Under the pieces are notes generated by a model. That model had not been told where the DNA came from. It did not search any database and saw only the letters and a program-made list of their open reading frames with translations. Made by a program: the position numbers and the translations under genes. DNA of 32,000 bases, taken from assembly GCA_963699255.1 (NCBI GenBank), contig OY969425.1, positions 870,001 to 902,000 of the forward strand. Reading direction: 5' to 3'. The stretch is from an uncultured bacterium (lineage in GTDB: Bacteria > Margulisbacteria > WOR-1 > CAVSGV01). Numbering within the stretch: position 1 is the stretch's first letter; every line of letters starts with the position of its first letter. Below, piece by piece: positions 1 to 32,000 of the stretch.

Positions 1-1
1 A

Positions 2-1108
2 AAGAAACGGGTTAATCCGCAGATACTTCGCAATACATTTGCGGTCCGGTTATTCTCAGAAGAACCCTCCGTGGAAAAAGCTTCTGCCATTCTGGGTATA
101 TCCGATCCGGAATCGGTAAATCGCTATATACAGGCCTCCAAGCGACCGCCGGCCAAGGTCGAGATAACTGAAAAGCTTGAGCATATCGATACCCGCCATC
201 CTCTTGTTAAAGCCGTTTCCAAGATGTTCCCTACTAAGCCGAAAATCGTTAAGCCAACGACCGCAATAAAAGGCGCTATTACCCCAAGCCCCGAAGAAGT
301 GATTTTCGGCAGAGAGAATATAATCAGCGATATAAAAGCTGATATCGGCAAAAGCCAGTCTGTTCTATTGACAGGTCCTTTGGGGATAGGCAAAACACAT
401 CTATTGAAGCACATGTCCAAAGCGTTGGGGCCTAATACATTATATATCTCTTCTCCCACTCCGCTAAAGATTGTCCTTACGCAAATTCTCAACAAGCTTG
501 ATCCTGCATGGCAGGAGCAATTAAATACAAGAGCTTCAACGAAAGAGATAGCCGATTACATCGTGAAAATAAAGGGCGCAAAGCCCCCTATCCTGATAAT
601 CGACAATTTGAACAACATAAAAATATCGGATATCGACCCTATCTTGACCTTACTGGATAACTTCCCCATACTTGCCGCGGCTGACGAGACAAAACCGAAG
701 CTCAAACAGGTCTGGTGGAAGTTCAAGGAGATCGAGCTTCCGCCGTTAAAAGAGGATTCCTCGAAGGAGCTTATCAAATACCTGACGCAGAACCTAACTA
801 TCAGCGATTATGAAATGCTTGAAACAAGGATATTGACCCTGTCAAACGGCCTTCCCCTTGCAATCGTTGACATGATCCATCAGATAAGCCATATCCCGAT
901 GGTTTCAAAAGATGTTATTCGTGATGTTTACCACGAAGCCGGAATACATTATCGCGACTGGACAACCGTTATAATTTTCATTTACTGGATAGCTGTCATT
1001 TTCAGGTTCGTCGCGCTTGGCACAAAAAGTTATGAGGCCTATTTTCTCGCCGGTTTCGGCGTGACTCTTTTGATGATCTTAAGAAATGTTATGTCGATGT
1101 TGAAATAA
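2..1108 (+). CDS. 5'-partial ORF: tyrosine-recombinase-like C-terminal segment fused to a P-loop AAA ATPase with two C-terminal TM helices
   Basis: The frame is open from position 2, so the GTG at 71 is probably not the true start. The first residues (..NPQILRNTFAVRLF..ILGISDPESVNRYI) resemble the HxLRHTFA...Y box of tyrosine recombinases, but with Q/N in place of the His residues. Walker A is GPLGIGKTH and Walker B-like is PILIIDNL. The hydrophobic tail is WTTVIIFIYWIAVIFRFVALG / AYFLAGFGVTLLMIL. Confidence 0.6.
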   Translation, partial: KKRVNPQILRNTFAVRLFSEEPSVEKASAILGISDPESVNRYIQASKRPPAKVEITEKLEHIDTRHPLVKAVSKMFPTKPKIVKPTTAIKGAITPSPEEVIFGRENIISDIKADIGKSQSVLLTGPLGIGKTHLLKHMSKALGPNTLYISSPTPLKIVLTQILNKLDPAWQEQLNTRASTKEIADYIVKIKGAKPPILIIDNLNNIKISDIDPILTLLDNFPILAAADETKPKLKQVWWKFKEIELPPLKEDSSKELIKYLTQNLTISDYEMLETRILTLSNGLPLAIVDMIHQISHIPMVSKDVIRDVYHEAGIHYRDWTTVIIFIYWIAVIFRFVALGTKSYEAYFLAGFGVTLLMILRNVMSMLK

Positions 1109-1112
1109 GAAT

Positions 1113-1397
1113 ATGCCTATCAGCACAAACCTAAATAAGATTGATAAATATTATAAAACTTGGGCTAAATGCTCTACCGTTCTCTCGGAGCATTGGTGTG
1201 ATGAAAACAGATTTTATGCTTTTATAAAATCAATAATCAGATATACCAGGAGTAAATCAAAATATAGTAGCAATTGGCTTGCTGACAAGCTTAGAAAAGA
1301 CAATTTTAAAGAGGATTTCATCGAAAAACATGTCCGTAAATATGAGGTTATTAGACATTATTTAGATGCTCCTTTTTATCGGGAGGAATACAAATAA
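1113..1397 (+). CDS. hypothetical protein (94 aa)
   Basis: The ORF is tightly packed between neighbours: 4 nt after the upstream stop, and its stop is immediately followed by the next ATG. No recognisable motif. Confidence 0.45.
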   Translation: MPISTNLNKIDKYYKTWAKCSTVLSEHWCDENRFYAFIKSIIRYTRSKSKYSSNWLADKLRKDNFKEDFIEKHVRKYEVIRHYLDAPFYREEYK

Positions 1398-2753
1398 ATG
1401 CTCGCCCCAACTCATAGCGTATTTGGTATCTTTTTAACGCTGATATTCCTGGCAGTGTTCGGGATTCAGTGGGGTCTTCATTGGACGATAATTCTTGTCG
1501 CTATTTTTGGCGCGATCGTTCCCGACATCGACCACCCCCGCTCCGTCATAGGAAAGCTATTCCCTTTTATCTCCATTCCCCTTGAGCGCAAATACGGCCA
1601 TCGAACGATAACCCATTCATTCATCGGCTGGGCTATCTTCACCGCCATTTTCGCTTTAATTGTTCTATTTGCAGCTTTGATCTTTGGATTCATTTTTAAG
1701 TTTGATGCTTGGATTTGGGAATTAGCGCCAAGATGGACAGCTGCATTCTCGATCAGCTACATGTCTCATTTAATATTGGATATGTTCAACCGGCGCGGCA
1801 GCCAGATGTTCTGGCCGGACACCAGCAGAGACGTTATCCCGAAAAATCCGAAGTTCAGGCCTGAATCGGGATCAAGCGGTGAATTACTGATCTTCTTTAT
1901 TCTCTTCGTACTGATGCTCTTTGCTTTTCCGATCTCCAAATACGGGATAGCAAGTTCGCTTCGCTGGCTTATGGCTACCCCCGGATCAGCCATCAAGGAG
2001 TTTCAGTCCCTCAAGACCCATTCCTATGTTGATTTTAAGGGTTACTTCACAGAAACTAACGAGCCGGTCGAAGGTCTAGGCGAAATTCTCGATGTCCAAA
2101 GCTCTCGACTGGTAATATTATATAAACCTGGCCTGAGCGAAGCCATAATGGCAAGAGGAATCGAAGGAGGTAAAATTTACACTTTAAGCGATGAACTGGC
2201 CGCCGATATATCCGCTTCACATGTCCGGCTGAAAAGAACAAATACCCCTATAAAAGTCACAAAGAAGGAATTTGAAAATGAGAGCCGTGATGCCCTGCTT
2301 GCTCAAATACCCGCCGGCGCGCTTGTTTCGGGAACAGTTAAGCTCCCGGAAAGCATGGATATTCAATTCCCCGCCTTCCCCGGCTCATTTAAACCTTTGA
2401 CACAGAAAAGCGGTAATCTTATTCTCGCTTATGCTTCAAAAGACCAGATCGCGAAGCTTGCCCTGACAGAAAGCTTCAACCTGCAAAAAAGGAAGGACCA
2501 AGCCGCCCTCGCTCAGCTATATGCTCAAGCGGATAAACTCAAAAACCAGATTACGGAAACAGAATCCGGCGGCGGACTAACTCCTTTAGGCAAAGAGCTT
2601 ATGATGAACAAGGAAGAGATCAAAAAGCAAAAAGCCCAGCTCGCCGAATTGAACGGCCAGCTTGATGAAACAAATGTCAAAATCGATGAACTTCAACTCA
2701 AGATAAAGGCTCGGAAGTTTGTTTTTTCTGGAGAAGTATATCTTAGGCAATAG
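1398..2753 (+). CDS. membrane-bound metal-dependent hydrolase-like (YdjM/DUF457-like N-domain) with long C-terminal extension ending in a coiled coil
   Basis: The N-terminus has multiple TM helices with His/Asp motifs typical of DUF457 (APTHSVFG, PDIDHPRS, GHRTITHS, SHLILD). The C-terminus is heptad-like and K/E/Q-rich (QLAELNGQLDETNVKIDELQLKIK). Confidence 0.55.
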   Translation: MLAPTHSVFGIFLTLIFLAVFGIQWGLHWTIILVAIFGAIVPDIDHPRSVIGKLFPFISIPLERKYGHRTITHSFIGWAIFTAIFALIVLFAALIFGFIFKFDAWIWELAPRWTAAFSISYMSHLILDMFNRRGSQMFWPDTSRDVIPKNPKFRPESGSSGELLIFFILFVLMLFAFPISKYGIASSLRWLMATPGSAIKEFQSLKTHSYVDFKGYFTETNEPVEGLGEILDVQSSRLVILYKPGLSEAIMARGIEGGKIYTLSDELAADISASHVRLKRTNTPIKVTKKEFENESRDALLAQIPAGALVSGTVKLPESMDIQFPAFPGSFKPLTQKSGNLILAYASKDQIAKLALTESFNLQKRKDQAALAQLYAQADKLKNQITETESGGGLTPLGKELMMNKEEIKKQKAQLAELNGQLDETNVKIDELQLKIKARKFVFSGEVYLRQ

Positions 2754-2765
2754 AAAGTTCGCCTG

Positions 2766-2797
2766 CCCGCCGAAGCTTTAGCGAAGGCGGGTTTTTT
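2766..2797 (+). terminator. rho-independent terminator candidate
   Basis: GC stem cccgcc (2766-2771) pairs with ggcggg (2786-2791), followed by tttttt (2792-2797), 13 nt after the stop at 2753. Confidence 0.6.
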
Positions 2798-2834
2798 CAG
2801 GTGAGGTATATTTAAGGCAATAAGGAGGCTTGAT

Positions 2835-3365
2835 ATGAAGAAATTTGTTGTCTATCTTATTATTGCGAGTTTATTGTCTCCGATGATCACTTCACTTGCT
2901 TGCGCCTTTGAGTACACTCTCGCCACAAACGACCTCCTCGAAGTCAAAATCCTTAATCAGAAGGATATGGATACAAAACAAACTATCACGCCGGATGGCA
3001 CTATTGCGCTCCCCTTTCTTGGAAGGGTCCAAGCTCAAGGGAAAACGCTTACTGAATTTCAGGCCTATTTAACGACTGAATTTGCCAAATATGTGGATAA
3101 ACCTCAGCTTGTTGTCTATCTCACGCCACGATCAATATATGTTGTTCAGCATGACATTAAAAAAAACACCTGGGATGTCAAGGAGGCTAAATCCATTCCG
3201 GAAGCTAAAGCATTCGCTGGCGAGGATTACACAAAAGAGATCAAATATGGTGATGTTATTACCGTTGATGTCGGTCTTCAACCTGACTGGTGGGAAAATA
3301 ACTGGTATAAAGTACTTACCGGAACAGCTGTTGCAGTCGGGATATACGAAACGCTGAAAAAGTAA
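2835..3365 (+). CDS. small secreted/membrane protein with polysaccharide-export (Poly_export/Wza N-terminal)-like domain
   Basis: A strong SD (aaggagg) precedes the ATG. There is an N-terminal signal-like segment. The stretch Y.L..NDLLEVKI...ITPDGTIALPFLGRVQAQGKTLTEFQ...YV..PQLVVYL matches the Poly_export pattern. A C-terminal hydrophobic helix is present. Confidence 0.55.
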   Translation: MKKFVVYLIIASLLSPMITSLACAFEYTLATNDLLEVKILNQKDMDTKQTITPDGTIALPFLGRVQAQGKTLTEFQAYLTTEFAKYVDKPQLVVYLTPRSIYVVQHDIKKNTWDVKEAKSIPEAKAFAGEDYTKEIKYGDVITVDVGLQPDWWENNWYKVLTGTAVAVGIYETLKK

Positions 3366-3371
3366 GAAGTA

Positions 3372-4052
3372 TTATGGTGCTATAGGTAGCATTAAAAAAG
3401 AAAAGATTTCTTTCTTACATCCTTTAAATAATATATCCAAATCACTATCAACCTCATGAATTTCCGCAGATAACTGCATCCTATCTTTTAACGGATCTCG
3501 CGGAACAAGATCTATTGGTTCATGATGACTTAAATAGATTTTTCTTAATAAATCTGCTTTTTCCTCCATCATTCCTCTAATGAGTATAATTTTTTTACTA
3601 ATACTAGCATTAAACAAGATAGTCCCCTCATCCTCTAAATTAACCAAATTATTATGTAATTTACCATACTTTGTATCTTTCGACTCAATCGATCTATTGG
3701 GGATCACATCTTCAGGAGATAAACCATACAAGATGATTGCGACAACTTCATTTTTTAGAAGAGAATAATAACCCCATCTAATCTGCCGAAATGCCAAATT
3801 CATTTCGTTTGCATGTTTTTGTTTTTCAAACTCTTGATCCTCTTTTTTATGCCACAAAGTTCCGATAGTAAATAAAATTGCAGCCAAAGGGAGCCCGACC
3901 GATTGTAGCGTTTTAATGCCCTTTATGTAGGCGATATAAATCAAAACCAGTGTAATCATAAAACAGCCCTGATAAAACTGTTTCATGTGATCTTCAACAA
4001 ACACAGCCAATGCTTTTAAGATATTCGCGCCTATTAACCAGATTTTAGACAC
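3372..4052 (-). CDS. hypothetical membrane protein (226 aa), last gene of the type IIG operon
   Basis: GTG start preceded by ggtggaggg-N8. There are 2-3 N-terminal TM helices (ITLVLIYIAYI, LPLAAILFTIGTLW) followed by a soluble domain with no recognisable motif. Confidence 0.5.
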   Translation of the reverse strand: MSKIWLIGANILKALAVFVEDHMKQFYQGCFMITLVLIYIAYIKGIKTLQSVGLPLAAILFTIGTLWHKKEDQEFEKQKHANEMNLAFRQIRWGYYSLLKNEVVAIILYGLSPEDVIPNRSIESKDTKYGKLHNNLVNLEDEGTILFNASISKKIILIRGMMEEKADLLRKIYLSHHEPIDLVPRDPLKDRMQLSAEIHEVDSDLDILFKGCKKEIFSFLMLPIAP

Positions 4053-4060
4053 CTTTGCTT

Positions 4061-4083
4061 CCCTCCACCACCTTAATCTCCTC
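4061..4083 (-). repeat. junction motif copy J3 (ccctccaccaccttaatctcctc)
   Basis: 21/23 identical to J2 and 20/23 identical to J1. It lies at the 3' end of the 256/269-aa ORF and provides the SD for the next gene. Confidence 0.9.
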
Positions 4084-4840
4084 CTGTTTGCTGGCAGATG
4101 GGCCCATCAGCACTACAAGCTATTCTCATAAGGTCATGCAACTCCTTAGATAATTGTTCCAGCTTATTGTCGTAATGCATTTCTTGAAATTTGACTGGCG
4201 AAATCAATTGCATTATCTTTAAACATAATATGCCACCCTGAGCTACACTTCCTAGATTCAAGACAATACTTTCGGGATCCCCTTTTAATAGTACTAAGCT
4301 ATTAATAGTTACTTTTGAAGCCATTGCCCTAACATTAGGATGTGCTCCATGATCAATATAAAATTCATATACTCTATTTGTCTCGTCCCCAACCACTTGA
4401 TTTGTTTGGGTTAAAAGACCAATAATTTCTTTTATTCTAATATTATTTCTTAGCTCCCTCTTGTTATCCTCGCTACTATGGCGTTCCAACCAGACGCTTA
4501 TTAATTCAGGTTTTTTATATAGATAAAAACCATATAGAGCCGCTTCAATCATCCCACGCAATATCATATATGTTTCAGACACTAGGCCAGAAGATGCTAA
4601 TTGTACGGCAATTAAATATGAAGGATGGGCGATATCAAAAAAGAAAATGGGCGCATCATTTTCGGCTTTTGGCAGTTGATGTATGCTATTGAAAATATTA
4701 TCTATTTCGATAATTAAGTCAAAAAATTTTCTATTATATTTAAATGTCGCGAAACAATTTAACCTCATCGTTTCAAAGTATTTTGTAACGGAGTCTTCGC
4801 CCCAGCCAGGCGGGATTGTATTTGGATTTTGTTCTATCAC
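4073..4840 (-). CDS. hypothetical protein (256 aa from GTG 4840; alternative ATG at 4882), mostly alpha-helical, possibly AbiV/DUF5677-like
   Basis: The GTG at 4840 overlaps the upstream stop as GTGA. The segment AVQLASSGLVSETYMILRGMIEAALYGFYLYKKPE recalls helical Abi/HEPN-like families, but no clean Rx4-6H motif was seen. Confidence 0.5.
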   Translation of the reverse strand: MIEQNPNTIPPGWGEDSVTKYFETMRLNCFATFKYNRKFFDLIIEIDNIFNSIHQLPKAENDAPIFFFDIAHPSYLIAVQLASSGLVSETYMILRGMIEAALYGFYLYKKPELISVWLERHSSEDNKRELRNNIRIKEIIGLLTQTNQVVGDETNRVYEFYIDHGAHPNVRAMASKVTINSLVLLKGDPESIVLNLGSVAQGGILCLKIMQLISPVKFQEMHYDNKLEQLSKELHDLMRIACSADGPICQQTGGD

Positions 4841-5601
4841 CCCTCCACCACCTTGACCTCCTCTTCTGTCAATCTGCAACAAATTTCCTTGGAAGATTTA
4901 TCATACAGTAAGAAATATTTATTTATATCTAGCTTTAGAAATATTTTGTCTGGAACCATGTCAGTCGTCTTATTATGATTAACTATTTCATTTTTTAGAT
5001 ATTCGGGCAGATCCCCATTGGAAATGCTACTAACAAATAGTAATATCTTGCAATATTGAGAATACTTTCCTAGTTGATTCCCTGCCTTTTCAATTGACCG
5101 GAAAACGCCGAGTGAGGGATTTTCGCAAGCAGTAGAAGAATCGCCAAAGATGATTGACTGTCCCGTATCTTGATGTTTGTCAATATAAACCTTCCCAACA
5201 TTGGGAAGGTTGAAGGATTTTTCATTTTTATTAATGGCATTCAAGACTTGTTCAATAAATATAGTGGCATCATTTTCAGAGTTTATTCTGAGGTTATTGG
5301 GAAGAGGTATGGTATAAATCCCCCTAGAAAACGACATTTCATTGGATGCAAGTGCTTTGCGCAATCGCACTTTAATCCTTTCATTGCGGATAATATCTGC
5401 TGTAATTTGCTGATGAATAAAAGTCTTTATCTCAACAACACTATTTATTTCCCTCAAGAGATAATCCGGCTCCCTAGATATACTCGCTGTGTCTAAAGGG
5501 ATAGCTTGAATGATCATGTTACTTTGTTTAAAGCAAGAATCATAAAACGCCTTTAATTCATCATCTTCTTTTTTATGCTCTTGGCTAAAAATCAAAGTCA
5601 C
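4837..5601 (-). CDS. hypothetical protein (254 aa) with PD-ExK-like motif
   Basis: The GTG start overlaps the RM stop as GTGA (5598-5601). EPDYLLREINSVVEIKT fits a (P)D...ExK nuclease core. The C-terminus, LTEEEVKVVEG, copies the RM enzyme tail. Confidence 0.5.
   Translation of the reverse strand: MTLIFSQEHKKEDDELKAFYDSCFKQSNMIIQAIPLDTASISREPDYLLREINSVVEIKTFIHQQITADIIRNERIKVRLRKALASNEMSFSRGIYTIPLPNNLRINSENDATIFIEQVLNAINKNEKSFNLPNVGKVYIDKHQDTGQSIIFGDSSTACENPSLGVFRSIEKAGNQLGKYSQYCKILLFVSSISNGDLPEYLKNEIVNHNKTTDMVPDKIFLKLDINKYFLLYDKSSKEICCRLTEEEVKVVEG
4841..4863 (-). repeat. junction motif copy J2 (ccctccaccaccttgacctcctc)
   Basis: See J1 and J3. It encodes EEVKVVEG at the end of the 254-aa ORF and gives an SD-like GGTGGAGG for the next gene. 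Confidence 0.9.
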
Positions 5602-8483
5602 TTCTCCCCCTCCACCACCGCGATCTCCTCTTTCGTCAGGTCATAAAGCTCATAAACAAGGTCATCTATCTGCTTATCGAGTATTTCTATCTTCTGCTGA
5701 TAGTGCTTCTTATCGCTTTCAGTCTTGGCAGAATGTGCCTTTTTCTTTGTTTCGAGCATTTGGTCGACAAGAGAAGTAATAGATTTCATGGCATTTGTAT
5801 CGGCAATATTTATTGGGAGTTGAGCAATATGCCCTCTTTTGACCTGTGCAAGCGCCTCTCCCTTTTCAGGATTCAATATGTTTTGATAATACCAGTTCAT
5901 CAATTTAGAATTAATTAACCCTAAAACATATTTCAAATCAATATTTGATCTTTTTGGCACTACCGTATACAAATTATCGCGAACGATAAATTGTGATTCG
6001 TCTAATGTCGCCACTAAAGAATCTCCGGTTTGTCGAATCACTATTTTAGCTTTTGCGTCATAATCTGCGGAATAACGCGGTTCAGCAAGCCAATCTCCAA
6101 ACTTTATATAATAATTATTATTCCAAATTATTAAATATCTGTTCATTAAACTTCCTCGAAGAAGTGGACGGAAACTTGAATTCTTGTGTTCATCTGAAAC
6201 AAACGGCTTATCTTCGAGGATTTGCTTTGTTTGGGGAGGAACTCCTTTGCCAACCTGAAAAGGTTTGCTCCCCTGCGTAATTTTACATATTTCGTCAAGA
6301 ACCGGGAACCTATTTATTTTCTTTAAAAGCCCGTTATCTTCTTTTCTTTGCATAATATTAATTGGTTTGCCATTCAATTTAATCCAGTCTAGCTGTAAAG
6401 CATTGTTCTTTGTGATTTGCCCATTTTTATTATTAATTTCAATACCAATGTTATGTGTTTTACTTGGAAATAAATTACTTATTATCAAAATTTGAGTGTC
6501 CACAACCGCATCTTTGAAAACCGGTATACGATAATCAACAATTCTCTCTATCTGGGTTTTATTTATTAAATATTGGCGAATGTTTGAATATTGTAAGCTT
6601 ATTAACCAGGTATTTGGGATAATAAAACTAAGTAGCCCATTTTTACTTAATAATTTATGCCCTTTCTCAAGGAAAAGCAAATAGCTGTCCATTTGATAAT
6701 TTTGCATTTCATAAGTCTTTGTTATGTAACTTACCTCATCTTTTCCGAATAATGCCCCATAAGGTGGATTCCCAATCACCACATCAAAACCACCGTTTGC
6801 CATGATCTCGCCAAATCCTTTATCCTTGTCATGCCAATCATAATCATTGATCTTATTTTTTAACTCTCTATCATCAAATAATTGCAAATTTTCTTTATAG
6901 AAATCTGGCCCTATCAGCGAATTGCCGCATTTGATATTATTTTTTAGTTCGGGCAAATATTTAAAGTTGCTTTCTTTAAATAATTTTGCCTGTCCTTCCT
7001 GCTCAATTTCCATATTTTCTTCCTTCATGAGCGTAAGCAATAATGATAGCCTTGTTACCTCGACAGCTTGTTTGTCAATGTCCACCCCATAAATATTATT
7101 CTTAAGTATTCTTTGTTTTTCAGGGATTGACAGATAGTAGTCATTATTGATGGTGTGATATATTTTGCCTTGTTTTAAGGACTTCTCTCGTCTACTTTCG
7201 TCCCAATAATAATCAAAATGATAATCTAACAGATGCTGATAGGCCCCGATCAAAAAACTTCCACTACCACAAGCCGGATCAAGTATTTTAATATTTGAGA
7301 TTTCATCCGGTGTTTTTTTGTTGATTTTTTTGTTAACCGTATTACTTACAATGTATTCAACAATATATTGTGGAGTGTAATACACCCCGCCTGCTTTTCT
7401 CACTTCTGGCTTCGGTTCAATTTTTACATGATTATTTTCAGTTAATTTGATTACTTTCCCGAGAAATTGTTCATAAATACTTCCGAGAATTTCGATTGGC
7501 ATCACGGAAAATGCATATGATTCATAAAGCTCATTGATGATGTGGAATAGTATATCGTCATCCACTTTAATTGAACTCAGCCATTCCTCAGATTCAAACA
7601 ACTCACTATTATATTTTTCTTTTGCTTTTTCAAACAGATCATTTAAAAGCTTATAAATATTTGCATGGGTCGTGATTTTTAAAAGTGTTTCATAGTCCTC
7701 AATGTCTTTATCTTCAGCTATTCTTAAAAAGATTAGCCTATCAATAAGTTTCTGAACCGCATAATTAAGCTTATCTGCTTCATCCATTTTTGGGTTGTTA
7801 TTAGCAATGCTTTTTGCAAACATTAATCGCCACTCATCAATTATTTCAAGAAATTCCTTGTCTAGGGGCTGATTCCCTTTTTGTGTCTTTATATTGTCCA
7901 GGCTTTTATTAACAACGGCATCTTTCGAGAATGTCTGATATATGTATTCGAAATTGGTTATATTTATATCATGCTCATAAGGGTCCAAGAGTTGTTCGTA
8001 GGTACAATAAAACACCCTTGCGGTCCGAACGCTATCGGATTTGGCGCGTACTTTTACTGTAGTGTCATATATAGCAAATTCAGCTGCGTTCGTTAATATA
8101 CAAAGTGGAAGATCGTGTGATCTCCCATACCTTCTAAGCTGGATAGCGGGGCCAACTTCTTCTTTAATTTTAACGGAAATTCTTTTTGCTTCAACATAAA
8201 ACTTATCGTGTTTGTTAATAATAAAGATATAGTCTGGATATTTCTGTCTCCCCTGAACCTTTCTTTTATTTTCTCTTCTTACTTCTCTCATTGACGGCGG
8301 GAGATGTTCGTCACTTTTCATGTCCCAACCTAATATCTCCATACCAAAAAACTTATCGATCAAATCGCTTCTAACATCTTCCTCTTGTTCTTTCTTATAC
8401 TCTTTATAGTAGCTAGATAAAGGGGTTATTATATCTTCCCTTAGCTTTTTAATTACTTTGTTATTACCGTTTTTTTGTTCCAC
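5598..8483 (-). CDS. type IIG (MmeI/Eco57I-like) fused restriction endonuclease / N6-adenine DNA methyltransferase
   Basis: The N-terminus has a PD-ExK motif (YPDYIFIINKHDKFYVEAKR). The SAM motif I is LDPACGSGSFL and catalytic motif IV is VVIGNPPYG. There is a long C-terminal target-recognition region. The tail, LTKEEIAVVEGEK, is typical of this methyltransferase family. Confidence 0.85.
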   Translation of the reverse strand: MEQKNGNNKVIKKLREDIITPLSSYYKEYKKEQEEDVRSDLIDKFFGMEILGWDMKSDEHLPPSMREVRRENKRKVQGRQKYPDYIFIINKHDKFYVEAKRISVKIKEEVGPAIQLRRYGRSHDLPLCILTNAAEFAIYDTTVKVRAKSDSVRTARVFYCTYEQLLDPYEHDINITNFEYIYQTFSKDAVVNKSLDNIKTQKGNQPLDKEFLEIIDEWRLMFAKSIANNNPKMDEADKLNYAVQKLIDRLIFLRIAEDKDIEDYETLLKITTHANIYKLLNDLFEKAKEKYNSELFESEEWLSSIKVDDDILFHIINELYESYAFSVMPIEILGSIYEQFLGKVIKLTENNHVKIEPKPEVRKAGGVYYTPQYIVEYIVSNTVNKKINKKTPDEISNIKILDPACGSGSFLIGAYQHLLDYHFDYYWDESRREKSLKQGKIYHTINNDYYLSIPEKQRILKNNIYGVDIDKQAVEVTRLSLLLTLMKEENMEIEQEGQAKLFKESNFKYLPELKNNIKCGNSLIGPDFYKENLQLFDDRELKNKINDYDWHDKDKGFGEIMANGGFDVVIGNPPYGALFGKDEVSYITKTYEMQNYQMDSYLLFLEKGHKLLSKNGLLSFIIPNTWLISLQYSNIRQYLINKTQIERIVDYRIPVFKDAVVDTQILIISNLFPSKTHNIGIEINNKNGQITKNNALQLDWIKLNGKPINIMQRKEDNGLLKKINRFPVLDEICKITQGSKPFQVGKGVPPQTKQILEDKPFVSDEHKNSSFRPLLRGSLMNRYLIIWNNNYYIKFGDWLAEPRYSADYDAKAKIVIRQTGDSLVATLDESQFIVRDNLYTVVPKRSNIDLKYVLGLINSKLMNWYYQNILNPEKGEALAQVKRGHIAQLPINIADTNAMKSITSLVDQMLETKKKAHSAKTESDKKHYQQKIEILDKQIDDLVYELYDLTKEEIAVVEGEK
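5608..5630 (-). repeat. junction motif copy J1 (ccctccaccaccgcgatctcctc)
   Basis: This is the native 3' end of the RM gene. It is 20/23 identical to both J2 and J3. Confidence 0.9.
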
Positions 8484-8591
8484 GATTAACCTCTAGCCTT
8501 TAACATCTCTCGCCAGCACTCATAAATCATGACCTTTGCCAGCATATCCAGCTCGCAATATTCTAAAAATATACGCCCAGAGAAGAACACT

Positions 8592-9812
8592 TCAATCCTC
8601 TTCGCCCTCCCCCTCCACCGGCTTCCCCACAGCTTCTTTATGTACCTTGGTCAAATATTTTTTGATTTTCTTTATTATATCAGCATCCCACTTCACATAC
8701 TCTTTAATTAATGCTGTTGTGCTAAGGTCCGACACCTCATCCCACTTGCCGATCTTTCTTATAATTTGCTCAAGTTCATCCCTTCCCTCTTCACTCTTCG
8801 CCGGGAAATGCGGCTTATCCTCTATCTTCACGCTAACCTTATAATCCTTGCCTTGCACCACACTAAGGTCTTTCTTTTTTGCAAATGCGATTATCGCTTC
8901 CTTAAGTTTCTCGATCTCAGCATCAACAGCCTCAACCTTTGCCTCTGCCTTTTCCTTGGCCTCATATAAGTCGGCGTATTTCCCTACCAGCACAAGCCCG
9001 TTATCCTTTAAATATTCATTCTTCTCTTTCTTTTCAAGCTCAATGCCATGCTTCTTTGCAGGGCATATCTCTATGAATTCGCACCAATCGCATAGGCGTG
9101 ATTCAATAGGTTTAAAGTTATCATCAGCCTCTATCTCCTTGATCGTGGTTAATAGCTCAGCTTTAAGCTCTTTTATCTGCTTTTTGGTTCGGCGGGACTC
9201 TACATCGCGGTTATCTGCCAAGAAATGCCATATAAGCACTATCTCTTTAGCCTCGGGATACTGCTGCTCAACAAATATCTGATAAAGCGCCAGCTGCCTG
9301 CTTGCATCCGCCTGTTCTTGAGTATAACCGGACTGCCCGGTCTTATAATCGTGTATTTCAAAGGTCCCCTTGCCGTTGTGCGATAAACGGTCAATAAAGC
9401 CGTTTATTCTATACTCTCCCGCATCATCCAGGTTAAAATGGATCATCATCTCCAGCCCAAGCGTATATGTCTGGTTGAACGGCTTGAACCTTTCATAGTA
9501 ATCGGTTAGCTGCTTTACTCCCGCATCGTAGTAATTCTGGGCGGTGAAGCCTTTGCGAACTATCTGAACATCTTTTGTAAATTTCTTGTCCCAAAGCTCT
9601 TTGTATAGGTCCAATGTCTCTTTGAGAGAGAATACTTTGCCCATTTTTTGGGCTTTATATAGCTGTTCTAGTGTTTCGTGAGCTCTTTTCCCAAGGAAAG
9701 CTTCTATTCCTTCTGGGGATTCCGGCATCTTAATTCTATCTATGTAGTTAAACTTAAACTTTCGGGGGCAGGTTTCATAGCATCCAATTTTTGAGTGTGA
9801 ATAATTCGGCAT
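8592..9812 (-). CDS. PD-(D/E)XK nuclease, Cas4/AddB-like with Cys cluster, plus coiled-coil C-terminal extension
   Basis: An N-terminal Cys (GCYETCPRKF), IHDYKTG (DxK), QLALYQIF (QxxxY) and CDWCEFIEICP give the 1+3 Cys pattern of Cas4/AddB iron-sulfur nucleases. The K/E-rich C-terminal approx 140 aa looks coiled-coil. Confidence 0.75.
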   Translation of the reverse strand: MPNYSHSKIGCYETCPRKFKFNYIDRIKMPESPEGIEAFLGKRAHETLEQLYKAQKMGKVFSLKETLDLYKELWDKKFTKDVQIVRKGFTAQNYYDAGVKQLTDYYERFKPFNQTYTLGLEMMIHFNLDDAGEYRINGFIDRLSHNGKGTFEIHDYKTGQSGYTQEQADASRQLALYQIFVEQQYPEAKEIVLIWHFLADNRDVESRRTKKQIKELKAELLTTIKEIEADDNFKPIESRLCDWCEFIEICPAKKHGIELEKKEKNEYLKDNGLVLVGKYADLYEAKEKAEAKVEAVDAEIEKLKEAIIAFAKKKDLSVVQGKDYKVSVKIEDKPHFPAKSEEGRDELEQIIRKIGKWDEVSDLSTTALIKEYVKWDADIIKKIKKYLTKVHKEAVGKPVEGEGEED

Positions 9813-9855
9813 TACTAAATATTACCTCTCTTTCCGGTCAAAAACAACCAGTTGA

Positions 9856-9868
9856 GTGTATTGTACAC
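9856..9868. promoter_or_regulatory. candidate operator (gtgta-ttg-tacac) in the divergent nuclease/WYL intergenic region, with an extended -10-like tgatataat at 9900-9908
   Basis: Inverted repeat and TGnTATAAT seen directly. Functional assignment is inferred. Confidence 0.3.
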
Positions 9869-9920
9869 CAGATCTCTGTCAGTATTTGTCAGAGTACTAT
9901 GATATAATTTCGGCAGGATC

Positions 9921-10886
9921 ATGGAACGTCATACTTATATACGCATAGCAAAGATCGATGCTCAGATCAGGCAGAAAAAGCACCCGAACTGCAAAAAGCT
10001 TGCTGATCAATTTGAAACCTCCCAACGCACCATACTCCGCGACATAGAGGCCATGAAGGATTCTATGGGCGCGCCCATCGGCTACAGCAAGGAGAGGAAC
10101 GGCTACTACTACACGGATGATAATTTTCAGTTGCCGGAAATACGACTTACGGAAGGCGAGCTTGTATCTATTTTCCTTGGTGAAGAAATTCTGAAAAAAT
10201 ACCAGGGAACGCCGTTCGGCTCCGTCATAACCAGCGCGTTCGAAAAGATTCGCCTCTCCTTGCCGGACTCCATATCTATAGACCTAAACACTATTAGCGA
10301 CAGTTTCTCTTTTAATATACCGCAAACCAGGAAACTGGATGAACAATCAGCAAAGACGTTCGATATATTGGCAAAAGCGATAAAAACTAAGAACAGTGTT
10401 GAAATAACATACCATGCTCTTGGCAGGAACACTATAGCAAAACGCATTGTGGATCCCTACCACCTGCGCCACTCCATGGGCACCTGGTATCTCATTGGTT
10501 ATTGCCAACTCAGGAAAGATTTTAGGACGTTTATTATTAACCAGATCCGCACCATCAAGGTCATAGATAGCAAGTACAAGGTTGACCCGACCTTTTCTAT
10601 TGAAAAGTTCCTTGCTTATTCATGGGATATTTTTGAGGGAGCTCCTATAACAAAGGTAAAAATTAAGCTGGATAAAGAGATCGCCAGATGGTTCATCGAT
10701 AGAAAGCTCCACCCCACCCAAAAGACAACCGAGAATAAGGATGGCTCAATTACGATGGAATTTAAAGTTTCAGGAACATCAGAGATAAAAAGATGGGTTT
10801 TGGGCCAGGGGAAATATGCAAAGGTGATCGAGCCACGAAGCCTGAGGCGGGAGATAATTGAAGAAGCAAAGGAAATGCAGAAATAG
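9921..10886 (+). CDS. HTH + WYL-domain transcriptional regulator (BrxR/CapW/PafBC-like)
   Basis: The N-terminal wHTH reads KKLADQFETSQRTILRDIEAM, followed by GYYY. The central WYL region reads HLRHSMGTWYLIGYCQLRKDFRTFIINQI. The gene is divergent from the nuclease/RM operon. Confidence 0.8.
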   Translation: MERHTYIRIAKIDAQIRQKKHPNCKKLADQFETSQRTILRDIEAMKDSMGAPIGYSKERNGYYYTDDNFQLPEIRLTEGELVSIFLGEEILKKYQGTPFGSVITSAFEKIRLSLPDSISIDLNTISDSFSFNIPQTRKLDEQSAKTFDILAKAIKTKNSVEITYHALGRNTIAKRIVDPYHLRHSMGTWYLIGYCQLRKDFRTFIINQIRTIKVIDSKYKVDPTFSIEKFLAYSWDIFEGAPITKVKIKLDKEIARWFIDRKLHPTQKTTENKDGSITMEFKVSGTSEIKRWVLGQGKYAKVIEPRSLRREIIEEAKEMQK

Positions 10887-11031
10887 ACCGCCTTTACATG
10901 ATTCTTCTACCCTCGTAGCCGCCTAATAGCCCCTTTTTGCAATAGGCCATATACTCTGACGCATAGTGTCATACCTCCCATGTTAAACTACCAAATAATA
11001 ATTATATTAAACAAAAACGAGGTGGATAAAC

Positions 11032-11475
11032 ATGCTAATTAAAGAAATATATAAGCTTTTCGACAATAAACTGGAAATACGCCCAAAAAGTAAAGCCTCC
11101 AATGTATTAAGGGACATCTCATCATTTCTTACAAAACCTGGATTGATCAATATAGAAGTGAAGGATCTTAATAAAATAATCTTATCAAGTGACAAGATGT
11201 TCGCCATATCGGCAAAAGCGCATGGAAAAGAAAGAGCTCACAAGCTTGGTCGCCAGATCGTTTCCAGTATTCCGGCTGTATTTCGGGCCAAAAAAGCTAC
11301 AAACGTAATTTTTAATATTATCGGGAGTTCAGACTTAACCCTCTGGGAGGTTAATGAAGTTGCCGGATATATCTATGATGCGATTGACCCTCATGCAAAT
11401 ATCATATTTGGCGCCCTTATCGACGATAAGAAAAAAGACTTTATTAATGCGACTGTCATATTCGGGGGCAATTAA
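11032..11475 (+). CDS. stand-alone FtsZ C-terminal-domain protein (no GTP-binding domain)
   Basis: SD gaggtgg precedes the ATG. It aligns by eye with the host FtsZ in this window: PGLINIEVKDL / NVIFNIIGSSDLTLWEVNEVAGYIYDAIDPHANIIFGALIDD versus [11 protein letters not shown] / [42 protein letters not shown]. Confidence 0.75.
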   Translation: MLIKEIYKLFDNKLEIRPKSKASNVLRDISSFLTKPGLINIEVKDLNKIILSSDKMFAISAKAHGKERAHKLGRQIVSSIPAVFRAKKATNVIFNIIGSSDLTLWEVNEVAGYIYDAIDPHANIIFGALIDDKKKDFINATVIFGGN

Positions 11476-11489
11476 AGGAGGTCTTGTAA

Positions 11490-12071
11490 ATGGATAAAGA
11501 GAAAGATATTTCCTATCGCAATGTCAGCTGTTCTAATGCGCCTGAAAGTAAGAACAATACAGTTCCAACGACCGATTCAAGAAGCATTTTGGTCTTTAAA
11601 CAGATGGATGATGAATTAACGAAGGATTTTGTTTCCAAGCTTATCGAGCTAGAAACCAAAGATGCTGAAAAGGACATTAAGGTATTCATAAATTCTCCGG
11701 GCGGATATGTTACATCATTATTTTGTATGTTGGATTCTTTGCGGTTGGTGAAGCCGGATATCAAGACTTACTGTCTTGGAGAGGCTGCTTCCGCCGCCGC
11801 GGTATTAACAATGTCAGGAACAAAAGGGAAGAGATATATTACAAAACATAGCAGGATTCTATTGCATCAGCTAAGTTCTTTTGCTTTGGGACACATAGCA
11901 GATGTCAAGATCTCTGTTAAAGAGTCGGAAAGAATAAATTCTATTCTAATGGATATAATAATTGAAAGAACAAAGATTAAAAGAAAAGAATTAAAAAAAT
12001 TGATATCGAGGGATTGTTGGCTGTCCGCACAAGAAGCACTGGAATATGGTTTAGTAGATCACATTCTGTAG
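11490..12071 (+). CDS. ClpP-family (S14) serine protease paralogue
   Basis: SD aaaggagg precedes the ATG. Motifs FINSPGGYV, GEAASAAAVL (Ser), ILLHQL (His) and SRDCWLSAQEALEYGLVD (Asp) follow the ClpP catalytic-triad contexts. The N-terminus is divergent. Confidence 0.8.
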   Translation: MDKEKDISYRNVSCSNAPESKNNTVPTTDSRSILVFKQMDDELTKDFVSKLIELETKDAEKDIKVFINSPGGYVTSLFCMLDSLRLVKPDIKTYCLGEAASAAAVLTMSGTKGKRYITKHSRILLHQLSSFALGHIADVKISVKESERINSILMDIIIERTKIKRKELKKLISRDCWLSAQEALEYGLVDHIL

Positions 12072-12096
12072 TTTTGCTCCACATGTTTTCCAGTAT

Positions 12097-12341
12097 AGCA
12101 TTTTACCGCCTTTCCCTGTAAAGCGCGCTCACATTGGGACTTCGTATAAAGCCCCCTATCCCGAAAAAAGTCCTCATCCTTGCGGATTTTTTCGGGTATT
12201 AGTTCTCGCCCTCCTCCAGTCGCCCGACTAAAGTCGAGGCTCCTTCCGGCCCTCCGCTCGTTGCACTCATTCACCATAATTAGATATTAGGTGTGGTTCA
12301 TTCGCTTCTCTCGCTTCGGGTGACAGGGGCGGTAAAATGCT
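12097..12341. other. structured non-coding element closed by a 14+5 bp long-range helix
   Basis: agcattttaccgcc (12097-12110) is the perfect reverse complement of ggcggtaaaatgct (12328-12341). cctgt (12115-12119) pairs with acagg (12323-12327). An internal hairpin reads cccgaaaaaagtcc...ggattttttcggg. Confidence 0.4.
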
Positions 12342-12383
12342 GTTCCTTCCTGTGTGTTTTTATTTCACAGGGAGGTGGTTTTC

Positions 12384-12911
12384 ATGTCTCGTTTAGCAGG
12401 CGTCATTGGTTCCCGTTCATTACCCGTTTCTTTTGCCCCGCTTGTTTACCACATCGTTTCCCTTCTCCTTTCCCGTGGCTATGGCATTGCCTCAGGTGGC
12501 GCAGTAGGAGCTGATTCATTTGCTCTTGCAGCGGTCATTCGGCGGGGGGTAGCTTCACGCTGTGTCATTTACTCAGCTTGGGCTTCTGCTTCTGGGTTTC
12601 CTTCCTCGGTTCAGCCTCAGGTTTCTCGTTTCCTTGCTTCCGGTGGTCAGGTTGTTTGGGGATCCTGTCCGGTTGGTGCTTCGCGTCAGGAGGCGGTTTC
12701 TGCCCTTCTCGGTAGGAACAGGCGGCTTGTTTCTGCTTCCTCGGTTATCGTTGCTTTCCTTCATGGTCAGTCTCGCGGGTCTCTTTACACGGTCCGTCAG
12801 GCAGTTGAGCAGGGTGTTCCGGTCATTGTGTTCCTTTGCGGCGGGGGTACGTCTTTGCCCGCTGATCTTACTTCCAGGTGTTTAGTATTTACAGAAAAGG
12901 AGGTGGTTTAG
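12384..12911 (+). CDS. DprA/Smf-like (SLOG superfamily) Rossmann-fold protein, nearly lysine-free
   Basis: SD ggaggtgg precedes the ATG at 12384. The motifs GVIGSRSLP...GYGIASGGAVGADSFA...GRNRRLV...SRGSLYTVRQAVEQGVPVIVF match the DprA core pattern. The coding strand is strongly A-depleted. Confidence 0.6.
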   Translation: MSRLAGVIGSRSLPVSFAPLVYHIVSLLLSRGYGIASGGAVGADSFALAAVIRRGVASRCVIYSAWASASGFPSSVQPQVSRFLASGGQVVWGSCPVGASRQEAVSALLGRNRRLVSASSVIVAFLHGQSRGSLYTVRQAVEQGVPVIVFLCGGGTSLPADLTSRCLVFTEKEVV

Positions 12912-12913
12912 TT

Positions 12914-13120
12914 ATGGTGGCATCAGTTTTGTCCCCCTGTCTTTGTTGCGACGATCATTTGCCCGGATTCCGCTGCGTTCCACGGCAGCGTGCCCGTTGT
13001 TCCAGGTTCCTTGAATATGTCGAGCGGCTCCACAGGGCCCGCGCTCACGGCATATTGATCAGCGAGCTTAAGGAAATTGTTTCCGGTTCCGTTGAAGAAA
13101 ACACAGAAAAAGTGAGGTGA
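12914..13120 (+). CDS. small Cys-rich hypothetical protein (68 aa)
   Basis: SD aaggaggtgg precedes the ATG at 12914. The sequence is CLCCDDH..C......C. The start is 3 nt after the upstream stop. Confidence 0.4.
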   Translation: MVASVLSPCLCCDDHLPGFRCVPRQRARCSRFLEYVERLHRARAHGILISELKEIVSGSVEENTEKVR

Positions 13121-13125
13121 AAATC

Positions 13126-13299
13126 ATGAGAATTTGTAGAGTATGCGGTTCATTCCTTGTTCCCTGCAACGAAGGAATAGATCATATCGGCTTCCAGCCA
13201 TATACCCTTCCGCAAACTGTTTATATCTGCCAGAGCTGTCTCACGGCAATACAGAACATAATCGAGTATGGTTATTCCTCTCAATTAGTCTCCGCTTAA
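13126..13299 (+). CDS. small zinc-ribbon protein (57 aa)
   Basis: SD gaggtg lies 6 nt upstream of the ATG at 13126. The CxxC...CxxC pattern is CRVCG...CQSC. Confidence 0.45.
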   Translation: MRICRVCGSFLVPCNEGIDHIGFQPYTLPQTVYICQSCLTAIQNIIEYGYSSQLVSA

Positions 13300-13305
13300 T
13301 CACCA

Positions 13306-13340
13306 AGGCCTGATTCATCATCAGAACAGGCCTCATTTTG
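13306..13340 (+). terminator. rho-independent terminator candidate
   Basis: aggcctg (13306-13312) pairs with caggcct (13327-13333), followed by cattttg. Confidence 0.5.
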
Positions 13341-13564
13341 GTCGCTAGCCAACTCTTCTTTGTATTAATAAATTCATACTTTGTCATATAAAACACTTAC
13401 ATTTCACAATATGTGCTAGTTGTGGTCAAGCTGGATCTATTTCGTAAAAGCAATGAAGGTGAGGCAAGGTCAAGGGTGAGTCCGCATCCATAATTATTGG
13501 CAACCCACTCACCCATTTATATCGTCACAATCTACAGGGACTATTTGCGGCAGTAGCAGTCATT

Positions 13565-13867
13565 TTACTCAGTTGTTTGAGTTGACTTCTTATATGCATA
13601 TACATATTTCGTTGAATAATCGCCACCACCTGGGCCACCATCAGTTTTCAGTGTGTTAACAAAATATTCTTCAACTTCTCTGGCTATATCCGAAGTAGCG
13701 CATTCGCGATAAATCCACAGGTCAGAATCCTTATTAACAGTATGATCCGTGAATAGCCGCTTTTGAGGATCAGATGCTATCCCAACATACCAATCTGAAT
13801 ATTTACTAGTAAGATTATTTATATACGTCTTAATATCTGCAATAATTTCAGGCTTACTTTTTGCCAT
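13565..13867 (-). CDS. small GIY-YIG-like domain protein (100 aa)
   Basis: SD aaaggagga precedes the internal ATG at 13867. The motifs WYVGIASDPQKRLFTDH...AREVEEYF loosely resemble the YVG...R...H...E core of GIY-YIG. Confidence 0.4.
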   Translation of the reverse strand: MAKSKPEIIADIKTYINNLTSKYSDWYVGIASDPQKRLFTDHTVNKDSDLWIYRECATSDIAREVEEYFVNTLKTDGGPGGGDYSTKYVYAYKKSTQTTE

Positions 13868-13935
13868 ATATGCTCCTCCTTTCTTAGACATTCAAATCTC
13901 GAGAATCGACCATCTCGCTGGGTTATATGACCCAG

Positions 13936-14139
13936 TCATCCTTTCCTGTTATAGGGAGATTGATTGGTCGGGCTTAATGAAATCCCTTCTTCACTAGCCT
14001 TTGTATAAACCGCAGCTTCTGTTCGTCCGGTTAGCAGGCCAATTACCCTTGTTGGGGTGTTCTTGTTGGCTAATTGTCTGATTTTTGATACATCAGCCTG
14101 TGTCCAAGGTTTCCCCGAATTCCTGTTATACTTTGCCAT
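13936..14139 (-). CDS. small Myb/SANT-like HTH protein (67 aa)
   Basis: The pattern is KPWTQADVSKIRQLA...RVIGLLTGRTEAAVYTKASEEGISL. Confidence 0.45.
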   Translation of the reverse strand: MAKYNRNSGKPWTQADVSKIRQLANKNTPTRVIGLLTGRTEAAVYTKASEEGISLSPTNQSPYNRKG

Positions 14140-14158
14140 AACTTTTCACCTCCCATAT

Positions 14159-15001
14159 TTAATAGGCATTGTCATCTACATACCGCTGGTAATCGTCACC
14201 AGTCCATATAAACACCACAACAGATCGCCCAGGATCGATTTCGAAGGCATACTCATTAATGCAGTAAGGTTGCTTTTTAAACTTTTCACTTATCCAACAT
14301 TTTGCCTGAACTTGAACTGGCTTATCAGATAAGGGGATCTGGCGAGTAAAATACCCATTAACAGTACTGACCGGGGATACTTTTTCGTTGACTGCCACAA
14401 AAAGGTGGTCTTCATTAAAGCTTTCTGAAGATTTAAACGATTTGATTTGTCCATCTTTCACGAAAATGGCTGCACAGATTCCATAAGTAAATTCTACAAA
14501 TCTTAACATGGCGGCAGTTTTTGATACATTATACTTATCCGAGACAACATCTATTGAAGCCATGTCTACATTTAGATCTTTGCACTCTTCGCGAAGAATA
14601 TCCTCGGGCATCAGCAATTCTGCCGCAAACTCATTTGCTTCCGCCTCTTCATCTCCTTTAAGGCCACTCTTAATCATATCATCTGGTGCACAGATATATT
14701 TCACGCCTTTATGATACGGAATGAAAATGTGCCCCAATTCATGTGCAATTGTGAACCTTTTCCGTTTTTCATATGTATATCTACTGTTAACGAGAATTCC
14801 AACATTCCCTTCGATCTTCACAGAATAGCCCTCGAAATGATCGGCATCCTCTTCCTCTATTGTGACATTATGGCTTCTTGCGATTCCCCTGACATCTATT
14901 GGAAGAGAGTTATACTTGGCATCAGACTCCATCAGAAGCTTCTTTGCAAAAAACGATGCGGGATCCTCATTAAACCTAGGTTGACTCATCTTATTTATCA
15001 C
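14159..15001 (-). CDS. ImmA/IrrE-family (M78) zinc metallopeptidase with approx 130-aa C-terminal extension
   Basis: The HEXXH motif sits in FTIAHELGHIFIPYH, with EANEFAAELLMP downstream. The ORF overlaps the upstream gene by 11 nt. Confidence 0.75.
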   Translation of the reverse strand: MINKMSQPRFNEDPASFFAKKLLMESDAKYNSLPIDVRGIARSHNVTIEEEDADHFEGYSVKIEGNVGILVNSRYTYEKRKRFTIAHELGHIFIPYHKGVKYICAPDDMIKSGLKGDEEAEANEFAAELLMPEDILREECKDLNVDMASIDVVSDKYNVSKTAAMLRFVEFTYGICAAIFVKDGQIKSFKSSESFNEDHLFVAVNEKVSPVSTVNGYFTRQIPLSDKPVQVQAKCWISEKFKKQPYCINEYAFEIDPGRSVVVFIWTGDDYQRYVDDNAY

Positions 15002-15410
15002 CCTTCTTGATCTTTATATTAAACCTTTCAATTAACTCTTTATCCTTTGAGGTAAGCCCTTCATTGCCTTTTCTAAAAGCACCTTGGAGCAGTGGTTGTA
15101 GCAAAGAGGGTGTCATCTGACTCTGTTGGGCGGCAGGAGCGGCCTTCTTGCCATATAAAGTCTCATATTTTTGCTCAATAAAATCGAGCACCTTAGCTTT
15201 AAAACCAGAAGAGACCTTTAAGGCATGGAAATATTCCTTTGCCTCGTAAGCGCTTTTAAGAAGTTCTTTTGCCTCGCTCGCCTGTGCCGGAGTTAAATGC
15301 CTAGACTCAATAAATGCTTCGAGATCTGGTGAAGGATTCACTTTAGTTTCTTCAATCCATGCATCAAGAACTGTTTCATACAATAATTCACTTCTCTCTT
15401 TATCCTTCAT
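14991..15410 (-). CDS. hypothetical soluble protein (139 aa), candidate anti-sigma/adaptor
   Basis: Its start overlaps the sigma stop as ATGA at 15407-15410. No TM helix and no recognisable motif. The role is inferred from position only. Confidence 0.45.
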   Translation of the reverse strand: MKDKERSELLYETVLDAWIEETKVNPSPDLEAFIESRHLTPAQASEAKELLKSAYEAKEYFHALKVSSGFKAKVLDFIEQKYETLYGKKAAPAAQQSQMTPSLLQPLLQGAFRKGNEGLTSKDKELIERFNIKIKKGDK

Positions 15411-15997
15411 CTTTCCCCCTCCTTTTTATCCCTTATCTTTCCATAATAGTTTTTAATTTTCACGGTTCCTCTCAAGACCAAATTTTTGATTGAGGCCTCC
15501 GATTTATCCATAACAAGTGCAACCTCTTTAGTGTTCAGTTCATCTACATATCTCAACATTAAGGCTTCACGCTGCTCCTCTGTTAATTCGTTTAAACATT
15601 GACCCATTTCTGCAGCCGTTTCGCTGTGAGCCTCCTGTTCAATTAATTCCGTTTCCAGGTCGCAAGTCTCGAGGTCTTCTAAAAGCTCCGCGTCCAATTT
15701 AAGTTCAGAAAAGGACGTTTCCCGTTTCTTTTTCCTAAAATAATCAGAGCAACAATTTCGAGCGATCCTAAATGCCCATGTTGTGAATTTTGATTGACCC
15801 TTGAAGGTATCAAATTTCTCCAAAATATGGGAAAACGTCTCCGCAGTTATTTCGTATTTTTCATCGCTATTTTCAACTTGGCTCCCTACAAACCTTTCCA
15901 CATCGTCGTAGATTCCCTCACATAACTGCCTAAACGCCCTTTTGTCCCCATTACGCGCTTTTTCTAATAAGTCTTCACTGTTCAATAATATGGCCAC
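15407..15997 (-). CDS. ECF-type sigma-70 family RNA polymerase sigma factor
   Basis: Region 2 reads TWAFRIARNCCSDYFRKKKRE. Region 4 reads LTEEQREALMLRYVDELNTKEVALVMDKSEASIKNLVLRG. The start is uncertain: GTG at 15997 or TTG at 15985. Confidence 0.8.
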   Translation of the reverse strand: MAILLNSEDLLEKARNGDKRAFRQLCEGIYDDVERFVGSQVENSDEKYEITAETFSHILEKFDTFKGQSKFTTWAFRIARNCCSDYFRKKKRETSFSELKLDAELLEDLETCDLETELIEQEAHSETAAEMGQCLNELTEEQREALMLRYVDELNTKEVALVMDKSEASIKNLVLRGTVKIKNYYGKIRDKKEGER

Positions 15998-16149
15998 CTT
16001 TCATAAGTTGTGTGCATGATCATCCCTTCTTCCCCTCTATATATTAGACGTAAAAGTCACCTAAAAGTCTCGTTTATTTGGAGATATTACAAACTCATTT
16101 TACTCCTTGCATTTATCATTGTATAATCCCCCCCCAAACATTTTGGGCT

Positions 16150-16410
16150 TGGTTTGGCGGGCGGGCGGCGGCACAACACGAAGACAAATACCGCCGAAGG
16201 CGGAGCAGTAGCTTCGGTTCTTTTCTTTGGCGGGCATTGGCGGGCGGCATGACACAAAGTCAAATACCGCCGGAGGCGGAGCAGGAGTTATGGTCTTTCT
16301 CCTTTGAATGTGCGTAGCACACCTTAATTACCTGCCTGTCGACTTGTCCGCCTCTGGCGGAAGCCTCGGCGAAGGCGGGGGCATTGTTCATTGGTAGTTG
16401 GTCATTCTCC
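16150..16410. repeat. degenerate tandem repeats (approx 75-105 bp units) each with a GC hairpin ccgcc-gaa/gga-ggcgg and a G-run tttggcgggc
   Basis: Units starting near 16153 and 16225 are roughly 80 percent identical by eye. The third and fourth units are decayed copies. Confidence 0.6.
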
Positions 16411-16928
16411 TTTGGCGGAACCATGGAAAAAGCAACACAGAAATACAATGAGCAATCACTTGAGGAGGCTCAAGGAATGCCTTCATTCCGCTCTGGAAAC
16501 GCTCAGATTAAGCAGACAGACCAGCTTCGCCTGCCTTGGCCTTTGGCGGGCCCATCGTGGCAGGGAACGTTCCTCAAGAGCCACGAGTCGAACAATCTTT
16601 GTGACGGACAGCTTGTCCCGTCCAGCGTAGCGGGACAATGAGCTTCTTCTTTTCGAGGATCCCGAAAGCTTCTTTGGCTGTGTGAACAGCAATAACTTCA
16701 AGCTCTCAGCGTGTCTTCAACTCTTTGGGTCAGGTTCTTCTGTCTTCTGTTCGTGTTCATATCCAAAGTCATTGATCCTTTGTCTTTCTCTAATGCTAAT
16801 GAACAACAGCTATCAATCAACTGTACAAATGAATACGTATTATATTAATTAATAAATACCTAGTGCGCGCTTGGCCGCGCGCCTGCGCTCGTGCGTACGT
16901 GCCTGTGTACGCGTATCGTATATAGAGG

Positions 16929-16963
16929 GATACTGTGAAACTCCCCGGCTAAGTCACAGTATC
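16929..16963. other. perfect 10-bp stem hairpin (gatactgtga / tcacagtatc) with 15-nt loop
   Basis: Seen directly. It lies between an alternating purine-pyrimidine tract and IR-L. Confidence 0.5.
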
Positions 16964-17040
16964 GGTAGTCATAAGTGCTTCTTGCTCCCGTGGATAGTAT
17001 TAGGTAGAATTATCGAGAAAGTTCGAAGATGACTCGAGTT

Positions 17041-17210
17041 CCCAGTAATCTTATAGCTACAAACCTTAGCTAACCCCAATTTTTCATCGGCACCGGCTCC
17101 GTTTTTTTCTGGCTGGTCGGTTCGGCGGCCAAAAATGGGCGGGGGCATTTTTGGCCGCCGGTCATGCTCCGCACCGCCCGAAACACAAGCATTTGCGGCG
17201 GGCAGGCAAA
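17041..17210 (+). repeat. IR-L: left copy of a perfect 170-bp inverted repeat
   Basis: Checked block by block: identical to the reverse complement of 18789-18958. It contains a perfect 15-bp-stem hairpin, cggcggccaaaaatg/catttttggccgccg. Confidence 0.95.
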
Positions 17211-17274
17211 CCTATTGCCTCTATTGTCTCTTTTGAAAACGATTTTGGATGTTTGACTAACTTTATCAGCTTCT

Positions 17275-17511
17275 CTATTTAGTTAGTTTATCCATTGAAA
17301 GACCCAAAGCATCTGCTATAGCTTTTACCATTTCAATTCCCGGATTCTTGACCGATCCATTTTCAACCCTCATTAAATGGATTGAAGTAAATTTGCCGTC
17401 GCACTTATGAGCCAACTTTTCGCGTGACAATCCGGCCTTTTTACGGTATTTCTCTATATTCTTACCTAGGTTCATTAGTATTATTTTATCATCCTTCATA
17501 TATCTTGACAT
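17275..17511 (-). CDS. XRE-family HTH transcriptional regulator (78 aa)
   Basis: The HTH_3 pattern is LGKNIEKYRKKAGLSREKLAHKC...LMRVENG...P.IEMVKAIADALGLSMDKL. Confidence 0.75.
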   Translation of the reverse strand: MSRYMKDDKIILMNLGKNIEKYRKKAGLSREKLAHKCDGKFTSIHLMRVENGSVKNPGIEMVKAIADALGLSMDKLTK

Positions 17512-17532
17512 ATATACATATATGTATATACT
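17505..17532 (+). promoter_or_regulatory. candidate promoter TTGACA-16 nt-TATACT whose spacer and -10 overlap a perfect 20-bp palindrome (17511-17530)
   Basis: ttgaca is at 17505-17510, tatact at 17527-17532, and the palindrome is tatatacatatatgtatata. There is no SD before the ATG at 17540, which suggests a leaderless recombinase mRNA. Confidence 0.4.
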
Positions 17533-17539
17533 ATTCCCG

Positions 17540-19087
17540 ATGAAAATAAAAGTAGCCGTCTATACTAGAGTGTCTACCGACAACCAGGCCGAGCTTGAAT
17601 TCAATTCTTGCGAAGCTCAGGAAGCTAAGATTAACGCGTTTATCTCCAGTCAGGAGGGAATGGAAGTATTCAATGTCTATTCCGATCCCGGCTATAGCGG
17701 GGCGAATCTTAACCGCCCCGCTATGTCAGAACTGCTTGCCGACATTGAACAGGGCAAAATCGATATTGTCATATCTTACAAGATCGACAGGCTTACAAGG
17801 TCGCCAAAGGATTTCTATCACCTGATAGAGATATTCGACGGGCATAATGTATCATTTATCTCCGTAACCGAACGATTCGACACCTCTACTCCATCCGGAC
17901 GGCTCCTCAGGAATATCATGCTTACCTTTGCCCAGTTCGAGCGTGAGTTGACTAGCGAGAGGACAAGTGATAAAGCCCTCGAACGGGCAAAGAAAGGGCT
18001 TTATGGCGGCGGTGTTCGCCCTTTTGGCTATGTAAGGGCGAACAAGAAAATTATTGCGGAGCCGACCGAAGCCGCTATCATCCGAAGGATTTTCGAAACT
18101 TATATCAGGACGACGTCATTATTCAAGACTTACGAAGCCTTAAAGGCGGCTGGAATACGAAAAGGAAATAATCGCGTGTTTACTAAAGGCGACTTATTCA
18201 ACCTGCTTAGAAAACCCGTCTATGCAGGAAAGATATTGCATAATGGCACGATTTATCAGGGCATACATGAGCCGATTATCAGCGAAGAACAGTTCGAGCA
18301 AGCCCAAACGATTCATCGACATAAACTGGTCCCAAAGTGGCACCCTGCTAAGCCATTCCTTTTCCCCGGCCTCGTTAAGTGTAAGGAATGCGGCTCGACC
18401 ATGACCACAACCTTTACCAACAAGATCAAACTGAAAAAGAGGAAAAGGTATTATTACTACAATTGCACTTCAGTCTTCAAGAAAGACTGGTCAGCTTGCT
18501 CGACCAAGCTTGTCAGCGCGACTAGGCTTGAAGACTTCATCATTGAAAACTTTGAACGTATATCTCTCGATAATCTATATCTTGAAGGTTTGTGTCTTAA
18601 GCACAAAAGTATGGCCTCTGGCCACGAACAGGGATTCGAACTTTTGGATATTAAACCTGAGGGCATTAAAGAAACTCTCGTAAATGTAGTAGAAAAAGCT
18701 ACATCTAAAGAAGCTATAAACAAATCCCTGGCTTTAAGAAATTACATACAGAGCATAATTTATTCAAAAGAGTCAATAGAGATAAAGCTTTGCCTGCCCG
18801 CCGCAAATGCTTGTGTTTCGGGCGGTGCGGAGCATGACCGGCGGCCAAAAATGCCCCCGCCCATTTTTGGCCGCCGAACCGACCAGCCAGAAAAAAACGG
18901 AGCCGGTGCCGATGAAAAATTGGGGTTAGCTAAGGTTTGTAGCTATAAGATTACTGGGGGACAGGGATTCGAACCCCGATACGCAGCTCCAGAGGCTGCA
19001 GTCCTACCGTTAGACGATCCCCCAAAGCCGAACTATATCCTGTCAAATATTTTCTTTAAGACTCTTCTGCCTGTGGTAGACTTATAA
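17540..19087 (+). CDS. large serine recombinase; conserved part ends about 18788, and the ORF then runs without a stop through IR-R, the tRNA and antisense GIY-YIG
   Basis: The catalytic region reads KVAVYTRVSTDNQ, followed by SYKIDRLTRS, a recombinase domain, a zinc ribbon (CKECGST...YYYYNC), a coiled-coil region and an ESIEIKL-type end. The approx 100-aa tail beyond 18788 is probably not native. Confidence 0.8.
   Translation: MKIKVAVYTRVSTDNQAELEFNSCEAQEAKINAFISSQEGMEVFNVYSDPGYSGANLNRPAMSELLADIEQGKIDIVISYKIDRLTRSPKDFYHLIEIFDGHNVSFISVTERFDTSTPSGRLLRNIMLTFAQFERELTSERTSDKALERAKKGLYGGGVRPFGYVRANKKIIAEPTEAAIIRRIFETYIRTTSLFKTYEALKAAGIRKGNNRVFTKGDLFNLLRKPVYAGKILHNGTIYQGIHEPIISEEQFEQAQTIHRHKLVPKWHPAKPFLFPGLVKCKECGSTMTTTFTNKIKLKKRKRYYYYNCTSVFKKDWSACSTKLVSATRLEDFIIENFERISLDNLYLEGLCLKHKSMASGHEQGFELLDIKPEGIKETLVNVVEKATSKEAINKSLALRNYIQSIIYSKESIEIKLCLPAANACVSGGAEHDRRPKMPPPIFGRRTDQPEKNGAGADEKLGLAKVCSYKITGGQGFEPRYAAPEAAVLPLDDPPKPNYILSNIFFKTLLPVVDL
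18789..18958 (-). repeat. IR-R: right copy of the perfect 170-bp inverted repeat
   Basis: It is the reverse complement of 17041-17210. Its outer 5 nt (cccag) overlap the 3' end of tRNA-Gln. Confidence 0.95.
18954..19024 (-). tRNA. tRNA-Gln (anticodon CUG), no encoded CCA
   Basis: Folded manually. The acceptor stem is UGGGGGA/UCCCCCA, the D arm GUCU/GGAC, the anticodon arm GCAGC-CUCUGGA-GCUGC and the T arm CGGGG-UUCGAAU-CCCUG. Confidence 0.85.
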
Positions 19088-19287
19088 TACTTTTCTCTCT
19101 TACGCGCTTCATTAAAACTATCAAACTCTTCAAGACAAACTAGTTCCCATGGCATATATCTTTTCGTATAAAAATGTTTTCCAGAATTATGCTCTCTCAA
19201 CCTTCTATTAATATCATTGGTTACTCCAACATAACTCTTTGAGGTGATTTTACTCTTAAGAACATATACTTTATATTCCACATTCAT
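19033..19287 (-). CDS. small GIY-YIG nuclease-family protein (UPF0213/YhbQ-like, 84 aa)
   Basis: The sequence reads YKVYVLKS...SYVGVTNDINRRLREHNSG...NEARKREKYYKS. The stop lies 8 nt upstream of the tRNA-Gln 5' end. Confidence 0.8.
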   Translation of the reverse strand: MNVEYKVYVLKSKITSKSYVGVTNDINRRLREHNSGKHFYTKRYMPWELVCLEEFDSFNEARKREKYYKSTTGRRVLKKIFDRI

Positions 19288-19291
19288 AACT

Positions 19292-19355
19292 CCAGAGTCA
19301 GCAGTCCTACTCGCCTCGCTTCGCTCGTCGAAGCGGGCCGTTAGACGATCCCCCA
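19292..19355 (-). pseudogene. diverged duplicate of the tRNA-Gln 5' half (positions 1 to about 39) with a 27-nt hairpin insertion in the D loop
   Basis: An 18-nt stretch, tgggggatcgtctaacgg, is identical to the tRNA. After the insert, taggactgctgactctggag matches taggactgcagcctctggag at 17/20. Confidence 0.65.
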
Positions 19356-19467
19356 ACGCTTCGACTCGCTTTCGCTCGCTCAGCGTAATGACAAATTACC
19401 AATGACAAATTCCAAATTGGGTATTGAAGGATTGGAAATTAATTTGGAATTGAAAATTGGTAATTGA

Positions 19468-19719
19468 TCATTTTGCCGCTGGCCACCATGGCGGTATCCA
19501 CCACTGCGGCTGGAATATCAGAATGAAAAGACCATAAAGCACGATGAAGATCGAAAGTCCTATGAAAATCTTGAACTGCCAGGACATCGGTTCCTTCCAT
19601 CTCTTTACCATCCAATAGGAAAAACCTAGAGCTGCTAGGCCGGCAATGATCACCGTGATCCCTTTAAAGACCGGATTGCTGTATGTATAGATGAAAAAAC
19701 TTACGCCTTTCGGTTCCAT
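19468..19719 (-). CDS. small hydrophobic membrane protein (83 aa)
   Basis: It has three predicted TM segments and a W/P-rich C-terminus. It lies downstream of ftsZ on the same strand. Confidence 0.45.
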   Translation of the reverse strand: MEPKGVSFFIYTYSNPVFKGITVIIAGLAALGFSYWMVKRWKEPMSWQFKIFIGLSIFIVLYGLFILIFQPQWWIPPWWPAAK

Positions 19720-19774
19720 AGTTAGGGAATTATATCACAAGAAGATGCCATTACAAACAAGTTGAAATGTTTAT

Positions 19775-20842
19775 TTATATGTTCTTTAGAAATGCGGGGA
19801 GTTCTATTTTTTCCTTGGGCTGGACCATCTCGGGCCTTATTTTGGCCCTTATCGCGGATTCCTCGGTCCCCGTCTCTTTTTCCAGATGCTTGAAACCGGT
19901 GGCGATCACTGTGATCACAACCTCTCCCTGGAGTTTCTCATCGATCACAGCGCCAAATATGATGTTCGCCTCAGGGTCGACCGCGTTATATATCACTTCT
20001 GCGGCGTCGTTCACTTCATAAAGCGTCAGGTCGCTTCCTCCCGTGACATTGAACACCACGCCTTTTGCTCCGTTTATGGTTTCTTCCAGGAGCGGGCTTG
20101 ATATCGCCTGTTCCGCGGCCTCCACCGCCCTGTTCTCTCCTGAAGCCGTGCCGATCCCCATCATCGCGGACCCGGCGTCGAACATGATCGTCCTTATGTC
20201 CGCAAAATCAAGATTGATCAATCCAGGTATCGTTATCAGGTCTGATATGCCTTTTACCCCGTGACGCAGAACATCATCGGCTATTCTGAATGCGTCAATG
20301 ATGGAGGTGCGCTTCTCAACGACCTGCAGGAGTTTGTCGTTCGGAATGACTATGAGGGCGTCAACTTTTTCCCTCAAAAGCACTACGCCGCTTTCTGCCT
20401 GCGAGATCCTTACCGGGCCCTCGAACCTGAACGGCTTTGTCACAACGCCGACGGTTAAAGCTCCAAGCTCCCTCGCGACCTCGGCGATTATTGGAGAGGC
20501 CCCCGTTCCGGTCCCGCCGCCCATGCCGGCGGTCAGGAAAACCATATCGGCATCTGCGAGCGCTTGTTTGATCTCTTCGCGGGATTCTTCGGCGGCTTTC
20601 TGCCCTATCTCAGGATTTGATCCAGCGCCGAGCCCCTTGGTCAATTTTCCGCCTATGGAGAGTTTGTGGTCCGCGAGTGATACTGATAAAGCCTGGATGT
20701 CCGTGTTTACAGCCCAAAATTCAACGCCTCTAAGTCCCGAGCCTATCATCCTGTTAACGGCGTTCGTCCCGCCGCCGCCTATTCCCATTACTTTTATTGT
20801 CGCGAAGGTTTTTGTGCCCTCGGCAGCATCAACATTATTCAC
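19775..20842 (-). CDS. ftsZ: cell division protein FtsZ
   Basis: Motifs: [26 protein letters not shown]7 loop NLDFADIRT, and the C-terminal peptide [10 protein letters not shown]. Confidence 0.95.
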
Positions 20843-20931
20843 CTGATTATGCCCCCAATTAAATCATCCTTGGAGCCCTGTAAGCCGTTAATATAACAGA
20901 TTTCGCGGGAAAAGCAAGCGGTTTTCGGCGA

Positions 20932-21708
20932 TCATTTATATTTAATAACTGGACTGTCCGGGACCCTTACATCTATATAATCCAACTTTGTCCACTTGCC
21001 TTTTACCGAACCAAGCATGGCCTTAACGATCATTATTTTCTTTTCCATGTCCCTCGGATCCCCGATCTTCACCTTCAGGATATCTTCAATATATATTATT
21101 ATGTCTTCCCTGTTGCCCGCTTCTATCTGTATCGTCCCAAGATCGATGAATTTTGACAGCATGTTCAGCGCAGCTCTGACAAATGCCCTGTCGCCGGAAT
21201 TAAGCCTGATCCCGCCCTCAAGGGACCCTTTATTGATCCCTCTTATGACCGGAAGCTTAGCGATATCAGATCTGTACACGGAAGAAGTCAGGCTTTGCTT
21301 GGCAATAATGTATCCTTCGTCATCAATTAAAGAAGCAACTCCTCCGATCACCGCCAAGGCGAAAGGAGTCCTTTCCTTAACGTCAATAACGATGGTGTGG
21401 GGCAGCTCCCATTTTACATTGATATCCTTGATCTGGACAACATTTGAATACTGTTTTTTAACTTTATCAAGATCGATCAGAAAGATGTTCTCTCCCTGAG
21501 GTATCTTGGCCGCATTGACGATCTTCGCCTCGGATATATAATTATTGCCGACAACCCGGACGGATGTTACCCTCCAGATGGGGAGAGACAGGATAAATCC
21601 GGCCAGTATGGAAACAAGGATCAGCGTCAGTGCGGTCCATACCGCGTACCATTCGACCAGCTTCTTCAGGTTCCTTGGTCTTGTTCTTTCCTTTTTAACG
21701 GGGGGCAT
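20932..21708 (-). CDS. ftsQ: cell division protein FtsQ (POTRA domain)
   Basis: There is one N-terminal TM helix and a POTRA-like segment (VRVVGNNYISEAKIVNAA). Its position between ddl and ftsZ fits. Confidence 0.8.
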   Translation of the reverse strand: MPPVKKERTRPRNLKKLVEWYAVWTALTLILVSILAGFILSLPIWRVTSVRVVGNNYISEAKIVNAAKIPQGENIFLIDLDKVKKQYSNVVQIKDINVKWELPHTIVIDVKERTPFALAVIGGVASLIDDEGYIIAKQSLTSSVYRSDIAKLPVIRGINKGSLEGGIRLNSGDRAFVRAALNMLSKFIDLGTIQIEAGNREDIIIYIEDILKVKIGDPRDMEKKIMIVKAMLGSVKGKWTKLDYIDVRVPDSPVIKYK

Positions 21709-21711
21709 TTT

Positions 21712-22653
21712 CTAGCAGGCGCTCTCAAGTATCTTTAATACGAGCTCGTCAAAAGAAATCCCCGCATACTGAGCCTCGGCCGGAAGATCGGAGGCTTGCG
21801 TCATGCCGGGAATAGTGTTCACCTCGTGGACATAGGGCGTATGGTCCCCGCTGACGATGATATCCACTCTTGAAACCCCGTGGCATCCAAGGGCTTTGTG
21901 CGCCCGCAGAGCTGTTTCCTGAGTATATTTATAAAGTTCTTTAGGCAGCTTCGCCGGAAGAATGAAATCCGTTCCGCCGGCCGTATACTTTGCCTTGTAA
22001 TCGTAAAATTCCGCTTTTGGCTTCAGTTCGAGAATGGGAAGCGCCGTCAGATCGAATCCACTTCCCAAAATTCCAACTGTTACTTCTTTGCCCTTTATGT
22101 ACTCTTCGATGAAAACATCCTTGAATGTTTCCACGGTTTCCGACAGAACTTTCTCGAGCTTTTCCTCATCTTTCACGATCGATACTCCAAGGCTTGATCC
22201 TTCGGAGGTGGGTTTTACGACAAGAGGGAAAGGGAATATCCTTTTTATCTTTTCACATTGTTTTTCAATGCTAGCATCCGGATCGATCGTCAAATACTGA
22301 GGCGTGGGGATGCCCATCGCCTGAAATATCCTTTTTGCGGCGACCTTATTCATCGCGAGCGCGGAAGCAAGTATCCTTGATCCGGTATAAGGGATGCCGA
22401 AGTGCTCAAGCAGCCCCTGGACGGTGCCGTCCTCGCCGTATCTCCCGTGAAGCATTATATACGCGATGTCGATCTTGTTCTTTTTCAGGTTTTCGATGAG
22501 CTTTTCGTCCGAATCAAGCGATATGGCCTTAAATCCCTGATCTTTAAGGGAATTCAAGACCCTCTTGCCGCTCCTTAAGGATACTTCCCTCTCGCCCGAC
22601 CTGCCGCCCATTATGACGGCGATCTTTTTGCTTTTTAGTTTTGTCCTGTCCAT
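21712..22653 (-). CDS. ddl: D-alanine--D-alanine ligase
   Basis: The start reads IAVIMGGRSGEREVSLRSG, followed by ATP-grasp motifs (PLVVKPTSEGSSLGVSIV, VHEVNTIPGMT). Confidence 0.9.
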   Translation of the reverse strand: MDRTKLKSKKIAVIMGGRSGEREVSLRSGKRVLNSLKDQGFKAISLDSDEKLIENLKKNKIDIAYIMLHGRYGEDGTVQGLLEHFGIPYTGSRILASALAMNKVAAKRIFQAMGIPTPQYLTIDPDASIEKQCEKIKRIFPFPLVVKPTSEGSSLGVSIVKDEEKLEKVLSETVETFKDVFIEEYIKGKEVTVGILGSGFDLTALPILELKPKAEFYDYKAKYTAGGTDFILPAKLPKELYKYTQETALRAHKALGCHGVSRVDIIVSGDHTPYVHEVNTIPGMTQASDLPAEAQYAGISFDELVLKILESAC

Positions 22654-22681
22654 AAGTAAAATAATATCATCAAAGCCAAAG

Positions 22682-23557
22682 TTAGTCTATGACCGTAACA
22701 TCATACTTATTTATCAGTTTCACAGGGTGATACGACAGCTTCGCCCTCCTGAGCCCCCCGTCTCCCATGTCCTGCTCCCTGTTAATATATGTTAAATGAG
22801 TCCACTCGTTCTTTATGAAATGCTGATTTATGTACTGGGAAAGCCCGTCTATTTCATGATTCGCGACCTCGATATAGATGACCGCGGTATCAGGATTCAA
22901 CATCTCCCCTATCGTGAAAGCTTCTATCTTCCCGTTTATTTTCACGGCAGCGCCTTCGACGCTAAGAAAAGACAGGTTGTTCAAGGCCTCTTTTATCGGC
23001 TCATCAAAGCATACTCCGGTGGTCTTTCTCTTGCCCCACTTGTCCAGCAGCTTCAAGCAATCAGGGACCATATCCGCGGTCAGCTTTTGATATATCGGGA
23101 TATTGTTCTTTAAAAAACGCTTTATGATATTCCTTTTCCCGTCATACTTCTTTCCTTTCAGCGCCACCAGATCAACGGTCCGGTAAAGATAGTCAAAATC
23201 GTTCCTGGCGGGTTCTATCCTGTACCCGCTCTTTCCCTCAAAATGAGCTTTCACGAATTTCTCAGAAACTCTGCTGAACCTGGGGACGTGGGACAGGCAC
23301 GTCTTGATAGTTTCTTCGATCCGGTTGTCGCCCAGAGGCTCGAAGAAATAAGGGGGCTCATTGTCCGGCCTTGCGACAACGCAGATATTCCCGTTGATCG
23401 CGGTTACCTGGGACCTGTCGCAGTCCCTCCATATATAAAAGTTCGTAAAAGTAAGCTCCGAGGTCTCCTGGGGATGTTTTGAGAAGTGTGATTCGAATGA
23501 TCCCCTGTCCGCTAAGGCGATCTTCCTGAAGTCGGGGAACGACGGGACTCCGGTCAT
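22682..23557 (-). CDS. DUF2156 (phosphatidylglycerol lysyltransferase C-terminal-like) domain protein
   Basis: The pattern is TFTNFYIWR...FDYLYRTVDLVALKGKKYDGKRNIIKRF. Confidence 0.7.
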   Translation of the reverse strand: MTGVPSFPDFRKIALADRGSFESHFSKHPQETSELTFTNFYIWRDCDRSQVTAINGNICVVARPDNEPPYFFEPLGDNRIEETIKTCLSHVPRFSRVSEKFVKAHFEGKSGYRIEPARNDFDYLYRTVDLVALKGKKYDGKRNIIKRFLKNNIPIYQKLTADMVPDCLKLLDKWGKRKTTGVCFDEPIKEALNNLSFLSVEGAAVKINGKIEAFTIGEMLNPDTAVIYIEVANHEIDGLSQYINQHFIKNEWTHLTYINREQDMGDGGLRRAKLSYHPVKLINKYDVTVID

Positions 23558-23976
23558 TTAACTTTTTTCACCATGGTCGTGCAGAGCTTTTTGTCGCAGC
23601 CCTTGCACCAGGACCTGTTCTTTTTCATGGCTTTTGGCACTTCTTGCGCTATCTTAAACCCCAGTTTTTCATAAAAAGCGGGGCTTGTGGTGTTCAGGTA
23701 CGTGTCATACTTCGCCTTATTGGCTATCTTTTCCACAATAAAGCTGCCGATACCGCATTCCCTCCAGCCGTCCTTTACGCCAAGGTTGGACAGCTCGTGT
23801 ATCCTGTGTTTTTTATGGGTTTTGAACTTCGCGACTGCGACCAGGTTCTCGCCCCTGTAAGCAACGATGAAATCATCATATCTCAGACGCGGGGTGAAAA
23901 GGTCGGTCTCCTTGATGAATTTCATGACCGGGGCTTTGTCCTCTTTTTTCGCTTTCCGGATGTCGAGATCTATCAT
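23554..23976 (-). CDS. GNAT-family N-acetyltransferase with C-terminal Cys motif
   Basis: SD aaagaggag precedes the ATG at 23976. The core reads RECGIGSFIVEKIANKA...FYEKLGF. The tail is CKGCDKKLC. Its stop overlaps the DUF2156 start as ATGA. Confidence 0.65.
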   Translation of the reverse strand: MIDLDIRKAKKEDKAPVMKFIKETDLFTPRLRYDDFIVAYRGENLVAVAKFKTHKKHRIHELSNLGVKDGWRECGIGSFIVEKIANKAKYDTYLNTTSPAFYEKLGFKIAQEVPKAMKKNRSWCKGCDKKLCTTMVKKVK

Positions 23977-24150
23977 TGATGCTCCTCTTTGTGGTCTTAT
24001 TATACTACATATCAATGGAAATAGCTATTAGGGCGATCCCGGGAGCTTTATGCGTTTGGAGATGGCGATGAGGATCGTTGGATGTAAAACACGACGGGGA
24101 ACGGGAAATACCATATGGTCCATACGATACAAAAGAGGTTTATATTTGAA

Positions 24151-24849
24151 CTAAATCTGATATCGTGCCGCTAAGATCCCTTCGGGCATATCTGGTGAAG
24201 AACTTGCGTAGACATCTCTTACAAATTGATTCCCCAAGTCATCACTTACATCAAGCTCATATCTTCGGATGTTCGTGGCGGCCCCATCAGCCGTTACCAT
24301 ATCACCAGATTTATGTAGCGCCTCTTGGTATGAAGCAACGCGTTGATCAATAATAGCGCCGGCATATTTCCCCGCCACAAGATCAACGACCTTCTTCATG
24401 TCATTCCCATCGGTTATCGAGGCAAGGTCTCCTTTACCCAGCGAAGTCGCAGCATCCTGAGCTTTTTGGTATATCCCGGCCTCCGGTTTAAATGATCTTA
24501 TTTTGTTGAATACATCTATGGAATTGCTATTTCCCTGCATGCCTAAGGACGCAGCCAGCCCGGTTCTTGCTTGTTTCAAAATTGTCGGATTTTCATTAAC
24601 GCCGAAATATTTTGTCTTGTCTAATGCGTTAAGCGAGCCGAATATCGTTTCGTCTAAAGTTTGGCCAAAGCTCTTCTCATATGAGTGACTTTCTCCATCG
24701 CTGGGAAGGTAAGAAAGACTATTCGCCTTATCAAGCTCAACTTTTATTGCGGCAAAATTCTCCGTTTTATTATTCAAATTGCCTGATTTCTTCGCCGCAC
24801 CGTTAGGTGCGAATGGTTTGTTTGGATTAATGGTGTTTCCGTTACCCAT
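24151..24849 (-). CDS. hypothetical protein (232 aa) with low-complexity N/G/K-rich N-terminus
   Basis: SD caggagg precedes the ATG. No recognisable domain. Confidence 0.5.
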   Translation of the reverse strand: MGNGNTINPNKPFAPNGAAKKSGNLNNKTENFAAIKVELDKANSLSYLPSDGESHSYEKSFGQTLDETIFGSLNALDKTKYFGVNENPTILKQARTGLAASLGMQGNSNSIDVFNKIRSFKPEAGIYQKAQDAATSLGKGDLASITDGNDMKKVVDLVAGKYAGAIIDQRVASYQEALHKSGDMVTADGAATNIRRYELDVSDDLGNQFVRDVYASSSPDMPEGILAARYQI

Positions 24850-24951
24850 AAGAAAACCTCCTGTTTAACTCTTGCTTACACTATATTATCGTGATAAAAC
24901 ACATAAAACTTGCATGAATTTATTGAAATAATCGGGCATTTGCTTTAGCCC

Positions 24952-25926
24952 CTATTGCGTGGTTTTCCCGAAAAGGATATATATGTGATGGGCCATTTTG
25001 GCCCCGCCGGTCGAGTTCGACTTTTGCGGAGCATCCTGCACTATTACCTTTACGCCGGACGCGGGCGCTTGTTCCGCCAGATCCTGCGACCATTTTTGGT
25101 TATAAACACTCGCGTACTCCGGCACGACAAGGTCAACTTCAAGGTATTTTCCTTTGATCTCTTTTGACATATCGTCCCCAAAACTGTATTCGGGATGTTT
25201 GGGAAATATGTCGTTGTGGTCCCCGCCCGTATAGCTGAAAACCTTCGCATTATTGGCCAGCGATCCACGTATGGACTTTAGTTCGCCGTCATTCGTCATT
25301 TTCCACATTGCTGTATCCGGGATGTCGCCCCAAAAATATCTGTCCCAGGTTTCGTTATCAAACGGCCCGGAAACTCCCATATCATCCTGTAAAACCACAG
25401 ATATCATTACCGCTCTTACACCTTCCTTATCGAACGCCCTTCCTATCGTTCTGCTGATGATCGGCGTGTTTTTTGAGGAGATCGCGTCTGAAATGGCCTT
25501 TTTCTTTGCCTCAGCGGTCGCCGATGTATCATTCTTCGCGACCGTTCTAAGATATGCAAGTTCATCTTTAAAATCCTGATCCGTCCTAGCGAACTCGAGC
25601 ACAGAGTTATTGAACCCTTCGGCCGCGAGCAAAGGAATGACCTCGCTGAAGTATTCGCCGGTGGTTTTGACCCCGTTTTTCTTGTTATTATGGAATTCGC
25701 CGAAACCGATCACCGTGGGATCGTAGAGCTTAATTATCTCTTTGATGGCTTCCGCAAGACTGCTGAATTCTTTGCCGTTTATTTCGGCATATATTTGCTC
25801 AACATTCCCTGTTTTCTGGGAGCCATCGTTCTTTTTGACAGGATTGTTCTTGGTGTTTTGCGCGCCCCCACTCTTTGTCTGGGGTTTTCGGATCTGTGCT
25901 GTATCTATCGGATTTATCATGATCAT
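24952..25926 (-). CDS. hypothetical protein (324 aa), possible Tiki/TraB/ChaN-like fold
   Basis: The N-terminus is low-complexity. The GEFH in VIGFGEFHNNKK recalls the GxxH motif of the Tiki/ChaN/erythromycin-esterase superfamily, but the evidence is weak. Confidence 0.45.
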   Translation of the reverse strand: MIMINPIDTAQIRKPQTKSGGAQNTKNNPVKKNDGSQKTGNVEQIYAEINGKEFSSLAEAIKEIIKLYDPTVIGFGEFHNNKKNGVKTTGEYFSEVIPLLAAEGFNNSVLEFARTDQDFKDELAYLRTVAKNDTSATAEAKKKAISDAISSKNTPIISRTIGRAFDKEGVRAVMISVVLQDDMGVSGPFDNETWDRYFWGDIPDTAMWKMTNDGELKSIRGSLANNAKVFSYTGGDHNDIFPKHPEYSFGDDMSKEIKGKYLEVDLVVPEYASVYNQKWSQDLAEQAPASGVKVIVQDAPQKSNSTGGAKMAHHIYILFGKTTQ

Positions 25927-26021
25927 ATTATTATATTATTCGTCTCTTTTTCCATCAAACTTGCGCATTTCTTTCACTGTATATTCATCGTGCAATTTTA
26001 GCGGGAATTTCACCGGACCGG

Positions 26022-26360
26022 TCAACATGTCAAATGAAGCGCCGCAATGACATTGTTTGAAGGCGCTAATCTATTATATTCCTCGCAGGCCTCGCCGGTC
26101 TTCATGGCTATGACCGTAATGCCTTTTGCCTCGATCTCGGCTTTAACCTCTTTTGGGACGGCCATTACGCCGTCAGCACCCGTCCCTATAATGAGAATTT
26201 CCGGCTTTTTGGCCAATATTTGCACAACATCGCTAAGTGAAAGCCTGTGCCCTTCGATCCTTCTCCATGAGTCATCCACTCTGTCCTTGTAGATGATCAC
26301 GTCGGAAGTGTATGTCTTGCCGTCTATCGTGATCTCGCCGAAGTCATATCCGTCGATCAT
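26022..26360 (-). CDS. MTH938/DUF498-like domain protein
   Basis: The pattern is ITIDGKTYTSDVII.....W.......L...D...IL...PEILIIGTG. Confidence 0.6.
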   Translation of the reverse strand: MIDGYDFGEITIDGKTYTSDVIIYKDRVDDSWRRIEGHRLSLSDVVQILAKKPEILIIGTGADGVMAVPKEVKAEIEAKGITVIAMKTGEACEEYNRLAPSNNVIAALHLTC

Positions 26361-26371
26361 ATGTCCTATCC

Positions 26372-26566
26372 TTACCCGACCTTGATGACCGAAACCGGGC
26401 AGCTGCCGGCCGCTTCCCTTATCTTCGCCTCGTTCGCCTCCAGGTCCGCATCTTTCAGCACCTCAGCCGTATCATTTACCTTGAAAACCTCCGGGCAGAC
26501 CGTCTCGCACACCCCGCAGACTATGCAGCCGTCCTCAATGGTGACCTTTGATATGACCATAAACAC
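26372..26566 (-). CDS. small 4Fe-4S ferredoxin
   Basis: CIVCGVCETVCP plus a distal CP (GSCPVSVI) fits the single-cluster ferredoxin pattern. Confidence 0.75.
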   Translation of the reverse strand: MFMVISKVTIEDGCIVCGVCETVCPEVFKVNDTAEVLKDADLEANEAKIREAAGSCPVSVIKVG

Positions 26567-26683
26567 CTCCGATATGACCCATAGATAATATCAGGCATAT
26601 TATAGACCAGAAAACTGAAGAGTAAATTATATTAGCATTGTTTTTTACATGCGAAAAGTGTAATATTTCATGGGTTTTAAATC

Positions 26684-28669
26684 ATGAACGATCAGGATCA
26701 AAAAAATATTTCTGTTTTTGACAGGATAAAAAGGCTTTTCATAGGAAAGCCCTTTGATGTCCATGATAAAACGCTGGTCCAAAGAATATCTCTGGTCGCT
26801 TTCTTCGCGTGGGTGGGGCTTGGCGCTGACGGCCTCTCGTCATCATCTTACGGGCCGGACCAGGCCTTTACGGTCCTGCAGGGACACATCTACCTGGGTT
26901 TGATAGTGGCGCTGGCCTCAGCTATAACCGTATTCGTTATAAGCGCAAGCTACAGCCAGATAGTCGAGCTTTTCCCCCACGGAGGGGGGGGATATCTGGT
27001 GGCAAGCAAGCTAATTTCACCTTTGGTGGGCATGATAGCCGGGAGCGCGCTTCTTATCGACTATGTCCTTACAATAACGCTCTCGATAGCAAGCGGTACG
27101 GATGCGGTCTTCAGTTTTTTGCCGGGGGCGTGGAATTCGTACAAACTGCTTTTTGCGGTGGCGGCTTTATTCGTTTTGATACTGCTCAACATGAGAGGCA
27201 TAAAAGAATCCGTTACTGTCCTTATGCCGATCTTCCTTCTTTTTATGCTCATGCATGTGTTCTTGATACTGTATTCTTTCGGGTTCCATTTTTCTAATTT
27301 CTCCCAGCTGGCATCATCCACCAAAGGAGACCTCATCAGGTCGAACTCAGCTCTGGGCTTATTCGGAATGATCTTTCTTATACTCCGGGCATACAGCATG
27401 GGAGCCGGCACGTACACGGGAATAGAAGCCGTAAGCAACGGCGTTGCCATATTAAGGGAACCGAAAGTCGAAACGGCCAAAAAGACAATGCTTTACATGT
27501 CCACATCTCTCGCGTTCATGGTCTTCGGCATCATGCTCTCTTACGTTTTTTACAGGGTCGCGCCTGTGGTAGGAAAAACAATGAACGCGGTCCTCTGGGA
27601 AAATATCACCCATGGATGGGCATGGGGATTCGCGCTGGTTTCCATTACGCTGCTTTCGGAAGCGCTTCTGCTTTTTGTAGCCGCTCAAACAGGTTTCATT
27701 GACGGTCCTCGCGTTCTCTCGAACATGGCGCTGGACAACTGGATGCCGAAAAGATTTTCTATCTTGAGCGACCGCCTCGTGACCCAGAACGGAATAATGA
27801 TAATGGGATTGTCATCTTTGGTCTTAATGGTATTGAGCCGCGGCTCCGTTGTTTTCCTGGTGGTCTTGTATAGTATAAACGTTTTCTTAACGTTCTTCCT
27901 TTCTCAGCTCGGCATGGTAAAACACTGGTGGGAGGAAAGGGCCAAGGCCCGGAACTGGATCGGGAAGATCGCGGTGAACGGCACGGGACTGGTCCTGACA
28001 ACATTTATATTGATCTCTGTAATCATCATTAAGTTCCACGAGGGAGGATGGATAACTCTTTTCATAACCGGAATGCTGGTCATTTTCGCTCTGGTAGTAA
28101 AACGCACCTATGAAAAAACCAACGATCAGATAAGAAAACTTGATGACGAGGTCGTAAAGAACCTCGCGCCTTCATCGAATTTCATCCCGCTGCTGGATGA
28201 CAAGAAGCCTTTTGACCCGAAAGCCCCTACGGCCGTGATACTAGTAAAGGATTTCACAAGCATGGGGATAACCACCATATCCACGATCCTTCAATCGTTC
28301 AAAGGCGTTTTCAGGAATTTCGTGTTCGTGCAGGTTGGCCTTGTGAACGCACGGAACCTCGCCGAGGTGCAGGCTGTCGAGAGAACGATCCGGACCGAAG
28401 TGAATAAATTTATTGAACTTGTCAGGTCGCGGGGCTACAACGCTGAAGGTATATGCGTCACCGGAATAGACACGGTGGAAGAATTCTCCGGCGTAGTCCC
28501 AGGCGTTCTTGAAAAATATCCTCACTCCAATTTCTTCGGAGGGCAGATAGTGTTCAAAAATGACAATTTCTTCTCAAGATGGCTGCACAATTACACGTTA
28601 TTCTCGATACAAAGAAGTTTGTATCACAAGGGACTTCCACTCTTCATAATCCCAATCTATGTGAAGTGA
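26684..28669 (+). CDS. APC-superfamily permease with C-terminal cytosolic domain (KimA-like architecture)
   Basis: There are about 12 TM helices. The N-terminal pattern is RLFIGKPF...GADGLSSSSYGPDQAF. A soluble tail of about 200 aa follows. Confidence 0.7.
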   Translation: MNDQDQKNISVFDRIKRLFIGKPFDVHDKTLVQRISLVAFFAWVGLGADGLSSSSYGPDQAFTVLQGHIYLGLIVALASAITVFVISASYSQIVELFPHGGGGYLVASKLISPLVGMIAGSALLIDYVLTITLSIASGTDAVFSFLPGAWNSYKLLFAVAALFVLILLNMRGIKESVTVLMPIFLLFMLMHVFLILYSFGFHFSNFSQLASSTKGDLIRSNSALGLFGMIFLILRAYSMGAGTYTGIEAVSNGVAILREPKVETAKKTMLYMSTSLAFMVFGIMLSYVFYRVAPVVGKTMNAVLWENITHGWAWGFALVSITLLSEALLLFVAAQTGFIDGPRVLSNMALDNWMPKRFSILSDRLVTQNGIMIMGLSSLVLMVLSRGSVVFLVVLYSINVFLTFFLSQLGMVKHWWEERAKARNWIGKIAVNGTGLVLTTFILISVIIIKFHEGGWITLFITGMLVIFALVVKRTYEKTNDQIRKLDDEVVKNLAPSSNFIPLLDDKKPFDPKAPTAVILVKDFTSMGITTISTILQSFKGVFRNFVFVQVGLVNARNLAEVQAVERTIRTEVNKFIELVRSRGYNAEGICVTGIDTVEEFSGVVPGVLEKYPHSNFFGGQIVFKNDNFFSRWLHNYTLFSIQRSLYHKGLPLFIIPIYVK

Positions 28670-28715
28670 ATTCAAGATCAGCTTTTTAGTTTTACGGGCA
28701 GGCCCCGTAAGAATG

Positions 28716-29279
28716 CTATGCATCTCTACGGGGCAGGCCCAGGTCTTTTGCGGCTTCATCCACCAGCTCGTAGATCTCGCTCATGAGGAACGGCTTTTTA
28801 AGGCATTTGAAAGCGCCCGCTTCTTTTGCGCGCGCACGGATGTCTTCATCAAGGCACGCCGATATGAGCGCCCTTTTCATCCTTGGAAAATCGTTCTTTA
28901 TGGAATTCAGGAAATCGATCCCGTTTATACCCGGCATGTTAAGGCCGGTGGTAATGAGGTCGAATGGCCGCTTAAGCAGAAGCGTCATCGCATCCAGGCC
29001 GTTCCGGGCGATCTTCACGTAAACGCCCTTGATCATCAGCATCTCGGCTATCGAGCGGGACACTCCCTGATTATCTTCAACTATCAATATCTTTATCGGG
29101 GAGCTTTGGAATAGCTCTTCGTGTTTTTGATTCCATTCGTCGGAGTCTATGATGTTCTTTTTTGCGTCATTTTTCGACGGCTCTTTATTAAAGACGCCTA
29201 AAAATATGCATATCACAAGAGCGACCACCAGAACGGCTATTGACAGCGTCACGCTGAATATCATTTGCATGGCAGTCAT
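28716..29279 (-). CDS. membrane-anchored receiver (REC)-domain protein lacking the canonical phospho-acceptor Asp
   Basis: There is one N-terminal TM helix. The REC pattern is ILIVEDN...FDLITTGLNMPGINGIDFL...KKPF. Gly occupies the position aligned with CheY D57. Confidence 0.65.
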   Translation of the reverse strand: MTAMQMIFSVTLSIAVLVVALVICIFLGVFNKEPSKNDAKKNIIDSDEWNQKHEELFQSSPIKILIVEDNQGVSRSIAEMLMIKGVYVKIARNGLDAMTLLLKRPFDLITTGLNMPGINGIDFLNSIKNDFPRMKRALISACLDEDIRARAKEAGAFKCLKKPFLMSEIYELVDEAAKDLGLPRRDA

Positions 29280-29332
29280 TATAGGAAAAAACTGACCGAA
29301 AGTAAACCATTTGGCAGGATGATATTCCCCGA

Positions 29333-29424
29333 CCTCACCCCAAATTTATTGGCTCATAATCTACTGATTCTAGTTGCGTAACTCCCCTCTCCATTAAATG
29401 GAGAGGGGAGTTAAAGGGGTGAGG
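29333..29424 (+). promoter_or_regulatory. nested hairpin in the divergent intergenic region upstream of the DEAD-box helicase
   Basis: The outer 9-bp helix pairs cctcacccc with ggggtgagg. The inner perfect 15-bp stem pairs aactcccctctccat (29380-29394) with atggagaggggagtt (29398-29412), with loop taa. Confidence 0.4.
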
Positions 29425-29493
29425 TAAGAGGTTTAAGTCCCGATTTCCTAATAATATTTGACATCTGCTTCAATCTCGTTCATAGTTATCGCC

Positions 29494-30714
29494 ATGACAG
29501 ATCAAACTTTCTTGAGCCTTGGCATAGCGCCCAATCTGCTTAATATACTCGACAGGATGAAATTCACCGTCCCAACCCCGATACAACAAAAGGGTATCCC
29601 CATCGCAGTGGAAGGAAAAGACCTGATGGGTATAGCTCAAACTGGTACGGGCAAGACGCTTGTTTTCGCTATCCCGATGATACAGCGCCTTTCGTTCATT
29701 AAAGGGAAAGGGCTTATTTTGGTTCCGACCCGCGAACTCGCCATGCAGGTGGATGAGACTTTCCAGAAATTCAGAAGCGTTATTGGAGCGGGAACGGCCG
29801 TTCTTATAGGCGGCGCGTCAATGGAAAACCAGATCCGCACTTTAAAGCGCGATCCCAGGATCCTGATCGCGACCCCGGGAAGGCTGATCGATCATCTGCA
29901 GCACCGCACCGTTCGCCTGGACGACGTAAGGATACTTGTACTTGATGAGGCGGACAGGATGCTGGACATGGGTTTCGCGCCGCAGATATCCAGGGTGCTT
30001 GAGGGCGTGCCGTCCGATCGGCAGACGATGCTTTTTTCCGCCACCATGCCGCCGGAGATAATGCGGCTTGCCTCTTCCTATATGAAACTCCCCGTAAGCG
30101 TGGAAATAGCAAAGTCAGGCACTCCGGTGGAGAAGGTCGTGCAGGAAATATACATCGTAAGGAACGAGGATAAAAGACTGCTTCTGGAGAAGATCCTTAA
30201 TCAGTACCATGGCCCGGTCCTTTTATTCAGCCGGACAAAATACGGAGCGAGCAAGATCGTCAGGTCCGTAAAAGACCTCGGACATTCCGCGGCGGAGATC
30301 CATTCGAACCGCTCTTTTTCCCAGCGCCGTGAAGCGCTTGATGGCTTCAAATCGGGAAAATACCGCATACTTGTCGCGACGGATATCGCCGCGAGAGGCA
30401 TTGACGTGAAGGGAATAGAGATCGTGCTTAATTACGATCTTCCGGAGGACCCGGAAAATTATATCCACAGGATAGGCCGAACGGGCCGCGCCGGGCATGA
30501 AGGCAGGGCGATATCTTTCGCGATGCCCGACCAGGGCGGCGATGTAAAGAACATCGAGCGCCTTATGAGAAAGGTGCTTCCCATTTCCAAGCACCCTGAT
30601 GTCCCTGCTGCCGATTTCTACGGGGTTTTCACCACAAAACCACGCCCCACAGGCTTCGCTTACAGAGGAATGAGGCACCAGACATCCAGCCGCAGAGGAT
30701 TTAGAAGAAGATAG
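29494..30714 (+). CDS. DEAD-box ATP-dependent RNA helicase
   Basis: Motifs: PTPIQ, AQTGTGKT, DEAD, SAT, HRIGRTGRAG, and a basic RG-rich tail. The ATG at 29494 is preferred over the TTG at 29458. Confidence 0.9.
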   Translation: MTDQTFLSLGIAPNLLNILDRMKFTVPTPIQQKGIPIAVEGKDLMGIAQTGTGKTLVFAIPMIQRLSFIKGKGLILVPTRELAMQVDETFQKFRSVIGAGTAVLIGGASMENQIRTLKRDPRILIATPGRLIDHLQHRTVRLDDVRILVLDEADRMLDMGFAPQISRVLEGVPSDRQTMLFSATMPPEIMRLASSYMKLPVSVEIAKSGTPVEKVVQEIYIVRNEDKRLLLEKILNQYHGPVLLFSRTKYGASKIVRSVKDLGHSAAEIHSNRSFSQRREALDGFKSGKYRILVATDIAARGIDVKGIEIVLNYDLPEDPENYIHRIGRTGRAGHEGRAISFAMPDQGGDVKNIERLMRKVLPISKHPDVPAADFYGVFTTKPRPTGFAYRGMRHQTSSRRGFRRR

Positions 30715-30745
30715 ACAGAGAAATAGCCCCGCCTCTTCTGCTATA

Positions 30746-32000
30746 ATGTCAACAATGCAAAAAATAATAAATATCGCGATAATCGCGCACGTTGACCACG
30801 GAAAAACGACACTTACCGACCACCTGCTCCGACAGGGCGGGGCTTTCGGGGCGCGGGAAGAGGTCGGCGAGCTTGTGATGGACTCGAACGAGCTCGAAAA
30901 AGAACGCGGGATAACGATATTTTCAAAGAACTGCTCGATCCATTACAAAGGCTGCAAAATAAATATTGTGGATACTCCCGGCCACGCGGATTTCGGCAGC
31001 GAAGTGGAGCGCGTCCTGAAAATGGTGGACAGCGTCCTTCTTCTTGTGGACGCAAAGGAAGGCCCCATGCCGCAGACAAAATTCGTGCTTTCAAAATCGC
31101 TCAAACTCTGGCTCAAGCCGATAGTTGTGATAAACAAGATAGATAAGGTGGGACACAGGGCCGAGAAAGTGGTGGACATGGTATTCGATCTCTTCGTAAA
31201 GCTTGACGCGAACGACCAGCAGCTGGACTTTCCCGTTGTTTACGCCATCTCAAGGCAGGGCATCGCGAAATATCACATCGATGACGATTCAAATGACCTG
31301 ACACCTCTTTTTGAAACGATCCTCAAGCACGTTGCCCCCTACCCCGACAGGAGCAATGAAGTCCTCCAGATGCAGGTCACCAATCTCGCTTACGACGATT
31401 ACGTCGGCCGCATAGCGATAGGCCGCGTAACAAGCGGAAAGCTTGATAAGCGGTCGAAAGTGGCCGTCTGCAGGAGAAGCGGCGCGATAGATGAGGCTGT
31501 TATCACCAAACTCTCGATATATGAAGGGCTTAAAAAAGTCGAAGTGGATGAAGCGCAGTGCGGAGACATAGCGGCGGTCGCCGGGATAGAGAACATAACG
31601 ATAGGCGAAACCATATCCTCCCCGGAGAATCCCAGGCCGATGACGCTCCTTGAAATAGACGAGCCCACCCTCACAATGGAGTTCATAGTGAATAATTCCC
31701 CCTTTGCGGGGCGGGAAGGAAAATACGTCACGACAAGACACCTTAAGGAGCGCCTCACGAAGGAACTGGAGACGAATGTGGGTTTGAAGCTTGAACCGCT
31801 CGGCAGCAGCGGCGAGGGTTTCAAGGTGTCCGGCAGAGGCGAGCTGCATCTTTCCATACTTCTCGAGCAGATGAGGCGGGAAGGTTACGAGATCCAGGTT
31901 TCGCAGCCGAAGGTCATCTTCAAGACGGTGCACAGCGAAAAGATGGAGCCGATGGAACAGGCCGTTATCCAGGTGCCGGAAGAATTCGCGGGCATAGTGA
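30746..32000 (+). CDS. typA: translational GTPase TypA/BipA (3'-partial, runs off the window)
   Basis: Motifs: NIAIIAHVDHGKTTL, DTPGHADF, NKID. The frame stays open to position 32000. The start is ATG 30746 or 30755. Confidence 0.9.
   Translation, partial: MSTMQKIINIAIIAHVDHGKTTLTDHLLRQGGAFGAREEVGELVMDSNELEKERGITIFSKNCSIHYKGCKINIVDTPGHADFGSEVERVLKMVDSVLLLVDAKEGPMPQTKFVLSKSLKLWLKPIVVINKIDKVGHRAEKVVDMVFDLFVKLDANDQQLDFPVVYAISRQGIAKYHIDDDSNDLTPLFETILKHVAPYPDRSNEVLQMQVTNLAYDDYVGRIAIGRVTSGKLDKRSKVAVCRRSGAIDEAVITKLSIYEGLKKVEVDEAQCGDIAAVAGIENITIGETISSPENPRPMTLLEIDEPTLTMEFIVNNSPFAGREGKYVTTRHLKERLTKELETNVGLKLEPLGSSGEGFKVSGRGELHLSILLEQMRREGYEIQVSQPKVIFKTVHSEKMEPMEQAVIQVPEEFAGIV

Follow-up and report, generated by a model that had tools for sequence, protein, structure and literature searches.

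The module at the gene junctions

The locus raises a simple question: how did the three junctions between four consecutive genes come to carry almost the same short sequence? In the window, by which we mean the whole analysed stretch of 32,000 nucleotides, the 23-nt module GAGGAGNTNNNGGTGGTGGAGGG lies on the minus strand exactly at positions 5608-5630 (J1), 4841-4863 (J2) and 4061-4083 (J3). These near-identical copies had been noticed in a first-pass annotation and they hold up, with identities of 20/23 for J1-J2 and J1-J3 and of 21/23 for J2-J3. The window contains no other match with three or fewer mismatches, and dinucleotide shuffles give an expectation of 0.00 matches. J1 forms the end of a 961-aa restriction-modification (RM) gene (...LTKEEIAVVEGEK and stop) and J2 that of a 254-aa ORF (...RLTEEEVKVVEG and stop). 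At J3 the 255-aa ORF terminates within the module (QQTGGD, TAA at 4075-4073), while another frame reads EEIKVVEGSKGV up to a stop; translation thus confirmed the earlier description of two in-frame protein tails and one out-of-frame copy with a GGD ending. Judged by eye, J3 lacks 2 nt relative to J2 (ACAGAAGAGGAG versus ACAGGAGGAG), and the same GGD ending recurs in P0135, a protein called on a second contig (Logan assembly). Every variable codon (K/E, I/V, A/K) sets J1 apart from J2 and J3, and the repeats in the window span only 23-36 nt.

The module is not a genome-wide Shine–Dalgarno or codon pattern. Its core 12-mer GGTGGTGGAGGG occurs five times in the 1.77-Mb genome, three times in the window, once at a second RM locus and once, apparently unrelated, at position 830455. 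The octamers of the module occur at the Markov expectation, without over-representation.

Genes of the array

The four genes, RM and the cargo genes c1, c2 and c3, are co-oriented on the minus strand. The RM gene (5598-8483) was recognized with Pfam (Eco57I, 3.5e-40; TaqI_C, 1e-24, residues 773-891; N6_Mtase, 4.2e-20) and PADLOC (REase_MTase_IIG, 1.6e-156, the model aligning with residues 2-736), and at its N-terminus HSDR_N reaches 24.1 bits, just below the cut-off of 25.1. The layout is that of a putative N-terminal HSDR_N-type nuclease with a PD-(D/E)XK fold, an Eco57I/N6_Mtase methyltransferase and a TaqI_C specificity domain followed by a conserved C-terminal region. The protein is a single polypeptide with an Eco57I/N6_Mtase-type N6-adenine methyltransferase domain, as expected for Type IIG, and the ...LYGLTxEEIxVVE tail behind its TaqI_C-type specificity domain places it in the Eco57I/TaqI_C class. 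The conserved tail, seen in alignment A1 and in DNA conservation, lies at 5598-5681 (ILDKQIDDLVYELYDLTKEEIAVVEGEK and stop) and includes J1.

The RM stop codon (TGA, 5600-5598) overlaps the GTG start (5601-5599) of c1, and the c1 stop (TGA, 4839-4837) overlaps the GTG start (4840-4838) of c2, both as GTGA. GGAGGG lies 8 nt upstream of the c3 start (GTG, 4052-4050). The G-rich end of the module carries the Shine–Dalgarno sequence and the stop/start overlap for the following gene, much as had been proposed.

The first cargo gene, c1 (4837-5601), encodes a 254-aa PD-(D/E)XK-like protein (PDY...VEIK), the last 11 codons of which are the in-frame RM tail core. Its distant relatives P0003-P0011 (E values from 2.7e-13 to 1e-3) have the PDY..EVK motif in common with it and none of them carries the RM tail at its C-terminus. 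As judged from the protein sequences, the tail is therefore not native to c1, and LTEEEVKVVEG is the only BLASTP match between c1 and the RM C-termini. This second tail core, J2, with its stop, occupies 4837-4872 and is 88% identical over 26 nt to the RM 3′ end. The second gene, c2 (4073-4840), encodes a 255-aa protein predicted to be all-helical (AF2 model pLDDT 35.7); it has no Pfam, PADLOC or NCBIfam match and no homologue was found. Its stop codon lies inside the frame-shifted remnant J3, identified by sequence match at 4045-4090 and reading (Q)EEIKVVEGSKGV and stop in its own frame. From the ORF list, c3 (3372-4052) encodes 226 aa with a membrane-type N-terminus and again matches no family in Pfam, PADLOC or NCBIfam. 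The array ends with this gene, behind which there is no tail copy. No clear terminator was seen between the array genes on the coding strand, in a scan that was uninformative on promoters and terminators.

The module belongs to Type IIG RM genes

In Type IIG RM genes of the Eco57I/TaqI_C type a conserved C-terminal region comes after the specificity domain, and the module is the 3′ core of this region, namely its last 33-40 nt (LTxEEIxVVEG and stop). Alignment A1, made from nine copies at eight loci of which seven end RM genes and two are downstream copies, gives the consensus xDKQIDxLVYKLYGLTEEEIxVVE. It matches at least 19 RM-attached tails, in agreement with the earlier remark that an LTEEEIxxVEG tail is typical of this methyltransferase family.

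This region is the best conserved part of the RM gene at the DNA level, third codon positions included. Identity to relatives is 77-83% over the last ~170 nt and 64-67% in the gene body, and at third positions identity reaches 0.46-0.69 over the final 35 codons versus 0.27-0.46 elsewhere, catalytic motifs included. Codon choice is also biased, in a sample that is itself partly biased: Glu is written GAG in 72/98 tail codons versus 517/1391 body codons, and Val is written GTG in 36/59 versus 227/950. In a protein-selected subset tallied by hand, GAG makes up about 58% in the tail and 27% in the body. The synonymous sites may be frozen because the tail doubles as protein end and ribosome-binding site; against a reading based on exchange between copies, they could also reflect another DNA or RNA function.

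Conserved joint and variable cargo

At nine to ten of 12 further RM loci, the ORF that begins at the tail stop is a different one. Between G016 and G025, two genomes of the same genus, sequence is shared over the final 143 nt of the RM gene (89% identity) and over the right flank (70%) but nowhere else; specificity domain and cargo differ, and identity stops ~20 nt past the VVE codons. Cargo boundaries in related genomes thus fall at the motif, as had been anticipated, and the modules behind similar tails are unrelated to one another and evolutionarily uncoupled from the RM gene, as in a displacement array.

Displaced tail copies recur elsewhere. The second locus of the same genome reads 1061-aa RM gene, tail, RhuM/Fic gene, tail, smc. 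Extra direct copies precede cargo in 5/17 tail-bearing genomes of the host's class, and are present in G022, G030, G056 and G028; the occurrences extend over Desulfuromonadaceae, Coatesbacteria, KSB1, Anaerolineae and Chloroflexota genomes and two metagenome contigs. An ANME archaeon has 16 tail copies, six of them in one array of 6.7 kb. Including only loci where a direct partial copy stands before displaced modules, the arrangement is found in the window and at about 12 other loci. Judged from Pfam matches, the cargo is defence-like (SIR2_2 twice, TIR_2, ThsB_TIR, YhcG/DUF1016, RhuM+Fic, Bro-N and HATPase_c_4).

Copy length varies from 11 to ~76 codons (33 to ~230 nt) and never reaches the specificity domain in the 23 remnants examined. 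Four copies in the ANME array, of 135-193 nt and 83-87% identical to the RM 3′ end, all start 165-225 nt before the stop, with left ends within 60 nt of one another. Tail copies do recombine: at L161 two copies are 100% identical over ~75 nt on either side of a 109-aa ORF, L126 contains a 5-copy tandem amplification, and at L036, L062, L017 and L018 the extra copy is nearest to the tail of its own RM gene.

How the array may have been assembled

The reading that we favour, with moderate confidence, is homology-driven insertion and displacement at the conserved RM tail, and not site-specific capture. The tail would have a double role, encoding the last helices of the enzyme (...IDxLVYxLYGLTxEEIxVVEG) and providing, with its G-rich end, a ribosome-binding site and an overlapping stop/start for a translationally coupled cargo gene. 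RM alleles that differ in specificity domain and cargo resemble each other in DNA only along this tail, which could therefore serve as the homology arm in recombination of the RecA type. An incoming unit of tail and cargo would recombine into the resident tail; it might come from a circle excised from another array, from a linear fragment homologous at one end, or from unequal crossing-over. The older tail and its cargo would thereby be shifted downstream, leaving one direct tail copy before every displaced gene. The array RM-J1-c1-J2-c2-J3-c3 would accordingly record at least two displacement events, c3 being the oldest partner and c1 the newest. Retained copies would in part be reused as Shine–Dalgarno sequence and for coupling of the next gene, and the ORF of c1, as formerly that of c2, would read through into the tail up to the tail stop. 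Homology limited to the conserved region predicts both repeats that stop short of the specificity domain and the clustered left ends in the ANME array.

The RM gene and c1-c3 have a uniform GC content of 33-36% (c3 33.5%) versus 47.5% for the genome, and the array therefore likely arrived ready-made, probably having been built in a low-GC donor before entering the island. Against the displacement reading, the array of the window showed neither a recombination intermediate nor a presence/absence polymorphism. Repeats of 23-36 nt are moreover near the lower limit for RecA-dependent exchange, and because those of the window are no longer than this, its joins may have been illegitimate or microhomology-mediated. 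A role in ribosome binding cannot explain the retention of all copies, since about half of the displaced copies outside the window are uncoupled to the following gene. G056 and G028 have tails and cargo at a pnp locus without an RM gene and would need an extra deletion step.

The first-pass annotation had seen here a capture of cassettes at a conserved junction, conceptually integron-like. Its homology-driven part and the placing of the cargo boundary at the tail are retained, but the site-specific, integron-like part is not, there being no integron integrase, no attC-like fold and no constant boundary. Nor do the downstream copies of the window fit recent duplications of the RM gene's own 3′ end made at each addition, as had been suggested: J2 is just as near to 7/18 RM tails from other genomes as it is to J1.

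Alternative origins of the repeats

The repeats might be relics of complete tandem RM genes the bodies of which were deleted, the cargo being the neighbours of those RM genes. This would account for the two downstream copies at L139, whose tail type is not that of the resident RM gene, for the distance of J2 and J3 from J1, and for the loci in G056 and G028. Array genomes also hold 3-5 RM paralogues with an LTxEEIxVVEG-type tail. We nevertheless consider it unlikely: 0/23 remnants reach the specificity or methyltransferase domain, random deletions should give longer and more varied pieces than the closely spaced left ends of the ANME copies, and the loss of as many as five consecutive tandem RM genes would have to be precise.

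Local duplication at each insertion, whether through a long target-site duplication, replication slippage or template switching, would make the copies paralogues of J1. The identical pair flanking a single small ORF at L161 and the four loci with an extra copy nearest their own RM tail fit such an origin, but near-identical pairs are equally explained by gene conversion. In the window J1 is unlike J2 and J3 at every variable codon, and 7/18 foreign RM tails are as good a match to J2 as J1 is. Transposon-type target-site duplications have a fixed length, which the copies lack, and the single-cargo units have no transposase match and no terminal inverted repeats. We regard local duplication as quite unlikely.

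The copies might also be kept for a functional peptide or mini-protein, acting as a shared C-terminal tag on the cargo or as free tail ORFs of 30-80 aa that dock onto the RM enzyme and make the activity of the cargo depend on it. Intact small tail ORFs with start codons do exist (37 aa in G030, 73 and 81 aa in the ANME array, 27 aa in G056), the tail core is in frame in c1 and in three other cargo ORFs, and the remnant peptides remain near the consensus. Remnants of functional tails would look conserved for a while even without selection, however, and 11 residues, half of the tail motif, are unlikely to form a fold by themselves. At the second locus both copies, like J3, are out of frame or non-coding, the G028 copy contains a stop, and the L157 repeat runs ~65 nt beyond the stop and through a hairpin, which argues that the unit copied is DNA. 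We regard a functional peptide as very unlikely to be the reason why the copies are kept.

Integron-like capture by a dedicated recombinase acting on the module is largely refuted. Single-gene units that follow one gene in tandem and in its orientation, apparently promoterless and without a clear terminator between them, would fit cassettes, but the IntI profile TIGR02249 (cut-off 265 bits) gives at best 89.5 bits, with no match near the array. J1-J3 with about 45 nt on either side show no attC-like fold on either strand (ssDNA folds, z −0.05 to +1.43), repeat boundaries vary from 33 to ~230 nt, and on inspection no recombinase gene was seen beside the bacterial and archaeal arrays looked at. 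Finally, a chance or generic Shine–Dalgarno/codon pattern is refuted: GGAGG and V-V-E-G codons could occur at any coupled gene end, but shuffles give no expected match, four of the five 12-mers lie at RM loci and the octamers are not enriched.

Comparison with known systems

The proposed displacement at the RM tail has a close parallel in the C-terminal displacement arrays of Rhs (and CdiA), where lateral variable modules recombine at a conserved stretch and circular intermediates have been proposed (Jackson et al. 2009, PMC2935791). There too a conserved homology handle is found, older modules are pushed downstream and each orphan keeps a piece of the handle in direct orientation. The handle here is, in contrast, the 3′ end of a complete enzyme gene and not a toxin core, it also bears the module's Shine–Dalgarno sequence and start overlap, the modules are whole unrelated genes instead of toxin tips with immunity genes, and the displaced pieces measure just 33-230 nt.

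In Type I HsdS, conserved regions flank the target-recognition domains and let specificity domains reassort by homologous recombination. The conserved helical region after the variable specificity domain would be a similar crossover site, as the comparison of G016 with G025 suggests, but in the RM-tail arrays the crossover would also move and stack separate downstream genes and leave repeated copies.

Chromosomal integrons are rich in defence cassettes (bioRxiv 10.1101/2024.07.02.601686). Like them, the arrays consist of tandem, co-oriented and mostly single-gene units with defence-like cargo, without evident promoters and presumably read from an upstream gene or promoter, whereas they have no IntI, no attC hairpin and no fixed recombination point, the joint being the coding sequence of a neighbouring gene. 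P2-like phages and P4-like satellites have defence hotspots between conserved genes (PMC9122126), where anti-phage cargo likewise varies at one set place between conserved sequences; there, however, the flanks are whole conserved genes present once, and here a short gene end is repeated inside the array. The PrrC anticodon nuclease is embedded in the Type IC EcoprrI locus, as summarized in PMC12707154. It is likewise an accessory effector inside or behind an RM operon, and by analogy the cargo might back up the RM system; a duplicated tail is not mentioned in that summary.

Implications

No description of this architecture was found in the literature searched, which is no proof of absence elsewhere, and the scar pattern, which recurs in many bacteria and archaea, may well be a common and little-described way to build defence gene arrays. 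If the displacement reading holds, Type IIG RM 3′ ends would be natural docking sites where defence effectors are stacked, swapped and expressed, which would help to explain the growth of defence islands around RM genes without dedicated mobile-element machinery. Any gene between two tail copies would become a candidate defence gene, including c1-c3, which belong to no known family, and one stretch of DNA would combine a protein tail with a ribosome-binding site. ORFs of 30-80 aa downstream of Type IIG RM genes should then be annotated as RM gene ends.

More tentatively, and with considerable doubt on our part, the Type IIG RM C-terminal region with its built-in Shine–Dalgarno/start overlap could be what joins the units of a cassette system that needs no recombinase and occurs across prokaryotes. 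Units of tail and cargo would move, in circular form or as fragments, between the several RM paralogues within one genome and from genome to genome, and the RM genes would offer SIR2, TIR, nuclease and Fic effectors a place to land and a means of expression. The cargo might in addition be linked to the RM enzyme, either by in-frame tags or by the tail ORFs that were retained, which have start codons and reach ~80 aa.

A separate observation concerns the end of the Cas4-like gene, where a 13-mer (8607-8619) had been described as an echo of the module. The sequence is real and is found in the genome only there and at J1, but a displaced RM tail was ruled out. Since the LTxEE part is absent and homologues of the Cas4-like protein (61-89% identity) share its acidic ending K-P-V/Y-x-x-x-E-E-D, the 13-mer is part of the native C-terminus of this protein.

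A conserved gene end at three junctions

The 23-nt module GAGGAGNTNNNGGTGGTGGAGGG is found exactly on the minus strand at 5608-5630 (J1), 4841-4863 (J2) and 4061-4083 (J3), in line with the first-pass annotation, which had placed three near-identical copies at gene ends. Even when three mismatches were allowed no further match was found in the window, and shuffled sequences gave none. J1 lies at the end of the 961-aa restriction-modification (RM) gene (5598-8483, minus strand), which closes with LTKEEIAVVEGEK before the stop, and J2 at the end of the first cargo gene, c1 (4837-5601, minus strand, 254 aa), which closes with RLTEEEVKVVEG. The second, c2 (255 aa, minus strand, from GTG at 4840 to TAA at 4073), stops within J3 after QQTGGD while EEIKVVEGSKGV and its stop can still be read there in another frame, so that ORF reading also confirmed the frames previously assigned to the three copies. 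J3 is two bases shorter than J2 (ACAGAAGAGGAG versus ACAGGAGGAG), and c2 may thus formerly have run on into the tail in the manner of c1. The GGD end recurs in P0135, a predicted protein from a second contig (Logan assembly).

The RM and c1 genes, and likewise c1 and c2, overlap by GTGA, and the third cargo gene, c3 (3372-4052, minus strand), starts 8 nt downstream of GGAGGG; the proposal that the module end would act as Shine–Dalgarno sequence for the next gene fits these junctions. The possibility of a common genome-wide pattern was checked as well. A 12-mer core occurs only five times in the genome, three times in the window, once at a second RM locus and once at 830455, the last copy being apparently unrelated, and octamers within this core have their expected genome frequency. 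The module is therefore not a general Shine–Dalgarno or codon pattern, and the shuffles also rule out chance. Rfam returned no credible RNA element across window positions 3000-10000.

The 961-aa protein is a Type IIG RM enzyme, with Eco57I/N6_Mtase and TaqI_C domains and a probable HSDR_N-type nuclease domain. Its last ~27 residues fit the consensus xDKQIDxLVYKLYGLTEEEIxVVE, which was derived from relatives, using both their RM tails and their downstream copies, and the tail is indeed typical of this methyltransferase family, as first supposed. The 3′ end is also the best-conserved DNA of the gene, its identity to genomes of other families being 77-83% and that of the gene body 64-67%. When seven RM genes are aligned by codon, third-position identity reaches 0.46-0.69 in the last 35 codons and 0.27-0.46 elsewhere, catalytic motifs included. 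Tail Glu and Val codons are strongly biased to GAG and GTG in genes that are otherwise AT-rich; the sample is partly biased by the route used to find the loci, but the skew remains in a protein-selected subset (hand tally), and two lineages use GAA instead. Of 12 further RM loci, 9-10 have a different ORF starting at the tail stop codon. Conservation at the DNA level together with such varied partners suggests a dual-use sequence, serving as protein C-terminus and as Shine–Dalgarno/start overlap for a variable partner gene.

A fourth, 13-nt echo had been noted at the end of the Cas4-like gene. This 13-mer, GGTGGAGGGGGAG (8607-8619), is indeed shared genome-wide with J1 only, but it is not a tail copy: it encodes the acidic end, PVEGEGE, that is native to the family of Cas4-like nucleases, whose own C-terminus has the same form.

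Extra tail copies and their cargo

The same genome has a second Type IIG gene (C1:1438319-1441504, 1061 aa, 33.5% GC). Its locus (G000:C1:1436900-1441504; L032:6900-11505) reads RM gene, tail, RhuM/Fic gene, tail remnant, smc; the tail after the RM gene is out of frame (MLYGLTKEEIKVVEG before a stop) and the remnant, DLFGFTKEKLDVVEGEA, directly precedes the core gene smc. The stretch from the first tail to the Fic gene contains two tandem ~55-nt units (GGGGGTGCGAGTGAAACGAGCGGGGGATTTTTGAYCC).

At class level the tail was found in 17 of 65 genomes, five of which, the source genome included, have extra copies. One (G022) has the order RM gene, 486-aa gene, remnant, SIR2 gene; another (G030) has RM gene, Bro-N gene, 37-aa remnant ORF, an 89-aa ORF with a tail-core end and a HATPase_c_4 gene. 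Two genomes of different genera, G056 (L029:2440-4700) and G028 (L024:5300-7600), have remnants and differing cargo between pnp and the next conserved gene without an RM gene, the cargo being an AbiU2-like ORF (weak match) with an AAA ATPase in one and three unknown ORFs in the other. The AbiU2-like cargo of G056 has no similarity to c2. G028 also has another, degenerate tail, YGLVEVEINK, right behind a promoter-like TATAAT.

Extra copies are also found in other phyla. A member of the Desulfuromonadaceae has an RM gene, a YhcG nuclease gene and a tail copy matching 39/40 nt, and further copies are present in Coatesbacteria, KSB1 and Anaerolineae. One metagenome contig carries three copies, which enclose a ThsB-TIR gene, and another has two copies identical over ~75 nt that flank a 109-aa ORF. 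On metagenome contig L157 (1340-1410, 1905-1975 and 3465-3535), the repeated unit extends ~65 nt beyond the tail stop and takes in a GC-rich hairpin (GGGGNCGGTCYTCAGACCGGCCC) as well as a conserved TTTAAAGATATGTCC. A Chloroflexota MAG (JAUWOY010000086.1; L126:1-900) has five tandem RM-tail units of ~70 nt each, separated by hairpin-rich spacers of ~85 nt of two alternating kinds (periods 158 and 323 bp, 94% matches), a layout superficially like a repeat-spacer array. Related units were found in two Anaerolineae MAGs (L099, L139). The Chloroflexota units adjoin, as judged by eye, a putative adenine deaminase gene.

In the genome of an ANME archaeon (Methanophagaceae, G147) there are 16 copies of the tail, and its RM paralogues number at least five. 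One array (L164:3700-10400, on G147:C16) holds an RM gene and five further copies in 6.7 kb, two of the remnants being intact ORFs of 73 and 81 aa with ATG starts; its cargo genes encode, among others, a SIR2_2 protein and a membrane protein that is DUF2254-like. A second array includes a TIR gene along with a small ORF pair that by eye resembles HicA/HicB. All tail copies and nearly all cargo are co-oriented with the RM gene. Among viral contigs we found one RM gene with a tail, with no array within its 1.4 kb of sequence; the plasmid collection gave no match to a 46-aa tail query, which is probably too short.

Proposed recombination at the tail

The first-pass annotation called for a comparison of cargo boundaries in relatives. 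Two genomes of one genus (G016, G025) have an RM gene at the identical chromosomal place, and in BLASTN they share only the last 143 nt of this gene (89%) and 2.9 kb of the right flank (70%). To one side of the tail the specificity domain differs and to the other the cargo, with identity ceasing ~20 nt past the VVE codons. One genome has a 537-aa cargo ORF, AlbA_2/HATPase_c_4-like by eye at its N-terminus, the other a 151-aa membrane-type ORF and a 211-aa ORF, DUF3800-like by eye. Cargo thus changes at the tail.

Tail copies vary from 11 to ~76 codons and never reach the specificity domain; in the first ANME array the starts of four copies (135-193 nt, with 83-87% identity to the RM 3′ end) fall within a 60-nt span. 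The breakpoints are confined to the sole region common to different RM alleles, as homologous recombination predicts. Acquired modules would recombine at the conserved tail, and older accessory genes would be pushed downstream behind the RM gene. Among published models Rhs C-terminal displacement comes closest: modules gained by lateral transfer recombine there, possibly as circles, at a conserved stretch, and older modules are pushed downstream (PMC2935791); here whole accessory genes behind an RM gene would be involved. Our literature search found no description of this architecture. For the window's own array neither a recombination intermediate nor a polymorphism was seen, and its 23-36-nt repeats are short for RecA-type exchange.

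The tails could instead be relics of tandem RM genes deleted at random, a reading that is disfavoured since such deletion would leave longer and more varied pieces than those seen. Joints made by a site-specific enzyme or a transposase are not supported, since these should be fixed while copy lengths vary. The integron-like capture first proposed falls for the same reason, and both IntI and an attC-like fold are absent. A Chi-like hotspot was considered and dropped: GGTGGTGG and GGTGGAGG, which resemble Haemophilus Chi-like octamers, occur at Markov expectation in the genome (observed versus expected, 55 versus 48.5 and 74 versus 64.3, respectively), and arrays are present in archaea too.

That the copies interact is shown by the identical pairs and the tandem amplification, and also by four arrays whose extra copy is nearest to its own RM tail. 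At L139 and in the window, downstream copies are no nearer to the resident tail than to foreign tails and so were probably imported or left by earlier alleles; the earlier view that the window copies duplicate the 3′ end of this RM gene is not supported. Roughly half the displaced copies at other loci have no gene coupled to them, and most are thus probably scars and not maintained ribosome-binding sites. A peptide-level role is possible for the longer remnant ORFs.

Origin of the array in the window

The RM gene and c1-c3 have a uniformly low GC content (33.5-35.8%) compared with their neighbours (43-44%) and the genome (47.5%), so the array probably arrived already assembled. A family search gave no recognisable family for c2 or c3, and for c2 a word-indexed search returned the query alone. 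Single-sequence structure models of c1 and c2 (pLDDT 41.5 and 35.7) were too poor for a fold search.

For c1 (window 4837-5601) the word-indexed search likewise gave only the query, while an exhaustive search gave nine distant relatives (P0003-P0011). They form an unnamed family marked by a nuclease-like motif, PDY...E(V/I)K; in those of 707-712 aa, the domain with this motif is joined to a C-terminal domain that is long and helical. A permissive tblastn match (23% identity over 160 aa) had raised the idea that the C-terminal half of c1 is a decayed RM fragment; this was rejected, as BLASTP finds only the 11-aa tail in common. Other family members do not end in the tail, and the 11 tail codons of c1 are thus a fusion formed at the junction. 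In P0004, one of the relatives, a native KITKDEIKLLEGWF stands close to where c1 has its RM tail core; it could have been a source of microhomology, or the likeness could be coincidence.

Follow-up and report, generated by a model that had tools for sequence, protein, structure and literature searches.

The inhibitors SulA and MciZ block FtsZ by occupying its longitudinal interface; they have unrelated folds and bind the T7, or bottom, side of the protein. Mobile elements encode further FtsZ inhibitors, namely, lambda Kil, Qin DicB, and CbtA. The C-terminal half of FtsZ itself is known as the GTPase-activating domain, and engineered FtsZ interface (capping) mutants as well as separately expressed FtsZ domains have reportedly been studied. 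The polarity of the FtsZ filament has been discussed, and the donor elements of the longitudinal contact are the T7 loop, H8, S9, and H10 (PMC8936486). In addition, WYL-type activators have been described that turn on division inhibitors, namely, DriD, which turns on DidA (PMC9186387), and DdaA, which turns on AciT (PMC13010146). The promoters recognized by the related regulator PafBC have the consensus tGTCgg(N10)tA(N3)T (PMC8635444). Here, we analyze a stretch of DNA of 32,000 nucleotides (the window) in which a gene for a WYL-type regulator is followed by a gene encoding a part of FtsZ. The features discussed are compiled in Table 1.

Table 1. Features of the locus, with positions in the window and the basis of each assignment
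Feature	Position	Strand	Basis and details
Type IIG restriction-modification enzyme	5598-8483	-	Pfam/PADLOC
Cas4-like PD-(D/E)XK nuclease	8592-9812	-	Pfam/PADLOC; divergent from WYL gene
WYL gene promoter	9877-9908	+	Palindromic operator TGTCAGTATTTGTCAGAGTA (9877-9896), then ctaTGaTATAAT
wHTH-WYL-WCX transcription regulator, 321 aa	9921-10886	+	Pfam HTH_11, WYL, and WCX matches
Candidate WYL-dependent promoter of FtsZ_C-ClpP unit	10952-10989	+	Operator copy TACTCTGACGCATAGTGTCA (10952-10971)
Standalone FtsZ C-half, 147 aa	11032-11475	+	PF12327 (FtsZ_C) match, FtsZ alignment, AlphaFold2 fold, dN/dS
Divergent ClpP paralogue, 193 aa	11490-12071	+	Pfam CLP_protease, triad, clade alignment, dN/dS
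Conserved structured noncoding junction	12072-12353	none	Conservation across loci and folding z-scores
Conserved A-poor block	12384-13299	+	DprA/SLOG-like (12384-12911), 68-aa ORF (12914-13120), 60-aa Cys-rich ORF (13117-13299)
Large serine recombinase	17522-19087	+	Pfam Resolvase, Recombinase, Zn_ribbon_recom; right island end
tRNA-Gln	18953-19025	-	Abuts large serine recombinase
Host full-length ftsZ	19775-20842	-	Domain matches (Tubulin and FtsZ_C), IELPAFL tail, alignment

RESULTS

A free-standing GTPase-activating half of FtsZ

The 147-aa protein is composed of a short N-terminal helix and strand, a remnant of helix H7, the T7 loop, H8, and the GTPase-activating domain (S7 to S10, H9, and H10). 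Three approaches agree on this assignment. (i) The Pfam family FtsZ_C was matched with an E value of 8e-16 and 58.6 bits (cut-off, 27). (ii) Residues 189 to 311 of Mycobacterium tuberculosis FtsZ aligned with the protein without gaps (E=5e-17), and the FtsZ encoded in the window shared 42% identity with it across residues 187 to 315. (iii) The AlphaFold2 model, with a pLDDT of 88.9, superimposed on FtsZ structures with TM scores of 0.71 to 0.74 and rmsd values of 2.3 to 2.8 Å. The T7 motif L-I-N-I-E-V-K-D is located at residues 38 to 45 (N40, E42, and D45) and corresponds to the synergy loop N-x-D-x-x-D, with a conservative D-to-E change at E42. A Pfam scan of the protein returned no match to the Tubulin/GTPase domain (PF00091), and the 145-nt spacer that separates the ORF from the WYL gene contains stop codons in all three frames. 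The protein ends in ...VIFGGN and lacks the IELPAFL-type C-terminal tail present in the host FtsZ. With 54 bits, it remained far below the cut-off of 295 of TIGR00065, the equivalog of bona fide FtsZ; FtsZ_C and ftsZ were its only Pfam and NCBIfam matches, and it is no member of the SulA, SidA, DidA, AciT, or YneA families. A Shine-Dalgarno sequence and a promoter element of its own precede the gene. The original prediction, made from the sequence alone, had aligned the product with H7, the T7 loop, and the C-terminal subdomain of the FtsZ in the window and had described a retained T7-like motif (N-x-E-x-x-D) and the loss of both the GTP-binding N-terminal domain and the tail, and it is borne out on each of these points. 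These data confirm that the product is a free-standing FtsZ GTPase-activating half without nucleotide-binding domain and C-terminal tail.

Conservation of the docking face

The presumed target of this protein is the host FtsZ, the gene of which belongs to a dcw cluster that includes ftsQ and ddl but no ftsA. The AlphaFold2 model places T7, H8, S9, and H10, all donor elements listed for the longitudinal contact, within the 147-aa protein. All family members share D45 and L104, the equivalents of D212 and L272 in E. coli; for D45, this holds across 12 members. The identity to the host FtsZ averages 56% in the docking elements versus 26% in the rest of the protein; H8 is poorly conserved (24%), and the T7 position equivalent to D209 is occupied by D, E, T, or N in the family. 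Some of this retention is expected anyway, since no other parts of FtsZ C-terminal domains are conserved as highly as the docking elements. The suggestion that the protein could cap or poison filaments is structurally reasonable, given that the elements that dock on a neighboring subunit are kept. According to a published kinetic model, a fragment bearing the T7 face would cap the nongrowing end; its main effect would therefore have to be the sequestration of monomers, for which high expression would be needed.

A WYL-type operator and promoter

The closest solved relatives of the WYL protein are PafBC (2e-16), the RNA polymerase-bound PafB/PafC, and DriD. Orthologues with 60 to 64% identity head other cargo arrays, in the related loci L008 and L015/L016. 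From position 9887 on, the promoter of the WYL gene reads TGTCAG-N10-TATAAT, a pattern present at three WYL orthologue promoters (window, L008, and L015) and, by sequence comparison, equal in layout to the -26/-10 hybrid promoter of PafBC. The operator palindrome, TGACA-N5-TGTCA, together with an extended -10 box, is found upstream of the FtsZ_C-ClpP unit as well, where the operator is an inverted copy of that at the WYL promoter; from position 10967 on, the sequence reads TGTCAT-N11-TAAACT, including a TGn extended -10 box. We consider this a candidate promoter of the hybrid type: the TGTCA element is located at about -26, the -10 box is extended, and a -35 box is missing. Homologous elements, composed of TGTCA[G/T]-N10/11 and a -10 box, are located 40 to 75 nt ahead of FtsZ_C, ClpP, TPR, and other cargo genes in L006, L008, and L015; no clear operator copy was seen in L013 and L017. 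We counted 4 copies of the WYL-promoter pattern in the window (0.09 expected), and the operator/promoter motif was matched 14 times in 147 kb versus 1.1 in shuffled sequences. A generic sigma-70 promoter scan was uninformative (5 promoter-like sites versus 6.3 expected).

We infer from these similarities that the WYL protein acts as an activator at these promoters. That the operator, centered near -31, might be a repressor site was considered and dropped, because the nearest solved homologues, PafBC and DriD, are activators and because the spacing is that of the PafBC -26/-10 promoters. The WYL gene is more than a mere neighbor, a link that the original prediction missed. The operator and promoter would tie the unit to ssDNA or DNA damage signaling, an interpretation with better support than that of an abortive-infection pair acting on its own. 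The more constant link of the FtsZ_C gene appears to be a regulatory one, via the WYL-type operator, and not that with ClpP.

The ClpP paralogue is an optional accessory

A gap of 14 nt, in which no internal promoter was found, separates the FtsZ_C gene from the ClpP gene, which is preceded by the Shine-Dalgarno sequence AAGGAGG; in the window, both genes form one predicted transcription unit. The 193-aa product matches Pfam CLP_protease (PF00574; E=1e-50, 172 bits), its catalytic triad Ser101/His126/Asp175 is intact and invariant in the clade to which it belongs, and its dN/dS is 0.03 to 0.10. In contrast to the catalytic core, the first 28 residues could not be aligned with canonical ClpP; alignments begin at residue 29 or 30, and the segment is clade specific, with a pLDDT below 50 for residues 1 to 29 of the model. 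Neither the axial loop at the N terminus nor helix A nor the hydrophobic docking pocket of canonical ClpP was recognized, and all clade members have a lysine at what we take to be the position of Tyr60 in the docking pocket of E. coli ClpP. The entire clade falls below all NCBIfam ClpP cut-offs; the protein from the window reached 179 bits with NF009205 (its best match; cut-off, 228) and 140 bits with TIGR00493 (cut-off, 309). It is not a prohead protease either, with 87.7 bits for NF045542 (cut-off, 120) and no capsid or scaffold genes nearby, and IMG/VR contained no close relative, the one viral ClpP match sharing only 30% identity. No Clp ATPase was found among the window ORFs scanned; at locus L012, the beginning of the clade ClpP gene is overlapped by a gene for a ClpX-like ATPase that, by eye, has no IGF loop. 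A ClpP with its own Shine-Dalgarno sequence, intact Ser/His/Asp contexts, a divergent N terminus, and no Clp ATPase nearby is what had been predicted.

The two genes had furthermore been proposed to form a division-arrest module. We considered this proposal in its strict form, a dedicated two-component division-arrest or abortive-infection system in which the protease is mechanistically required, with the fragment delivering FtsZ to a gate-less ClpP or with ClpP serving as an antitoxin-like controller. Both families are rare, and that they come together in three diverged architectures is more than chance; their genes are direct neighbors in the window and in L011, a diverged locus, and in L008, about 550 bp separate the clade ClpP from a TPR-FtsZ_C fusion. 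The short spacer without internal promoter, the missing gate and helix A, and the lysine at the Tyr60 position would all fit such a system as well. ADEP-opened, ATPase-independent ClpP is reported to prefer FtsZ as a substrate (PMC7327170). However, most members of the FtsZ_C-only family have no ClpP: it is cleanly absent from L005, a collinear close relative, and missing from at least five other family contexts (L006, L007, L013/L014, L015/L016, and L017 to L019). Conversely, ClpPs of the clade occur without an FtsZ_C gene in L009/L010, in L012, where the partner is the ClpX-like ATPase instead, and in the P0011 contig, and the ClpP in L008 has its own copy of the operator and promoter and thus behaves as a separate cassette. 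A 188-aa ORF after FtsZ_C in L013/L014 was inspected as a potential degenerate ClpP and rejected, since it showed neither a Pfam match nor BLAST similarity. We therefore consider an obligate two-component system unlikely. Of the module proposed, the FtsZ_C-only gene and its transcription unit with ClpP in an accessory island stand, and the cooccurrence recurs at L011 and L008, but the pair is not fixed; ClpP is an optional accessory of the regulon and no obligate partner of FtsZ_C.

A mobile, defense-rich island

The noncoding junction begins directly after the ClpP stop codon and divides the variable cargo from the conserved DprA-like block. It is about 87 to 89% identical in L005, L011, L017 to L019, and L023, regardless of the gene to its left, and it folds more stably than shuffled sequence, with z-scores of -4.1 (DNA) and -3.6 (RNA). 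The DprA/SLOG-like protein of the A-poor block matches Pfam DNA_processg_A (5.6e-12) and, weakly, PADLOC ShosA. In the MAG loci L021 to L023, the A-poor block is followed by a serine recombinase with 49 to 51% identity to that in the window; the block is the backbone partner of the recombinase. Its better conservation compared to FtsZ_C had raised the suspicion of a recent insertion, which was discarded: when the window is compared with L005, both show similar synonymous divergence (0.58 versus 0.64), so the DprA-like block and FtsZ_C have codiverged. We detected no clear att repeat pair that would span the entire island.

The neighborhood is rich in defense genes, comprising restriction-modification, a Cas4-like nuclease, AIPR, and McrBC, and is equally compatible with a role in defense and with a housekeeping damage checkpoint. 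PADLOC matches were limited to four neighbors (WYL, Cas4-like, Type IIG restriction-modification, and ShosA-like); no PADLOC-DB v2 profile matched the 147-aa protein or ClpP, and no system of this architecture was found in our literature searches, in line with the original prediction. Defense might nevertheless be served by a decoy or sensor that mimics the FtsZ surface attacked by phage division inhibitors or other FtsZ-binding factors, either soaking up the attackers or, with TPR partners, sensing them and signaling to island effectors. Apart from the Type IIG and Cas4-like genes, AIPR directly upstream in L015/L016, the Type III-like methylase in L017, and the TPR protein that is fused to FtsZ_C in L008 and encoded beside it in L006 are consistent with this idea, as is the frequent position of WYL regulators at the head of defense islands (PMC9122601, PMC11662680). 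We regard it as rather improbable, because no PADLOC model recognizes the 147-aa protein, because the invariance of the catalytic T7 aspartate and of the L272 equivalent goes beyond surface display and is expected for a protein that engages the nucleotide face, and because no relatives that would hint at an arms race were found in viral collections. The collections were scanned for FtsZ_C, the ClpP clade, the DprA-like protein, and WYL, and tblastn searches of INPHARED phages and PLSDB plasmids did not retrieve family members either; the FtsZ_C matches in viral, phage, and plasmid records were ordinary ftsZ genes in mislabeled or chromosomal entries.

The FtsZ_C-only family

The family consists of about 19 clusters of proteins of 145 to 161 aa each, with mutual identities down to 30%, and is rare, having been seen only in uncultured Margulisiibacteriota/Saganbacteria-like bacteria. 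Full-length members are separated from true FtsZs by a score gap (at least 191 bits versus at most 123 bits). The N terminus is conserved and family specific, the dN/dS of 0.15 to 0.34 indicates purifying selection, and no remnant of the N-terminal domain was found at any family locus. A metagenome scan with the family alignment yielded 80 candidate loci, all of which proved to be ordinary ftsZ genes; they serve as a control, since none of the 80 contained a short internal ORF. The closest full-length relatives of the family are the FtsZs of the same lineage. The gene probably originated from a partial duplication of an ftsZ of the host lineage and has become mobile cargo in Margulisiibacteriota-like bacteria.

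Could the domain have been exapted for a task unrelated to FtsZ, as a scaffold, a small-molecule-binding module, or part of a split tubulin with a separate GTPase-domain protein? The varying downstream partners (a 72-aa membrane protein and proteins of 102 and 188 aa without family match), the fairly fast evolution of the family at the upper end of its dN/dS range, and the divergence of H8 and of the back face of the domain would be compatible with such a change. It is nonetheless quite improbable, given that conservation clusters on the longitudinal interface, that FtsZs of this same lineage are the nearest full-length relatives, and that no Tubulin-domain ORF was present among the neighbors scanned in the window and the related loci. 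That the ORF is a functionless, decaying remnant of a duplicated or frameshifted ftsZ, as its truncation and its location in a recombination-prone island might suggest, is effectively refuted by the length conserved across the clusters, the purifying selection, the conserved N terminus, the own Shine-Dalgarno sequence and promoter element, and the stop codons in all frames of a spacer without trace of an N-terminal domain.

DISCUSSION

A proposed division brake and its meaning

Our preferred, still tentative, reading is that the 147-aa protein may be a natural dominant-negative "broken subunit" that serves as an ssDNA-induced division brake, with ClpP as an optional accessory. Based on the similarity to PafBC and DriD and on the promoter layout, ssDNA that arises when DNA is damaged or when a phage or an element replicates would activate the WYL protein, and the activated promoter would give rise to the FtsZ half. 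Its T7 loop, H8, H10, and S9, the interface that has been kept, would then dock on the GTP-bearing face of a host FtsZ monomer or filament end. As the fragment has no nucleotide-binding domain, nothing could add onto it, and as it has no C-terminal peptide, it would not be anchored; FtsZ would consequently be sequestered or capped, GTP would possibly be hydrolyzed futilely, and Z-ring assembly would stop. Division would thereby be braked in response to damage or infection, in analogy to SulA, DidA, and AciT, and ClpP would most plausibly clear the inhibitor, permitting a division reset, or degrade FtsZ.

A broader reading is possible but doubtful, namely, that the WYL activator drives shuffled cassettes of dominant-negative fragments of host division proteins and that the gate-less ClpP is an FtsZ degrader or reset protease. 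The putative cassettes would be the free FtsZ GTPase-activating half, its TPR-fused version, and a SepF core without membrane anchor; L008 contains a SepF-core-only gene. This gene and the TPR-FtsZ_C fusion of the same locus, a theme of truncated division proteins within one regulon, also speak for the division brake itself.

If the division brake proposed above is real, it would be the first natural FtsZ inhibitor made of half of FtsZ. It would offer a tool to study filament polarity, capping versus sequestration, and the trans-activation of the FtsZ GTPase, for which only engineered mutants have been at hand so far, and the emerging rule by which WYL activators link the sensing of ssDNA to an arrest of division would extend to a deep-branching uncultured phylum and to mobile defense islands. 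Were the broader cassette reading true, the locus would represent an unrecognized class of inducible division brakes assembled from pieces of their target and contain the first natural protein that acts in trans as an FtsZ GAP or cap. Three aspects can be tested separately: PafBC-type promoters outside the Actinobacteria, the modular cassettes with their operator tags, and the noncanonical gate and docking pocket of the ClpP clade.

Comparison with known systems

The locus shares several features with DriD/DidA of Caulobacter, DdaA/AciT of Acinetobacter, and the mycobacterial PafBC regulon. In all cases, a wHTH-WYL-WCX regulator is located beside, or controls, a small division-blocking gene, that role being the predicted one here. 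The GTC-containing element about 10 to 11 nt before the -10 box and the absence of a -35 box are those of PafBC-type promoters; as in driD, the promoter of the regulator bears the same site, and the link to ClpP recalls that between pafBC and the proteasome, another compartmentalized protease. The differences concern the effector and the genomic setting. Neither DidA, which targets FtsN, nor AciT is related to FtsZ, both being small membrane proteins, whereas the candidate effector here is a fragment of FtsZ itself; the systems described are core-genome checkpoints, whereas this one is mobile cargo in a defense-rich island, where activation by ssDNA is suggested by analogy.

A ClpP-family protease tied to FtsZ biology is reminiscent of the action of ClpXP and of ADEP-activated ClpP on FtsZ, and the altered N-terminal gate recalls deregulated ClpP. 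Distinctive of the present clade are the missing helix A, the lysine in the docking pocket, and, in one locus, the unusual ClpX-like partner. With Kil, DicB, and CbtA, the locus has in common that an accessory gene is expected to stop host division, but these inhibitors are unrelated to the 147-aa protein and none of them is an FtsZ fragment. For SulA and MciZ, which show no sequence relationship to the protein either, the expected outcome is the same, namely, FtsZ monomers or filament ends that are unable to elongate; in contrast to them, the T7-bearing half would take the opposite, GTP-bearing face and could stimulate GTP hydrolysis. A parallel in logic is provided by the engineered capping mutants, in which one competent face makes a dominant-negative cap. 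Unlike these laboratory constructs, the proteins described here form a natural family under selection, with a shortened H7, an N-terminal segment of their own, and dedicated regulation.

FtsZ_C is a standalone FtsZ half and forms a gene family

The original prediction placed here a protein confined to the FtsZ C-terminal domain and, behind it, a ClpP paralogue; both open reading frames (ORFs) are present exactly as proposed (see table). The first product, FtsZ_C, exceeded the curated Pfam FtsZ_C cut-off (E = 8e-16), with no other notable match, aligned without gaps with M. tuberculosis FtsZ residues 189 to 311 (E = 5e-17), and shared 42% identity with residues 187 to 315 of the full-length host FtsZ. 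A confident AlphaFold2 model, built from 12 family members (pLDDT 88.9, pTM 0.85), comprises a short N-terminal helix and strand, a helix equivalent to the last part of H7, the T7 loop, H8, and a C-terminal subdomain of four strands with H9 and H10; Foldseek matched it to FtsZ structures with TM scores of 0.71 to 0.74 and rmsd values of 2.3 to 2.8 Å. The predicted lack of a GTP-binding N-domain and of the C-terminal tail was likewise confirmed: the Pfam search found no GTPase domain in the protein, the 145-nt spacer from the upstream WYL gene has stop codons in every frame, and the C-terminal anchor peptide is absent.

Approximately 19 clusters of 145 to 161 aa that fit the family profile from residue 1 emerged when 1.8 billion representatives were searched exhaustively with the profile and 5.8 billion sequences were screened by a profile word search. 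Members keep this length at identities to the window protein as low as ~30%, evolve with dN/dS values of 0.15 to 0.34, and have in common a family-specific N terminus, F-x-N-K-[LV]-x-[VI]-x-P, apparently a relic of the FtsZ "IPNDKL" strand. With the family HMM, no full-length member scored below 191 bits and no true FtsZ above 123 bits, and an internal short ORF was found in none of 80 ordinary ftsZ loci. One member is annotated as coming from a Candidatus Saganbacteria MAG, and the best-scoring true FtsZ fragment in the family profile search came from Margulisiibacteriota; searches of IMG/VR, INPHARED, and PLSDB returned no member. A frameshifted remnant of a full-length ftsZ paralogue is contradicted by the constant length of the clusters and by their dN/dS values, and the sequences represent a gene family, not debris. 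We regard it as settled that the 147-aa protein is a natural, selected, standalone GTPase-activating half of FtsZ.

FtsZ_C and ClpP are facultative partners

The second ORF starts 14 nt past the FtsZ_C stop codon behind its own Shine-Dalgarno sequence (AAGGAGG) and encodes a ClpP-family protein (Pfam, E = 1e-50) with an intact Ser101/His126/Asp175 triad, as anticipated, that reaches none of the NCBIfam ClpP cut-offs. It belongs to a small clade (59 to 83% identity; next relatives, ~45%) in which a lysine occupies the E. coli Tyr60 pocket position. The N terminus, rightly noted as divergent, is clade specific: it is conserved within the clade and lacks the canonical helix A, and residues 1 to 29 are unstructured in the predicted model.

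The pairing recurs beyond the window. Contig L011, with 77% DNA identity to the window, begins within the 3' end of FtsZ_C, followed by a clade ClpP. At locus L008, a clade ClpP is followed by two small ORFs and, ~550 bp downstream, by the gene for a 492-aa protein with N-terminal TPR repeats and a C-terminal T7 loop and FtsZ C-domain (family HMM, E = 1.7e-12); at L006, separate TPR and 62-aa genes lie immediately upstream of FtsZ_C. At L012, the gene for a ClpX-like AAA+ ATPase overlaps the clade ClpP start by 11 nt; this ATPase scores 167 bits against NF003745, under the cut-off, and, judged by eye, lacks the segment bearing the ClpX IGF docking loop. The clade-ClpP loci L009/L010 and contig P0011 contain no FtsZ_C gene. 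FtsZ_C is present and ClpP absent at L006, L007, L013/L014, L015/L016, and L017 to L019, and ClpP is cleanly absent from L005, which is collinear with the window on either side. The meeting of two very rare families in three architectures is not due to chance, and these gene arrangements argue for a partnership that is real yet facultative; the notion of a self-contained two-gene system finds only partial support. ClpP might act as a reset protease or degrade FtsZ, or it may be independent cargo.

A PafBC/DriD-like regulator and its candidate promoter element

The gene on the 5' side of the unit encodes a wHTH-WYL-WCX regulator (Pfam). Among solved structures, it is closest to PafBC (2e-16), PafB/PafC on RNA polymerase, and DriD. 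Orthologues with 60 to 64% identity sit first in differing cargo arrays, namely, WYL, AIPR, and FtsZ_C at L015/L016 (Saganbacteria) and WYL, nuclease, DnaB_C-like, SepF-like, AAA, ClpP, and the TPR-FtsZ_C fusion at L008. The SepF-like protein of the latter array (88 aa) matches the SepF core only (Pfam, 26.5 bits versus a cut-off of 27; 7 of 7 weak PDB matches are SepF cores), has no space for a membrane-targeting helix, and is possibly another truncated division protein encoded in an array that starts with WYL.

Upstream of each of the three WYL genes lies TGACA-N5-TGTCA-GAGTA and then TGnTATAAT, which from the proximal half-site reads TGTCAG-N10-TATAAT. The palindrome, followed after 10 to 11 nt by a TGn extended -10 box, also lies 40 to 75 nt upstream of several cargo genes: FtsZ_C in the window and L015; the 62-aa/FtsZ_C pair and the TPR gene in L006; and ClpP, a 56-aa ORF leading to TPR-FtsZ_C, and the DnaB_C-like gene in L008. 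The window contains 4 occurrences of the pattern versus 0.09 expected, and 147 kb of nonredundant loci contain 14 versus 1.1 in shuffles. PafBC promoters share this layout, tGTCgg(N10)tA(N3)T: they combine a -26 element with a canonical -10 box, lack a -35 box, and are read by "sigma adaptation" and enhanced by ssDNA (PMC8635444). Membership of FtsZ_C in the regulon of the PafBC/DriD-like WYL regulator is well supported by these promoters. Within the window, the stretch from FtsZ_C to ClpP carries no such element; the two genes therefore make up a single unit, with FtsZ_C predicted to be co-transcribed with the divergent ClpP.

The unit resides in a mobile context

Chromosomal genes on one side and tRNA-Gln/ftsZ on the other flank the low-GC island that contains the unit. 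To the left of the unit, the neighbours code for a Type IIG restriction-modification enzyme and a Cas4-like nuclease; to its right, a conserved block begins exactly at the ClpP stop codon. A structured noncoding junction of 280 nt, in which AGCATTTTACCGCC...GGCGGTAAAATGCT form an inverted repeat, opens this block and leads into its DprA-like genes; the block as a whole is GC-rich (0.52) and extremely A-poor (coding-strand AT skew, -0.41) in an island of 36 to 40% GC. This block is present in Saganbacteria and Margulisiibacteriota MAGs, where a large serine recombinase resembling that of the window follows. On L013, a related 340-kb MAG contig compared with window positions 1 to 3331, a cassette with FtsZ_C separates the AAA-ATPase and YdjM genes, which are direct neighbours in the window, indicating that FtsZ_C moves as a cassette; together with the island context, this shows that these genes behave as mobile cargo cassettes.

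Several repeats were also observed (see table). The 32-nt motif, read on the coding strand, would give a common ...VVEGE-type C terminus beside the start of the next gene, and the repeated tRNA-Gln piece may be an old att scar.

Features of the window and of related loci
Locus	Position (strand)	Feature
Window	1109-1397	AAA-ATPase and YdjM genes adjacent
Window	3370-19100 (roughly)	Low-GC island
Window	4060-4091, 4840-4871, 5607-5638, 8610-8641	32-nt motif (CCCCTCCACCACCTTGACCTCCTC...) in four consecutive genes of the minus strand, at their junctions or ends
Window	9921-10886 (+)	WYL regulator
Window	10952-10989	Palindrome and extended -10 box of FtsZ_C
Window	11032-11475 (+)	FtsZ_C, 147 aa
Window	11490-12071 (+)	Clade ClpP, 193 aa
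Window	12072-13299	Junction and DprA-like block: DprA/SLOG-like gene, 68-aa ORF, Cys-rich 60-aa ORF
Window	13565-15997 (-)	GIY-YIG-like 108-aa, 67-aa, M78/ImmA-IrrE peptidase (280 aa), 139-aa, ECF sigma factor; absent from near-identical strain L001 (diverges after 13345)
Window	14129-14148	Weak operator-like match within the preceding cluster
Window	16167-16304	62-nt GC-rich unit (GGCGGCACAACACGAAGACAAATACCGCCGAAGGCGGAGCAG...), two tandem copies, 79% identical; apparently noncoding stretch from ECF sigma gene to recombinase
Window	17123-17160, 18839-18876	Two 38-nt GC-rich palindromes, near-identical (CGGCGGCCAAAAATG...); the first upstream of the serine recombinase gene, the second within the 3' part of its ORF
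Window	17522-19087	Large serine recombinase
Window	19007-19028, 19338-19359	22-nt tRNA-Gln piece and its repeat, 331 nt off, between tRNA and ftsZ
Window	19775-20842 (-)	Host ftsZ
Window	19775-23557	dcw cluster: ddl, ftsQ, ftsZ
L008	5494-5760	SepF-core protein, 88 aa
L008	9123-10601	TPR-FtsZ_C fusion, 492 aa
L012	2-1369	ClpX-like AAA+ ATPase
L013	8840-12893	Cassette: 99-aa ORF, FtsZ_C, 188-aa ORF

Docking face, predicted effect, and precedents

FtsZ filaments have four longitudinal contact regions, for which the T7-supplying subunit provides T7, H8, S9, and H10, and the T7 residues N208, D210, and D213 position the catalytic water (PMC8936486). All four elements are contained in the 147-aa protein, so that one longitudinal face is complete and the other wholly missing. 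The T7 loop is retained, as originally predicted, N40, E42, and D45 being the equivalents of the three FtsZ residues. Identity to the host FtsZ averages 56% over T7, H8, H10, and S9 versus 26% in the remaining homologous part, with a low value for H8 alone (24%). D45 and L104 are invariant across the family; in our own alignment, L104 corresponds to E. coli FtsZ L272, which is essential for the bottom face. Conservation of the protein lies at the docking face.

Incoming FtsZ monomers have been argued to join the T7-exposing end via their GTP-bound top surface (PMC8936486). With monomers adding in this manner, a free T7-bearing half would sit on monomers at their top surface or on the nongrowing filament end; monomer addition would be blocked, and GTP hydrolysis possibly triggered. 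We infer that FtsZ_C would dock on FtsZ and stop division upon an ssDNA signal. As a separate observation, ftsA is missing between ftsQ and ftsZ in the host dcw cluster, which fits a lineage in which SepF or similar proteins anchor FtsZ.

WYL activators that turn on a division inhibitor following DNA damage are known from Caulobacter (DriD-DidA) and Acinetobacter (DdaA-AciT). Linkage of pafBC to the proteasome locus, together with the later clearance of damage-response proteins by the proteasome, offers an analogy for a putatively co-regulated ClpP. The related WYL proteins CapW and BrxR are found at the head of defence islands.

Follow-up and report, generated by a model that had tools for sequence, protein, structure and literature searches.

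A GIY-YIG nuclease gene between a partial and an intact tRNA-Gln gene in a Margulisbacteria genome, and its possible reading as a minimal mobile cassette

Why should a single small nuclease gene lie between an intact tRNA-Gln gene and an altered copy of its 5' part? This question is raised by a locus in an uncultured bacterium of the WOR-1 lineage (Margulisbacteria), within a 32,000-nucleotide (nt) stretch of contig OY969425.1 (assembly GCA_963699255.1, positions 870,001 to 902,000) that was analyzed as a whole and is referred to as the window. The balance of evidence tilts, by no wide margin, toward the locus being one copy of a family of mobile, homing-type, minimal selfish cassettes residing in bacterial tRNA genes. 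An initial annotation had proposed the core of this idea, a minimal mobile GIY-YIG element that entered the tRNA gene, preserved its function, and left the old 5' piece behind, and that core held.

Read on the minus strand (all positions are window positions), the locus consisted of positions 1 to 18 of a partial tRNA-Gln copy, a hairpin, positions 19 to 39 of the same copy, a gene for an 84-amino-acid (aa) GIY-YIG protein, and an intact tRNA-Gln(CUG); the partial copy, 5' of the nuclease gene, is termed psi. The left part of psi (19338 to 19356, including one base before the tRNA) was identical to the intact tRNA, giving a repeat (D4) in which 19356 to 19338 equals 19025 to 19007 over 19 nt at a spacing of 331 nt, and it was the sole extra copy in the genome (genome-wide blastn-short, E = 3.5e-4). 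A GC-rich hairpin insert of 28 nt (CCCGCTTCGACGAGCGAAGCGAGGCGAG, 19310 to 19337) followed between tRNA positions 18 and 19, and then the right part of psi (TAGGACTGCtGaCTCTGGAG, 19290 to 19309), with the anticodon-stem strand GCTGA and two substitutions; 37 of the 39 positions of psi were identical to the intact tRNA. Two nucleotides (TT) separated psi from the ATG of the nuclease gene (19033 to 19287), for which an in-frame GTG at 19281 is a possible alternative true start and a GGAG in the right part of psi a possible ribosome-binding site. The intact tRNA-Gln(CUG) (18953 to 19025, with ends at 19024/19025 and 18953/18954 depending on the tool) was identified by ARAGORN and by the Rfam tRNA model (55.9 bits, E = 1.5e-10). 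The spacer between the stop codon and the tRNA (19026 to 19032) was 7 nt by ARAGORN bounds and 8 nt by Rfam bounds; in relatives, this spacing ranged from a 52-nt overlap to a 113-nt gap. An Rfam scan of positions 17000 to 21000 found tRNA only. The initial annotation had described this order of elements with their coordinates, 2- and 8-nt spacers before the ATG and after the stop codon, and a unit of about 331 bp, all of which held; its hairpin of 27 nt and its three substitutions were corrected to 28 nt and two.

Directly 5' of psi, on the same strand, lay a GC-rich leader (ACGCTGAGCGAGCGAAAGCGAGTCGAAGCG, 19357 to 19386), which is likely the native tRNA leader, judging from a similar small hairpin 5' of tRNA-Gln in relatives. 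Whether the leader might instead be a cassette end kin to the hairpins of 3'-side cassettes was left open, with the native leader hairpin fitting better. Farther upstream was a small membrane-like open reading frame (ORF), orf83 (19468 to 19719, minus strand), which is conserved across the class as the upstream neighbor of tRNA-Gln(CUG), adjoined tRNA-Gln(CTG) in about 20 relatives (tblastn), and had no Pfam or NCBIfam match. The only consensus promoter able to drive orf83, psi, the nuclease gene, and the tRNA was a sigma-70-like sequence upstream of orf83 (TTGTAA and TATAAT spaced by 16 nt, with TG; 19729 to 19756, minus strand), recognized by consensus match only. The initial annotation's claim that the tRNA must be transcribed through or from within the nuclease gene is no more than plausible in the absence of transcript data, and cotranscription of the two genes is a possibility that was inferred.

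The protein matched the Pfam GIY-YIG family (PF01541) over residues 6 to 74 (E = 2.3e-18; 66.7 bits against a cutoff of 22.6). Residues Y8, Y19, G21, H33, R64, and E65 were invariant in 20 homologues, and R29, E32, and N34 were nearly so; catalytic roles for these residues are putative, by analogy with I-TevI and Slx1, with no activity data. AlphaFold2 predicted one compact domain (pLDDT, 90) with a strand-strand-helix-strand-helix-helix order, and both the Pfam match and the model indicated a catalytic domain without any DNA-binding domain. The best Foldseek matches were the UPF0213 protein 1zg2 (sequence match, E = 2e-6) and Slx1 (6seh, 7cq2, and 4xlg; TM-scores of 0.64 to 0.68 for the nuclease domains), with weaker matches to I-TevI (1ln0) and UvrC (1yd6), and a GIY-YIG fold is predicted with high confidence. 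In NCBIfam, only a subthreshold match to a group I intron endonuclease model was found. The gene was intact and under purifying selection (dN/dS of 0.09 against the closest cassette, L064). The nuclease activity and target of the protein are inferred, and none of activity, a cleavage site, or transfer has been shown for the tRNA-nested group.

The survey covered 98 GIY-YIG domains, of which 5 came from fetched contigs and 93 from the genome of the window and those of 40 class relatives (WOR-1/Margulisbacteria). Among these, 45 lay directly 5' of a same-strand tRNA, covering 12 isotypes, and another 19 lay directly 3'. At least one homologue was present in 36 of the 41 genomes, with 0 to 6 matches per genome; one clade contained many orphan copies adjoining no tRNA, among them the second copy in the window's genome. 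Species genomes were scanned separately with an alignment of nine sequences, and a Flavobacteriia isolate was among the carriers; of the best 80 loci, 56 had a tRNA directly downstream. The chance expectation of such adjacency is roughly estimated at about 0.3% per gene. Partial copies, counted when ≥15 nt of the downstream tRNA could be matched in the 260 nt preceding the ATG, were found at 37 of 44 loci in relatives compared to 9 of 83 control regions and at 31 of 52 species-genome loci compared to 6 of 98 controls. A search of related genomes for GIY-YIG copies beside tRNA halves, as the initial annotation had suggested, thus revealed systematic adjacency accompanied by partial copies, and because the architecture recurred at dozens of independent loci, it was not a product of chance. 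The end of the partial copy in relatives varied from about position 24 to full length, so that the break at the anticodon loop is nothing special and the earlier analogy with intron or integrase sites found no support. A tRNA intron or group I intron was also rejected, given that an intact tRNA follows, that no intron was found with Rfam, and that the break position varies.

The best homologues of the window's protein (69 to 79% identity) were encoded on contigs from metagenomes and Patescibacteria; all lay 5' of tRNA-Gln, with a hairpin of the same type at matching D-arm positions. Paralogues within the window's own class reached at most 54% identity. In the protein tree, genes located 5' of a tRNA were split from 3' and orphan genes with 99% support. 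The tRNA labels required 36 changes on this tree compared to a mean of 64.6 for shuffled labels (0 of 200 shuffles were as low). The window's protein fell within a 95%-supported clade of six, five of which adjoin tRNA-Gln; for the sixth, a Gln-like tRNA begins just before the contig ends. The layout was shown to recur at many tRNA types, with clades that track both isotype and hairpin type. No match to the nuclease was found in sequenced phages and plasmids (tblastn, E of 1e-5).

Fold computation gave a hairpin of about 10 bp for the 28-nt insert as single-stranded DNA (ssDNA). The insert is a short variant of the hairpin typical of the Gln clade (CCCGCCTCG...CGAGGCGGG) and matched the second hairpin of L139/G031 exactly; a version of 38 to 40 nt was inserted at this D-arm position or close to it at L064, L066, L068, L131 to L142, L240, and L245. 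No further copies were found in the window's own genome. Hairpin type covaried with nuclease clade: cassettes at tRNA-Arg, -Leu, and -Met carried a 20-nt palindrome (CCTGCCTGCCGGCAGGCAGG), and those at tRNA-Pro, -Asp, and -Tyr carried double hairpins of about 80 nt. Hairpins were situated in loops or junctions of the tRNA copies (about positions 9 to 10, 16 to 18, 22 to 24, 32 to 37, and 57), with two or three in several partial copies, and isotypes were switched while the hairpin type stayed, as in a change from Pro to Asp within one well-supported clade. The hairpin is not an incidental insertion but part of the cassette, conserved and specific to the clade.

Islands and prophages that use integrases keep their target tRNA functional with a copy of the displaced part, leaving a partial duplicate (PMC9897764), and psi could be read as the attachment-site duplicate of a serine recombinase island or other integrase, with the GIY-YIG gene as cargo. 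In favor of this reading, a large serine recombinase gene adjoins the 3' end of the tRNA, outside the 331-nt unit, within a module enclosed by a 173-nt inverted repeat, one arm of which extends into the final 6 nt of the tRNA; recombinase remnants also adjoin tRNA-Gln in G016. However, the unit bounded by the tRNA repeats contained the GIY-YIG ORF alone and no integrase or recombinase gene, and what was duplicated is a 5' piece of the tRNA, just 331 nt away and on the side opposite the recombinase island. The same layout was found at L064, L066, and L068 with no recombinase among the called neighboring genes and recurred at dozens of other tRNA loci, and covariation of hairpin and nuclease clade is not explained by incidental cargo. 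Integrase islands also run to kilobases and carry an integrase gene, and the tRNA duplicate that they leave is usually of the 3' part, whereas the cassette is about 0.33 kb, with a duplicated 5' part interrupted by a conserved hairpin. An integrase footprint can be all but ruled out. Integrase-type tRNA islands were also present in the window's genome.

Comparison with empty tRNA-Gln sites, also suggested by the initial annotation, recovered empty orthologous sites. orf83 was followed by tRNA-Gln(CTG) without a cassette at seven loci (L037, L038, L045, L049, L241, L242, and L243). Occupied L064 and empty L242 were about 88% identical in both flanks and differed by a 320-nt indel, and the upstream flanks of occupied L240 and empty L243 were 97.5% identical. 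Within one family, the tRNA locus was found empty, with a 5'-side cassette, with a 3'-side cassette, or with a remnant lacking the ORF. Presence/absence polymorphism at an otherwise conserved orf83-tRNA-Gln site was thereby shown, with the caveat that metagenomic contigs may be chimeric at tRNA genes.

The genome contained one tRNA-Gln(CTG) gene and one tRNA-Gln(TTG) gene, and the intact copy at this locus is its only CUG isoacceptor. This copy was identical at 73 of 73 positions to the tRNA-Gln genes of four genomes from other families (G040, G016, G012, and G025) and to that of L064; its features (GCAGC/GCTGC, GTATC, and TTCGAAT) are those of families f8 and f12 and of L064 and differ from the type of its own family (f1) present in G001 and G005. 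The stem of psi (GCTGA/TCAGC), on the other hand, is the anticodon stem of the f1 tRNA-Gln(CTG) (G001, G005, L241, L242, and L245). Psi and the intact tRNA are therefore different alleles, psi being of the own-family type and the working tRNA of a distant-family type, and the intact tRNA is likely cassette borne. The initial annotation had proposed that a replacement 5' half was supplied, which held in part: because the 3' half of the intact tRNA is also of a nonfamily type, the whole tRNA was probably replaced. The old 3' half of the resident tRNA was not visible downstream at the locus.

Signatures resembling replacement were seen at the genome's own tRNA-Gln(TTG), in G002 (a foreign tRNA together with a native partial copy of the 3' side whose T loop holds a hairpin), at L064 (a psi acceptor strand of another type), and at L027 (four compensatory base pair changes). 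At L245, both psi and the intact tRNA were of the native type, and at many loci psi was identical to the adjacent tRNA; these cases are also compatible with in situ duplication or ongoing gene conversion. A simple target site duplication was rejected, given that the alleles of psi and tRNA differ (the window, L064, and L027) and that the hairpin lies inside contiguous tRNA sequence. Insertion of a single unit (hairpin, right part of psi, ORF, and tRNA positions 1 to 18) between positions 18 and 19 was disfavored by L064 and G002 and not excluded for the window. The direction of replacement is inferred. For the window alone, the opposite direction, with the GCAGC type resident and the right part of psi arriving with the element, is possible and cannot be excluded, because L243 and L244, contigs fetched with the f1 orf83 pattern, carried a native tRNA of the GCAGC type and because branching order within f1 was unresolved in an FtsZ protein tree; only pairwise DNA identities point to G005 as the closest to the window's genome.

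The gene might alternatively benefit the host, as an Ssn-like factor for ssDNA restriction or control of recombination that uses tRNA promoters for expression, with partial copies and hairpins as by-products of local recombination and no present mobility. The strong purifying selection is also compatible with such a role, homologues are present in 36 of 41 genomes, SsnA limits transformation in Neisseria, and one clade is rich in orphans, the genome's second copy among them. Against this, presence at any one tRNA locus is patchy (empty, 5' side, 3' side, or without an ORF in one family), the number of matches per genome varies from 0 to 6, other phyla harbor the nearest relatives, and replacement by a foreign tRNA allele is left unexplained. 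We consider this alternative very improbable.

Among characterized systems, the closest relatives of the cassette are likely the Ssn hairpin-guided ssDNA nucleases and SegB of phage T4. Ssn enzymes, a family defined by the CDD entry cd10448, are GIY-YIG nucleases of about 94 aa that cut ssDNA site specifically beside their own hairpin repeats (NTS/SRM for SsnA), double-stranded DNA and RNA not being substrates (Chenal et al. 2025, PMC11893778). They share with the cassette a single GIY-YIG domain of about 90 aa without a DNA-binding domain (PMC11893778), GC hairpin motifs flanking the gene, and a hairpin sequence that covaries with protein lineage, and their authors noted the insertion sequence-like hairpin-gene-hairpin layout (PMC11893778). 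In contrast to the Ssn system, in which Neisseria hairpins number in the hundreds, the cassette hairpin has no dispersed copies; nesting in a tRNA with a partial copy is found only in the cassette (tRNA is not mentioned in PMC11893778), and the best solved-structure matches of the cassette protein are UPF0213 proteins and Slx1. The published SRM motif had no matches in 19 Gln-clade cassettes and was not enriched in the window's genome (4 matches, compared to 6 to 13 in shuffled sequences).

SegB is a GIY-YIG homing enzyme that recognizes a motif of the tRNA T arm and drags tRNA genes along (PMC2330249). Like the cassette gene, it is free standing and located between tRNA genes, and cotransfer of tRNA through repair of a cut recipient resembles the logic inferred for the cassette (PMC2330249). 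Unlike what is seen for the cassette, SegB is phage borne rather than chromosomal, acts on double-stranded DNA, where its recognition site spans 27 bp (PMC2330249), and is accompanied by neither a partial tRNA duplicate nor a hairpin. Seg enzymes are larger, multidomain proteins, while the cassette protein is a bare catalytic domain of 84 aa. Slx1 and UPF0213 (YhbQ-like) proteins are the closest matches in sequence and fold, and the action of Slx1 on branched or structured DNA would fit an enzyme that reads structure. However, Slx1 requires a RING domain and its partner Slx4, UPF0213 has no established mobile context, and neither is linked to tRNA genes.

Under the favored reading, the cassette would consist of a GIY-YIG gene of about 80 to 90 aa (Slx1/UPF0213/Ssn-like), a clade-specific GC hairpin, psi on the 5' side, and an intact tRNA on the 3' side, and it would spread horizontally into cognate tRNA genes through homology-dependent repair or recombination, with psi and the intact tRNA serving as left and right homology arms, respectively. 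The near universality of tRNA sequences may let these arms function between species and even between phyla. Transfer would probably be stimulated by a nuclease-made break; by analogy with Ssn, the cut may be in ssDNA beside its own hairpin or at a stem-loop of the tRNA gene. In the window, the resident f1 tRNA-Gln(CUG) would have been reduced to its 5' 39 nt, the psi that now bears the hairpin, and a complete tRNA-Gln(CUG) of another lineage would have arrived with the nuclease gene and taken over function. Transcription of both genes would probably start from the upstream orf83/tRNA promoter, with RNase P freeing the tRNA. The recombination route is inferred, and its weakness is that in the window and in L064 the tRNA sequence to either side of the hairpin is of the resident type; since simple homing by double crossover would misplace the hairpin, a separate hairpin insertion or patchy heteroduplex repair is needed.

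A transposition-like alternative holds that hairpin and nuclease gene are themselves mobile, with ssDNA cut at cloverleaf loops of tRNA genes as in IS200/IS605 or REP/RAYT systems, the element and extra hairpins being pasted in and the 5' part of the tRNA duplicated during repair. IS200/IS605 and REP/RAYT elements, like the cassette, pair a small nuclease gene with its own hairpin repeats and act on ssDNA; unlike the cassette, they use HUH tyrosine transposases with covalent intermediates and show no tRNA nesting or partial copies. Consistent with this alternative, hairpins occur at loop and junction positions, with two or three in several copies; hairpin type is retained through the Pro-to-Asp isotype switch; many psi copies are identical to the adjacent tRNA, and both copies at L245 are native; and Ssn enzymes act on ssDNA hairpins, with a resemblance to insertion sequences noted by their authors (PMC11893778). 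On the other hand, GIY-YIG enzymes, which are hydrolytic nucleases, are not known to carry out strand transfer, duplication in place would not yield different alleles (the window, L064, G002, and L027), and the genome holds this hairpin only once, unlike IS200/IS605 or REP/RAYT repeats. This alternative is unlikely. A bolder reading, a "plug and replace" addiction, is likewise doubtful: the nuclease-hairpin system would disable the resident tRNA by hairpin insertion into a cloverleaf loop, the host would depend on the cassette-borne tRNA, and the element could not be lost. If it were true, an RNA gene that is both essential and conserved universally would in one be the homing target, the homology arm, and the addiction token of a new selfish class, which a single-domain ssDNA nuclease guided by a hairpin would drive across phylum boundaries.

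No description of GIY-YIG genes lying within tRNA genes beside partial copies was found in the literature searched, which leaves out most subscription journals, and we lean, with reservation, toward the layout representing a widespread, apparently undescribed small selfish element in several phyla. Should the homing-cassette reading be correct, the parasite of tRNA genes in many bacteria, including Patescibacteria, Bacteroidota, Margulisbacteria/WOR-1, and Ignavibacteria, would be a mobile unit that, at about 330 nt and with a single 84-aa protein, ranks among the smallest autonomous ones known. It would represent an unrecognized route of horizontal tRNA gene exchange, in which host genes are replaced by foreign alleles, and a source of tRNA gene fragments that confuse annotation. 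Ssn-type nucleases would gain a natural selfish-element context, and clade-specific nuclease-hairpin pairs would be candidate programmable tools for cutting ssDNA. What the window adds is a family in which the cassette is absent, 5', 3', or without its ORF and a clear allelic difference between the disabled and the working tRNA. Partial tRNA copies without a nuclease gene were also observed, in G001 and at tRNA-Pro(GGG) in the window's own genome, and these have the appearance of decayed cassettes.

The locus is read on the minus strand from window position 19356 to 18953, and its whole arrangement is visible in the sequence. A 5' partial copy of tRNA-Gln(CUG) comes first. Its left part (19356 to 19338, 19 nt) is identical to the base preceding tRNA-Gln plus tRNA positions 1 to 18, and its right part (19309 to 19290, 20 nt) resembles tRNA positions 19 to 39 with two substitutions (GCAGC to GCTGA). 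Between the two lies a 28-nt GC insert, CCCGCTTCGACGAGCGAAGCGAGGCGAG (19337 to 19310), which folds as single-stranded DNA into a hairpin of approximately 10 bp. A TT dinucleotide separates the partial copy from an 84-codon GIY-YIG ORF (19287 to 19033), which is followed by an 8-nt spacer and the intact tRNA-Gln(CUG), called by ARAGORN and Rfam. A repeat finder recovered the left part and the tRNA as a repeat at 331-nt spacing, and the 18-mer of the tRNA 5' end was present at just two sites in the 1.77-Mb genome, the partial copy and the intact tRNA. No further copy of the 28-nt hairpin was found anywhere in this genome. The layout proposed in the initial annotation (partial copy, hairpin, GIY-YIG ORF, and intact tRNA; here, the cassette) held, with each part confirmed by independent tools; its insert length of 27 nt and its three substitutions in the partial copy did not hold, the correct values being 28 nt and two.

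The ORF product matched the GIY-YIG domain in Pfam (E = 2.3e-18), and a confident structure model (pLDDT 90) predicted a bare GIY-YIG domain. The nearest structures were UPF0213 (1zg2) and Slx1 nuclease domains, with I-TevI and UvrC farther off. The motif tyrosines, arginine, histidine/asparagine, and glutamate were conserved among homologues. The dN/dS ratio against the nuclease gene of the closest cassette (L064) was 0.09, which indicates that the gene is maintained rather than decaying.

Genomes of the same class (n = 40) contained 0 to 6 matches to the nuclease each. A total of 98 GIY-YIG domains were gathered, 93 from these relatives and the window's genome and 5 from the closest contigs. 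Forty-five of the 98 genes were immediately 5' of a tRNA gene on the same strand, spanning 12 different isotypes and frequently with a stop codon that overlapped the tRNA; 19 were directly 3' of a tRNA (chiefly Gln or Asn), 30 were without a nearby tRNA, and 4 were truncated by contig ends. A partial tRNA copy, defined as an ungapped match of ≥15 nt to the downstream tRNA no more than 260 nt upstream of the start codon, was found at 37 of 44 5'-side loci versus 9 of 83 control regions. Partial copies were likewise enriched in a second, independent set taken from a species-genome scan (31 of 52 loci versus 6 of 98 controls). At loci with the nuclease gene 5' of a tRNA, a partial tRNA copy is the norm. 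The species-genome scan returned at least 510 relatives of the nuclease, the best 80 of which came from Patescibacteria, Bacteroidota (including cultured Flavobacteriia), WOR-1, Ignavibacteria, and others, with a tRNA directly downstream in 56. Flavobacteriia isolates, among them Polaribacter, Flagellimonas, and Sunxiuqinia, carry the Arg-type cassette. The nearest homologues in a collection of 5.8 billion proteins (69 to 79% identity) were from metagenome and Patescibacteria contigs, and all of those fetched were located 5' of tRNA-Gln; paralogues inside the class were ≤54% identical. One WOR-1 locus (L139) and a locus from class relative G031 (L005) represent the same DNA.

A maximum-likelihood tree split the 5'-of-tRNA clade from a 3'-of-tRNA/stand-alone clade with 99% support. 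The tRNA labels clustered on this tree (36 changes versus a shuffle mean of 64.6; 0 of 200 shuffles as low), a figure that is inflated by orthologues from related genomes. The window's nuclease was placed in a clade of six (95% support), five of which adjoin tRNA-Gln; in the sixth, the contig breaks off after what looks like the start of a tRNA-Gln. The lineage of the protein, the tRNA isotype, and the type of hairpin covary, and every nuclease clade has its own hairpin. The Gln clade carries a hairpin of 38 to 40 nt, CCCGCCTCG...CGAGGCGGG, after tRNA position 9/10 or 16 to 18; Arg/Leu/Met cassettes carry a 20-nt palindrome, CCTGCCTGCCGGCAGGCAGG, Pro/Asp/Tyr cassettes carry double hairpins of roughly 80 nt, and Ser cassettes carry paired 15-mers. 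The window's 28-nt insert, a shorter version of the Gln-type hairpin, has the same sequence as the second hairpin in L139, a WOR-1 cassette. A second GIY-YIG gene in the window's genome (C1:322885-323088; L002:1489-1749), encoding 86 aa with 37% identity, overlaps the end of an upstream 176-aa ORF by 4 nt. It fell in the 3'-of-tRNA/stand-alone clade and had no tRNA nearby.

The partial copy and the working tRNA of the window are different alleles. The tRNA-Gln(CUG) typical of the window's own family (f1; G001, G005, L241, L242, and L245) has the anticodon stem GCTGA/TCAGC, the variable region TAATC, and the T-loop TTCAAAT. The anticodon-stem strand of the window's partial copy is likewise GCTGA. 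The working tRNA has GCAGC/GCTGC, GTATC, and TTCGAAT and is identical at 73 of 73 positions to the tRNA of two other families (f8 and f12) and of the closest cassette. In-place duplication was rejected, as it would not give a partial copy and a working tRNA of different alleles. Truncation of the resident tRNA-Gln, with a whole foreign tRNA arriving together with the nuclease gene, is the most parsimonious reading. The same replacement pattern was seen in the f1 genome G002, in L064 (whose partial copy has an acceptor strand like that of contig L243, unable to pair with the working tRNA's 3' strand), in L027 (four compensatory base-pair changes), and at tRNA-Gln(UUG) of the window's genome (a downstream partial 3' copy with a different acceptor strand). 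Replacement the other way round cannot be excluded for the window alone: L243 and L244 natively carry the GCAGC-type tRNA, an FtsZ tree left the branching order inside f1 unresolved, and the partial copy and intact tRNA of L245 are both of native type. Within f1, pairwise DNA identities pointed to G005 and the window's genome as the closest pair.

Partial tRNA copies without a nuclease were also observed beside five other tRNA genes of the window's genome (C1:1511642-1511853, 1041401-1041689, 1461219-1461386, 1565128-1565318, and 635364-635543). tRNA-Pro(GGG) has a 32-nt 5' copy 133 nt upstream, and tRNA-Ala(GGC), -Gln(UUG), -Met, and -Gly(CCC) have downstream 3'-part copies bearing hairpins.

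Across the class, tRNA-Gln(CUG) has a small ORF (orf83) as its conserved upstream neighbor, and in many relatives the tRNA follows this ORF within 10 to 40 nt without a cassette. Inside f1, the locus was found in several states: native tRNA with a nuclease gene on the 3' side (G005); native tRNA with an ORF-less, hairpin-bearing 5' partial copy and a 3'-side gene (G001); foreign tRNA-Gln followed by a native 3' part with a hairpin in the T-loop (G002); and 5' partial copy, nuclease gene, and tRNA (the window). A pattern built from orf83 retrieved six sediment-metagenome contigs (L240 to L245). Three were empty sites (L241, L242, and L243), L244 had no 5'-side cassette but matched GIY-YIG weakly downstream of the tRNA, and L240 and L245 were occupied, with nucleases 76 to 79% identical to the window's. 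Occupied L064 and empty L242 were approximately 88% identical on both flanks and differed by a 320-nt indel; the upstream flanks of occupied L240 and empty L243 were 97.5% identical up to the partial copy. Metagenome contigs may be chimeric at tRNA genes, and there is no read-level confirmation of these pairs. In the f1-like contigs L240, L242, L243, and L244, orf83 and tRNA-Gln are separated by an additional ORF of about 400 nt. By eye, this ORF resembles the four-helix-bundle proteins of rRNA intervening sequences, and its presence is a further sign of an insertion hot spot.

On balance, a homing-type cassette is the favored interpretation of the window's unit, inferred from its anatomy and from two precedents; cutting and transfer are themselves inferred. 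Ssn enzymes are single-domain GIY-YIG proteins of ~94 aa that bind their own single-stranded DNA hairpin repeat and cut just upstream (PMC11893778), and SegB of phage T4 is a GIY-YIG homing enzyme that recognizes a tRNA T-arm motif and takes neighboring tRNA genes along (PMC2330249). In this interpretation, the cassette would enter cognate tRNA genes by using its partial copy and intact tRNA as homology arms, and the universality of tRNA sequence would account for spread across phyla. By analogy, the cassette may work as Ssn enzymes do, but it fails the criterion of their published hairpin motif (SRM) and is not a proven member; its CDD family is unchecked and its activity is inferred. Seg-type enzymes have a DNA-binding domain that the window's nuclease lacks, and, unlike integrase-driven elements, the cassette holds no integrase. 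The Ssn paper nowhere mentions tRNA, and no description of the tRNA-nested layout was found in the literature searched. The putative cassette is read as a homing or selfish nuclease gene whose new part is the tRNA-nested, hairpin-marked architecture. Hairpins lie within contiguous tRNA sequence, at times in several copies, which points to a separate hairpin-insertion step. Such a step is the basis of a transposition-like rival, in which insertion is hairpin guided, and of a "plug and replace" idea, in which the cassette tRNA substitutes for a resident gene disabled by the inserted hairpin.

Cotranscription of the nuclease gene and tRNA, with RNase P releasing the tRNA, is likely, an inference from a promoter and terminator scan without transcript data. 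A consensus promoter was found upstream of orf83 and none between orf83 and tRNA-Gln, and the sole terminator-like site of the scan, inside orf83 (19641 to 19623), was no more than expected from shuffles (1 versus a mean of 0.9).

On its 3' side, the window's tRNA-Gln directly adjoins a large serine recombinase island (17041 to 19087). An inverted repeat of 173 nt (99%; 17041 to 17213 and 18786 to 18958) brackets the recombinase gene together with an xre-type HTH gene, and one of its arms extends into the final 6 nt of the tRNA. The open frame of the recombinase (17522 to 19087) continues through tRNA-Gln and into the end of the GIY-YIG gene, antisense to both, and in G016 a recombinase remnant (80% identical) adjoins tRNA-Gln. 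Probable island cargo beside the recombinase (9921 to 16000) includes a WYL/HTH regulator, ClpP, a DprA-like fragment, an M78 (IrrE-like) peptidase, an ECF sigma factor, and an odd 147-aa ORF consisting of the FtsZ C-terminal domain only. Elsewhere in the genome, the 3' part of a tRNA-Met (positions 34 to 75) is exactly repeated ~30 kb downstream (C1:911567-942238), the usual signature of an integrated island, with shorter repeats at C1 942332 and 947053. ARAGORN called 44 tRNA genes in the genome but no tRNA-Asn(GUU); that gene may have escaped detection or have an atypical form. A 26-nt GC palindrome, CCCGCCGAAGCYTTRGCGAAGGCGGG, forms a family of five copies (window 2766 to 2791; C1:248578, 695156, 1059198, and 1490051), and a CCCGAC...GTCGGG hairpin occurs about 21 times, in several cases directly after a tRNA gene; these hairpins are possibly terminators.
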